DNA from: Podarcis filfolensis
Taxonomy: Eukaryota
Assembly (NCBI GenBank): GCA_964270895.1
Contig: OZ185440.1
Direction: 5' to 3' (one strand)
Length of the DNA: 64,000 nt
Notes under the pieces: model-generated
What the model was told of the DNA's origin: nothing
What the model saw: the letters and a program-made list of their open reading frames with translations, nothing else
The model's database searches: none
Translations under genes and position numbers: made by a program
Part shown: piece after piece, positions 1 through 64,000 of the stretch
Position numbering within the stretch: position 1 is the stretch's first letter
Layout: every line of letters starts with the position of its first letter

Positions 1-3000
1 TTATAGTTCATAAATGTTGTGAGCAGGGATGCTGGTGAAGTTTCTGAGTGCAGCTGTGGGAACTCCTAAAAGCCCACCATAGGTTTAATATGACCTTGTC
101 ATGATAGAAGAGCCCTGATGAAATTTTTCACTGGCTCGGATTAAAATTCCTAGCTCTACATGCCTATCTGTTCTACCCTCCCCACCATTCTGTGATTCCC
201 AGCACACACCCCTCTCGTCTTTTTAAGCAGCGGCAGAGGTGAGTAACAAGTTATAGAAAAGGAAAGGGATTTTGTTTCACTCCCTCCCCTCCAGGTTCTG
301 ATGCAATTGCAGATGGAATCTTTCTGGAAGTAATCTTTCTGAGCCTCTCAGATATTATAAAAAATAGTTGGATCTTTCCCCCCAGAAGACCTTAAATCAG
401 CTCTGAGTTAATTCAAGGCAAGTTTCAGATAGCTTGCCATCTTTAGTTGGGCTCTTCTTTGGGGACTCTTGTCAAAAAGTGGGTTATAATAATAATTTAG
501 CAATGCCTCTGATGAATCCACTTTTTAAAAGCTTCATATCTTCTGTCTAACTTATGCCACCCATATTATGTTCTTACAGGACTAATGTGTGGCTATTGAA
601 GTTTGCAGGAAGTACCTTCTGTAGGCTTGGGCACTGGGACTGGTGAATGAGACATAACCAGTGTTTGACGCCTTATTAGTAATAAGATTATACACAGCCA
701 CAATGTTGATGTTCCTCCTAGTGATTTGGCATTCCTACTCGGATCACTGAAAGGAAGCACATGGAATTGTGAGTGTTGTTGGCCCAGTTACTTCAGGTGG
801 TGGTAAAGCTGCTATTGTGGAAGAGTAGCAGTCAATATCACACAGTTCATAACTATGGGTAGGCTGATACATTGGGGAAAGGTTTAGGTTTGTAGTAGTT
901 GGGTTGTAACCAGTGAAATTAGTGAGAAGGATGGTCTAGTAAGTTTTATGGGTGATACTGATTTCACAAAGTTTAAGACGCTCTAGATTGATTTCAGTTC
1001 CTTTTTGTCTACATTGTTTTCAGTTCCTTTCTGTTTAAAATACCAACTGCTCAAAAGGTTTGGACTTTAATTGACAACATGCAGCAGCCTAAACTGAACA
1101 CTGGCATTAAAGGTTCAGTGTGTTCTAAATTATGCTATCTATTAGCTGTACTTTGTCTTTAAACACACAGCTCTCCTCCCCGCTACCCCGCCCCAGCTCT
1201 TTCTAGCAGAGTCTAGCCACTGCTGATTATGAATCACTCCATTGTTCTTGGTATATTGACATAATGTTAGAAAAAAGAAGTAGTGTGTGGAATTTGGAGA
1301 TCTTTAACTCCACTTTGATGTCAAGCTGGGCTACCTTCAAGTTCTTTTGTATTCTGATACGGCCTCTCTTGTCATGAGGTAGGCTACTTGAATAATTTTG
1401 TTTGGGAACACAAGCAATCATGGAAGAAAAAGCAGAAGTGCAAGATATTTAAAGAAATGAATTAAGGTTGTTTTGAGATATGGGCCAATTATGCAAATAG
1501 GCATATTGGCAGCAAAGAGTTGCTTCATATGTATAAGAGACTAAAAGTAATGTGTGTGCTTATTCTTATATTCTAACTCATTGCAAGAAGCTTTGCCTAA
1601 GAAAATAGGATTTAAAGCACCTGCTGTTCCCTTTTGTATCTTCAGCTGACTTGCTAATTCGTAGAAATTGTACTTGAATATGATAGTTGCTCTACTAGTT
1701 TCTTAATCAGGTTTGGCAAAACTAAATCTTATCAGTTATCTGATTACTCTTTTCACACACACCTCCTGCAGCTGCAGTGTAATAAAAGGTTTTTCCTAAA
1801 CATATTTATTCCTACCTTACTGTGGAACTTGAACTTGAACCTAAATTTCAGTCCCTTAACTAATCACATAAATTAGATTTTACATAATTCTGTAATGCAG
1901 AGCCAGGCATTTATACTCGGAAGAATACACAGTAAATTATCATTGTTAGCCAACATCCCTCTTGCATATTTTCCCAGTTAAGTACCTGTATGGATATTTG
2001 TTAAGCACAGTCATTATAATGCTAAGTGATATTTTCTCATTCTCAATTGTATTTTGACTTGGAGATTATTCAAGTGTTCTGAGAGCTAAATAATTATCCC
2101 TGGTATTCTGGAGTGCTAATTTGCTAAAGGCAAACTTTATTTTAGGTTTGCTTTTGAATGCTGTTGGAATCCCAAAGAATAGTGCATAGATTGTGTAGGA
2201 GATACAAAATGTATCACACCCAAACCTATTTAGCATTAGCTTTACAGCTTGTACTAATTAGCTTTTCAGTGTACTTGTTATACATTCAGCACAAGTGAAC
2301 CCAATGTATGATAGAGTTAAAAGGAAATTAGAGTTTGCTTGGGCACACCTATCTAGCAACATGTTCATTTTTACTTAGAATTCAAACTTTTAAGAGATTT
2401 TTAACTTTCTTCTCCACAAATTTTGACTGCCTGGCAGTGGCCTAAAATGTGGAAAAAAAACAAAAAAAAACCTTGCTAAAGAAGAAGCCCTAAATCACCC
2501 AAACATGCTAGAAAAACTAGTGGCTGGAACTTAGACCTTGCAAGCAAGCTGACTGAATTGTGCTCTGACCTCATACTTCGAAGCCATCTGGGCTTTAGGA
2601 ACTTTCAGCTTTCTTTCTCCTACAAGTAGCAGCCCAAATCCCAAGTTGAAAGTGAATCTATGCCTTTGGCCTCCCTCCAGCATTCCTCACTGAGCAAGTA
2701 AGGATTTGGAATGTCAGAAAATAGCAAGAGGGGAGGGTAGATAGAAGTGTGTGAAGGCGTTCCTAACTTGGAGCATGGAACAAAACACAGTTTCATCTGG
2801 ACTGCCCCTTTCTGTAGCAGCATTTGTTCCTTATTTGTACTTTCTCCCTAATGATGCAGCCCTGCTCCAGCAACAGAGATCTGCCTCAACAAGGCTGTGG
2901 ATTTAAAAACCTTTCTGCTAAGGCGTCTTCCTAGCTGGATAAACTAGTAATCTTTAGGCTTTTGCCAATTTTGTTACCGGATTTCGTGCCATCATCAGTT

Positions 3001-3238
3001 GTTTGGAAATAGTCTGGCTTTGCTGTGTGAAAGCTCTGAATAGCAGAAAATCTTTTGGAAGACCTGAAGGCAGGTTTCAGACCTGACAGTGACATGCTCT
3101 AGCACTGTCCTCTGCCAGCAGAAGCTCCTGGGGGTCTGTCTTGTCATGATTATGGAGAACAGCCCACTGTGACATTTGTTTCTGCAGTCGTCAGCCTGGT
3201 GCCTAGAAACTTGTAACTTTGAACACTGGCTAAAATAC

Positions 3239-3288
3239 TATAATTGTCAAACTAGTTTCTTCTTGCTTTAGAAGGCACCACCCAGCTG
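3239..3288 (+). promoter_or_regulatory. Possible core promoter of the internal sm-M20 transcript (TATAAT at 3239-3244, E-box CAGCTG at 3283-3288)
   Basis: TATA-like hexamer ~30 nt before the purine-rich start at ~3272 and ~130 nt before the sm-M20 ATG. The same stretch also reads as a 3' splice site (TTTCTTCTTGCTTTAG), so the call is ambiguous. Confidence 0.3.
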
Positions 3289-3371
3289 CACATAGTGAGA
3301 CAGAGGTGAAGAGTTGGATCTTGTTGCTACTGAGAGGTGACCTGTTGCCTTGCCACCACCCTGAATGGACC

Positions 3372-3473
3372 ATGTCGTCCTTGTATACCAGGAGTAAGGA
3401 GTTTACTCGAAACAGAAAGTCTCAGTCTGATTCTCCCCCATCGTCTCCTTCCCCGATTGCAAAGACACTCAGA
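3372..3473 (+). CDS. PPP1R12B: PPP1R12B sm-M20 (small myosin phosphatase subunit) isoform-specific first coding exon
   Basis: ACC-ATG start; encodes [34 protein letters not shown] (34 aa), which I recognise as the sm-M20 N-terminus. Ends at phase-0 donor AGA|GTAAGC and joins HERLSR in frame. Confidence 0.9.
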
Positions 3474-6400
3474 GTAAGCAAAGAGCTTTTCATTTCTGTG
3501 TTATATTGTAACTTGCTAAGGGCTGATTATGTTCACAGTGCCTTTCCCCACTTGAGTCTTTCTCTGTGATTCATTTTTCTTCTGAAGGTGTCCGTGTGAA
3601 AGAAAGCATTGGCAAAGCTTTTCTGTAGAAGGAGCCTTCAACAGTATAGTTTTGCAGGGTCTTCTCATCTTGCTATAGTTACTGATTCAGGGATGATAAG
3701 TAAATCACTTGAATTTGCTTCCTATCTCTTCACAGTCAACAGGAACTACATTTGCTGAATATTTTTACTAGGAGGGCATAGGCTTTGAAATGAAAATGAG
3801 GCAAAACCTGAACAGCTTGCTAAACTGCTGTGTGCTTCTTACAATATTGCTAGCATTTTGAAGTTTGGACATCTGTCTTATCTGTAAAGGGCTGATGGAA
3901 TATTATGACATGTAGTATTTTAAAGGTCCAGAAAATAGTCTTTTTGTGAGAGATACTGATGAAGTCGAGATATCCATAGTTCTAGCTGGCATTATTTTTC
4001 AAAGTATCAAGAGTTCCAGTTTGTAAGAAAGTATTAAAACCTTCTGAACACAAATTCCTTGTGAGTTTTCCTGAATCACTCTTCTTTCTTTCTTTTTTTA
4101 ATAAAAAAGTAGCATGAGTCAATTTGAACATTCTTGCCATTTCCGATTACTTAATGGCACATAGAAACATTTCATACTTGTGTTGCCATGACCAGCAGAG
4201 ACTTCATACAAATGCAAGTCTGATATTAACACTGCTGTATCGTATTGTAGGTGAGAAATAGTAGGAAGCTGATATAATAATCTAAAGCAGCTGCAATTGA
4301 ATATGTGCTATCAAAAATTCCAGATGTTTCTTTACTTATCAGCAGTCAGCAAAGTGTAGGGAACTGGGTTAGCATTTATGGAAATTCATTTGCTACCTGA
4401 ATAATGATCCAGAGAAACTGGTGAATTTCCCCTTGTCTCTTTTCCTTGTTTAGATTTCACTTTGATTTTAAAGCAAGCTGACTTTAGTGAGTCTGCATTA
4501 TTAGCAGCAGACAATTGTGATCTGGTACACTGAAAATTATCTTAGTATTTACCACGACATAAAAGCCTGTTAGATGTTCTTATGATTGTAACTTACTGTG
4601 CTTCCAAAGAAGAAAACTGGGAAGTAGCTATATATTTAAATTTAGTAACAGCTCTGCAGTACATCTTAGCTGTAACTAAATATAATGCTGAATACCTATT
4701 TTATGATGCATGTCTTAATACTTGATGTGTAAGTGGGTCAATTTGAGAAAAATGTATAAGTAACTGCATAGCATTTTCATGCATTTGGAGTCACAAAGAA
4801 CATTTTAAGGTAATTTTGGTTAAGGATTAACTTCCTGAGAAACTATGGGGTCAATGGCAACTTTAAAGATTTTGTTTAAAGTTGTAATGCACCTTTCCTA
4901 GTGCCATTCCTTATGTCAGGGGCTCATGTATTAATGGCTAAGCAAAGATCTTCTATTTTATTTATCATCCATGGGGATACCTGCTTAGCTTTCCCATCTC
5001 TTGCACTACTTCTTCACTTGAACCCACTTTTGCTGTGCTTCACATCTCTCATCCAGCTTCCCCACTCTCACTTTTGTTCTCCTTTGTGGCTCTTTAGGTG
5101 TCGGGAAGGGTTTTGTGACCTCACTCATCCCTTTTCTGCAATTCCAGTTTGAGAAACACTGGGCGACAGGCATGTAAAGGCGCCATATAGAGAGAGAGGC
5201 TCCTTTCTGTACACTTGATTGCTTAATTGGGCAATTTTCCTCATCTGTCAATTAAACTGCTTATTAGGATCTATTGTTAAGCAATTAAATCACTCCTCCA
5301 TACTCTGGAGAGCTCTTGTTGTACTGAAACAGTAAACAAGTTAATCAGGCTTCCATCACCTACACACCTTTCACTAGTTTTGTCTTATACAAGCACTAGT
5401 TCATTTCAAAAAAGTATGCCTCAAGATCTATGAAAGGCTTTTTTTTTTTGTATGTGGGACCGAAGCTTGTTCACTTAGATAATTAGTATGCCCGTTGAGA
5501 TAACTTTGCATCTTCACAAAACAAACCTGTAATAGAAATCAATTGCATGCATATTCTGAAGTGATTCAGTCTCCGTACAACTTCCAGCATTCTTCTTAGC
5601 TGTCTGCATGTGAGTCAGTCTCTCAGACAGTTGGCGTTTGCATGAAGTTATTGCTGTTCATGCAGCAGGGTAAAGTATACAGAAAGGGAAAAACAGGTTT
5701 TCCTCATGCTCTGACTGCCGTATTAGGAGATGTGTAGGAAGGTTCTTCTAGAGCTAATTGAGCCGTCACGCTGATTTTCCTTTTGCTGGTCTTTCCCCGT
5801 GGTTTGACTTGTTTGCTTCAAATGAATCTTGACACTTTGCTCTGCTAGTGTTTCTTTGCAGTGCACCTGCTTTCTTTGACTATGTAGAGCTGGTGTATGT
5901 ATAGTATTTTCTTTCAGCAGCATAATGGACTGCAGGGCATTTAGTTCCATTTTCCACTCCATGATTGAAAGACTAGATATTAAATCATGAGCCTTGAAGA
6001 TCTGAATTGTAGGGAGGTGACAGTTGGCTGGGAAGAGAAGCTAGCAAAAAGGATAGTTTGATCATACAGAGTGGGCATGAATGCTTGAATTAATTATCTC
6101 ATACGTGTACTCCTATAATACATTATTAGGAAGAGAATAAAACTCTTATTGACAAATTGCGTGAACAGGATTCAAGTTGTTTTCTCACAAATGATATGCC
6201 ATGGCAGTGGGAGATCAGATTGTTAACTTAGTTACGTGTCTGTTAGTAGCTACTACCAAGGTGCCAAATTTGTTCTTAGTTGCCTCCCTGCAAAAGTAAA
6301 AGTAAAATCTTGCTGTACTTTTTAAACCCTGAAACACTATTGTAAGGATGCAGGGGGGTGAACAACGACATCCTCTTTTAAGTTTCCCTTGCAGAAGGTT

Positions 6401-6856
6401 GCCCCACTGCAAAAGCAGAAGTGTGTCTCTAAATATTCCACAATCCAAAAATGCTTCTAAAGGAAAATATTTTAGAGAGGAAATGATACCAATGCATATG
6501 CATGTTTTTGCCCCCTCTCTATGTCTACTCTATTTGCGTCTACTGATTCCCATGCCTCCTATTTGAACTTTAAAATTTAAAAAAACAGTTTGAGGGATTG
6601 GTTACAAGGCAGAAATTTGGTGCATGTATAGAGCGCTGAAAATGGCTTATTTGAGCAGCTTATCTTTGTACTAAATAGGTTAATAATTCTAAAATACAAC
6701 TAATATTAATAATAACAGTAAACCACTATCAGTTCACATTTCAGATACAGTGACCATTGGTAGATGACTCTTACACTGAATTTAAGTTGATATGAGCCTT
6801 TCAGATGGTATCCATGTGAGGTTTACATCTATATTAAATATGTTCCGGTGTAGCCA

Positions 6857-7142
6857 TAGGAATCCTGTGGCCCTTGGATGTTGTTGGACTTCATCTCCTG
6901 TCATCCCTGATCATTGACTGTGCTGTCTGGGTCTGATAGGAACTGGAGTCATCCTGCCTGCCTGAATAGCTCAGTTAGTTAGAACGTGGTACTGATAATG
7001 CTAAGGTTGCAGGTTCAATCCCTGTATAGAACAGCTGCATATTCCTGCCTTGCAGGGGGTTGGACTAGATGATCCACAGGATCCCTTTCAACTCTATGGT
7101 TCTATGATTCTGTGAACATTATGAGGGCAACAAGTTTACCCC
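6857..7142. mobile_element. Short imperfect-palindromic repeat (MITE-like; related copies ~11130-11225, ~34797-34910, ~62560-62670) interrupted by a SINE
   Basis: Recurrent motif GGCCCT..GGATGTTGTTGGACT..CTCCC(A)TCATCCC...GGAGTC..AACATCTGGAGGGC seen several times in the window. Boundaries approximate. Confidence 0.55.
6958..7111 (+). mobile_element. tRNA-derived SINE with CR1-like 3' tail
   Basis: A-box TAGCTCAGTTAGTTAGAAC, B-box GGTTCAATCCC; tail GGTTGGACTAGATGA...TTCAACTCTATGGTTCTATGATTCT. Confidence 0.85.
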
Positions 7143-8521
7143 GTCTGGATTATAGGGTTCCAGCTGTTCAAAATATTTGGACAGGACTTTGGTACTAGAA
7201 TACCCAGATTCAAATCTTAGATGTAGATCTACATGTAGATGTAGAGATAACTCTCTACTGGGATGAAATACTCATGTTTTAATACTTATAATGGGAACAG
7301 CAAGGTATTTTGAAAATCTGACTGTCAGGCTTTTGTAAAAGGACAGCATATTGCACATCTGTATATATTATTCATGACAATATATTAATCTTAAGCATAT
7401 TAACCTTACCCCATTGTGATGCCCATTGTTTCAAATCACTGAAAACCTCCTTCATGAACCTATTCAGATTCAATATAATCATTTGAGAAATATCCAAAAT
7501 ACCTAAATAAGTTGTTCACCAACAAAATAGCCAGTTAGCAAATAAGGTATTTCAGATTTTGATTAATTAATTGTATACCCTGACATTCTACCAAAACTAT
7601 TTTTATTAAATAACGTTGCATTGAAGACTTTGTTTCCTTTGTTGCTCTCTGCCCTGTGCATCATGGCTCCAAGACAATTCCTTTTCTACTAGTATGGCCC
7701 ATCCATTCAGTTCTTAGTAATAGATAATGCAGAACTCATTTTTATTTATGGGTCCCCCCCTTTAATTCATTTTAAGGGAACAATTCTACAACTATAATTG
7801 ACTTGACATAAGCCAGACCTAGACCTTCAGAGACTTAACATCAAAGTTCTGCACTGAGTTACAGAACAACTGCTAACATTCAAGACAGCCACTAAATAAA
7901 TCTGGCACACATTTCCAGTATCCTACACTGCTGGAGGCCTGAAGCTCAGTAAGAACCGTTAATGAATAGCCAACTTTTAGGACTGCCAGTTGTAAAGCTG
8001 AGTTTTGTTTGAAGTGCTTTTACACATCAGTTATCCCTTTTTTGTTTTTCATTTTTTTGTGTCATAAAGAAGTAATAAAGACTAACCAAATAGGTGCATA
8101 GGGAAACTAGGCTCCATTGACTGACACTTCCTTTTGCTGTGCATCTCATGGCAAATTGAACCAGACTTGAAGGAATGCTTCTCTAGTGTCAACAGCAATC
8201 TGCCTTTAGTTCAAGAGGCAATTCCCAGCTGCCAGCACTGTATAGCAGAGGGCCTGGTTCTCATGAAGTACATGGCTCTACCTTGGCTCTGAGCTGTGGG
8301 CGCTTACTTAAAATGTGGTATACTCATAGTAGACTTATTGAAATCAATGAACCTAGACTCCCAGCCTGGCAGAGAATGGCTTTTGCACTTGTGTCCCCAA
8401 AGAACCAACCCGAGAGAGCATACAATGACTAAAAGGTTGCACTACAACAGTATAGTGGCCATCCTCATTAGATTTGAACCACCTTCCAGGAAATGTAAGC
8501 GTATTTCATTCTTCTGTAATA

Positions 8522-8763
8522 CAGTGGTACCTTGAGTTACATACGCTTCAGGTTACATACGCTTCAGGTTACAGACTCCGCTAACCCAGAAATAGTACCT
8601 CAGGTTAAGAACTTTGCTTCAGGATGAGAACAGAAATCGTGCTCCAGTGGCACGGCAGCAGCAGGAAGCACCATTAGCTAAAGTGGTGCTTCAGGTTAAG
8701 AACAGTTTCAGGTTAAGAACGGACCTCCGGAACGAATTAAGTACGTAACCCGAGGTACCACTG
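8522..8763. mobile_element. Tc1/mariner-type (Tigger-like) MITE, 242 bp
   Basis: 19-bp TIRs CAGTGGTACCT(T/C)G(A/G)GTTAC, TA duplicated on both sides, internal repeats of CTTCAGGTTA. Confidence 0.92.
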
Positions 8764-11746
8764 TAAAAAGATATATTCCAGTGGGTGGGATAAAAGAAGG
8801 TACAGCCTTATAACCCTTCTCACGATGAACTGAAGAGAGGCCCTGCATCTTCTGTGAATGCCTGCATTTTATTTCTCTTGATACTGTCTTTCTGGAGAGC
8901 TTTAGATTTTATTGTCGGGTGGAATGTTTGCTCAACAGCATTTTTCTTTAAAGTGGTCAAGTAGGTAGGTTTCTGAATTCTGACTTTTTCTGAAGTTAAA
9001 TAAAGTTCATCTTGATATTGTGTGTAGTGTTGTCTATCCTTCGGTTTGATGCTAATGAAGTGCAGCTGCACAGACCTTGAAGAGGCAGCTGGGGAAACTG
9101 AGGCAAAAGACAGAAATAATAAAGCCTTTTAATACGACAGTGTTTCGGTCCTATTTGAGTACTGTATTGGAACCATGTGCTAGTCAGATGTAGATGCCAG
9201 TTAGAATTACAGAACTTACTTCAAATTAAACAAGTTCTGTTTCTGTTGTGAATACCATAAGCTCTTCAACTAGATGGTGAAACTGCCATTCATAACAACT
9301 AATCCTTTATGTTCTAGCAAAACCAAACCAAAACAACCAGGGATTTTTCTGTTAAATCCATTGATTTATAGCTCCTGGAAAATCATGCTTTGTGTTAGAC
9401 ATATTGGGGTTATTCAAAGGTTGCTCAGTTACCCTGGGTTATTAATCACATGGATAGGATTGGAGATCCTTGTGCTAAGAGCTGAGAACACTGACTGGGT
9501 TTGAGAAATACATTGGGTGACCTTGGCTGTCCAGTACCTTGGCTTCTAAGTCCTCTGTCAAATCTCCAGTTTTTCACAGCACAGCTAACATAAAATGACT
9601 GCTTGTCGTGCCCAGTAATCTTTGTCAGAATGGGCATCATTGTGCTCAGACTAGTAAATAGTAGTTAAGTTTTTACCCTTCAAAGATGGAGTTTAAAAGA
9701 GAACAGGGAGTGCAGTAATTGTTCATGGAACAAGGTATGCAGTCCTTATTGTACTAATAGTAGAGTACAGTTGCATCCTGTAACCCTTTCCCGTGCAGAG
9801 AGACAGAAAAGTTCCATGAAGATTTAATGCTAAGTTATGCCACCTGTTTTTTAACATTGGCATCGAATAAAAATCTTGTCCATTCATGCATATTTAAACT
9901 CTTCTTTTCAGCTTTTGTGAATAAAATTCATGGCCTATAAATCAGTCTTAAGTAAATAGCATTCTTCTTGCCTAAAACAAGACAATTCATGGTCTGGGAG
10001 ATTACTATAATGACATGGCTTCTATGGACAAAGACCATCCTTCCCTGAAGTTTCCACCTCATCTTAGTTGCAATTGGTTAAGCTTTGAGCTGGGATGAAA
10101 GTCTATTGTAGAAAAATTGCTCTATGTTTCAGCCAGTTTTGAACATGATAATTTTATAAGAGGTGGTTCAGCTACTTGGTCAAGAACAAGCTTGTTGGGT
10201 TATAGGCACGTGGCACTTCAGTGGATGTTACACACATAAGCAGGAGGGGAGAACAGGCCTGAAAATACATTTGCTTTTGTTTTGGAGCTTCAGGAAGTTA
10301 TCTGAAAATAGTCGCTTGAAGTGAGTCATTAAGTTACTTTTCAACATGACTTAAAACTTTTCTGTGAGAAATGGAAGAAGACAGCTCAGTTGAAACCGTG
10401 AACCAAGTTGGCAAGTATTTTCACATCTTCAAAAAGACCACCTTTTGTAACTTTTCAGTGAGTCAAAATGGTGTAAAATTGTTCTGAGGGCAGAGAAGAG
10501 GGATCATCCTAAGGACCTAAGCCATTAATGAAGCAACAGAGCCAGTGTTTTCTGGGTTGCCAAAGTTCATGGGTAAGCAGTGAAATCTCAGTGCATCAAA
10601 ATAGATTTTCTGGTCCAGGAGCAGAGAAGCAGGCTTAGTGTTCACCTATTGCTTACTGAATAAAGAGCGGCAGCTTAAATAAGATACTTGTCCAGATGAC
10701 AGGCTATCAATCCTCACTGGATCGCTTCCAATATAATGTGTATCCCCATCCTCATTCTGTGGCTGTTAACTGGGTGAACAGACTCAGAATATAACAGTGG
10801 TTCCTATTGACCTAAAAATGCATGTATAATGTAAGCTACTTCAGTTATGAAACCATTCGCCAGAAAAGCTCAAGAAAGTACAAGAAGCACTAGAATATCT
10901 GCTCAGATGCAGAATGTTATCATTCTTCCCAAAGCAGTTGAGAAAATAGCTTAGGTTTTTTTCTGTCCTGTACATCAGTATGTATTTTTCAACTAGTGTT
11001 CCATCTTCTCATTAGTGTTACCTGGGTTTGTTTCACTGGTTATTTTGCTACTGGACATTTTTAAAAAAATATATATTATTTTAAGTTATGCATATGTACA
11101 TTTTGAGTACAGTATAGTACCACTTATATATGCTGAACTCCCATCATCCCAGACCACTGACCATACTAGCTGGGACTGATAGAAACTGTGGTTCAGCAAC
11201 ATCTGGAGGGCCAGAATTTAGCTACCTGGGCAGTAAGTGTAGGCTCCAGATCACCTGTCTCCTTAGTCCAATGGGATCGCTTGGTTTACTGCAGTCCACC
11301 AATAGTTTCTTTGCTTGCCACCATAGTGGGGCACACAAGAAGCATAATTTCACTTGTTCAGAAGTGTGCCATTGTGTTTTCTCTTGCCCTTTCCATTCAT
11401 AGCTAAAACAATGTTGCTTTCCCCAGTGACATTGCTACACAGCTTAACCTTGCTGTGTGACACCATGGTGCTGTCATGTTAGCTACATGATCCCTGATAT
11501 GCTGGAAATATGTAGTTTGCAGGAAATAAACTTTAATGAATGGTGCTGAAGCAGTTTCCAGAAAGGACTGTGAACAGGACAAGATAAGGATGAAAACCTT
11601 GGAGGGAAAAAACATTTTTTGGGTGGGGGCGGGGAGTTCAGTCAACCATCAATCCATTGTTTGATTTTTTTTTTAAAAAACTTCATTCACTCATATAAGG
11701 GCAGTAATTAATACACAAAAATGCAAAATAGATTCTACTATGCAGT

Positions 11747-11815
11747 CTAAGTAAGTCTTGTTTTCTGTTAGCTCAGCCAGACTAAGTAAGTCTTGTTTTC
11801 TGTTAGCTCAGCCAG
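11747..11815. repeat. 35-bp-period tandem duplication
   Basis: CTAAGTAAGTCTTGTTTTCTGTTAGCTCAGCCAG occurs identically at 11747-11780 and 11782-11815. Confidence 0.95.
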
Positions 11816-13061
11816 TTGGAGAGGAGCATAAATGTTGGAAACATTTTTGTTTGCAAAACATGTAAATATCATACTTTCCCTCCTCTTTCCTTCCTTTTGG
11901 GGTCAGATGTTGGCCACAGAAGAAAGCATTTGCAGCCAATTAAGCCAGTTTCTCTTTTGGCAGGAGACTTCAGCTGTTCATGCCTCAGTCTTTTAAAATT
12001 GCATTGCTGTAAAAGCTTTAAGGAGCATGGTTTTAATTACACTTATGCCATCTGTAGAACCTTTTGAGTTTAAAAGTAGGACTCTAATATTCCATAATCC
12101 TGCATATATCTACAATCAAAATTCTATGCTTTTACTGGCTCTTTACAATCCTTTTGTTGTCCAAATTCACAGAATAATTGCCAATACCTAACCCTGTTCT
12201 TCTGCATTAAAAACAGAAATGAAGTGTGTATGGTAAAAGAAAAAGCTATGCAGCAACTTATTTGCCCCTTTCTGTTTATTTTACTATCTGCTGCTACAGG
12301 TTCAGAGTTAGGTCAGCTAAGCCCAATTTTATGAAGTTTTCTCTCAGGGTATTTCCACATGAGAATTAATTCTGGAAACTCACGCATGCACATTGGGGTT
12401 TTTTGTTTCTTTGCACCATTCATATGACATAGTGTCATCAAAATTCCATCTCTTCATTTTTAGTCATTTAATCCAAATTTATCCTTCTGTAAGAAATCTG
12501 GCAAGTATTACATATGCAATCATTGCTGGTGTGGAATCCTGTCAGCAGATTCGTTAATGGGTGATTTATCATGTGCGTGGTGGGTGGCTTCTACTGTCAC
12601 AGGGCTGTGTGCGCTTGCTCCTCACCTGAGCACAATCCTTTTCATTTACAGCAACGCCTATAACTACTGATTGCTGCCTGTTTTGAATTACAACACCCCA
12701 GCTAGGAGGAGCTCATGTCTCCATTTTGTCCATTGTGAAACATGATAACCCAAGGCTTTGCTTTTTTTACTCTTGCATGCTTCTTGGGATTTCTTTGGGC
12801 TTTTTGTTAAATGTGTGCATGCACAAGTGAAGAAAGACTTATGTATGTGCCCAGAATAAGGAAAGGGGGAGGAGTGATGGAGGTGAAGGACAAGAAACAG
12901 AAATTGGATGCTCATATTCAATGTATTTCATGGGCATACATGGATTGGGGGGCAGGGATGGAGAGCATCAATAACCTATCTTGCAGGGCAGAAAGAACAG
13001 TGGAAGTGCCCCTGCCTCCACTTAAAAAACAAACCCAAGCATATGAGATTATTGTCTTTAT

Positions 13062-13446
13062 CAGGGGTCAGCAAGGCTCACCGGCCATGGACTGGGTCAC
13101 TCCAGTGGAGATTGTCCGTGGGCTGGACCGGCACAGCGTGACACTGGAAATCGCATCTGCACATGTCCGCAGTGCCCCGGAAATCACTTCTGTGCATGCC
13201 CAGACGCTGGAAATCACTCCAGCGCAGAAGTGATTTTTGGTGTCTGGGCATGCGCAGAAGTGATTTCGGTATCTGCGCGTGCGCAGATGCAATTTCCGGC
13301 GCCGCTCAGTGAGTCTCTGCGCTGGTTTAGTGCAGCACGTAGGGGACTCACCAAGTGGGCGGCTCGGTTTGGAGGCGGTTCGTGGGCCGGTAAAACAGTC
13401 TTTGTGGGCCGCATCCAGCCCATGGGCTGCATGTTGCCGACCCCTG
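13062..13446. mobile_element. hAT-type non-autonomous element, 385 bp, CpG-rich
   Basis: TIRs CAGGGGTCAGCAA / TTGCCGACCCCTG; 8-bp TSD GTCTTTAT / GTCGTTAT (7/8); internal inverted subrepeats. Confidence 0.9.
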
Positions 13447-15993
13447 GTCGTTATAATGTAATTCCAATTTCTAAAATTCACATAAAGTGTAGTTTGCACA
13501 TATGTCTATTTATGTAGTACATTTTACCTAAGTTTATTCTAGAGAGAGAGAGAGAAATTGAGAACTCCATACATGTTGTTTATATAGGGTGGTATTCATA
13601 TCAGTTGCTCTTGCTGGGATTTGTTAAATGTGAGTTTCTTCAAGAAGTAGGAAATGAGTTTCTTTTCTCATCTCAAGAGGGGGAAAAAACATTTGCCAAT
13701 CATTTTTTCCTCTCTCCCGAGAAAGCTTGTAGCCAGTTGTGCTGGCCTCGTGATGTGAACTGCTTAGGAACCTTGATTAAAATGTAGCCATTACCAACAG
13801 CTGCAGTAATGTCAAGAGTTGGCTTTGCTTTCTAAATAAATTCATAACACAGCTGCTCAGAGAAAGTTCGCTTTTGTCCCAACCTTAGTTTTCATAAACT
13901 TAATCATGCAATCTTGGTTTATGTGGGATACAAATAGGCCAAGCGTGTCCAAGGATTCCAAGTACTGGAAAAGGTCTAAGCTTTCCAAGGAGCAACATCT
14001 GAAATGTCAAATCACTTCCTGTAACTTGTTAAGTTTTTATTCACTTGGGGAACTTGACAATGCATCAGTTACAAGTCCCACTGCTCCAGTGGAACTTGCT
14101 TCCAAGAAAGTGTGGTTAGAATTACATCCTTTAGCTTAAAATTTATTATTATTATTATTACATTCTGTTTCCTGGGTTCTGCCTGGTCTTATTTTACCTT
14201 TTACATACACCATGTCTGAACTGGTGGAATGTCATTTTATGACATAAAATTGTCATTTTATCCCCACAGTGTTTTCACTTAGAATGCTCAGAAATTGGAC
14301 AAAGGTCTGGTGATATTCTTTTAGGAGAAAGATTCCATATATTGTCTCAGTTAGACTTCATTGAAACTGCAGATTATGGTTTTCATTTTGCTAGAAGCAA
14401 TTCATACATGACGCACTTTTATTTGAATACATGGTGTACTTCACTAAAACTTGTACGAAACAGTCCTCCCCTCACCCACAAATTGGCAATGTAACTTTTA
14501 AAAAATACACACATGTATGTATTTCTATCATATACATCCCTGTTTCTCCTCTCTCACCTGTTTGAAGAGTTTCTTCATGTTCTAAAACATAAATATTTAG
14601 GTTGTAGTACTGCTAATCTTAAAATAAAGTGGATTAGGTCTACAAATTTGACTTTGTATGAAAAGCTGTCATTAAAAGAGATTAGCAGAGGAATATGCAG
14701 TGTGCTAAATGAATTTTGACATGAGTAACTTTTCTTGCAGTCTTCAGAGTGGGAAAGTGGTGATAAATGAATACTTTGAACCAATAAGTACACAATAGGG
14801 AGCAGGCTTCTGTACTAAAGTGTGGAATTCTAGGAAGCAAAGTACATCAACACTTGGGGACTTTCAGAACAAATTGCTAGTTAAAATAAATACAATCTTT
14901 AGAAGTGCCTGTAAAACTCGATTTAACTTCTAAATTAGGAGTATTTTATTATGGTTCTAAGAGTTACTATGGCCCAATATGGACGAATGGTGATACTGAA
15001 CTTAGGATATCTGGTTCAAACAGCTTTTTTGGTCAGACGTGAGGAAACCATGAGCAAGTTGTGCCTCGGCTTCCAATTTCCCAGTATGCAAAATAGAAAA
15101 AAGAATGGCCCGCCTCAGAGAAGAGTATTTACTGTTTTATTGTTTAAATTTGTCTGTTGCTTTTCCATATGAATGTGCTCAAAGCTGCTCACAACAGAAC
15201 AGCAAAAATGTTATTTAATGTGTCATTATAGCTATCAAATGCTAAATTATTTCAAAATGTAACAACACTCTAACAAATAAGTCAAATGAATGCATCAGGA
15301 TTAGTACATCAACATGTGATAGATCATATTTGGGATTAGTATTAAGCTAGTGCTTTTCATTTAAAAGACCTCTAAATGAACGTAGAAAAAGAAGGCTGTG
15401 TTCACAAATCTCAGCATTGTGGTTGTGGGAATGTAAACCAAGAAGACAAAACCAAGGTTCACCCTTCCCTTCCCGAGTTCTGATGGAATTATTCAATTAA
15501 GATTTGGATCATGCTCTCACATGGAACCTAATCAATCACAAACCTCTAATAACATTAGACTAATAAATATGTAAACTCACAGACCTAAGCAAGAAGGGAA
15601 ACAAGCTATTTATAGGCATTGCTAAGTATTCTGAGTATTTATAGTGCTTCCAGAGTATAATCAATCAATCAACTAAAGATGCTAGTTTGACAACTCTAAC
15701 CTTTTGATCAGATACAAGTCTGATAGCCGTGATGGATGCTTCTGCACTCACAATAACTCATTTCCAAACAATATAAATATATTTCCCCATCTGTCAAGTC
15801 ACAAAACTGCTATTACACAAACATTTCAAACACTTTCACCAAATCCTTTGGAACCCTGGAAACCATGTGTAGAAGCTGCTGCTTCTGACACAGTTTTGTT
15901 TTTGTCACCTTTGGACAGGTTCTGAGGCTTTGATATTGCAGCCCTGTTTATGGAAGATTGTCAGGATTTATGTTTTTATTATGTTTTTAGATA

Positions 15994-16058
15994 TGTTGCA
16001 AGCCAGCCAGATGGGCGGGTGTACATCATCATCATCATCATTATTACTATCATTATTA
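15994..16058 (+). mobile_element. L2-like LINE 3' end remnant with (CAT/TAT)n tail
   Basis: TGTTG..AGCCAGCCAGATGGGCGGG followed by a trinucleotide tail; same motif in reverse at 26423-26484. Confidence 0.55.
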
Positions 16059-16265
16059 CAAAAAGAATAGTGTGTATGTCTAGTTATGAATGTTCCACTC
16101 ACCCTTATTGTGTGGATTACTTGGATGAATATGAATCCACTTATTGCATTTATCCACGTAAGGATGATGAGAGCCCATCTTCATTAAATGGCTTTAATTC
16201 ACAATACATGCAATTCTTCAGAACAGAACTTCCCATATATCAGATTTTATATATGACATATATTA

Positions 16266-16267
<2 letters not shown>

Positions 16268-16297
<30 letters not shown>
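16268..16297. repeat. (AC)15 microsatellite
   Basis: Direct reading. Confidence 0.97.
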
Positions 16298-16299
<2 letters not shown>

Positions 16300-16581
16300 T
16301 AGTATAGGACAGTAATAAAAGTCCCCTTCATGTAAACTGTCAAAAATTTATGGAGATTGTATGTATGTTTACAACAGGATTTTCCCTTGGTCTTGAATGT
16401 TTTTCAATTTATTTAAGTTGGTTCAAATGAACCTATAGACAAGGTGCAGCAATTTCACCCCATTGGATTTATGGTGCAGTCACTTGTCAAGCGCTTTCAC
16501 AATTGTCGGGCTTCAGTAGCTGTTAACACTGATATCTTTGTTTTGTTGCTAATCGTGTTTTCTTTTTTCTCCCTCTTATAG

Positions 16582-16598
16582 CATGAGAGGCTTTCCAG
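16582..16598 (+). CDS. PPP1R12B: PPP1R12B 17-nt microexon (HERLS-R)
   Basis: Branch-like GCTAAT, long pyrimidine tract, TATAG|CATGAGAGGCTTTCCAG|GTAAGC; matches the MYPT2 motif HERLSR. Confidence 0.93.
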
Positions 16599-17051
16599 GT
16601 AAGCTATTCAGAATGTCTGATTTTCTTAAAGCATACATTTCTATATGTTTCTTCCCAGCAATTTTCTCTAAACTGCCTATGAAGTTAGAATCAGGAATCC
16701 TGATAACCTGTCAGTGACTTAGTAGGCACCCCTTACATAATATGAACTCTCTTTCCTTTCCCCAAACCAAGTTTGTTTTAACAGTGAGCAGCAAAAGGAT
16801 ATAAATGTTTTTCTATTTACTTGCAGATTCCGCCCCCTTTATCTTTCCCACACATTTGAGTTAGGGGAAAGTATTTATTGGGGAACACTTTTTTGTCACA
16901 TATAATAGGGTATCTCTCTGCAACTCTCCTAATTCCCCCACCCTAAACTACCCAAACACTAAAACTTTGAAAAATAGTGATTGAGAAAGACACAAGTCTG
17001 TAAGTGGTCTTAAAGTGACTGAAGCTGTTTTTATATCATGTTTGATGCCAG

Positions 17052-17196
17052 GTTGGATGCAGCAAGTTCAAGTACTGGCACCAGCGATGCCTACGGGGAC
17101 CGGCCCTCTGGTCGCAGTGCCTACACCAGAAGAGAGAATCGCCTGGCTGCCCTCAGCAGCAGGACGGAGGATGACAGTAGCAAGGATTATAAAAGA
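17052..17196 (+). CDS. PPP1R12B: PPP1R12B exon (R-LDAASSSTGTSDAYGDRPSGRSAYTRRENRLAALSSRTEDDSSKDYKR)
   Basis: CCAG|G acceptor and AGA|GTGAGT donor; 17+145 nt restores frame; similar to mammalian LESGGSNPTTSDSYGDR...EEDSNRDYKK. Confidence 0.92.
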
Positions 17197-18396
17197 GTGA
17201 GTAATTGAAATGGACAGGCCTTCAGGCCTTCTTTCTTCCCCACCCCCACCCCTACCCCTCATTAATCAAATAAGTAGCAATTTCACATAAAGCTAGACTG
17301 CTGGAAAAGAAAAGAAAAACAACAAAAATATATATGAACAAATGCCAATACAGCTTAGTCCCAACGAAGAGCCTGCTAAAAACAAAAAGCATCCACTGAG
17401 AGAGCAAGTTGAATGAGTAGAATTAAGAGCATTCAACAGGACTTGGCACTGGTACATTTGTGTTTCTACCCACTGCCTCTTCCATAGGTGTGCTGAGCAG
17501 CCTTGGGCAGGTCACAAATCTTTCGCGTCTGTAAAACGTGGATTTGTTGCACTGTAAAACTTGAGATGTCGTACAGATCTCTGGAAAGACATACAACTTT
17601 CTGAATAGTTCACTTGGAAGATCAGTGTTATTTCAGTTGCTAAAATATGTTCTGCCATTTTGCATGTTACGAAGCAGAAAGTGTACAGTGCCACCTGGTG
17701 CAATTGCTTGTTGAGTTGGTGCTGGGGCAGGAATGGATTTGCTTCTATTTGTAGCAGTTGCCACACAAAATATGCTTTAATGTTAGTAGTAATAGTTGAA
17801 AGGCAGTAGGAATGACCTGAATGGAGTGCTGTGCATCACTTCAGATTAGGATTCATTGAGTTAACAGAGTAGTGGCAGTCACACGTTTAGGGGACCCTTT
17901 CCTTGGTGGATTTGCCTACATGGAATCCTTGAGCATGGCATATTTTCAGGTTCTTCTATGGAGCGCTATTGGAGCTTGCCTTCATTTCACATGAACGGAA
18001 AGGATGTACTCTGGAATAATGTTTAGATCTCTCTTGAGGCCAGGCAGGATCAGTTGTTCAGCTTCTTTTAGGGAAACCTGTTTGCCATTACCAGTCTTCT
18101 AATTCAGGAATACCTGATAAGTTTCCAAGGAGCACTAGGGTTCCCCTGGAAGAGAGTTGTTGTTTTTAAAGTAAATATACGCAGGAGTTTGCATGAGAAT
18201 TTTTGTGCATTGTTTGTTTAACTTCCTATTCTACAATAAATGAAGATAATGAGTTGCAATTAATACGGCTGCGGTAAAATCTGGTCTTGGGGTCTGAAAG
18301 CAGCAGGAGGGGCATCTATTTAACTGCATTATATGAGTGTTGATGTTTCAGTAGATGATACTGTGAGTTAACTCCACTTCTCTTTTTTCTATCCAG

Positions 18397-18501
18397 CTCT
18401 ATGAAAGTGCCCTATCTGAAAATCAAAAGCTGAAATCAAAACTGCAAGATGCTCAGTTGGAACTCGTCGATATCAAGACAAAAATTGACAAAATAGCCCA
18501 G
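18397..18501 (+). CDS. PPP1R12B: PPP1R12B coiled-coil exon (LYESALSENQKLKSKLQDAQLELVDIKTKIDKIAQ)
   Basis: Pyrimidine tract + CCAG acceptor, CAG|GTGAAG donor, 105 nt in frame, MYPT-family coiled-coil sequence. Confidence 0.96.
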
Positions 18502-18729
18502 GTGAAGAGACCTAGGAAACAAGGGATGTACTGGGATTGCAGCCAGACAGAAACAAATGTTTCGCCCTGGTGATAAGGAGTTAATAGCATTTGAGGAGGG
18601 CTATCACTGCTTCTCAGATAAAATAGAAGCAGTTCTATTCTTAAGAATTCTAATTCTAATTTTATTTGGAAAGGATTTATTTGTAATACTTTCTACTTTT
18701 GTGATAACTTTGGTTTTTCATTTCAATAG

Positions 18730-18783
18730 CAGAAGCAAGAAAAAACCTCTGACCGTTCGAGTATGCTTGAGATGGAAAAGAGG
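18730..18783 (+). CDS. PPP1R12B: PPP1R12B exon (QKQEKTSDRSSMLEMEKR)
   Basis: TAG|CAG AAG acceptor cluster, AGG|GTATGT donor, 54 nt in frame, MYPT2 motif EKTSDRSS-LEMEKR. Confidence 0.96.
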
Positions 18784-19760
18784 GTATGTGTTTCTGCTTT
18801 TTGGTGTCCACTTACTTAAAACTTAGCATGGTTTTAGAATGCATACTCATTTTAAAAGAGAAATATCACTACAGGAAGCTGATTCTGTTCCTCCTTCAAG
18901 AATCCTTGGCTTCTTGGCTTCTCATACTTGTTTACAGCATTTTTGTTAACTATAAAACTGTTCATTTCAGCATCCTGGCATAATAAGATACACGGTTTGA
19001 TAAATCACCACTAATGAAGCCCAGAACTTACTGTTCTAGCATGGCTGTTGATGTCATATAGTTGATTAGAGACGTTCCATTGATTATGGTTATATTTTGA
19101 AAACATGAGATCGAATAGAGTCAATTTTATCATAAGTTATCAAAATACGCTAACTCACTGTGTTTTTAAATGTGTTTTAAATTATTTTAAATGTGCAAGT
19201 TTCTTACGAAGATGAGTACCAAAAATACTTAAATTCCAGCAAAGTTTAAATCTAAAGATGAACACATAACAAGCTTAGTATGTAAGCATATTACGTTTGT
19301 GCTACTGAATTCCCTTTATCCAGTACAAAGCTCTGTTTCTTCTTGGGCTTATTGGCATGTAAGTTCTTAAAATACCTTCCAAATACTTTCCTTGGAAAAC
19401 AGTAAATCGTTTGTGGTTTCAGTGCCCTGTTTTGATTTTGTTTATTATTTGCTGGTTTTTTCCTGAAAATATTGCATTTGGGTTTTGTTTTTTTTAATGC
19501 AGACACTAAAACGGAGCTTTGTAAGATGTAGGATGAGAGGTACAATTGAGGTTGCAGTTCTTGGTAGCCCACAGTTCAGTGAAAGCAGCACTCACCTGGC
19601 TTCTGGTTGCATGCATTGCTGCTGCAAACTGAGAGGGAGAGAGGGAGGTCTGAGGTGGCAACAAAGCCAACAGGAGCATTGGGTTGTCTTCGTTGGTGTG
19701 TTTGCACTGCATCAACCTTAAAATCACCTCCCCCCTCCCATTTTTCATCTCGGTGCTCAG

Positions 19761-19776
19761 CAGCAAAGTGGATCAG
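19761..19776 (+). CDS. PPP1R12B: Candidate alternative frameshifting microexon (16 nt, or 13 nt via NAGNAG) of PPP1R12B
   Basis: 82-nt AG-free zone, C/T tract, CTCAG|CAGCAAAGTGGATCAG|GTGAGC. Lies between the EMEKR and EKRALE exons, the position of MYPT1 exon 24. Prediction only. Confidence 0.5.
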
Positions 19777-20555
19777 GTGAGCTACTGCCCTGAAAGCTTA
19801 ATGCCTCTTGCCTTGGAACATAGAGGTTTCCTCTAGCCATCCTGGCTCAATGCCATTGATTCTTGCCTTCTTGTCTAACACTTTCCATTATGGTGTGTGT
19901 GTGTTCTTTTTAAAGAGGTGCTTTCTTTGCACTCAGAGCTCTCAGCCAGAGGATAAATAAGAAAGAGTAACTTGGCACACCTAACCGCTGTAGTAAGATG
20001 ACGCTATGCCAGTTTTGTTTGTTTGGGAAATGGTACATCCAGTACGCAGCTTTCAAACTAGTTAAATTAAGTATCCTCAGGGTGCAATTCAAACTGTCCA
20101 CTATCCATAGGCTGGAACTGAAAACTGAGCTCTTTTCAATGACCCCACTGGCTCCTATCAAGCTAATGACAAGACAATTGATTGTCTGTGAGGTGAAAGG
20201 AGCTGATAGGTAGTTGTGGCCAGGAAGAAACAGCAAAAGGGCCTGTATAGAGCACAGGTGACCCTTAAGATTCTGGATTACAACTCCTCTTATCCCTGAC
20301 CATTGGCCATGCTCTCTAGGGCTAAGTGAGTTCCTCTATCTCTGGTGCAGAGGTTGGAGATGAGCTGTGGGAACACACCAAGAAGAGGTTTTTTGACATT
20401 GTTTGTTCTTAGTGTACATCTTGAGATGTTTGACAACCTTATTAATGCTATTAATGATACATTTTCCTTCACTGAGGGAAATACAGCCATAGCGTACATT
20501 TTCATGTAGAAAAATTACACAAAAAATGGTAATTGTGAAAATATTTTTTAAATAG

Positions 20556-20606
20556 GAGAAACGAGCTCTTGAGCGGAAGCTCTCAGAAATGGAGGAGGAG
20601 ATGAAG
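20556..20606 (+). CDS. PPP1R12B: PPP1R12B exon (EKRALERKLSEMEEEMK)
   Basis: AATAG acceptor, AAG|GTATGA donor, 51 nt in frame, conserved MYPT motif. Confidence 0.96.
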
Positions 20607-20989
20607 GTATGAACAATTCTTCATTTATTTTCCGCCTTCTGTACATAGTAGCATAATTTTGGATTGTCACATGACTCTGCTGGAGTTTTTTGCTGCAACA
20701 GATTAACAGGTGCCCCTCAGAAAATATTAGAATAGTGTAAGTCATTGTTAAAATGCTGGTATTGGATTAACCATTCATGCATGCACACCACTACTAGCTA
20801 TTGGGAATTTATTTATTCATAAAAATATAAGCCGCCTTTTATCCCTACAGGGCTCTCATGATGGTATTCAAAAACAAAAACAGATTTAGGCTATAAACCA
20901 GATTGAGAACATACTAAAAATTCTACATACTAAAAATTCAGAGCCATGCAGAATGGAAACTGTTTTACTGCCCCCCTGGAAATAAGTAG

Positions 20990-21660
20990 AGAGAAGCCAT
21001 TTTCACCTCCCTTGGGTGAGAGGGCCACCATTTTGTTACTGCCACAAAAAAGGCCCTGTCTCCTGCAGTCACCTCTTTAGGCAGTGGAACCACGCCGCAG
21101 GGCCTTAGAAGAAGATTGTACACTCCTATGGGAAGAGATGGCTTTTCAGATATCCTGCCTCAAGTCATCTAAGGATTTAGAGGTTAGCACCAGCATCTTG
21201 ATTTGTGTCCAGAAGCCAATGCAGTTGGTATAAAACAGAGTGAATGTGGTCTGTGCCGTGCACATCAGAAAGCAATTTGGCTGCAGTATTTTGCACCAGC
21301 TACAGTTGGCAAACCCTGTAGCCCCACACAGTTCGTGCTGCAATAAACTAAATGGCAGCTGGCTGAAGCATGCATCACTATAGCCAGATCCATCTTCTGC
21401 AGGAAGGGGCACAGCTAGTGCATCAGTCAAAACTGGGCAAAGGCATTCCTAACCATAGCAGCAACCGGATAATCGAGGACCAATGCCAAATCCAGTAAAG
21501 CACACAAGTTGTGGGAGAGAATGCATCCCTGTCCAAAGCAGGATATAGTCCAGATAAGATTGCTGACTACCAGAACCATTGACTTGGATTGAGCCTCAGT
21601 TTGTTGCCCCATATCTAATCCATCTCTGCATCCAGGCAGTGGTTCAGGACTTCCACAGCC
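20990..21660 (-). mobile_element. Decayed L2 LINE ORF2 fragment
   Basis: Minus-strand frames give AMVRNAFAQF, LQLVQNTAAKLL, DHIHSVLYQLHWL and QIKMLVLTSKSL, resembling L2 post-RT motifs, with frameshifts and stops. Confidence 0.75.
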
Positions 21661-23580
21661 TTCTTGGGGATTAGTTGATCAGGTAGGGCTGCGTGACAGG
21701 GAGTTGCTGGATATACCAAAATTTAAAGTGTGCTAAAAAGTCTCCCCGAAACGTCACCTGCCCAGAAAATAGAAATGTTTCCCAGCTTGCAAGATAAACA
21801 TTCCAGAGTTTTGTGTTGCATTTTCTCTTGCGTTTTGTATGCAGTGCCTTGCAAATGCCTCCTGAGTTTGTGTGCTCCATAACTCTGAGGCTCTTATACC
21901 TTTATGGTGATACCATTTTATTATGAAGCAGGATGAGGGTATCAATTTAAGTAGCAATGTGTCCTCTCAGTCCTCAGCCAACTGTTAGAAATACAGTGGC
22001 CACCAAGTGTCTTTTCCTGATAAAAGAAGGGATTTTTTTCTTGGTGCTCTTGCCATAGAGGTAAGAGGCAAAAGTGGACACAAGCTCTGGCCATGCAGTA
22101 CTGTGCATGTCTACTCAGAAGTTGGTCCCATTGAGCTCAGTTGGGATTATTTGTGTGTAATATATGATTGCTGCCTAAGAGAAGCACCCACTGCTGCAAC
22201 ATGCCAAAAACCAAGTCTTTGCGAAACTAGTTCTTACTGTATAAATGCATCCAATGCTTTAGGTTTCTAAATGGGAAAGCTATTAGTAAATGTTATAAAT
22301 GGTAAAAGAAAACAGAAACAACAGATTCTGTTATTGCACAGCACCTGCATGTAAAATTGCAATATGGACATAGAGAAGCCACTGCCTGTACGTTGTCTGG
22401 GAAAATGCAGTCAGTTATAGTTTTTCCATGTCTCCAAACAAACCACAAGCTGTCGCCAAGGTTCCTCTTGGCTTACCGTGCATGGTTTGTTTGCAGAAAA
22501 CAACCTGTGAGCCTTCATTCACATGTAACACTAAGCCAAACAACAGCTTAGTTCCAGGTAGTGTGGCACCAACAGAAGCAGGAGTGGAAAGAAGTGGTGG
22601 TGATTTTTGCTCTGTGTCCCTGCACACTTGCTTATCCACATTTAGCTATGGTTTGGCTTACTGTTACAAGCAGACTGTTCACTCTGTGTGTCTGTACACA
22701 GTTTGATTGTAACTAAGGCTTGTATGCTTTGTTTCTGCCAGTAACACATTAAGGTCTCTGGCCTTGAAATATAAAATGCCTAGTGGGTCAGACTTACTTT
22801 TGCCTTCCACTGATTATAGTATCTCGCAGAATCATTCCTGCTAATGTTAAATAAAATTCACTTTGGTATACAGATTCTCTTTTACTCTGAAACACTGTGC
22901 AGGTCAAAATGTGCAGCTGACAATTGTATAAAAAAGTCATAAGTGGAGATGTGCATTCACCTCAGACTTGTGCCTCATCTATGCTGAGGATCCCCACCTC
23001 TGGGATATTTGCACCCCCTTGGGATCTGAGGTGGGCACCCAAGTCATTGGAATCACCTCAGAGGGCTTCAAATGTGTTTGATATAATTTTGTAACCTTCC
23101 TCAATCTCTTTATCAATAGAAGATGACAGGCAAGTGAGGAGGCAGGCAGGCAGAAGAGGAGTTTCACAACTGAGCACTCTAGCTTCCAATTAGGAAATTT
23201 TACCAGGCTCCTCCTTTTACTTCCAATCACAGTACTTTTGGGAGGGATGTAGGAATAATTCCCCACCTGAGCATCCCAGCAAGGGAGTGCCGCCCTCACA
23301 CTGTTGCTGCATTTCTCTAGTGCACTTGGTAAAGGCATTTCAGCTTGTTGATTCTTTCTCTGACAGACTCCGCTCTAGATTTGGGGTGGAGAATACCCTT
23401 TTTGCATCTTTCCCCCTCATGTTCACAAGTCAGGATGTATGTGCAGCAACAGCAGAAGCTGCAATGTAATGGACTACTATTCTCCCACCGCAATTCACTT
23501 GCTGGCTTATGCAGTGACAACAGCACTGTAGCATGTTGCGAGCCAAACAGCTGCTCTGCTCTGCTCCTTGCCCGTTACAG

Positions 23581-23600
23581 TGTCACTGCTGGGTTGGCCT
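23581..23600 (+). CDS. PPP1R12B: Weak candidate 20-nt alternative exon (CHCWVGL...), second donor at 23689
   Basis: (TGCTC)3 plus pyrimidine tract, TTACAG|, donors CCT|GTAAGT (23601) and GAG|GTAAGT (23689). No homology support. Confidence 0.25.
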
Positions 23601-26368
23601 GTAAGTGAAAACATGGCGGGGAGGCTGGTGACTTCAGCAGCATCACTGCCAGGAAACCCAAGCAGTGTTGGGTGCTTGGGGCAGGGAGGTAAGTGTTGAC
23701 TCCAGCACACTCTCAACTGGTGCAGGTCGCAGCATATATGCTCTAGTTGTTGGAATATTTTCTACCTCATGCAAGAATTGTTTTGTGGGGCTTGGTGATT
23801 GGTACACTGAACATGCCAGGTCTTACACACATCGATATTTAAACTCAGTGTTACCTTTGTCTTCTGCTGCCTCTGCCTGCCGTTCTTTCAGTGCACTATG
23901 TCAGCTCCGAACTTGAAGCAGTCACTCTGCTCCAGCATGGTGTCTCCACACTGATTCGAGGAATGTGCCTTGTGAAGGCATGCGCCTTGCTCCTTCCTCT
24001 GTCTCTTTCTCACTGTCTCCAGAAGTGTCTGCTAGCCCACTTGCCGGCCTTCCTCTTATCAGGCTTGCTGGTAAAGGTGCATGCATTGCTGTTTCTCTTC
24101 CTGCCTTCCTCTTATGCCAGGACTGGGGGTGGGGGTGGGGTTGTGGGCCTTGGTGCTCACTTGGAATGCTAGACATGCAAGTTTTGCCTCGTGCTCACAT
24201 CAGCCCTTTCTTCTTCAGCTTTCCACTTCCTGTGACTTTGGTGCAAGGGCACCTCTACACCCACAAAACCACAGGGGACAGGCATGACACCTCTTTTTTA
24301 TATATATAAAAAAGAACCACCACCCTCGGTTTGGCAGGCTTCATCCCCTCAGAATAGACTACAATGGAAATGTCATCCAATTCTGCCAAAATATAGGTCT
24401 TCTTGATTTTCCCCTTGTAGTCAATGGGGAAGACATCGGGTGCTTCGGAAAATGAGGCGAGGCGACCCTCTGCCTTGGATCCGAGGCGAACTGCGATGTT
24501 AAGCCAAGCCACCAAGCCGAGGCAACCCCCAGTCCGAGCCAATGAGAGGTGGGTTCCAAGGCCATTTTTTTTTCTTGTGCACAGCCCTAGTCATGAGGTA
24601 TGCATTTTAAATCTCATGGCAGTTTTGGGCAAAACTTTTATAACTGCATTTCTTCCCACTCATTCATACTTCATGGCTCCAGAATATTGCTTGAAGGACG
24701 ATTGATAGCACAAGTAAGTACATGAGAGGAGTTGTCAAGCTTCCGGTTTCCTTGCGCCACCATTTGAGCTTTCTGTCTAAAGACATACAGATTGGTGCTG
24801 GACTGGGCAGGAATTTGCCTTTTCAGGCAGCTCCTTTGACATGCCATCCCTTTTTTGGACATCTGCTATAAAGAAGTGCTGTTTTCTGGCGATCATGTTT
24901 TTCTGGTAAAGGCAGAGGCAGCATCTTGTGCTTCCCTGGTGACCTGAAAATATTAAGCTGGCTTCACTGTACTATATAGGTTTACACAATATGCAAATAC
25001 TTCTGCTCCCAAAATGTGTCTGTTCTTTTGTCTGCCCCCTGGTGCTTATTTCCCTAGAACCTAACTTCATTTCTTGGTGGTGGTGGTGGGGAGAAATGTT
25101 TCTGCTTCAAGAACAGGAGCTGCTGCATCCCTGAAACCATAGTAGTGATGAAAGCCATTTCCTGCCTTGCTGGAGATGGTTCCAATTTATGTCCTTTATG
25201 TTTTTACTGAGTGTGATAATCCTTTGAAGTCAAGATCTGTTTCGACTTGGGGGGGGGGGGAGAGTTTCAAAAGCGGAAATTGCACTCCATCTTACAGCAT
25301 GATCCTCAGTTGCGGGGGATGGGTTGCACCATTGGCCTCTCTAGAGGTCTTATTAAAATGTAATTATTTGAAAGCTCTTAAAGAATTAAAATGAGAACGC
25401 AGAGGGGCAAACGCAACACCACCTTGAATTCAGCTACAGAAAATAGCTATACTGTACCTTGTTCTGAAGGATGGTGTGACTAGCAACAACAACAAAAAAC
25501 CCTCCTAAAAATGTACTTGTAAGAAGAACAATGTTGTTGTGATACATGTAACCAATATGCAGTAGTTAACAGGATTTTATCCTTCAGGTGTGATTGCTGA
25601 AGTGTTTGGCTCTGGAAACCCTAAAGCAGCAGTACTGATTTATGTGAGGTGGTGAAACTATGAAAATCCTCGATAACCTTATTTACTATTTTTCTTCTGA
25701 ACTACCTTTTCTAAATAAATGTAGTGCCCTTGAGTGGTCCGTCAACTTTGGGTGTGCTGCCGTAATATTACAGGCCATTTTCAGCATGTCTGCTTCTCTC
25801 GAATGACATCCATTTCATGCATTACATGCCTTATCTGTCCACAACTTCTTTTTATAGCCAAAGTCACCTTGAGTTGACAAAGCAAATATGCACGCATCCT
25901 GCCTCAATCCCTCTTGTGCTGTGGTTGCATTTTGGCTTACTCCTTGTCCAGGAACTGCTTTTTCAATTTACATTCTTTCCCTGCTGTACAGTCACCTCTT
26001 TTCTTGCTGTCAGCAACTCACTTGGAGGAAGGAAGGTAAAAAACTGAGTTTGACACTGAAGCAGTGTCGTTAGGCTCTCTGGGCTGCTTGATCGCTTTGC
26101 GACTTGGCTGAACAGAGACACAGCTCAGCTATATCAGCTTAATCAGCTGGAATGTTCAGCAATTAAGCCTTTTAAATTATTGACAGGTTGGACTTTATCA
26201 TTTTTAGTAGTGAAACCTTTGATGCAGAATTCAGTTTCTTTTCTGGCCCGGCTGCCGCATTTATGATCTGTCCTCCTATGCAATAAAATTATTGTGAGCT
26301 TCTGAAGGACTAAATTAATGAAGCATAAACCAGACACACCAGCATTAGGATTTCCTAATAGTCACAGC

Positions 26369-26422
<54 letters not shown>
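26369..26422. repeat. (AAT)18 microsatellite
   Basis: Direct reading; abuts a reverse-oriented retroelement 3' end. Confidence 0.97.
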
Positions 26423-26484
26423 TTATTATTTGTACCCCGCCCATCTGGCTGGGTTTCCCCAGCCACTCTGGGCGGCTTCCAACA
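26423..26484 (-). mobile_element. L2-like retroelement 3' end (5'-truncated)
   Basis: Reverse complement TGTTGGAAGCCGCCCAGAGTGGCTGGGGAAACCCAGCCAGATGGGCGGGGTACAAATAATAAA followed by the (ATT)n tail. Confidence 0.7.
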
Positions 26485-28189
26485 AAGATGAAAAATACAC
26501 TAAAATGTATTTAGATGGGCAGGATAAGGATACTGTGTTGTGTGTCCCTCACAAAAATGTTTGCAGAGTTTGCTAACCTTTTCGTGTTTTTGTCTTATGG
26601 GCTTAGTGCCCTGTACTTTAAAAAAATAAAATAAAATGACTCTCACAGTTGAAAATTAAGTAAATTATATCCAGATATCTGTTTAGCCAAACAGTTATGG
26701 AGAGCTTTTGGTTGGAGCCTGGATTTAGTCAGTAAATCACTATGCTTCAGTCAATGAAGAAGAGAAGAGTAGAATGGAATGCAAGTTAATGGAATATATT
26801 TGCTTCTGCAGAAAATTCTAGGTTGCTGTACCACAACCATCCCGGAAGTAACAAAAGGATGCTGTTCCATTGGATTTGTGTTGCCTTTTCTGCAAATTGT
26901 TGTCACATGGATGTTGTATCTCATATTTTGAGATTATGTCAAGATTATTCCCCATCCTACTGGCCCAGTAAAACTTTCTGTAGGGTGTTTATATCCTCAG
27001 TTATATCTTCATCATTGTGTTTTCTTCACTGTCTTACAAAGGCATTTACGTCATGTCTCAAGTAGACAGATTCAACGGCTCAGTTATACCTTTGAATGAA
27101 CACACAAAATAATATTCCAACAGAATCCCTACACCTTTCACGTCCTGCCCATGTTGTTTTATTATTACACCATATTGAAAGTGAAATGCATTAGACATTT
27201 CTTTATTTAGAAAATTGGGTCCTTTTAGAGTCTGCATTGGAAACCCTTCTGAAGCAATTGCCTTTGATGCTATAAAAGCAATTTCAAAGCACTTAATTGT
27301 CTGTATACTTGGCCTTTAGTGTTCATACAAGATTTTAGTCCTATTTATCCTAATTTATGTGCCATGAACACATAAATTAACACTTGTGTTTCATGCCAGT
27401 TTGGGACAGTTAGGCATGCTGACCATTTTTTCCATACGCATATATGAAAAAGTGTGTGCTTGTATTTAGAGGGGTGTTTTTGAAGATTCTGCATCAATGG
27501 TGTTTAGTGTAAAGCTACTGTTTGGCTAAATTGTGGAGCACAAATTCAGCACGGGGACACTTACAGACTGCACAGGCTATAAGAGTTGTGTATTGTGACA
27601 GTATTCAGCATTGTACAAACCAGTTTCCCTTTCCACTGCAAATACTACCACATGTTGTAAAGTGAAGGCTAGCATTAGACTCATTTTAAAGCAATTTACT
27701 TCAGCTGCTACAACTATCCCCTTTTGCTATGCAAAGCCACTTTGGCTGGGATGTGGGTCATATAAAGCTTTTATAAAGATACTTAACTGCCCTATTGGTG
27801 CTCTTCCAACCAGCATTAGTCATCTGTCAGTACCTTGCAAAAGGACTTTAAAAGTGCTGTGCGCAAGGTTTTCCTGATGTGGTTTTCAGCCATGGTGAAG
27901 TTTCTCACTCCATTTAAGAGCTATAATTTTTCACCTTTATGGTGTTTCGTTAAATTTGAAACTTAGTTAGGTTCAAGCCTTAAGAGAATGAACAGCATTC
28001 TCTGTCGTTTCTTTTTTGGTTGGTCTAGTGCTTTAGTATGTTGTCCAGCTTCTTCTGTGCTTTCACTGCTCTCCACCTCTCGTTGCTGCTCTTCTTTTTT
28101 TTCTTGCTTGCCAATTGAATTCATGTTTCTGTGCTGTTTTATATTCTCTGTTTTGTCTTTGTCTATCTCCTCCATGTCTCACTTTGCAG

Positions 28190-28324
28190 AACCTTCACCA
28201 GCTCAAACAGATTCACACTTTGAGGCAGATGAATGAGCAGCTGCTGGCCGAAAACAGGGCTTTGACCCGGGTTGTAGCCAGGCTCTCGCAATCCGCTGAG
28301 ACCCCAGAGTCAGAAGAGCTATAG
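28190..28324 (+). CDS. PPP1R12B: PPP1R12B alternative C-terminal exon ([44 protein letters not shown])
   Basis: TTTGCAG acceptor after a very long pyrimidine tract, in frame with MEEEMK. Closely matches the recalled mammalian alternative C-terminus [33 protein letters not shown]. Confidence 0.9.
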
Positions 28325-28973
28325 CATCTCCCCCTCCAGTTGATCTCTCCTCTCCTTCCAATCTTCCAGGCAGGTCTTTGCTCTTATTGTCTGACTGAGC
28401 TATTCCCTACCCTTTCTACATTCTTCCTAAATGTGGCAGATAAGGAGCGTGACACGCAAATAGCAGTATGGAAGTCACTGCCTGTTCATATACTAAACTT
28501 TGCATTTCTAATGCGTACAAGGTACTTCAGTCACTTCTTTTCAGGTATACATTTCCCCCATATGGGTTCTGCATCTCAGGATGATCACCGGCCTAATAAT
28601 AGTTTCGTTCAGGCTTTATTTTGCCTTTTTAAAGCGTTGTTGCGTAAGCACTGGATGAATGAAAGAGGCAGAACAAACACACAAAAATCCAGCCACCTGG
28701 TTTCCATGACTGTGAAAAAGAATAATGCAGTTCTGAAGGTAAATGTAGGATATCATTAATACTAACAAAATATATGTAAGTGATCAGAACTGGGACATAC
28801 GGCTCAGTGTTAAAGATGGGTTTGTATTGAATATTTTTATGAAATGGTGCAGTATCTGGTGTGAGCTAACACCGATGTAATCCAGCAATGTTAAAAAAAA
28901 CACAGTTTTGTCATTGGGGAGGTAGGTTGTATTTTAGCTGTGGTTTTGTAAGGATCTAAAGCTTTTAGACGGC

Positions 28974-29325
28974 GGGACACGGGTGGCGCTGTGGGTTAAA
29001 CCACAGAGCCTAGGACTTGCCTATCAGAAGGTCGGTGGTTCGAATCCCCGTGATGGGGTGAGCTCCCGTTGCTCGGTCCCTGCTCCTCCCCACCTAGCAG
29101 TTCAAAAGCACGTCAAAGTGCAAGTAGATAAATAGGTACCACTCCGGCGGGAAGGTAAACGGCGCTTCCGTGCGCTGCTCTGGTTCGCCAGAAGCAGCTT
29201 AGTCATGCTGGCCACGTGACCCGGAAGCTGTACGCCGGCTCCCTTGGCCAATAAAGTGAGATGAGCACCACAACCCCAAAGTCGGTCACGACTGGACCTA
29301 ATGGTCAGGGGTCCCTTTACCTTTT
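28974..29325 (+). mobile_element. Full-length Sauria SINE (Squam1-type)
   Basis: Head GGGACACGGGTGGCGCTGTGGG...GGTTCGAATCCCC, tail ...GACTGGACCTAATGGTCAGGGGTCCCTTTACCTTT, 10-bp TSD TAAAGCTTTT (28957-28966 / 29326-29335). Confidence 0.93.
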
Positions 29326-32283
29326 TAAAGCTTTTCTGCTAATTGTGCATGTAAGTTGTGAGAGAGAAAGTACCGGAAACTGCAAAACAAAGATCCAAGT
29401 CCTCATGTTTGTTTATTTATTTCAAAATTTTCATAACACACAGATAACTGTCCCCCCCCAAAAAAATACTAAATATGGGGGGGCAGCAAATTAAAGAACA
29501 TGCAGCATTTTTATTTAATGAAAGCCATTTTTGAATAGTAAAGCTTATAAATGATACGTGTTCATCAGAAAAAGTAGGTATAGATGTGTTTTTTTTAAGG
29601 ACTAGATAGCTTCATGGAAGATATGAGTATTGATGTTTTTGTCAGAGGTCAGGCTTACGTGAGTGGGGAAAAAATTGAGTGGCCCCCAGTCAATGCCTCA
29701 GGTTTTCTCAACACTATAAAGATTCTACCCAGTTAGAATGGCTTTTTGCAAAGCACACATGAACAAAATAAAACCAATTGTTTTGTTATAATGTTCTTTA
29801 CTGATGCTTTGAGCTCTCCTGAAGCTTTTAAGTTGCACAGGGTGTTTGTTTTATGTGCTCGGTTTCTTATAGGTTGGCATGCTACGCTTGCTACGTATAG
29901 CAGCTCTAATGCAAAAGTGTAAGTCTTTTTCTCTTGAGAACTTGCTTCAGTGAAGCAACAAAGCAAAGATTTGGTCCTTTGATACTTTCTCCCTGTATGT
30001 TGCAATTCATCTGACTGAAATATCACTATAAGGTACCATGTTTCTTTGCAGATGCTAAACATTACAGGGACATACCATTCAGGCACTTTGTCTTCTATTT
30101 CACAGTTGTATTACTTAATATACCTGGGATCTACATTTGTACTGTACATGCAGAAAAGTGCTTTTCTGGGTATTCATGGAAACACCACTAAAGCTCGTTG
30201 ATTCCCCCCATACATATATTTTCATAGCTTGTGTTTAGTGTGAATGTTTTTAATGGCTATCATGTAGTGAATCCTGCATAATAGTTTTGGGGAACACCAG
30301 ATGTGTTGTGTAGTAAATTACACATTAATCTTTTTGTCCCCCTTGCCCTAGTTAGACCAGTCATCTCTTATGTTTGGGCTAATTTGCTTTGAAGGAACTA
30401 CTGAAGGATGCCATTGGACGGATGGTAGAACTTGTTCTGACACCCCATGTTTTGTTAATAATCTCACTTGGGCCTTGCTTTCCTATTATAAAATGAAAAT
30501 AATGGTTGTACTTGTCAAAGTTGCTTGAGACATTCTAGAAAGTGTATGTCTGACTGTTGTTTGCAGGCTCATTCTATAACTACCTATATAACATTAACTA
30601 TTCACACCATCGTGTGAAGCTCAGGATGAAACTATGAAGTTCAGCTATCATTTTCATACCGGAAACCTATTTGCATATTCAGGCCCCACAAAGAGAAAAG
30701 TGGAATGCTGATTTTATAAATCCAATACCATTCCAATCTCTGCTTGCAATTTTTGGCGATTTTCAAGCAAATATTAAAGAACTCTGATAACCTGGGATGA
30801 AATACCTCACCATTTGGTTTTGTTGCTACTGAATGGTCAAATAAATGTGACTACATCTGTTGCAAAATGTCCTAAATTTGCAGCATCTCAGTTACCTGTA
30901 TGAAATCATAAAGTTTGTTCCTCCAGTATTGACAGTAAATCTGTGGTGGTTGCCTTTCTAAATATTCAGAATGCCAAGTACTGTATAAAAATTGAAACAC
31001 TGAACAGGATTTGGGATTGTACCTCTTTACCCTTCTCATTGCTAGGCTAGGTCAAAGGTTCACCACGTTGGCATGGATGGAGGAGAGTTTGTGTACTTCT
31101 TATCCTATCCTGTGTCAAAATAGCAAGGTCAGCAAGCTGTCAGTCATGTATTCCCATTAGCAACAGGCTCCCAATAAGTCTGTGTGCAGAAAGGTGCACA
31201 TAACATAGCCCACCTCCCCCTTCTGCCATGGTTGGAGTGTCCTTTGTGGCTTTATCTTGACCTAGTCTCTTCTCCCTGGGCTAGAGGTTGGGCATCGTTT
31301 CAATATCCCTGATCAGGCCAAGCACCTGGTCATTTATTTCAACAGAGGCCAACCTCTAGGAATTCCTGGGAGCTTGAGGGGCTGGCAAAATGCTCAGGAG
31401 TCTGGAAAGCAAGCTGTCATAATTAACCATGTGCTGCATACCTCAATTAGTAAAGGCATAAGAATTCCAGACTTAAGCCATGGCCCAAAATAGATCACTC
31501 TTGGTTGTCCTTGCCCGAAATCACTTAGCATTTCTGGGCACCCAGTACTAACCCTTACTTTTAATGCAATATATAAATATATTGCATTAAAACAAAACTT
31601 TTATCTCGTAAATTAGTTGTTAATCAAAGAGATATTTTATTTTATTTAAAGAGCCCAGTTTTGGTCTATAATCTACTGTATATTTTGATTAGTTGTTCCT
31701 GAGATCAAGAAAAGTAGGCTTTCATCTACATTGAGATGCAACTGGATGCCAACCCTAAGTTTTCTGAAAGTATGCAACTTTCCCTTCTGAGTTTAAAAGT
31801 GAGAGATTTATTTTGCATGGGATTTATCCAGGTGTGAAGGAACAATGCTACAAGGCAAGTGCATTTCCCAAAGTGAAGTAAAGCGAAAGAGTGCAAGTAG
31901 CATTGTCCAGGATGAAATGCCTTTCAAGTTGTTCTAGATTGCAATTGTTCTCCAAAATGTACTTCTTTCTCATAATATTTCTGGGTATAATTTCCTGGGC
32001 TTACAAATGTCCACGAGTGTAACGTCTAATCTAACATACTCAAGTAGATGCTACTCTGTATATGTGAGAATGGAAGAGTCAAATTCATGTTTAATCTTAG
32101 AGATATGAATATGAAACTGATACACTTCGTTGGTGTGGCTTAGTTGCTTTTGAGATCAAATCCATTTTCGATTAACACTAGAAATGCTTTCGTTTGAGTG
32201 GTCGTGTGTTTCTCCCCCACCAGAGCTGCATAGGAATTTCAGGACAACCAATACTGAATTGTTTGGATCTTGTCTTTGAACAG

Positions 32284-32370
32284 GTTTTGACAGAACTGAA
32301 GTCCGACAATCAGCGGCTGAAAGATGAGAATGGAGCCCTCATCCGTGTCATCAGTAAACTCTCGAAGTAG
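32284..32370 (+). CDS. PPP1R12B: PPP1R12B terminal exon, leucine zipper ([28 protein letters not shown])
   Basis: AACAG|GTTTTG acceptor; canonical MYPT C-terminal leucine zipper; TAG at 32368-32370. Gives a 186-aa sm-M20. Confidence 0.98.
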
Positions 32371-35300
32371 TATATTGAACATAGGATGGGCAGAAAGAGG
32401 AGATATTTGTGCACATGCTGCCAACCCTGCCACCTGCTTCTGATCTTCCAGTTGAAAGAGCAGCTGGCATTTCAGACACGGATCAGCTAGCCCCACCCTT
32501 CACTGCTCTTTGCACCTTGCTAGGCATTCCCATATTGCACAGTGCTTATCCTTCCCCCCCAACACAGCATGCCCCGCCATGTTTTAATATTTTTGGAATG
32601 TTGAAGTAACTCATTTGAAGGGACAAAAGACTGGGTTGGCGCTGTCTGAGCTGCCCAAACGATCTGCTGTAAGCTCCATATCCGTCCACCATAATCTGAT
32701 GTAAAGAAGAATCTACTGTAATAAGTGATATAGAAGTGACTCCATAGCGTTGACCCAACATGTCTTAAGATACTGTCTTGGAGTAGGAATAATGAGTGAA
32801 ACTAGGAATTGCCACTGAGGATTTATCAATCTCCATTCTGGAATTTGGAAGTCTGCGGTGCTGGTGAAAGCCATGATGACTTATTTCTCTGGGAGTCTGA
32901 CAACAGTCACTTGGCTTGGAGATTCGTGTTTTCCATGTGTCTCAGTAGCTAACTGATTTATTTAATGTAAGATTTTTGATAATTTAATTTGGGGATCCAA
33001 TCACTGGTTCTCCTTTCTGTTTTGCTTCACTTTTGCCTGCTACCCTTTGGTGGTTCTTGCTGTTTTTTCCATGGGTGCCTTCTTTGGTACTGTTTAATAA
33101 TAACGTGATCTTACAGCCTCTGCATTCTTTGGCTAACAGTTTGCCCCTTGATTTTTCAAGACTTCTGGTGGAAAGAGAGCTAACCAGCGAAAAGTGCTTA
33201 TTGAATGAAATCCCATAGACACAATGCCAAAATACTTCTTTATTAGCAAGATGTTTGGTTTTTCTACATGAAAAACCTCACAAAAGACCTGGGCAAACAA
33301 ATCACATTTATGTTAACTTGCCAATAGATACGCATTCCGTTGAATAGGTGAGTGTTCTCAGTTTTAACAACAGCAAGGTTTGAGAGATGATGGATAGATG
33401 TGCCTATCCCTGTGGAAAATGATGAGCCTCAATCTTGGTGGAAAGTCTTTGCAGTAGCATTCTATGATGTCTGAGAATTCTGATACCATGATCATTTGCG
33501 CAGTTGTAAGACATGAATTTGCATTTAATGAGGGCATCAACAGCAGGACCTACATTTCTCAAAAAGCCATTTCTCTGCATACTGGAAATGAACGAATTCA
33601 TATTTATGGGTTATCATGATGTAACTAATTTGCACGCTCTGTTCTTCTGGATACTACAGAGAACCAGATTTCATCTGCAGAACCTGTTAAGGAGTTTCCT
33701 GTCAAAATGGCAACTTGTCTGTGGACTTGCTCTGTTCTTTCCCTGCATTCTTTTAATTCTCACAATTATTTAAAATAAGGAACTTTGGGATCTGAGAATA
33801 ACTACTCTTGAAAGCATACAAGTGAGCAGTAGAAATTCAGACATTTCATTCAGCATTTATCAGAGGGGGAAGATGCTTTTTTGATCAGTTATGGATCAGC
33901 TCTGAGATGAAGACAGAATTGTGCAGAGACTCAGCAAGACTTCTTCCTTTCTTACCCCCAGGCACTCTCAGAATCTCCAGAGGGCCCCCCCCCACAACCC
34001 TTGAGCACGTTTGAGGGCATACCAGGGACTTCAGAAGGAAGGAGAGGACGTTGAAGTCCCATTGCACGATTAGAAATCTGTTTCACTCAAATATAGAGAC
34101 TCCATATGTTTGCACTCCGTTTCGGAGTAGAACTGTATGAATTCAGTTAATAACCAGTGGATATCATCTTTGCATAGAAGCATCTCAAAAGACTAATTCA
34201 GGCTTCTACTATGGTGAACATAGCGTGTCCCTTTGAACAGAAACAAGGTAAACTCTGAGTTCCTAGCAAACTATTGCTTAAAAAAAGAAGCACCAGAAAT
34301 ATTTTCTGACATTATGTTTCATTTTAAGAACAGCAGATAGTCAGGATTCTGGATGGGTCAGATAAAATATCTGGTACAACCTCTTATACTCTACTAATTT
34401 TATTTGTTGCTTTTCTTACATCCAGTGCTTTTCTTCAACAGTTACCTTCCTACCAACCTTGTTTCAGAGCTAGAGAGGCTTGTGGGGGTTGTTTTATACT
34501 GGCCACAACATGCACTGATCTCTGTGAGTGGTATCTTCCAGCTCAAGCATTCTAGCTCACCAGTCTAGCTGATTTTACACCGGTGAGAGTATTTGGCTGA
34601 ACTTTTTCAGACTCTGCCATTTAACAGCACAGAAGGAGCAGGCATCTGGTGCTTATGGTCCATTCTATAATGATCCCTACATTCTCCTGTTGTCAGTTCT
34701 CACTTAGCATACAGTAGGTTAAGCATATTTCACAGTTTCAATGTGCGGACTTTAAAAGACACAGACTATGGTGGCTAATGCAGCAAGGATGGCTTGCCTG
34801 TGGCCCTGCAGAAGTTGGAGGGCTCCAGTTCCCCCCAGCCCCAAACAACATGGCCAGGGATGGTGGGAGTTGGACTCCAGCAGCATCTGAAGGACCACAG
34901 ATGGCCACATTGATACAGCATGAAGGATGGTGACCTATGAAGTTGAGCCTTTTTAACGTTGGGATTTGATATTTAAACTTGAATTCTGTCCAGCCTGAAA
35001 TTACGTGAGCTAATTAATCCTGTTGACAAGCCAAAACACTATGATATCTAGTGCTACTGAAAGTTACTTAAGCAGGTTATTTTGGGGGGTCACCAATATC
35101 AGTGTTGTCCTCTAAGTATCCTGTGTCTTGACATTCTGGGCTTCGTGTCATGTAAAAGATAATCAAATTTTTACTTATTTTAATACATAGCTTTGTCTTC
35201 CTTAGTAAGGCTTCCCTAAACCAATCACCTGAGAACCCATTTTTATTCCAGTATTAAAGTTAACACTGGCCTGGATTGGACAACCATCTCATCTTAAAAA

Positions 35301-38260
35301 ACTGAGGTATGAATGAGAGTTCTTGCCCCCCCCCCCCAATCATGCTGTTATTTTGTCCAAGCTGTGACTAAACCAGGAATAACTTGGGGGAAAGCCTGGA
35401 TCTTAAATCTTAGTTTGAATTTGGTTTGACAATCCTGTCTTGTTCCAAAGCTGGTAGCCATAGTTTCACAAACTGGAAAACACTGGTAAATAGAGGCCCT
35501 TGTTGAAACACAACTCACTCAAAAGGGAGCAGCCGAGGGGCTGTGTACAGGAGCAAAATCATATCTTGATTGATTAAGCTGATATATGATTGTTCAAATG
35601 CAGGCTATTATTTTAATATAATGTTTTAACCAAGGGAGTAGACAATTCAGGACAGTCCACTCATAAGCAAATTCATGCCTGTTTTTAAGAAAACCCAGAG
35701 AGAAAATGTTACTGCTACTGAATTATGATTGCTTTGTACTGGTGCGTTTTAGTGTTCCAATGGATTTTATATAATGTTAGTTATAATTGTGAAGTCTGCT
35801 AGAATATTCTCTACATAAAGTACAAATTATGCGGAGAAAGCACTGCAAGTTTATTCTGTGAGCTGTGAGAGCTTTTAACTGGAAGGCACTGGGTGGTTTT
35901 TCTTAAAACTCTTCTGCCTTACTGCTTTCTTACTCCCAGAAGCTTCTACAGCTCAGTGTACATCCTAAGACGTACTTGCATGTCGAAGGTCTTAGAAACC
36001 TCTTCCGCATCTGTGTTGAAGTTCCCGTGCAACTTTTTTGATATAAGAAGCAGAGCTTGGAGTAAGGAAGGAGCGGGTTTCATTGCTTGCAAATTGTGAA
36101 CGCGAGGTTTATGTGCGGTGGCTTGTTGGTCTGAAGCAAAGTTTCAGAAGAAGCTAGAGGCATGCAAAAAGGGCCAAGTTGAAGGAAACAAATGCAGATA
36201 CAGAAGTAGTATTGAGAGCTGACATATTGTGGTTGAATGCCTTGCATTAAAGGAGGTTGTGTTGTACTGCTAAAATACAACATGAATAATATGGATGAAC
36301 AGCTGTCATATGCAGAGAACTCTTAACCAGTGGAATGGAAATGGAATTTTAAGTGGGGGGTAGATTTAGAGCTGCAAGAGCATGTATACTTGATTTGATC
36401 TGTATTTTGTGACAGCTGATGATGCAGCATCTGTGCACTGTCCATATTGATTTACTGTTAATGGAAGGAATTAAAGAATGACTCTAGAGATCTGACCAGA
36501 TATAATTCAGTCAGTCATCTTCAGTAAGTCAGGGTTTAAGAGTGCACTGTGTTTTATCAAATCAGCTAATTTCAGATTTATTGGTGGTTTCTAGTCCACA
36601 TAGGAATAATTATTATCAGAAGCCAGTCTGTAGAAATCTGATAGCAAAGTATTTGATGCCATAGGACTGACTTCTTTTAAGGGCTGTGGATACAATCTAG
36701 TCGGTGGTTGTTCATTAGCATTTAAAAGTCTTATTCTCATGGGATAACCAGGAATGATAAGACTCGCCATGATGATATTTGCCAATAGGTCAAATCGTAT
36801 GCAACTCCCTGACTGTGCTTGGGAGACTTAACAGTTGTTTTTCATTAGGGAATAGCTAGTCTGTTCCAAAGGCTGGTGAGCTTAATGTATGCCTGTAGAT
36901 GGTAAAGTGCAGAATGTAGTCCTTTCCCCCACAAAGGATATTGACTGAATATCTCTCCCCTGCCCTGCCAATTCTGCCATTACCAGGTGATGGTAGGTCG
37001 CCAAGGCCTGGGATTTACTGACAGTGAATAGAAATCATGATTGAAATCAAAATATACTTGAGAGATGATTTCTACTGTATCATGTTTGCTTTCCCCCATA
37101 ACCACTATAATTCTTTCTGAATTAGAGAGCTGTTTGTGAGCAGGCTCTTAGCACGTTTCCGGACGACTTCCAAATTCCCACTTTGATTCAAATGCAGATT
37201 CTCCTTAACAAACATGTCTCCAATTTTTTTGAATGGGTGTTCATCTGTATCTGAGAGTGATCATGTTTTGCTAGGACTCCTTGCAAGCAAGTCAGAAGGC
37301 AGAAATGTCTCCCCCCGCCCACCCGAGATAGAAATTTGTCCTTTGCACTCACACTGATGCCCCCTACTTTCATCTTTGTTTTCCTTTATTCTACTTCACT
37401 CCTGCCATATTAGCCCACCTGTTGCACAAGGCAGCTTCTCAACTCAAAGTCCAGCATTTTTGGATGTACTCCTTCCTTCAGCGATGTTAAGGGGCCTGTT
37501 TCAAAAGGCAATTTTAAGTTTATTTCAAGCTAGCAGACTCCCCAAGGCCTTTTCCCTGAGTGACTTAGGTTTGGATCATGATCACTTTCATGTTTGGAAA
37601 TCCTTTTGCATGATTCTCCTAGAAGCAGCATGTTCCATGAAGGGCTTTTTACCAAGATTAACTCCACAAGCAGCTCACAGGTGAAATTTAACCCAATTCC
37701 TAGGGGCAATTCTTTTCTTCCTCTGTTCCTTTCCCCTGACAACTGTTCTCTCTTTTCCTGGGGCAAATTGGACCCTTGGCATATGTGACTTTCAAGGTGT
37801 TCTCAGTAAATACTCTTGAAAAACAGCACAGCCCAAGCTGTTGCCACAGGGCCTTTTGTGTTGTCCCCTCCCCTTGCTTCCCTCATGTTGTTGATGAATC
37901 TAGTAACAAGTCCCCTCTGCAAATGCTAACTCGTGGAAAAGAGTGGTGTTATGCACTTGGCTCGCTAACTTCCCAAGCTGCAAGTATTCTGTACTTACCT
38001 GTTTTAAGGAGAGTTTTACAGATTGTTGTAAATACACTACTTGGAGAAAAGACTAGCCTGTGAGTGATGAGAAAGAATGTATTTTTATGCAATTTTTTGA
38101 GTGGCCTTTCAAACTCTTGAGATGAATGGTTTTTGTTTTCTTGATTGTTATATAGTATTCTAAGTATATGTTTGAAAGTTTGGGGATAATATTCACATCT
38201 ATGATGCTTGTAAACACAACAGTATTTATAAATGAATAAAGTGCTTTAACACAGCCTGAG
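32371..38260 (+). other. PPP1R12B: PPP1R12B long 3' UTR (approximate end)
   Basis: Repeat-poor sequence after the stop codon up to a U-rich region ending in AATAAA. The end is inferred. Confidence 0.6.
38235..38240 (+). terminator. Probable distal poly(A) signal of PPP1R12B
   Basis: AATAAA preceded by U-rich/TGTA-containing sequence; TE-rich DNA begins ~400 nt downstream. Confidence 0.6.
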
Positions 38261-38615
38261 TCTATCTTAATAGTGAGAGCATGGTCTCAGGATGCTTTGG
38301 TGAGTTACTGGGGGAAGTAGAAGTTTCCCCATCTCCTCATGAATGTTTGCTTTGAAGTAAGGTTACATTTGTCTTAGTCAAATGGGAAACTTGATGCAGT
38401 GGCAAAAAATAATAGCAACACGTGAAAGTCTCAATGAAACTGCATGAGGAACCAAGTGATGTAGATCCTATCTTCCCTCTTAACTTAGCATTTGCTACAT
38501 TTCCTTGCCATTGGAAATATGGACCAGGACAATATGAAGGGGCTGTTGAACTGTGATAAAGAGACATGTGAATGAAACAATGGCAATATGCCACATTTTT
38601 ATATCTAATGGCTAA

Positions 38616-38678
38616 CACCGCAACCCCAGAGTTGGCTATGACTGGACCTAATGGTCAGGGGTCCCTTTACCTTTACCT
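38616..38678 (+). mobile_element. Sauria SINE / BovB-type 3' end fragment
   Basis: CAACCCCAGAGTTGGCTATGACTGGACCTAATGGTCAGGGGTCCCTTTACCTTTACC, nearly identical to the tail at 29270-29325. Confidence 0.88.
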
Positions 38679-38818
38679 ATGCCTTCCATACATGGGAGTT
38701 GAAATTGACTAAAAAGTGGAAAGCCTTTGCTTGAGTTGAATGTTTGCCAACACATATTTTTTAGAAATGAATAGAACAGAAGCTACATTTTATGCCCTGT
38801 TGTGAGGATTTTCAATTA

Positions 38819-39077
38819 CCGTATTTTTCGCTCTATAAGACGCACCAGACCACAAGACGCACCTAGTTTTTGGAGGAGGAAAACAAGAAAAAGAATATTC
38901 TGAATCTCAGAAGCCAGAACAGCAAGAGGGATCGCTGCGCAGTGAAAGCAGCAATCCCTCTTGCTGTTCTGGCTTCTGGGATAGCTGCGCAGCCTGCATC
39001 CACTCCATAAGACGCACACACATTTCCCCTTACTTTTTAGGAGGGTAAAAGTGAGTATTATAGAGCAAAAAAGACGG
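38819..39077. mobile_element. Tc1/mariner (Tc2/pogo-like) MITE, 259 bp
   Basis: TIRs CCGTATTTTTCGCTCTATAAGACGCAC / reverse CCGTCTTTTTTGCTCTATAATACTCAC, TA TSD, internal 30-bp hairpin. Confidence 0.9.
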
Positions 39078-39334
39078 TATTTTGAAACTATTTTGTCAAT
39101 AGATTAATGAAGTCTTCAGTGCCCCCCCCCCCGCCCCATAACAATTAAAAGCTGCCTGCATATAGCAAATTAGCCACTGGGCAAAGGGCAGTCCTTTTCC
39201 CCTGGTAGTTTGCTCCATGGCCTGTTCAAAAATTGCTAATATGGGAAGAGCATTAATAGGATCTCCCCTGCAGTCTGCATTGGTACAGTGCAGAATTCTA
39301 CAACAGTGGATGTAATAGATGGAATGACTCCCTG

Positions 39335-39570
39335 CGAGTGCTGCAATTGGAGAGCAGCGGGATGAAAGGGAGAAACGAGCTAAGAGGAAGGTACGTTTGG
39401 CAGATCCTCACCGCTATCAACTCCTACACGGAAACCTATGTCCCCACTGTGGAAAGATGTGCAGATCCAGAATTGGCCTCCACAGTCGTCTATGGACACA
39501 CTGTTATGACCATATTCATGGAAGACAATCTTCTTCAGCTACAAGTGATTGCCAAAGACGACGACAACAC
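39335..39570 (+). mobile_element. RTE-clade LINE 3' end fragment
   Basis: Encodes CPHCGKMCRSRIGLHSRLWTHC, resembling the C-terminal zinc-finger-like motif of RTE ORFs, followed by a short (GAC)n tail. Confidence 0.75.
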
Positions 39571-41980
39571 TGGATGTAATATATGAGATGACTCCATGAG
39601 AAAGGTATGACGCCTGACACTTGAATCACTGATTTGCCTGTTGGATGTTTTTACTGTGTAAGTTGTTTTGAAAATGCAAACAGGGACGGTTCTCCCCTCA
39701 CTATCCACTGATTTCTTTTGAACATGGGATCTCTGCCAAAATCCCCTCTTCTATAAAGGGACTTTGTCCTCCAGCTGAGTCTCTCCTAATTCTGAGATCC
39801 AATAAGTATTCCTATTAAGAAAAATGCACTTATGTAAATAACAGGAAAACAGAGAACGGCTGGGTCTTTCAGCTAGTTTCTTTAATAAGGAGACGCATAT
39901 CATTACAAAATAACAATTTAACAATAGAGACAGAAACGGTCCACATGAGGACAGGAAAGGGAGCATTAAAAGCAGCTTCCTGCAGAGAGGGGTGGGGGTG
40001 GGGGTTGGAGGTCAGTGCTGCAGAGCTCAGGCTGCACCAGAAATGGTGGGAATGAAGTGGGGCCAAGAAATGAGTTGGTTCAGGACGTTTGTATGTGACA
40101 GAGGGCCTGGCTGGAAGAGGAGGCAAAGGAAGCAGAAACCTTGCCTCAGAATACCAAAGCTCTGAAGCCTTTCTCTAGCCTTTTTTGGGTGTGTGGGTGT
40201 GTAGGCCACCTATTGAGTTTATGTTCTGTATATCTGCCACCCCTCAAATGGACTTGCCAACTTTTCAAACAGTGCTGCCTTTAACAATCCCACTTTGCCA
40301 CATTGCGCTATACACCTGCATGAAGGATAGGAGCAGATTTTAGCAGCCTGCTGTGACCTGGGTCATCATGTCCAAATCTGTACTCCATCCATTCATAACG
40401 TTCCTGCTACCTGCCACTTTTTTGATGTCATCCTGCAGTTTTATAGTGCTGGTGATAAGCTGAGATAAAGCCCAGTTCGCACTATGGTTGTTGTTTTTTT
40501 TGCCAAGCTCATTGACAACACACGCCTCATGGAGTGGTGCTATGGCCAGAAAACTTGGATCAACAATCGCTTGGACAGAGGCTTTTTCAAAAAATAGTCC
40601 TATAATTCCTTTCAGAACTGGGTGTTACAGAAGTAGCCTAAAGGGCCCCAGCAATCTCATCGCTTGAGGATGCCACCATTTTCCTTTTTTCCCACAGACA
40701 GCCCCTTGTTCAGACAAAACCTCACTGGCAGTGAACACACAATGGGAAATGCTTGACCAGATAAGATTCCTGTGAAGCCCTGCCATGTATCGATGGGCCA
40801 TGTTCAGACTTCTAACTGCATGTTGGGGGTTCACAGCCAATGCAGGTGTGCCCCTTCCTGTTCTGCTAAACATGCATTCAAAGAAGATGTGAGAGTTTTG
40901 CCTCAACTGGGTCACTGTCTGGCCAAGCTTGAAATAAACTATCCGACTTTTCTCCTCCCCAAGGTGAGCACTATTCCCTATGAGTCCTTCCCATCCACTA
41001 CCCAAAACTTCCTCTGGGTATGGTGTCATCCAGCCATTACTGGACTACAGCTCAAGGTGGCTGAGACTGATGGAGCTGGGAGTCTGAAAACACCCAGAGG
41101 GTTCTGCAATAGCTGCTCCTCTAGATGAACACATCATGCTGATACAGGAACTATAGACCTTCCCCATGCCTGCCCACTGCTCCAATTGTGGTTTTTAAGA
41201 AAAATTATTGGCTTATCTGGCAGCAGTTGAGGTGGCTAAGAAGCAGCCTCCCATTGAAATTTCCCATAATGCTATGTTGGGTGTTCCAGGGCATCATGGG
41301 AAAGTATTAACAGTGGTCTTCCCAGATCCATCCACTGCCACTGGATAAGCCTTCAACTGGGGAAGATGGGTGGACAAGAGGGTTAAAAGAGACACCAGCA
41401 CTGATGTGATCTGCCAGGGTGTTTTGATCCCTGAATGGCTGCCTCAAATGCTGAAGCTAATCCTGACTGTTGAGCAAGAAAGAACTTCAGAACAATGTTA
41501 TTCGCAGCCAGTGTTGAAAGGCCTATACTTGACGGCTTTCCTTCAGAGCTCCAACCCAAAGTGAAGCCGCGGCCTCCAAGTTGGGTCTCTGTCATGCACA
41601 AACGTCCCCAGGAATAACGTAAGACATGGACAGCACGATAGACAAAGACAGAGGCGGGGAAACATTAGCGAGGGAGAGGAGAGACTGGGGATCACCTGTC
41701 AGCCAATCCCAGTTTCAGGATCCTGACAGCCTGTGATCTAATATGGCTTCTAAATTTGCTTCAACAGTGAAATGCTTCAGCACGACACAGAACATTGAAG
41801 CGGCAATGTTGCTGCTACTAGGACATGGTAAAAATGCAACAAGTTACAGTTTTGTAAATATAGATTACAACACACTGATGAAATCCACTGCCATATTGTT
41901 GGTGTTGTATCCCCCACCCCACCCCATACAACGCTTCTATGAATATTTTTTTAAATGGATCAGGCATGCTTTGTTGCTTT

Positions 41981-42008
41981 TTTATTAAAAAAATTATTAC
42001 TTTTTATT
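41981..42008 (-). terminator. Tandem poly(A) signals of SYT2 (AATAAA at 42008-42003 and 41986-41981 on the minus strand)
   Basis: Two TTTATT hexamers on the plus strand within an AT-rich block typical of a transcript end. Confidence 0.6.
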
Positions 42009-45000
42009 GAAAATAAACTTACATTGTTACAACCACTCTCTCTTATTTATTTTTTTACAGTCCCCTCCCCCCATCTTATTAGGTAAAATAAATTCATTCA
42101 CACCACATTTTAAAAATAACTCTGTAGCCTGACTGTATTCTAGAAAATGGGCAATGACACACATGGTCTATGGGTTCTGCTCTTTGCATGCTGCTGCTAC
42201 TTACATACTGGCTAGGCATCATGCATTGCTTACAAGAGGGTTTCATTTATGTTAATAGATCTCTATATCATTTTATATATAAGTACACACAAATGATGGG
42301 ATTTGGATGAGGCTCAGATGGCTTGAGTTGATTCACCTTTTCTCCCCCTTTATAGAAAAAGAAATTAAAACCAAAATACATTTATATTGTGTATTAAAGT
42401 TACAGCTCCCCCATTTTAAACTGTAGAAGTTTGAGACACCATTCATTAATGGCTGTGTGTTCTGACCTGGTTCTTAGTGCTAATATTTCCACATCATTGG
42501 TTTCAAAGAGGACACCCTGGATCGTTTATCAGCAGGAGAAGATTAACAGAACTGGGTTTGTGTGGCGATGTTGCCGTTTTGCAGTGCAGTCCGATCCTTT
42601 TTGCTTGCAGAAATTCAAATTCTCCAAACATATTTGTTCTAATTCAGTAAGATTAATCTATGCCCATAACCACTATTGATATGGAGGCATCTTCAATGCA
42701 ATGCTCACCTGAGCCCTCGCAAACTGTCTACATGCCTCTTGAAATATCAATAGATATATGCATCCACATGCACAGTATCTTATTATGGGGCTATAGATTA
42801 CTTTGTATCTTACTGCCATCTGTTTACGTAGACATCACCTTTATAGCCACATGTGAATGGGCAATATAAATGCTAACTCAAGGTAAATTTAAGCTATGAG
42901 CTGGATCCAGACTTCCCACAAGCAGAATTCCATTCAAGACTGCAGGAGGCCAGGATGACTTCATCCTGAAAAGCTCTTCCAGAGGACATGGAAGATGGGG
43001 AATGGTGAAAGTTGCCCCAAGAGCCTCTGCTGGATTCCAGTCCTTTCCATTCACAAAAGGCAGCTCTCTATCCAACCTTATGAATTTTGCAGCCATTGCA
43101 TGATTGTCAATGAGGCAATTTGGAGTGCCACATAGATTCTGCCACCCACACCCACATACACCCCTTTCTTTAGTGTGAATTAAGAACCTCAAGCCTCAAG
43201 TGACACTGTTTAGAAGCATGAATTGCCAATCCAGGGAAGGAAGTGACGTTTGCAAGTTTTACATAACACATCACACAGTTGCAAATCAACAAAATTTATA
43301 TTATGGCATATATTTGTTTGCACCATAATAAATGTATTGGGCTTTAAAGGTGAAACAAGACTCTTTGCTGCTCTCGTTGCAACAGACTTAACAGGGCTTC
43401 TGCACTAGAAACAGTTATAAATGTTAGTATTTTGCAGATCAAAGCAAAGTAATCCCACCAAACGGTGGCAGATCTGGGAGAGAACTGGCGTCAGGTTCTA
43501 CAGCTGTAGGTAAGAGGAGGCAAAAGAAGCATAACCTGGGAAGATAATCAACACTGTAATTCACTGTAACAAAATAATACAAATTGGTTTGGCAGCCTTT
43601 ATCCAAATGTATAGGTGCCTGCAGTGACTAGGAACTGTACACAAAGACTGGCACACTGGCACAAATGCACGCGCACCCATAGATTCCAGTGCTCACCCAC
43701 TATTTAAGAAAGCAGGACATTGCAGAACCTCATGAGAATCTCTGAGGGATGAAGAGCTCATTATTCCACCATGCTTACAACCTGCAAAGGCACCTTTTGA
43801 TCTTTGTGGACAGAAACATGTGATCCTTCCCTCTGCTATTGGGACTTCCTGGCACTACAGTGGTGCTGTTGCGATGGCATCTGATTAGGGATGGTGCCAT
43901 GTCTAGGTTAAGAAGAAGAATCTCATGGACAGATTCAGAACTCCACAAGGACATCCTTCTGCAAGGATGCCTTAAAACCCTATCTTTGCCAGTGGCAGCA
44001 TTAAAAGCTAAGAGAGGCACAAATTTTATCTACCCTTAATCGGGAACAAATTTAATGTACCCTTTAGTGGGGATGGACATACTTGTGTTGTTTTTTTTAA
44101 AAAAAGAACAAACCAGTACCAAAGCTATCTTTTCAGAGATGCTGCAGTGATTTTTTAATTTTTTTTCTGATTAAGCATAGGCACTATTGCATATGGTCCT
44201 GCAGGTTTGATTAATAAATAAACCCAGGTCTCACTTCATGGGGCTTAGGAGCACAACCTACAGGTGGTGATACCATGGTAGCAATGTGCAGAATGAACAG
44301 GGCTACAATTATAGCTTTTTAGGTTTGATTAATCCAAGAAGGAAACTTTCAGGGAAGCATGCTGAAGACCTTTAAAGAGTCCCTCCCACTTCTTTTCTTC
44401 ACATTTCTAGAGCATTTTTAAGCAGCTGGTGATGGCTCTCCCTTTCCGTCTCTGTAGTAAAGTTGGTGAGGAAGGAAAAAGAAGCAGAGCCAAGGCCCAA
44501 AGTGCATTAACATCAAGGTTTTCACTCACCCCTACGACCAAAGTGGTTTAACTCTGCCTGTACATGAATGATCCTGGGATTACTCTGCTTGCAATGGCCC
44601 ATTTGGGCAGGAGCAACCTATTTTGAAGGCCTAGTTTCTGGGCTGTACCATTTGGGATTGAAAGGGGAAGATCACGCAATGGAATGCTCCTCCGTACAAA
44701 CAAACCAACAAACCTATTCTATGCAGGAAAGGAGATGCCTTCTGTCATGCAAGATTTCTACACAACAGGATTCTTGTTTTGTTTTTGTATATGGAGGAAC
44801 ATTCAGTTCTCATCTGCGGGCTGGAATGGCACAAAACAGAGAGAGAGTTATTGCCACCCAGCTAGACCTGAGGCCTAATCCTAGCTAGCCGAGAAACAAA
44901 GACTTCAAAGAAACCTACAACCCATGGGAGGTCAGCATACAACACCCAAGAACCCTATGCTTTGTCTGCATTAGCCAAGCTGTTCTTTCAAGCTCAGAAT

Positions 45001-46132
45001 TCCTTACAGGTGGCAAAGGCTGACAGGCAGCTGAGAACCTTAAAGCCAATATTGATACTTAAGTCTTGCCTTGGTGGCCAGAATAGGAAGGGAGACATTA
45101 TTGCCACAGAGGCTGCTGAAGCACAGGGACTGCCTTATTCTGCATGCTCAGAACTCTACCAGTGCTCTCTCTCTCTGTCTATTCCTACAAACACAAAAGT
45201 ATAAGTCGTTATTTGGCTGTGCAGCCAAAATATTAAAATGATCATGGTAAGCAGGACTGATTTGGTCCAAGCTAAGCCATTGAAGAAGCTTGCACAAGAG
45301 ATCTTCCTTGGCTAAATATTTTGCCCTCACAGGACAGGTTTTTGAGGCCTTTTGCTCCCTGAATCTGCAACTTGTATAAAGCCTGAGCCTTGCTCAACCA
45401 TCTTCATGGCTAGAATCTGGTTTCCCCCTATCAGCACCCAAAGGTCCGAGGACCACCATGGTGACTAAATGGAACACAACCAAGGCAAACATAAAAGCAT
45501 CAGGCCTGCATTCATTGCTGTATTCTTTAGATGATGAGCTTGAACTGAGCAGGACTGATGGTCCTTCAGTAAAACAGAGGCCTGGGAATTGTGTGCCAGT
45601 GTCTACATCCTTCCTGCTCCAACAACCTGAACAGGGAGTCAATACGTCCAAAACATTGGTATCTGGTGCAACAAATGAAACAGGCAGGCCCTTCAGGAAT
45701 CAGTGCAAACACTAGGTAGCAAAGATAATATGGCTTATCCCTCTGGGATCAGCAAAGAAACCATAAATGTTTTTGGCAGCCGGACAATACTATATAGAAC
45801 AGGAGATGCTGCTGCCTTTGGTGCATCTTTGGTCCTTAGGTTGGAATGGATTCACTTTCCCTCTAAACTCAAACATGCGCAATGCTCCCTCTATTAGCCA
45901 AGAGTGACGTTGCGGGGGTGGGGGGTGGGGAAGACGGCTCCCAGCCGAAAGCTGCTTCAACTCTCCTAATTGAGAAATTAGATAAATTAATCTAAGATCA
46001 ATATAGCATTCTGTAGGCCTTTGGGCAAATCTGCTTGTCCTACCTGCTCTTCCCATCTAGCAGATCATCAGAGCATTAGAAAAACACAGGTATTTCCCAT
46101 ACGCCTTTGGCTGAAAAAAATCCTTAAGATGT

Positions 46133-46306
46133 TAGGAATGTAGGAAACTGTCTTATACTGAGTCAGGCCACCGATCCCAGTGCTGTCTACTCGGATGGGC
46201 AGCGGCTCTCCAAACAGAGGACATTCCCAGTGATACTTGAGGGCACAATGGATGGAACCTGGGATCTTTTTGCATACAATGCACGTGCCTTACCACTGAC
46301 ATATGG
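46133..46306 (-). mobile_element. Degenerate tRNA-head SINE inside the SYT2 3' UTR
   Basis: Reverse complement gives CCATATGTCAGTGGTAAGGCAC...CCCAGGTTCCATCC (A/B-box-like) and a GACTCAGTATAAGACAG..CCTACATTCCTA tail. Confidence 0.6.
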
Positions 46307-47422
46307 ACGCAAATTAACCTTCCAGCTAAATATCTCTACATCTCTTCAGATTTAGGTTGCTGTGTCCACAAAAGAGAGATGGCAGTGCAAGGCAGGATGA
46401 GAACTGTATGCAAACCAACCCAGGGCTGCCGTTTTCTTCAGGTCTCAAAGCTGCATTGAAGTTCTTGCTACAGTTTTCCACTATGCACCCAGTTTAACAC
46501 CGCTATCTAGAAGTTGACTTACCTGCAGGGCTGGGCCTTCTAATTTCCACATGGTAAGGCTACTAGCATAAATATCCCGTGGTGCTGTCCTTCAAAAACA
46601 AAGTGTGTTTTATGCTCTGCCCTGCACTTAAGACAGAAGAGTGGCAACTCGCAAGTGTAGTTATTGCACTCCAATAATCTCCTAGTACCACTCCACTGTT
46701 CTACTCAAGAACTGAAAACTATAAGGGAGCAGAAGACCGACTGCATTACCTAGATAATACAGGGCAATTAGCATTAGGTAATTTGTATGCTCAAAACCAC
46801 ACTCCCCTCACCAAAGAGACTTAAGCCACCAGCTATCCACATAATCAGGGATGTTCCAGTGCCAGAGTTGCTCCTTGTCCCCTCTGCTAGGTGGCCAATG
46901 GCTGAAGGCCACCAATCTCGAAGTGTGAGGATGCTCGTATGGTTCCCAAGAGCACCACTTCATGCACCTTGCTGTCTTCCAAAGCAAGCACAGTGTATCT
47001 GGTCAACTCACATTGTCAGGCTCTGGTATCATCCAAGCACGGTTTTCAAAGGTCCAATTTAAGGAAGAAGATCCCAAAGCGAGTAAAAGCAAAGCTTGCT
47101 TTGTGCTGCTATTCATGGTGGTCTTGGGGAGAAACCCAAGAACGAAGCTTGCTTTGCGCTCGAAGAGAACGACACAGAGAGACGATGGAACATGCAGCAG
47201 ACAAAACTACTTTGAAGAATGCGAAAGGAACAGCTGTGTCTTTAAACCTTCCCCCCTCTGGATGCTCTCGAGTTCATCCAGAATCCCTCTACAGCCATCA
47301 AAGAAAGGGTATTGCAGCTTAGAAAACAGAACGGAACAGAAACCAAACGTTGCCTAACTGAGGTATTGATAGCTCTGGATCACTTTGAATGTTCAGAAGG
47401 TGATGCTGGGGTATGGAGCTGC

Positions 47423-47629
47423 CTATTTATTTTTCCCAAGAGCTGCATCCACCTCCTCTTCAGGCTTCAGGGAATGCCACTGGGCAATGGGACGGCGTGG
47501 GTTGGCCAGCATGTCAGACCAGTGCCTTAGCTCCGTGCCAGTGGATTTGTTGCCGACAAATACTTTGCCAATGGCTTCGTTCTTCCCCAGCTTGTCATAA
47601 TCCAGCACAGTAATCACAACTTGCACTTT
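47423..47629 (-). CDS. SYT2: SYT2 last coding exon, C2B C-terminal half ([21 protein letters not shown]...[12 protein letters not shown])
   Basis: CCAG|AAA acceptor; DYD Ca2+-ligand loop, WHSL motif; SYT2-type KNE and GKNK ending; TAG at 47425-47423. Confidence 0.98.
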
Positions 47630-49639
47630 CTGGATGGGAGGCAAGAAAAGAGAAATTAGTATTACGGTATACTACTTCCGCTTGAAGTTCAGTAGGTGCT
47701 CAGTTGATCTTTTTTTTAAAAAAAAAAAAGGCTGGAAATGATAGTTGTCAGGTTTTAGGAGCAATGGGATTGTTCTGGGATTAATGGGCAAGGAGCAGAG
47801 GATCACAACAGGGCGACAATCTCATTGGGGGGGAAATCCTGATCAGAAATAGCGTGTATTTCTGGTTGAACAAGAGCTTGTTGCAAAGATGAGATGATGC
47901 ACACAAAATTATAGCGACCTATCTACATACTAGTTGTTTGTAAAAGTGATGCGTAGGATTTGTATGTGACTAGGGCTGCAATGTTTAAATCCCTGGACTG
48001 CTCAGACTGAATTTTTACAATGCAATCTTATGCTTGCCTTCTCAGAAGGAAGCCCCATTGAGTTCAATGAAACTTGTTCCCAGGCAACTGCTTATAGGAC
48101 CGAACCCTTAATCCACTCAAAAGAATTGTTTGTAACTGGAAATATTGATTTAAAAAACTCTCTTATATGAGAAAAAGCCTCTAAAAAAGTATCTGCTACC
48201 ACATGTGCATGCATTATGTAAAAAGAAAACAAGAAAGTACAATTATTCTGTCAGATTTTAACTGATAAATTTGATGGAAGCATGCACAATGCATCAGGTG
48301 AGGCTGCAATCCTATATACTCATGTGGGACCAATTCCATGAGGTTTACATCCAAGCAGGCATACATAGCATTGCACTGTGAGCTACACCTGCAGCTTGAA
48401 GAGACCCAGACCAGGTTAAAAGCTTTAACAATGGATTTTGCAGAACGCTCCCTGGATGCAGCTACAGCGAGCCAGTTACTATGCATCATTTACGCAAGTG
48501 ATTATATGTTAATAGGACTCTACATCATTTTATGGATAAGTACACAGAAATTATGGGATTTGGACAAGCTTTTTACATAGCTTGAGATGGTTCATTCCCC
48601 CCCCCCTTTTGTAAAATCCCTAAACTCATTACTAGGCATTAACATCAAAGCATGGTATTTTAAACAGTTCACGTGGGTAATGCTATCATAGAACGGCTAT
48701 GTAATCTAATTCTGCTGTGTGTCTTAATGCTTTACTATCATTAGATATGAAAGGGGGCCCTATGGATCAGGAATGGCCGACTTCTGTATTCACAAGAGCT
48801 ATCCTATTCCCCTATCCCTGGTTCAGCCACTGCAGTGTCGTCCCCCCCCCCCACACTACAATCCCTTCACAGGTGGTTGAGCACCACAAAGCCACAAGAG
48901 CTCCACCAAAGCAGTTGTGTACGGGCAACACAGCAAAAGATATTAAATCCAAAATATCTCAGTGTCAAAACACCTTTAAAATCATATCTTGACTGAAATG
49001 TGGGTTGCAGGAAGACACAAAAACCGCTTGTGGGTTCAGTATGGTTCAGATGGCACCAGCTAAACAATCATCACCTAAATTGATGATAGAAGAAACGGAA
49101 TCAGAATCGGGTAGGGATGTGGCGCAGGACTACAAGGACTGCCTGTCTCCATATAAACCCACTCAGACCCTGCAATCACCATCTGAGGCCCTCCACGAGA
49201 GGTCCAGAGGGTGGCAACACAAGAGCAGGCCTTTTCTGCAGTGGCTCCCCATCTGTGGAATGCTTTTCTCAGAGAGTTTCGCCTGGTTCCTTCATTACAC
49301 ACCTTTAGGCACCAGGCAAAAATGTTCCTTTTTAACCAGGCCTTTAACTGACATCCAATACCCTTTTGAATATGTTGTGGGATTATTGGTTTGCTTTTGT
49401 TCTTTTTATTATATATTTTGTTCTTTTTTATGTTGTTAACCACCCTGAGATCTATGGAGGACTTAATTTTGACACAAACAAGAGGGCAGCTGTAGCTCAT
49501 GCTTCCTTCTCCTTTATTCCATATAGTGTCTGGACCGAATGAGCAAAACGTGCACAACCTAGCTCTGGTTGGAGACACTGAAACTGCACTCTGGCAGGCT
49601 TCAGTTTGCTCTTTACAACATTGGTGTCCACGGGAAACA

Positions 49640-49882
49640 ATGAACTGAGTGCTGGTGCAACAATTATGAGTGTTGGATGAGGATGAGGGAGACTTGGGTT
49701 CAAATCCTCATTCATCCATGAAGCTCACACTGTGTCCTTGGGTGGGTTGCTATATCTCAGCCTCACTTACGACAAAGTGTTGCTGTGGGGATAAAAGGGG
49801 GAGGGGGAGGAGGAATCATGTATGATGCCTGTATCTCCTCAGAAGAAAAGGGGAGATATAAATGTAGTAAATAAATAAAATA
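49640..49882 (+). mobile_element. MIR/CORE-like SINE remnant
   Basis: GGGTTCAAATCC B-box, TGTGTCCTTGGG..CTCAGCCTCAC core, AATAAATAAA tail; reverse-oriented relative at ~52112-52258. Confidence 0.55.
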
Positions 49883-50225
49883 ACTGCAGTACAAAACATG
49901 TCCCTCATCAGAGAATGGTTGGACCAGGCAGGCCTGGACTTGTTAAAAAAATGCCTAACTTAAATCAAATCTTTTACAGGATTCACCCTGTACAAAACCC
50001 ACCAGGCTTTTTAAAGCTTATCCCTTGAGAACATTCCCCTTCCATTGCCAACAGGGAGGAAATGAGGCTAGACTATTTGGCCCATGCACTTTGAGAGGCC
50101 AACCTAAGATTCCATGGTACAGGTAAAATAGCAGAGGACTTTATCAGCCCATGGATGAGCTCAGTGACCTGGGAGCCCTTTGCATGGCCCTCCCCCAAAC
50201 TCCCTCAAGTGAGAAGCAGGTGAAC

Positions 50226-50359
50226 CTGTATCTGCTCAAAGGGGATTTCAAAGCTGAACGACTCGTTGAAATAGGGGTTCAGAGTCTTCTTCTTGACGGT
50301 GGTCTTCTTCTTCTTGAGCCTCTTGCCATTCTGCAGCAGGTGGATCTTCACATAGGGAT
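50226..50359 (-). CDS. SYT2: SYT2 C2B exon ([45 protein letters not shown])
   Basis: TTTTCAG|AT acceptor; polybasic KRLKKKK patch; donor CAG|GTTCAC (weak); 134 nt keeps frame. Confidence 0.96.
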
Positions 50360-50654
50360 CTGAAAAGCAAGGCTAAGCAGTTCAGACTTTGCAGGCAGCT
50401 AACACACACTGAAAGGAAACCTCAAGGGGAAACAGCTAGGAATTAGCCATGGTGCACAGAGGAACAGGACAGAGATGCCATTAACTTTTTGCTCCATAAT
50501 CCGGAATCGTTGGTCGTTTAGAGCCACTTATGTAGGATGCATTTCTGTGGATCCTCCTCCTCTTCCCAGAGAGTCTTTATCTCTTTGTAAAAGCTCAAGA
50601 TACCCACCAACTTGGGATAAGAGGATTAGACAAATGCATGGAGCACAAGGCTAC

Positions 50655-50830
50655 CAGCAATGATGGCCACGCTCTACTTCCACCGTGTGGAATCACAAGT
50701 GGGGAAAGTGCTTCCCTCAGCTCAGGGGATGCTTGTGGGCTTCCCATAGGCATCTGGTTTGCCACTGTGAGAACAGGATGCTGGACTAGATGAGCCTTTG
50801 GCCTGACCCAGCAGGTTTTCCTCACGTCCT
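50655..50830 (+). mobile_element. SINE/CR1-type 3' fragment (related copies ~59232-59340, ~59575-59741)
   Basis: Shared motif CCACTGTGAGAACAGGATGCTGGACTAGATG..CC.TTGGCCTGA.CCAGCAGG in three places. Confidence 0.65.
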
Positions 50831-51301
50831 GGGGCAGCATAAGGCTGGTTCACGCTTCTCTAGTGGAATGGCTGACATCTCAAGATTGAAATGGCCACAG
50901 TCCCATGCAGGAAGCTGATGGAAGCAACTTTCCATACAGTTGCAGGTATTTCAACTACACCAGTACAACTCTCCCTTTTGGGGCAGGGGGGTCAAGAAGC
51001 CATAGATATAAATGGTCACAGCCATATGGGAAGCTGCCCAATGCTCACAGCACACGTTTCATTTTCAAGTAGCATCCATGCAGCTGGTGTCACTCAGACT
51101 TAAGCAATGTGAGGCCAAGGACACCTTCCCCCCCCAAAAAAGAACTATGAGACCTTAGGCTGAAGGGCAGGTAAAAAAAACACCAAATCAAAATAAAATA
51201 ATTGAATAATATAGAGGAAGAGGAAGAAGCAGCATTTTGGCAGGTGTGGGTTATACATTCATATTACAAAGCAATGAAAGTAAGAACTACTTTATGCCTC
51301 A

Positions 51302-51502
<201 letters not shown>

Positions 51503-52111
51503 TCAAGGGAAACAGGGAGAGCAATGAAATCTGGAGTTCTACTCAGCGCCAATAAAAGTTCAGAGTCCTAAGTCATGGCATAACACAACTGCCCTATTCA
51601 CACTGCCCCTTCTCACCGTCTAGCAGACAAATAATTTGAATGTTGCCCTGTCATTACAACTATGGCCACCATCGCCTCCTCCAGCCAGGAAAGCAAAGGA
51701 CCTGGTGTCAGGAGCAGGAGTAACATCTGACACCTTCCTTATGTTGCCTGTCACATGCTGAAGATGCACCTCTTTATCTTGGCCTTTGACATTTGAGATA
51801 TATACTTTAAGGACCATCCTATTCGCTTGACTGTAATTTGCTTCTAACTTATTTTAATATTGCATTTATAAATTGCTGTAACCCACCCTGGGACTTTATG
51901 GTGAAGGGTGGGTGAGAAATTGAATAAATAACAGCAAGATTATTCCATATTTTGGTACGCTTATACACAGGCATTAATACTAAAACCAGAGGAACAGCGG
52001 ACAATACATTCAAAGTACAATGAGCTGTCTTTATGCATTTTTAGTTATTATTACATTTAGATCTCCCCGTTCCTTCAAGGGGTCAAGGTGACATAAATTT
52101 ATTACCTTCTC

Positions 52112-52258
52112 TATGTTATCTTCACAGCAACCCTGTGAGGTAGGTTAGGCTGAGAGATAGCGACTGGCTCAAAATGACCCAGAGGGTTCCTGACTGAGTG
52201 AGCCTCCCCTGGTTTTACAGGTCCTAGTCCAACGCACTAACCTCTATACCACACAGGC
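52112..52258 (-). mobile_element. MIR/CORE-like SINE remnant, reverse orientation
   Basis: CACAGCAACCCTGTGAGGTAGGTTAGGCTGAGAG...GGTCCTAGTCCAAC..CTAACC.CTATACCAC. Confidence 0.6.
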
Positions 52259-52918
52259 TGGATGCACAGCTCCAGTCTAAGGCAGGAGGAATAACAAGTT
52301 CCTCCACCCCTCGGAAATCATTGAGGTGAGAAACCCCATAATGATGTTAAGATCTATTTCCTGAAAAGTAATAAATAGCCAATTTTGGACTCAACATTGT
52401 TTATATGTAGTTAGGGTTTAGGGATTCCCCACCATCACAAACGCACACACCAATATGCATCACTTTTGACTTATGAATGCTACATTTTTTTTAATCCAAG
52501 ACCTTATTCTTCCAACTAGGCAGTAGAGAACTTGGTTTTTAGACTTGACCAATCAGTTTCCATTCCTTAGATACTGACAAGAGGCAAGTGATCTTCCACA
52601 AAGACCACTTAGTAGCAGAAGGCTGAGGTGCAGAGATGCTCTGCTGAGAGACTGAGGGTTTCCTTAAAGAAGGCAGCTCAGCCCAGCAAGAACCTAAGCC
52701 TTCTAAATCTGCATTTCTCCAATGCCAACCTCCTACCAAAGACCTCCGGAAACTTAGCAAAATTCACCTTCTGTGTGGGGCTCCTTCATGCAGTGCTAAG
52801 TATCACTACCCACATTTGCACAGCTGAGGTAAAAAAAAAGCAGTAACGTAATTGAAAAAAACAGCAGCAAAAGGCAACGAAAGAAAACAAGATGCTTCCA
52901 GTTCCATCAGCTCCTTAC

Positions 52919-53086
52919 CTCCTCTTTTTCTGCACTCTCCAGATCCCTCCATTCTTCAATGGGCTGCCCCAGGTCCACCGTGTTCATGGGCACCTTGACT
53001 TCTCCAATGATGTCATGTTTGGAGAAACGGTCAAAGTCATAGATAGCCATCACCAACGTCTTGCCACCCAGCTCCTGATATGGAAT
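52919..53086 (-). CDS. SYT2: SYT2 C2A exon ([56 protein letters not shown])
   Basis: AACAG|ATT acceptor, GAG|GTAAGG donor; [10 protein letters not shown] Ca2+-binding loop. Confidence 0.97.
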
Positions 53087-53343
53087 CTGTTACACAGAAC
53101 AGAGGACTGAGGTTCAATAACTGCTTTGGCACCCGGAACAAACTCTCTTAAGAGGCTGTTGGAATAATCTTGCCCAATAATACATTTTGTTTCGATTGCC
53201 AGTAATTTCCCCCCATTTTTCTCCGAGCGACACTGGGTATTGCTCCCTGCAGTACTTCTTTCTTTCTCTCTGGGGGCTACCACAAATATGTCAGTGTGCC
53301 GTATATCCTCTGCAGAGGATGCCTAGGCCAACAGAAGTCTCAC

Positions 53344-53511
53344 CTTGAAGACAAAGGTCTCATTGTAGGTTGGGTTAAGGGTCTTCTTTTGCACTTTGGT
53401 CTCAAACTTCTTTTTCTTGTCAGGAAGCAGGAAGACTTTGACGTAAGGGTCAGATGTGCCCCCCATGTCCAGTGCTGGGAGCTCAGCTGCTTGGAGGATC
53501 CCTACTGTGAG
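53344..53511 (-). CDS. SYT2: SYT2 C2A exon ([56 protein letters not shown])
   Basis: GACAG|CTC acceptor, AAG|GTGAGA donor; DMGGTSD loop. Confidence 0.97.
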
Positions 53512-54896
53512 CTGTCAGGGAAAAATAGGTCTTAGGAAATGAAATGGCTTTGCAAGGCCACATGCCAAACAGCACAATGCATAGAGAAGGAAATTGGCCT
53601 CAGAACTAATATGAACTGTCACCTTCCTTCTGCTCTTGCTAGATGCCCTACGTTGTCCTTCTCTTTTGTGTTACACTCACAGGTGTTATTCTTCAATTCG
53701 CCTAGCAATACCATCTTATTTAGTTTAGTTTATTGCTATGATATATAAAATACATAACTGTACAGTGTAAACCGCCCTAGGAAGAAGGGCAGTATAGTAA
53801 TTTAATAAGTGAAATAATGACGAAGAATGAAAAGCAGCAACTAACCATGTGTTCCTTTTTCATTATGCTTGCAATAAATACGGAGACTACCCTTCTGTAA
53901 CATTGAAACAAACCATGATTCAGCCCAAACAAGCAGTCTCTGGGAGAGATTTCGGCCAGTCCTTCTGGTTGCTTTGCTGCTCTACCAAACTGAGCCAAGC
54001 CATGATTTCACTTAACATATCATCCAAACTTGTATTTGTAGCTCAGCCTTGCCTGATAAACCATGAGCTACAAACCACAAGGCAAACTTCGGTTAAAGCT
54101 CATTATTTGTTGAGAAACCAAAACTGCAAGCCAGGCTTGGATAAGATGCTAAGCCAAACCACATCTTTGACTAGTGCACCAGCTAAACAACCAGAGGAGC
54201 CAAGCAACTTCAATCATTTTTCTGGAGCTTACACATTTTGTCATGCTAACCCATTATGTTTGGCTTAGCACCATGCACAAACTGGGCCTATAAATCCACT
54301 GGCCACTATGTCATGCCCATGAAGCTGATTATCTCATTGACCATCAAGAGATAGCCATTCACATTACTTCTTACAAATAAAAGTATACTGGGAAAGTACC
54401 ATTATTCCATCACCTGGTTTGTAAAAGAAAAAGAGCATAAAATTGCATGCCACTGTTTTTGAAGGAAAAACAGTGTGTGGAGAGAGAATTTGGAATGGGA
54501 GAAGGGGATGTTTAATCTTTTTCTAACCTCAACTTCCCTGCTCCAAATAACTCTTCTTTCACACACACAAGCTCCTTCACCTGGTACAATTGTGAGGGTA
54601 AAAATCAGCTTTAGGGGGGCCTGTAGTGGAAAAGCTGTGGGCAGGGAAAGAGCAAAGCTTCTCTTTCACATATACTGCTTCTCAACAATACTGCCATCTC
54701 GCTGAAGCTGCTTTCCCTCAAAATCAAAATGGCACTGAGGCTCTCTGACATGTGTGGCTAAATAACACACAGCTACCAACTGTGTTAACTGCTTCTGCTA
54801 TCACTGTACTCCCATTGGGTGACATCTCTCCAACAGCTTTGGGTGCATAGCCTTTCCCCTTCTCTCTCGCCCCACCTATTCATTTGGGTGCCTTAC

Positions 54897-55025
54897 CTGG
54901 TTAGCCTGGAAGTCATAGTCTAGGGAGAACTGCAGCTTGCCCAGGTTCTCTGGTTCCTTCTCCTCTTCCTGTTCCCCCTCTCCTTCCCCTTCTTCTTCAT
55001 CATCATCGTCATCATCCTGTTTGTC
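54897..55025 (-). CDS. SYT2: SYT2 linker / C2A start exon ([43 protein letters not shown])
   Basis: CTTCTCTTCCAG|GAC acceptor (second in-frame CAG 9 nt downstream), CAG|GTAAGG donor; [20 protein letters not shown] is SYT2-specific. Confidence 0.95.
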
Positions 55026-55308
55026 CTGGAAGAGAAGCAATACCATAATGTTTTGCACAGGAACACCATGCACTGAGAACCTAGTTCCCCTTCACACATG
55101 CGTATCCTTTCTCCCATACCTTGCCTAAGCACTGAAATGCATGTACATAATCTATAAAGCGTTACTTCAGGAGTAGGAAAAGGAGAGTTGGCGAAAGAGG
55201 AGCCTAAGGTTCCTTATCAGTATTTTGCTCATAATTTTGGGTCTCTCTCTGACTTCAGTCATCACCACACAGGCTGGGCACATGTTTATTCCAGTCACGA
55301 CAAAGAGT

Positions 55309-55790
55309 TAAAAATTTCTAGATACCCTAAATGACGGAATCATTGAAAAGTTGGGTAGAAGGGTGACGGTCCTGGACTTAATCTTAAGTGGTGCCCAGAA
55401 CCTGGTACATGATATAAGGGTTGTTGGACCAGATAGTAACAGTAACCCTAGTGGTGAAAAAGTCAACATATATGTCAGTGGGCAAAGCCCAACTTTGAAG
55501 GAGGAAATTCCCCCAAAATGAGGGGACTGGTAAAAAGGGAAGTTGAAAGGGAAAGTCAAGAGGCGTCAAAACTATCTAAAATTCTTGGAGGTAGGGATTG
55601 TTCAAAACTAGAAGTTCGGCTAGACTGCATACAGATCAGGGAAGATGCCCCCAGAGCAACGAGGAGGCCAGCAGAGTCAAGGAAGCTATCCAAAAGGCTT
55701 CCTTCAGAAAATGGAAGCCTTCGCCAAAGGAAGAGAACAAAAAGGAACACGAATTTTGGCAAAAGAAACGAAGGCAGATGGTGGCCTGGT
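55309..55790 (+). mobile_element. CR1 LINE ORF2 fragment (endonuclease end / linker), antisense in a SYT2 intron
   Basis: Broken frames read KFLDTLND, VLDLILSGAQNLVHDIRVVGP, FPKMRGLVKR and VKEAIQKASFRKWKPSPKEENKKEHEFWQKK, typical of CR1 ORF2. Confidence 0.85.
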
Positions 55791-58700
55791 TCACATGTCA
55801 CAATAAGGCAAACCATGGCTTGATGTGAAGGTGTGAACATGTCGAGCTCACAACGACTTTCCTCCTCCCTGGTCCTTCTTGCTCCCTGCTGAGGTTTGGC
55901 ATTATGTGGCACCTGCAGTAGTGCCTATCCAGTAGCACCTGGATTTTGATGCATTTAAAATTGCACTTTGTTAGTAATGGTTTTGTTCTGTTTTATGTGG
56001 TGTTTTTATTGCATATTTTTATTTAACTGTCTATTGCCTTGGAGGGATTAATGAATTAATCATCATAATCTACTACAGAGATTATAGGCCTGAGGCCATC
56101 CAAATGTTGATGACCTCACATCAATCCCAGGCATGTGGTCAGGGATGAGAGATGAGAGTCCCGCTTTATCTGGAGAGCCACGGGTCTCCTATCCCTGGTC
56201 TATTGGATAGCAGATTTAGTGAAAGGAAGAGACAGAACCCACGGCTCAGTTATGACTATTGTTAATTGCACTTTAAACTAACCTTGGGCTATTGTGGCCA
56301 GTGAAGTTTACTCTGGTTTGTAAACGGTTTCTGTTGTTTCTGTTGCAAATAAAAGTCTATTTCTTGGATGCCTAAAATTTCTTACTGTTGATTTTTATTA
56401 TTACATGCTGTATTTAATATTGATTTGCTTGTAAGCTGCCCAGTATATATATTGATAAGCTGCTACATAAATTTAACACCTCAGTAATTTTCTGCATAAA
56501 TGCTGAATGCTCTGACTTTCAGAATATAAAGATTAGATTTCCGGCAACTGTGAACTCTGAGAGATTTCAAGGAGAACAGTGTAAGCAATGGAACTGTTGT
56601 TATCTGGTTTGTGTACAAAGGGGACCAATCTATGGCAAGAGGATTATGGGAAGTGGGGTTGCCATGATGCAGCAGGGGGAGGAGCCTGGCTGTTCAGTAG
56701 CTTTAATGAGAGGGTGGCTGGTGCTCACTAAGGGATTGGTGCCTAGGAAATGAAACAGGGGCTTCACCTAAATCCAATATTCTCCTTTTGTACCTTGCAT
56801 AAAACAAATGGGACTGGAACACTCACACATTTGTATGCATGCATACACACCCTCAATGTACATGTTATTCATTAAAGCAATTCACATATTTAAAATGAAA
56901 TATGTTGATCTAACTTGGTCAAATGTACTGTATATTTTCAAACTAGTTCTTTCCCCACAAAATTCTTGCAAACACAATCAGGTCACCGATACATGCAAAT
57001 TCATTCAGAGTTTCATTTCGCCTTGTGGAGTTTATCCACACACTTTCTTGTCCCACTGCTTCCCCCCTGATCTTTACTGCTTAATCAGAGCAAACTGCAA
57101 TTGGGTTTTCCACATATTGCTGTTTGCTCCGATTTAAAGCTAAAGAGCAATATTTCCCTGGGAAAGGAGCAAGCGGGAAACCGCTCAGCTCAGGCACAGG
57201 CCAAGCGGAAGTATGGACAAGTCTGTTGTCTTGACAGAGAAACTGATCTGCTAAAACACTCATTTGATGATGCACATTATCCAACAATTAACACAAAACA
57301 GACTTTGCACTCAACCTCATTTACAACTGGGTAGATTTGCAGGAATTTAATGTCCCCTCAACCAAAATGTGTAAGAAAAATTTGTTTACCTTCCCCAGTA
57401 TAAGTCCCATATCACAATTAACTCCACCATCTTAACAAAGCCTGCGTAGAACTTTGAACTGTGTGTTAGTTAAACCCTCTTCCCTTGTCCCTTTAAGCCT
57501 AAAAGGGAAGCGACGTTTGCATCAGGACCTACCGTGAGTTGACATCCAGGTTAGTCAGATAAGATGGAGACAGAACAACACAGAAGGAGAGCAACGAGAG
57601 CACAGAGAAGGAAGAGAAGGGCATTATAGAGACAAAAACTGCACACATCATCAACAACACCTAGTGCTCCTGAGAAACCACAGACTCCATACCTTCAAAA
57701 TGTATGCTGTATGGGGGACTGGGTAATTACAATTTCAAGAAACCATTTTGGGGGTGGGGTGAAGGACTAACTACGCATTACATTAAGCTAGTTGTTTCAG
57801 TTTGAAAGAAAAGCATCTGTGTGGGAAGCTGACTCAGATCATGTTCCTGATCCAAATTGGGACCATGCACTAATTTCCCACTGGAAGTCACACCCCTGGT
57901 TGTAATTTCCCACTGCAGGTCTTGTTTGCTGAAAATTGCATGGGCCCTCAAACTGGACTGGGAGCTTTTCCTTCAAAACAGAAGCTGCCATTCTGGGGTT
58001 GCTTCTTTTTTTAAAAAAAAAGTGGTGCGCATTTTGTCCCTTGTAACACAGCTGTATCTGCACTCATGTTCATTTTGCTTAGAAGGGTGCAAACAATGTC
58101 ATTTGCCACTGTGTGTTTTGAATCAGCCAATTTCTTCTCCCCACTTTATTGTAAATTGTCTCACAAAACTGAATGAAGGTAACTACTGGACCTGGATTTC
58201 TCTGGAACCTGAAAAGCACAGAAGTACATAGGGGAAAAGAGAAAGACAGAGAGAAAGAGAAAACATGATTTTCTATGCACATTAGTAACTTAGGGACTGC
58301 ATATTTGCCTCTGCTTCTAGAACAACATCAAAGAACAAAAAATAAAATGCAAAGAAAAGACACATAGCTGTTGTAATGATCCTGCTAAGAGGGTGCGGTC
58401 TAGTGCTTCCAGAGACTTATAGACAGAAAAAGCTCCAATACTGTCTGTTGCTATTGGCATTCATCCTCTGTTTGAAGCAGAAGATATACAGTCACTGGCC
58501 TGGTTTGCATAAACTATGGCTTAGCCCAAATGTGGGAACTATTGTAAAGAGAGTTACACTCATTGACACTTTGCTCTTCCCCAGGCATTTTGCTGGTGCA
58601 CCAGGACTCATGGTTTAACTATCTCCAGACTAATCATGAATGGTAACCAAGGCTTGTCCTATGGCTTATGGCTCATGGTTCATTTGGGGAGCAGCAAAAT

Positions 58701-61700
58701 AACCCAGGGAGGAGTGAAGCACTTGCACTCTCCTCTCCAGAAGACCATGCAATCACACTAACCCATGATTTGCCTTAGTGTGATGTGCAAACCAGGCCAC
58801 TGAGTTCTGCACAACAGAGTTCAGTTCCCCCAGCACAATGACAGCTACACATTTGTGACTGGTTTAGCTCAGCTAGAAGATATGTAGGAAAATCTTATGT
58901 TGTACCCATTTAGTAAATGGCTCTTACTATGACCAGAGACTTGGGGCAGATTTCTGCATCGAACGCATTCCACAGAACTGTGCCTTTTTACGTTATCCTT
59001 ACACAAGTTATCCTACTTGCTAGGGAAGCATTTTTCCAGAGGTTTTTATGTCTCAATTAACTGATGCATCTAGGCATTCCATATTAACATCTAATCTATC
59101 CTTCCTGTCTGAAAATCCTGAATACTGCAATTAATATTTGCTCAAACATTTGCTCAAGTTAATCAGCAATGGGAAACCCCAATTTAATAAAATCAGAGGA
59201 TTACAGAATAGTTGAATTCCAGTGGTGGTGGTTGTGCTCAGGTGCTGCTTGTGGGTTTCCCACAGGCATCTGGTTGGCCAATGTAAGAACATGATGCTGG
59301 ACGAGACGGGCCACTGGCATGATCCAGCAGGCTCTGTTGCAATAGTTTCCCTAACTACCGAGTACAATCCCAGGATGGAGCATGCATGTATTAATAAGGT
59401 GGAAAGAACCACGCAAGTCCATCGCCCCACCCCACCCTGGAATACACTTGGCTTTGCATTAGGCAATGTGTTTACACTAAAGGCATGCCCATTAGTGGTT
59501 ACACTGGGAAGTTACACAATAATGAAGCTAGCAGGGAAGGCATAGTTGCCTTGCCATGAGCCTTAGAGCTGAAACTGACTGCTAGCCTTCCATGGTCAGA
59601 GGCAGTAATGCTCAGGAATACCAGTTGCTGGAAACCTCAGAAGAGACCATGCTCTTGCCCCTGGGTGGCCACTGTGAGAACAGGCTGTTGGATCTGATGG
59701 ACTATTGGCTTAGATCCAATAGGCTCTTCTGGTGTTCTTAACCTAGAAAACATGTCCAGGTCTTGTGGGAAGTGAGAGGGAGGAAGGTGACTGCTCTGTC
59801 CCATGTTCAGGATGCACATCCTCCTTCTGCGTATGATGTCCAAAAGCAAGAGGAGTCGTTCAGCTTCCCATCATTCCTTTCAAATGTCTGAAGTGGGCTA
59901 GGTACCAGGCTAAAATGATGAATGTCAACCTTTCACTTGGGACCCTACATGATGCACAAAACCACCAGATCACTTCTATTAGGAAGGCAATTTATACCTG
60001 GTCAGATTATTTCCCCATCTATCCTAGTCCCTTGCCTGACAGCAGCTCTCCAATGTCTCAGACAGATATCTTTCTCATTGTCTGCTACCCAATCCTTTTT
60101 TTTAAGTGAACATGCTGGGGATCAAACCTGGGATGTTCTACATGCAAAGCATGCACACTCTTTTACTGAGCTATGTCCTTTCCATTATTCCAGCCTGCCT
60201 AGTTGCAAGGAAGTGGGTGTTGTCTTAGTAATTTGTTATCTTGGTTTTGCATACATTTTCTGGGTCCTGGGACCAACAATGCTGAAATGCCTCAAGGAAT
60301 TTAACTGTTTAGCCTTGGCCCAGCTTTCCTCATTTTCCAGTGTCTCTGGAAACACAACCAGTTAATGACATCCAAATCTTCCACTGTTGGATTTGGCAAG
60401 AGAAGTGACTCAAGGCAGAGAATCATGAGGAAAGCTTTGTGACATCTCTTCTCCATCCTCCCTTAATTACATGCAGAATCTCAGCACAAAGCAGAGGGAT
60501 CTGGATGACTAGGCACCTCTGGGCTGTGCTTCATTAAAGCACCTCATGCAAATAGCCTCATTAACAGAGAGAGAAAGAGTTGCAGCAATATGGGCTATAA
60601 AAGTCCCATCTTTGAGCCTGCTACCCAAGTTACCAAATCAAAAGTCTCCAATATGGGAGAAGAATTTAGTGCCCATAAAACCTTCCAGAGTTTCACAGGT
60701 TTGTCTATCTTTAACTGCTAATGGGATTTGCTGCTGAGTTAGTTTGATTGCTGCCAGCAAAGCAAACATTATAACCCTGAGCAGTAAGAAGGGGGGGGGG
60801 AATTGGTGTGATGGTGGCATCAGGTGGGACGCTGCACCAGACACTTTTATGAGCTGGGATTTATTGACTGATTTGTACACAATACTTCCTGGGAGCAACA
60901 CCCTTTCAGATCCTCTAGTGCTTTTGTGGCCTTTAATGTTTTTCATCTGCAGGTACTAGGCAAGAGAAGTCACCATTGCTGGTGGGAGAAAAGGTATGTA
61001 TTCCTACCTTCCATTGACTTCTAGTGCATTGCAGGCTGTAGATAAGGCTCACAGGAAAATCTACTACAAAATACTATAATGCTGATAGAACCATAATCTA
61101 CTTAACTTCCCCCTTTTAAACAGAATATTATCCACTACTCTAAGTCTTGCGTAGCTTCCATTCATGTCCAGTAGGGTTTGCCCAACGGAACTTCCTAGAA
61201 AAGCTGGAATATACATTATAACTAAGGATCTGCCCATTAAAAACATACTCACATGAGAAGCATAATGCTTTTTTCTTTTCTTTTTTACCAGCCAGCATAT
61301 GTATATTTTTTATGGACCAGAAAGGCTGGATATCTTGATCCTGAGTGTTCTCTAACAGCTACTGGTCTTCTGTTTGATGTAGGTAAGTTCTCGTAGCATT
61401 TACTTACCAAAGAGGAACTCTGTGAGCTTTACTTCTACACAGACAGGTTTTAGTGTTGGGTTGCAAACTACCCTGACTAATATCAAGGCTTGCATTTTGA
61501 TGGTCAATCTTTTATCTTAAGGCTGCTGCTGCTACAAGCAATGAAGGTCCAATTTCAAATCTCACTGCTGGCCCTACCTGGTTGGGGCTCTCATGCACTC
61601 CCTGCATAATAAAGAACTGAGCTCTTTGCTTGTACATCTGATTTTCATCCCGCCAAAAGCACAAGCAAGTCCTCACCGCATCATGCTAACTGCAGCATCA

Positions 61701-61733
61701 TAACCGATCCTCTCCCAGGAGGTGTCATTTTAC

Positions 61734-61894
61734 CTGGCCTTTCATGTCTTTCATGTTCATTGCATTTTTCATCCCCTTTTTGTCCTTCTTGTTCTTCTTC
61801 TTCTTGCAGCAGCATTTCTTGCAGATGCAAAAGCAACAGGTGAGGATCAGCAGCCCAGCAACTACAGCAATGGCAATCAGGGCCCAAGGCGGCA
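61734..61894 (-). CDS. SYT2: SYT2 transmembrane / cysteine cluster exon ([54 protein letters not shown])
   Basis: TTTTCAG|TG acceptor, CAG|GTAAAA donor; hydrophobic helix, palmitoylation-type Cys cluster, polybasic juxtamembrane segment. Confidence 0.97.
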
Positions 61895-63118
61895 CTGAAA
61901 ATACAAAACACTCTCATTGCACAGTTATAGCGGAATTTACTGGGATGGCCGAGTGCCTGAAATGCAAGCATAGGTCACACTACTCACAACCCAGGAAATT
62001 TATTTAGTTATTCCATGGATAATTAACTTGTACCCTGATTGTTGGGTCCAGGGTTCCAACCAGCACCACTTCTAAAGTCACCTCCATTTTTAATTTTTTT
62101 TTTTTAAAGCATAAAACTAAAAGTAATAATTTGCAATGCTTGCTGAAATGCACGACCTTTTGCTGCATGCCGACAGGCATTCCATTATTTAGATGCCATG
62201 ACTTAAAAGACACCATCCCTACCTGCTGCACTTTTGACCGTGGGTTTTCAGATGTTGACCTGAATACAGGGGCAGCCCTATGCAGCAATGACCATTCCTA
62301 TCCTATGAAAATGCTATGTATAGAACATTTCCTGTCAACAGTTCTGTCATGAGTCTTCTCCTTCCAGGTGGCTTCTTAAATGCTAAAAATCAATATGCTT
62401 TCCATTAAATATAGAGTGTAATTTCTCTCTCTTTTTCTTTTTTAAAAACACAATTATTTTCTTCGTCTCTTTCCTTCTGCAAACCACACATATTTTTCAA
62501 TAAAGCTCTTTTTTTAAAGCAGAAAACCATTCAGTAATGTTCCTGAATAAGGTTGACTAAGTCAGGGATGAGGAACTTGTGGTTCTCCAGATGCTGTTAA
62601 GACTCCAGTTCCTGTCATCCGCAGCCAACATGGTCAATGGTCATGAATGATAGGAATTGCAGTCCAACAATACCTAGAGCAAGTGTGGGGAACTGGATCT
62701 GGTCTGAGGGCCAGAACATCATCTCCTCAACCCCCAGTGGGCCAAACTTGAGCTCTCCAACACCTGATGTTGCAATGACATCAGGTGCCCATTTTAACCC
62801 TTGTGTTCAGCCCACAAAGCACCTACAACATTGCAAAGCCAGAGATTTCCCAATGTTGATTTAGAAGGCCGCATGTTCCCTATCCTTGGCTTAAACACTT
62901 TGGCTTGTACCACAATGATGTCCTGAGTATACATCATTGTCATTTATCCCACAAGTAGTTAATTGCCCACAAGTAGTTTTTTGCCAAGAGGGAATTCAGG
63001 CTTGGTGCCAGCCCAGTCCTTTGCATTCTACAAACAGGTTTAGAAACTGCAGTGATGGAGCAAGCAGAACAGTTCTGCAAAGTTTCCAAAAAAGGGGCAG
63101 CATATGCAAGCTACTTAC

Positions 63119-63329
63119 AGGGAATCTTGTTTATCTCGTTCATGAACTTTTCTTTAATCTTGGCAAAGACATCCTCCTGGCTCTCTACTGGGCCTGAAGG
63201 CTGTGTCGTGTTGTCCATTGACACTGCTGGTGCCACTGTTGTGGTAGGGATATGGGGTGCCGCAGTGCCCGGGGTAACAGCTATGATGGGCTCCGGCTGG
63301 GGCTTCTTCTTGAAGAGGTTCCAAGTCAT
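63119..63329 (-). CDS. SYT2: SYT2 first coding exon, luminal domain (MTWNLFKKKPQPEP...DNTT...QEDVFAKIKEKFMNEINKIP)
   Basis: Acceptor TTTTTTCAG at 63351, 21 nt of 5' UTR, AAG-ATG start, donor T|GTAAGT; N-glycosylation sequon NTT; QED-FAK-KEK--NEINKIP motif. Confidence 0.95.
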
Positions 63330-64000
63330 CTTGGCTACTCTTGAGGGTCACTGAAAAAATATAGGCACAATGATAGTTGCTCTATACTATTTGACAGAGT
63401 ACTAAGAACGACACTGAGAAATAGCTTCTTACATATGATGAAGTAGGCATGGAAGCATTTGTTTATTTCAGCTCATTTTTTTTTAAAAAAAATAGATTAT
63501 TAAAACTGCACTCTTATAACCTTATGAAGGCCCAATGTCCAATGAAGCATGTCAAAACAAGTGCTCCTTAATAATGAAGCAGCCAAACATGTTCCAACTC
63601 TGAATCTTCTTCACTAGCCACATATTTATAATTAGATAAAATGAACACAATTAGTTGTGGTTAGTACCTCAGAGGAACATGCATCTAGTGGCATAGTCCT
63701 AATTCTACCACTTGCACTTAGGTTTTGAAGTCAAAAAGTATCATTAATAGACTGAGAACAAGTCACATCCAAGTGCCTTAAATCCTGCATGAACATGACT
63801 ACAAATGTAAACCTTAAGGAATGCATGCGAAGATTGGTACATGATCAACAGGGCTTTCGCAGAGTCAAAATAGTACTCACATCTCAATTTCTTATTCTAG
63901 TTTTGTCATCAGAAAGCATCATAATAATTTCAAAGAGCATCACTTTTTTCCTGACATGAGATCAGGTCCATCTATCCTTCCCCAAAGCTCTGGGCCAAAT

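Follow-up and report, generated by a model that had tools for sequence, protein, structure and literature searches.

A conserved pair of alternative leucine-zipper exons in the 3′ part of PPP1R12B in a lacertid lizard

Results

We found that the window, that is, the whole 64,000-nt stretch of Podarcis filfolensis DNA that was analysed, holds the 3′ part of a lacertid PPP1R12B (MYPT2/M20) gene. The gene very probably offers a conserved choice between two leucine-zipper (LZ) tails, with the intronic candidates at 19761, 23581 and 26014 most likely being chance pairs of splice signals. A sequence-only reading had proposed a multi-state switch at this C-terminus. Its two zipper tails were supported by our analysis, while a third, zipper-less state produced through 19761, or through 23581 and 26014, was not. 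All of the features it described were present, either exactly or 1–2 nt away, and the predicted tail lengths were recovered (canonical zipper, 186 aa; alternative zipper, 202 aa; 16-nt candidate microexon, 151 aa).

Gene structure

The exon map is given in Table 1. The gene would yield full-length MYPT2 as well as the small subunit M20, the latter from an internal start at 3372, and the peptide of the M20-specific first exon is not part of the snake full-length MYPT2 protein P0276. The exon lengths total 558 nt, or 186 codons, and the exon peptides agree with the 186-aa P0181, an XP protein of Lacerta agilis and Podarcis muralis. The peptide HERLSRL, to which the 17-nt microexon contributes, was found in M20 proteins of reptiles, birds and mammals, demonstrating conservation at the protein level. 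A long 3′ UTR was hinted at by the sequence words of 32284–37283, which were as many in the probable RNA contig sets of a sister species (run type guessed) as in larger, genome-sized sets of the same species (type unrecorded, probably DNA). RNA matching the 3′ UTR was found from the sister species only.

Table 1. Exons and candidate exons of PPP1R12B in the window (a slash marks the exon–intron boundary at a donor)
Feature	Position	Strand	Details
M20-specific first coding exon	3372..3473	+	34 residues; donor AGA/GTAAGC; residues 1–34 of P0181 matched at 100% identity
Constitutive 17-nt microexon	16582..16598	+	CATGAGAGGCTTTCCAG; codes HERLS plus 2 nt; PWM acceptor 9.7, donor 11.5
Coding exon	17052..17196	+	..LDAASSSTGTSDAYGDRPSGRSAYTRRENRLAALSSRTEDDSSKDYKR
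Coding exon	18397..18501	+	LYESALSENQKLKSKLQDAQLELVDIKTKIDKIAQ
Exon A	18730..18783	+	QKQEKTSDRSSMLEMEKR; phase 0; donor AGG/GTATGT
35-nt candidate cassette (unproven)	19324..19358	+	+2 frame; acceptor 9.4, donor 8.8; inclusion would give ..EMEKR YKALFLLGLIGMRNELLSGSSQKWRRR*
16-nt candidate microexon	19761..19776	+	CAGCAAAGTGGATCAG; donor CAG/GTGAGC; +1 frame; splice-like letters only
Exon B	20556..20606	+	EKRALERKLSEMEEEMK; donor AAG/GTATGA
Weak candidate exon	23581..23600	+	20 nt (47 nt if it runs to 23627); at chance level
Weak candidate exon	26014..26035	+	22 nt; chance level
Alternative leucine-zipper cassette exon	28190..28373	+	coding 28190–28324 (44 residues), then 49 nt UTR to conserved donor GCAG/GTCTTT
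Terminal coding exon, canonical zipper	32284..32370	+	28 residues; 3′ UTR runs on downstream

The alternative leucine-zipper exon

Splicing of exon B to the terminal exon would produce the canonical four-heptad zipper, and splicing of exon B to the alternative exon instead would produce a different four-heptad zipper with an acidic end. In the latter case an in-frame TAG at 28322–28324 stops translation ahead of the terminal exon, which would become 3′ UTR. As read from the sequence, both exons show leucines spaced seven residues apart through some four heptads: L11, L18, L25 and L32 in the alternative exon, whose a-type positions hold asparagines (N15 and N22), and L5, L12, L19 and L26 in the canonical one (with N9 and N16). 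When the peptides were compared with PF15898 (PRKG1_interact, the cGMP-dependent protein kinase interacting coiled coil of MYPT proteins; gathering cut-off 32.4 bits), the alternative peptide scored 36.5 bits over profile positions 71–101 and the canonical tail 51.8 bits over positions 74–101. Since both tails fall on the same positions of the profile, the choice between them would probably alter the choice of partner rather than remove the zipper.

A phmmer search of 1.84 billion proteins with the alternative exon gave 41 matches at E<=0.001, including spliced models that carry the alternative tail in alpaca full-length isoforms and a fish M20, and a separate search added a spliced model of Crotalus horridus. 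The alternative peptide was near-identical in seven sauropsid sequences (lizard, snake, turtle and bird), and the alpaca and fish proteins have a similar one; most DNA differences among the sauropsids in the zipper-coding part are silent for the peptide. Given this conservation across vertebrates, the alternative exon is clearly non-random and, by these comparisons, is a real feature of the gene, whose use in this lizard is suggested by the same conservation. The proposed choice between a canonical and a swapped zipper thus draws support from strong conservation, a Pfam match and spliced models in other species.

We also found that the two zipper exons are homologous. A tblastn search with residues 156–186 of P0181 hit 28199–28291 (38.7% identity, E=0.019), and both peptides share a start, xLxxLK, and an end, ..ENxAL.RV..(R/K)LS. 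Spliced models of other species have one tail or the other, with the exception of one odd fish model (P0063). The pair therefore has two marks of a tandem exon duplication, neighbouring homologous exons of which one copy is translated per transcript, and the cassette is probably an ancient copy of the canonical zipper exon that has since diverged. PPP1R12B is itself listed among curated ancient tandem-exon-duplication substitutions with Drosophila orthologues (PMC8373072). The known duplicated C-terminal exon of vertebrate MYPT2 and M20/M21 lies in the same place, between the ..EEEMK exon and the canonical zipper exon. Its tail, found in spliced models of alpaca, a snake and fish, belongs to the same peptide family (29 letters followed by ...EL) and has the same 16 added residues. 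The lizard exon is the lacertid orthologue of the known duplicate, with no substantive difference from it.

Routes to a zipper-less tail

A zipper-less M20 is known from the chicken, in which both M20 with the leucine zipper and M20 lacking it are on record (Chen 1994; Mabuchi 1999, both as cited in PMC13755552); the form that lacks it is a sauropsid product of the same gene and of the kind that had been proposed here. The bird models examined lose the zipper after exon B (in the duck with the tail PDAQLSSLEGNGEDL) and not via an exon after EMEKR, and no counterpart of the duck tail exon was detectable in the lizard. In the fish Scatophagus argus, one gene has XP models with each of three tails, the canonical zipper, the alternative zipper and one that is short and zipper-less, (Q)DAPLRFRCGYQP; this is the multi-state tail that had been imagined for the lizard. 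The zipper-less fish tail comes from a separate exon after exon B, whose counterpart was not found in the lizard window.

Could this lizard nevertheless make a zipper-less product by a route other than the proposed microexon? We regard this as unlikely, and two routes were considered, the 35-nt candidate that the sequence-only reading had overlooked, which is better conserved than the 16-nt one, and an unspliced exon B donor. No other pair of splice sites in the intron after exon A scores as well as that of the 35-nt candidate, whose homologue in Phrynosoma is 41 nt long with good splice sites (L003 7761–7801). Its sequence is also conserved in Crotalus (z=5), but the homologous elements of both Crotalus and Chelonia are without a GT donor and a good acceptor. 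The 5′ part of the intron in which the element lies is conserved in general, and the element may thus owe its conservation to another cause; its predicted tail appeared in none of the proteins searched. By eye it resembles MYPT1 exon 24 (K..[YF]LLG, in the same frame), but the resemblance was not significant against shuffles and the published 31-mer matched best elsewhere. With the exon B donor left unspliced, reading through adds V and then a TGA (..EEEMKV); models ending in ..MKV exist in a tinamou and a gecko (P0216 and P0271), though these may be mere retained-intron predictions. The reported zipper-less chicken M20 counts in favour of a zipper-less product in this lizard.

The donor of the alternative exon and escape from decay

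In the two-way choice that we favour, the alternative exon is a cassette, and its stop lies 49 nt before its own donor at 28373, inside the window of about 50 nt in which the message would be spared nonsense-mediated decay. The earlier claim that the stops fall less than 50 nt from the junction thus holds on paper, both for the 16-nt candidate (36 nt) and for the alternative exon (49 nt). We found that TCCAGGCAGGTCT around the cassette donor is invariant in the seven sauropsid sequences, with similarity dropping sharply just 3′ of it. In all seven, the 13 nt around the GT of the donor-like motif GCAG/GTCT are unchanged despite diverged flanks, and the distance from stop to GT is 47–50 nt. This spacing is as expected if the downstream junction must remain within the decay-escape window, and it suggests, at the level of sequence, that the 28373 donor is used and that the message escapes decay.

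The donor is weak by PWM (2.0), and C-terminal homologous substitutions usually arise via alternative poly(A) use (PMC8373072). The exon might thus be an alternative last exon with its own poly(A) site that is not spliced to 32284. A fish transcript contig is consistent with this, as it contains the alternative-zipper ORF and then, 92 nt on and with no splice between, the canonical zipper exon; in at least this one fish the two exons lie together in a single contig, whereas 3.9 kb separate them in this lizard. We nonetheless consider an alternative last exon quite unlikely, as one has to go over 900 nt downstream to reach the first AATAAA or ATTAAA (29250), and the GT motif and its distance from the stop are kept across the sauropsids.

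Candidate exons in the introns

The sequence-only reading placed its zipper-less state mainly at 19761. Spliced into exon B, this 16-nt candidate would give QQSGSG+ETSS and then a TGA, 36 nt before the exon B donor, which is the last junction. It resembles MYPT1 (PPP1R12A) exon 24, a 31-nt (or 13-nt) LZ-minus cassette, in lying in the equivalent intron right after EMEKR, in the +1 shift and in the stop early in the next exon. Unlike exon 24, it shows no detectable conservation and has no sequence similarity to that exon: in the lizard intron the published 31-mer matched best at 18892–18918, with a score that 35 of 500 shuffles equalled or exceeded. Among the 3389 GT sites of the window the candidate donor ranks 4th, and the candidate has a long pyrimidine tract upstream, but the acceptor is mediocre (637th of 4378), and each orthologous intron contained one to four AG..GT pairs of like quality. 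The same intron of Phrynosoma, Crotalus, Aix and Chelonia yielded no counterpart, with local scores in the range of shuffles, and the region around the candidate does not recur as a repeat in the window or in the compared loci. The predicted tail was absent from all proteins searched, that is, relatives of 51–194 aa and the lacertid NCBI clusters of small (M20-size) isoforms.

Reads mapped to 18650–24649 comprised repeats plus some two reads covering exon A and a single read covering exon B, and the bin of the 16-nt candidate had zero depth; contigs with conserved coding sequence had probably been filtered out of this mapping. Across the analysis, none of the junctions was spanned by a transcript of this species or a near relative. 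Minor isoforms are, as a general matter, easily missed by annotation and contig assemblies.

The claim of a zipper-less state via 19761 is therefore left with splice-like AG and GT letters, and the candidate is most likely a chance AG..GT pair in a long intron. That a squamate- or lacertid-specific frameshifting cassette after EMEKR, be it 19761–19776 or 19324–19358, switches off the MYPT2/M20 zipper in some smooth muscles strikes us as distinctly improbable. Although the gene has a real 17-nt microexon elsewhere, it is very improbable that the 16-nt exon itself is genuine, perhaps as a lacertid-specific cassette like MYPT1 exon 24 whose frameshift leads to a zipper-less ..EMEKRQQSGSGETSS and to three tails in this lizard.

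Two weaker candidates, 23581 and 26014, had also been named. The 11.6-kb intron has 19 AG..GT pairs of comparable quality, of which they make up 3; they are at chance level and they too are most likely chance pairs. We also considered 26014 as the lizard counterpart of the duck or fish tail exon and found no significant DNA or peptide match, nor any significant similarity to the turtle region.

Discussion

In smooth muscle, splicing of the MYPT1 zipper in or out sets the response to NO/cGMP, and if MYPT2/M20 had a switch of this kind or a richer one, it would bear on cardiac and smooth-muscle regulation. The notion of a switch richer than binary was overstated as a novelty, given the published zipper-less chicken M20 (PMC13755552) and the fish NCBI models with three tails in one gene. 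A human study did not find a PPP1R12B LZ-minus transcript in uterus. The alternative zipper pair was likewise already known, and the lizard case is ordinary and mostly not new.

If a frameshifting cassette after EMEKR were nevertheless true, this would be a reptile with three regulated tails, and the cassette would be a counterpart, in the paralogous gene, of MYPT1 exon 24, either relict or of independent origin. What is new amounts to small details, namely the invariant donor-like motif and the stop-to-junction spacing of 47–50 nt kept across sauropsids, and the kept spacing fits selection for escape from nonsense-mediated decay. What stands for PPP1R12B in this lizard is a known, ancient pair of alternative zippers.

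Two zipper exons at the 3′ end of PPP1R12B

The plus-strand region 3372-32370 encodes the M20 small subunit and the C-terminal part of MYPT2, both products of PPP1R12B. The coding exon lengths total 558 nt, equal to 186 codons, and the exon-by-exon peptides agree with P0181, a 186-aa NCBI model common to Lacerta agilis and Podarcis muralis. This agreement marks the window as DNA of a lacertid lizard. An earlier sequence-only reading had placed tail exons of this gene and derived proteins of 186, 202 and 151 aa (canonical zipper, swapped zipper and no zipper); its coordinates and lengths are correct, and as a description of the letters it was accurate.

Exons of PPP1R12B in the window
Feature	Position	Strand	Remarks
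M20-specific start exon	3372-3473	+	
17-nt microexon CATGAGAGGCTTTCCAG	16582-16598	+	encodes HERLS; very strong splice sites; constitutive
Coding exon	17052-17196	+	
Coding exon	18397-18501	+	
Exon A	18730-18783	+	ends ..EMEKR
Exon B	20556-20606	+	EKRALERKLSEMEEEMK
Alternative zipper exon	28190-28373	+	3′ end at inferred donor
Terminal exon	32284-32370	+	canonical zipper (28 residues), then stop

Within the alternative zipper exon, 28190-28324 encodes 44 residues followed by TAG. Compared by HMMER, without a profile, against 1.84 billion representative proteins, this peptide gave 41 matches at E≤0.001, and all but the weakest among the matches listed sit at or near the protein C-terminus. ORFs called on genomic contigs account for many of them; others are models with introns removed that finish in ..EEEMK-NLHQLK.., among which are many small subunits of fish and several full-length isoforms of alpaca. 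A later search showed the tail in a Crotalus horridus protein as well. Seven sauropsid sequences were compared (the window, the Phrynosoma, Crotalus, Aix and Chelonia loci, and two short sauropsid contigs). The order exon A, exon B, alternative zipper, canonical zipper is common to all compared orthologous loci, just four of the first 33 residues of the alternative zipper vary among the seven, and the DNA differences in this part are mostly synonymous. The alternative tail also matches Pfam PF15898 (PRKG1_interact) with 36.5 bits against a cut-off of 32.4, over profile positions 71-101, the canonical tail occupying positions 74-101. Its Leu residues at 11, 18, 25 and 32 keep heptad spacing, and its core Asn residues occupy the positions they have in the canonical zipper. 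Together, the protein matches, the seven sauropsid sequences, PF15898 and the heptad leucines mark the swapped zipper as a genuine, conserved feature; judged from sequence, its exon is a diverged duplicate of the canonical zipper exon.

We also examined how this exon would be spliced. A 13-nt sequence 3′ of its stop, TCCAGGCAGGTCT (within 28361-28379 in the window), is invariant in 7/7 sauropsid sequences, and similarity drops sharply directly 3′ of it. With GCAG/GT taken as the donor, the compared species yield a cassette of 182-185 nt and a stop-to-junction distance of 47-50 nt in every case (49 nt in the window, exon end 28373). We infer that this donor, which is weak (score 2.0, simple PWM), is used at 28373. 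The spacing fits the ~50-nt rule for escape from nonsense-mediated decay, supporting the earlier remark that the alternative zipper transcript should escape. In a fish RNA contig (L007, 666-790) the alternative-zipper stop, 92 nt and then the canonical zipper exon lie in one contig, an arrangement that, for this fish, resembles either a single terminal region with two acceptors to choose from or a very short intron left unspliced.

Candidate zipper-less tails

The zipper-less state had been proposed to arise from a 16-nt microexon at 19761-19776, in the A-B intron, and the letters there are as described (..ctcag/CAGCAAAGTGGATCAG/gtgagc). In MYPT1, E24, the LZ-minus cassette, lies directly after EMEKR according to both primer positions (PMC5087845) and exon numbering (PMC9367544). 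The candidate occupies the equivalent intron, its +1 shift would bring a TGA 36 nt upstream of the exon B donor, and its own donor at 19776 ranks 4 among the 3389 GT sites of the window. However, the acceptor at 19761 ranks only 637 of 4378, and the other top-ranked donors fall mostly at non-exon places on the map, apart from that of the real microexon at 16598. The same thresholds returned one to four AG..GT pairs at unrelated places in each orthologous intron of four other sauropsids. Alignment of the lacertid and Phrynosoma A-B introns is confined to the first ~520 nt (18784-19300), with none around 19761, and local alignments of 19730-19795 to the A-B introns of Phrynosoma, Crotalus, Aix and Chelonia stayed within the range of shuffled controls. 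The 17-nt microexon, in contrast, is genuine and constitutive, flanked by a strong acceptor and donor (9.7 and 11.5), and its HERLS peptide is kept from lizards to mammals, in M20/MYPT2 proteins of reptiles, birds and mammals. No QQSGSGETSS-like tail was found among M20-size proteins (searches at 61-194 and 51-161 aa) or in the clusters to which ten squamate M20 models belong. RNA runs were from one sister species only, which shares about half of the 31-mers; across 18650-24649 they gave ~2 reads in exon A, 1 in exon B and 0 in the microexon bin, transcript contigs having probably been lost to the conserved-gene filter, a depth that speaks neither for nor against a minor isoform. With 19761 not conserved, chance-like pairs elsewhere and no protein tail in these searches, we regard the zipper-less state as unsupported in this lizard.

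Many sister-species RNA reads and contigs pile up at 20273-20313 and 22104-22140, all continuing into unrelated sequence; these are probably fragments of dispersed repeats.

The highest paired splice scores of the A-B intron (9.4 + 8.8) belong to a 35-nt candidate cassette in the +2 frame, 19324-19358, overlooked by the sequence-only reading, which we regard as a lead rather than a finding. The homologous element of Phrynosoma is 41 nt long and its splice sites are just as good (L003 locus, 7761-7801), Crotalus keeps the sequence (L004 locus, 12527-12549; z=5 versus shuffles) but without a GT donor, and the turtle match is marginal and without splice sites. A likeness to MYPT1 E24 was by-eye resemblance only, the match to the published 31-mer being no better than chance. 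The aligned start of the intron shows 71-76% identity to Phrynosoma, the remaining intron being unaligned, and may have been conserved for a regulatory role within the intron.

Read-through of the exon B donor, AAG/GTATGA (20604-20612), gives V and then TGA, and the unspliced message therefore ends ..EEEMKV. Two models in the databases, P0216 of a tinamou and P0271 of a gecko, have this ending, which is possibly a zipper-less product of intron retention or early polyadenylation. As for the weaker candidates at 23581 and 26014, the 11.6-kb intron holds 19 AG..GT pairs of comparable quality, these included. A duck model (Aix galericulata, L005 locus, 15111-15158) has a third tail exon, PDAQLSSLEGNGEDL followed by a stop, between exon B and the alternative zipper, and fish models have a (Q)DAPLRFRCGYQP tail at the same junction; no counterpart of either was detectable in the lizard, Phrynosoma, Crotalus or turtle. 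One fish gene is modelled by NCBI with all three endings, namely the canonical zipper, the alternative zipper and, after exon B, the short (Q)DAPLRFRCGYQP.

Origin of the two-zipper choice

The human alternative tail is presumably the one in the isoforms that Arimura et al. 2001 described. PPP1R12B is among the curated human tandem-exon-duplication substitutions and is singled out there as belonging to the small number that have orthologues in Drosophila (PMC8373072). M20 originates from the MYPT2 gene, alternative splicing yields heart-specific variants, and chicken M20 occurs with and without the zipper (2026 review, PMC13755552). The two-zipper choice of PPP1R12B is already known; it is well supported and ordinary. 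P0019, a MYPT1-like sturgeon protein, has at its end an alternative zipper of related sequence, NL[RP]QVKQ[IV]Q[TA]LRQ..., as do P0025-P0027, MYPT1-like proteins with fish-like sequences, and therefore the zipper exon duplication seems to predate the split of MYPT1 and MYPT2 (PPP1R12A and PPP1R12B).
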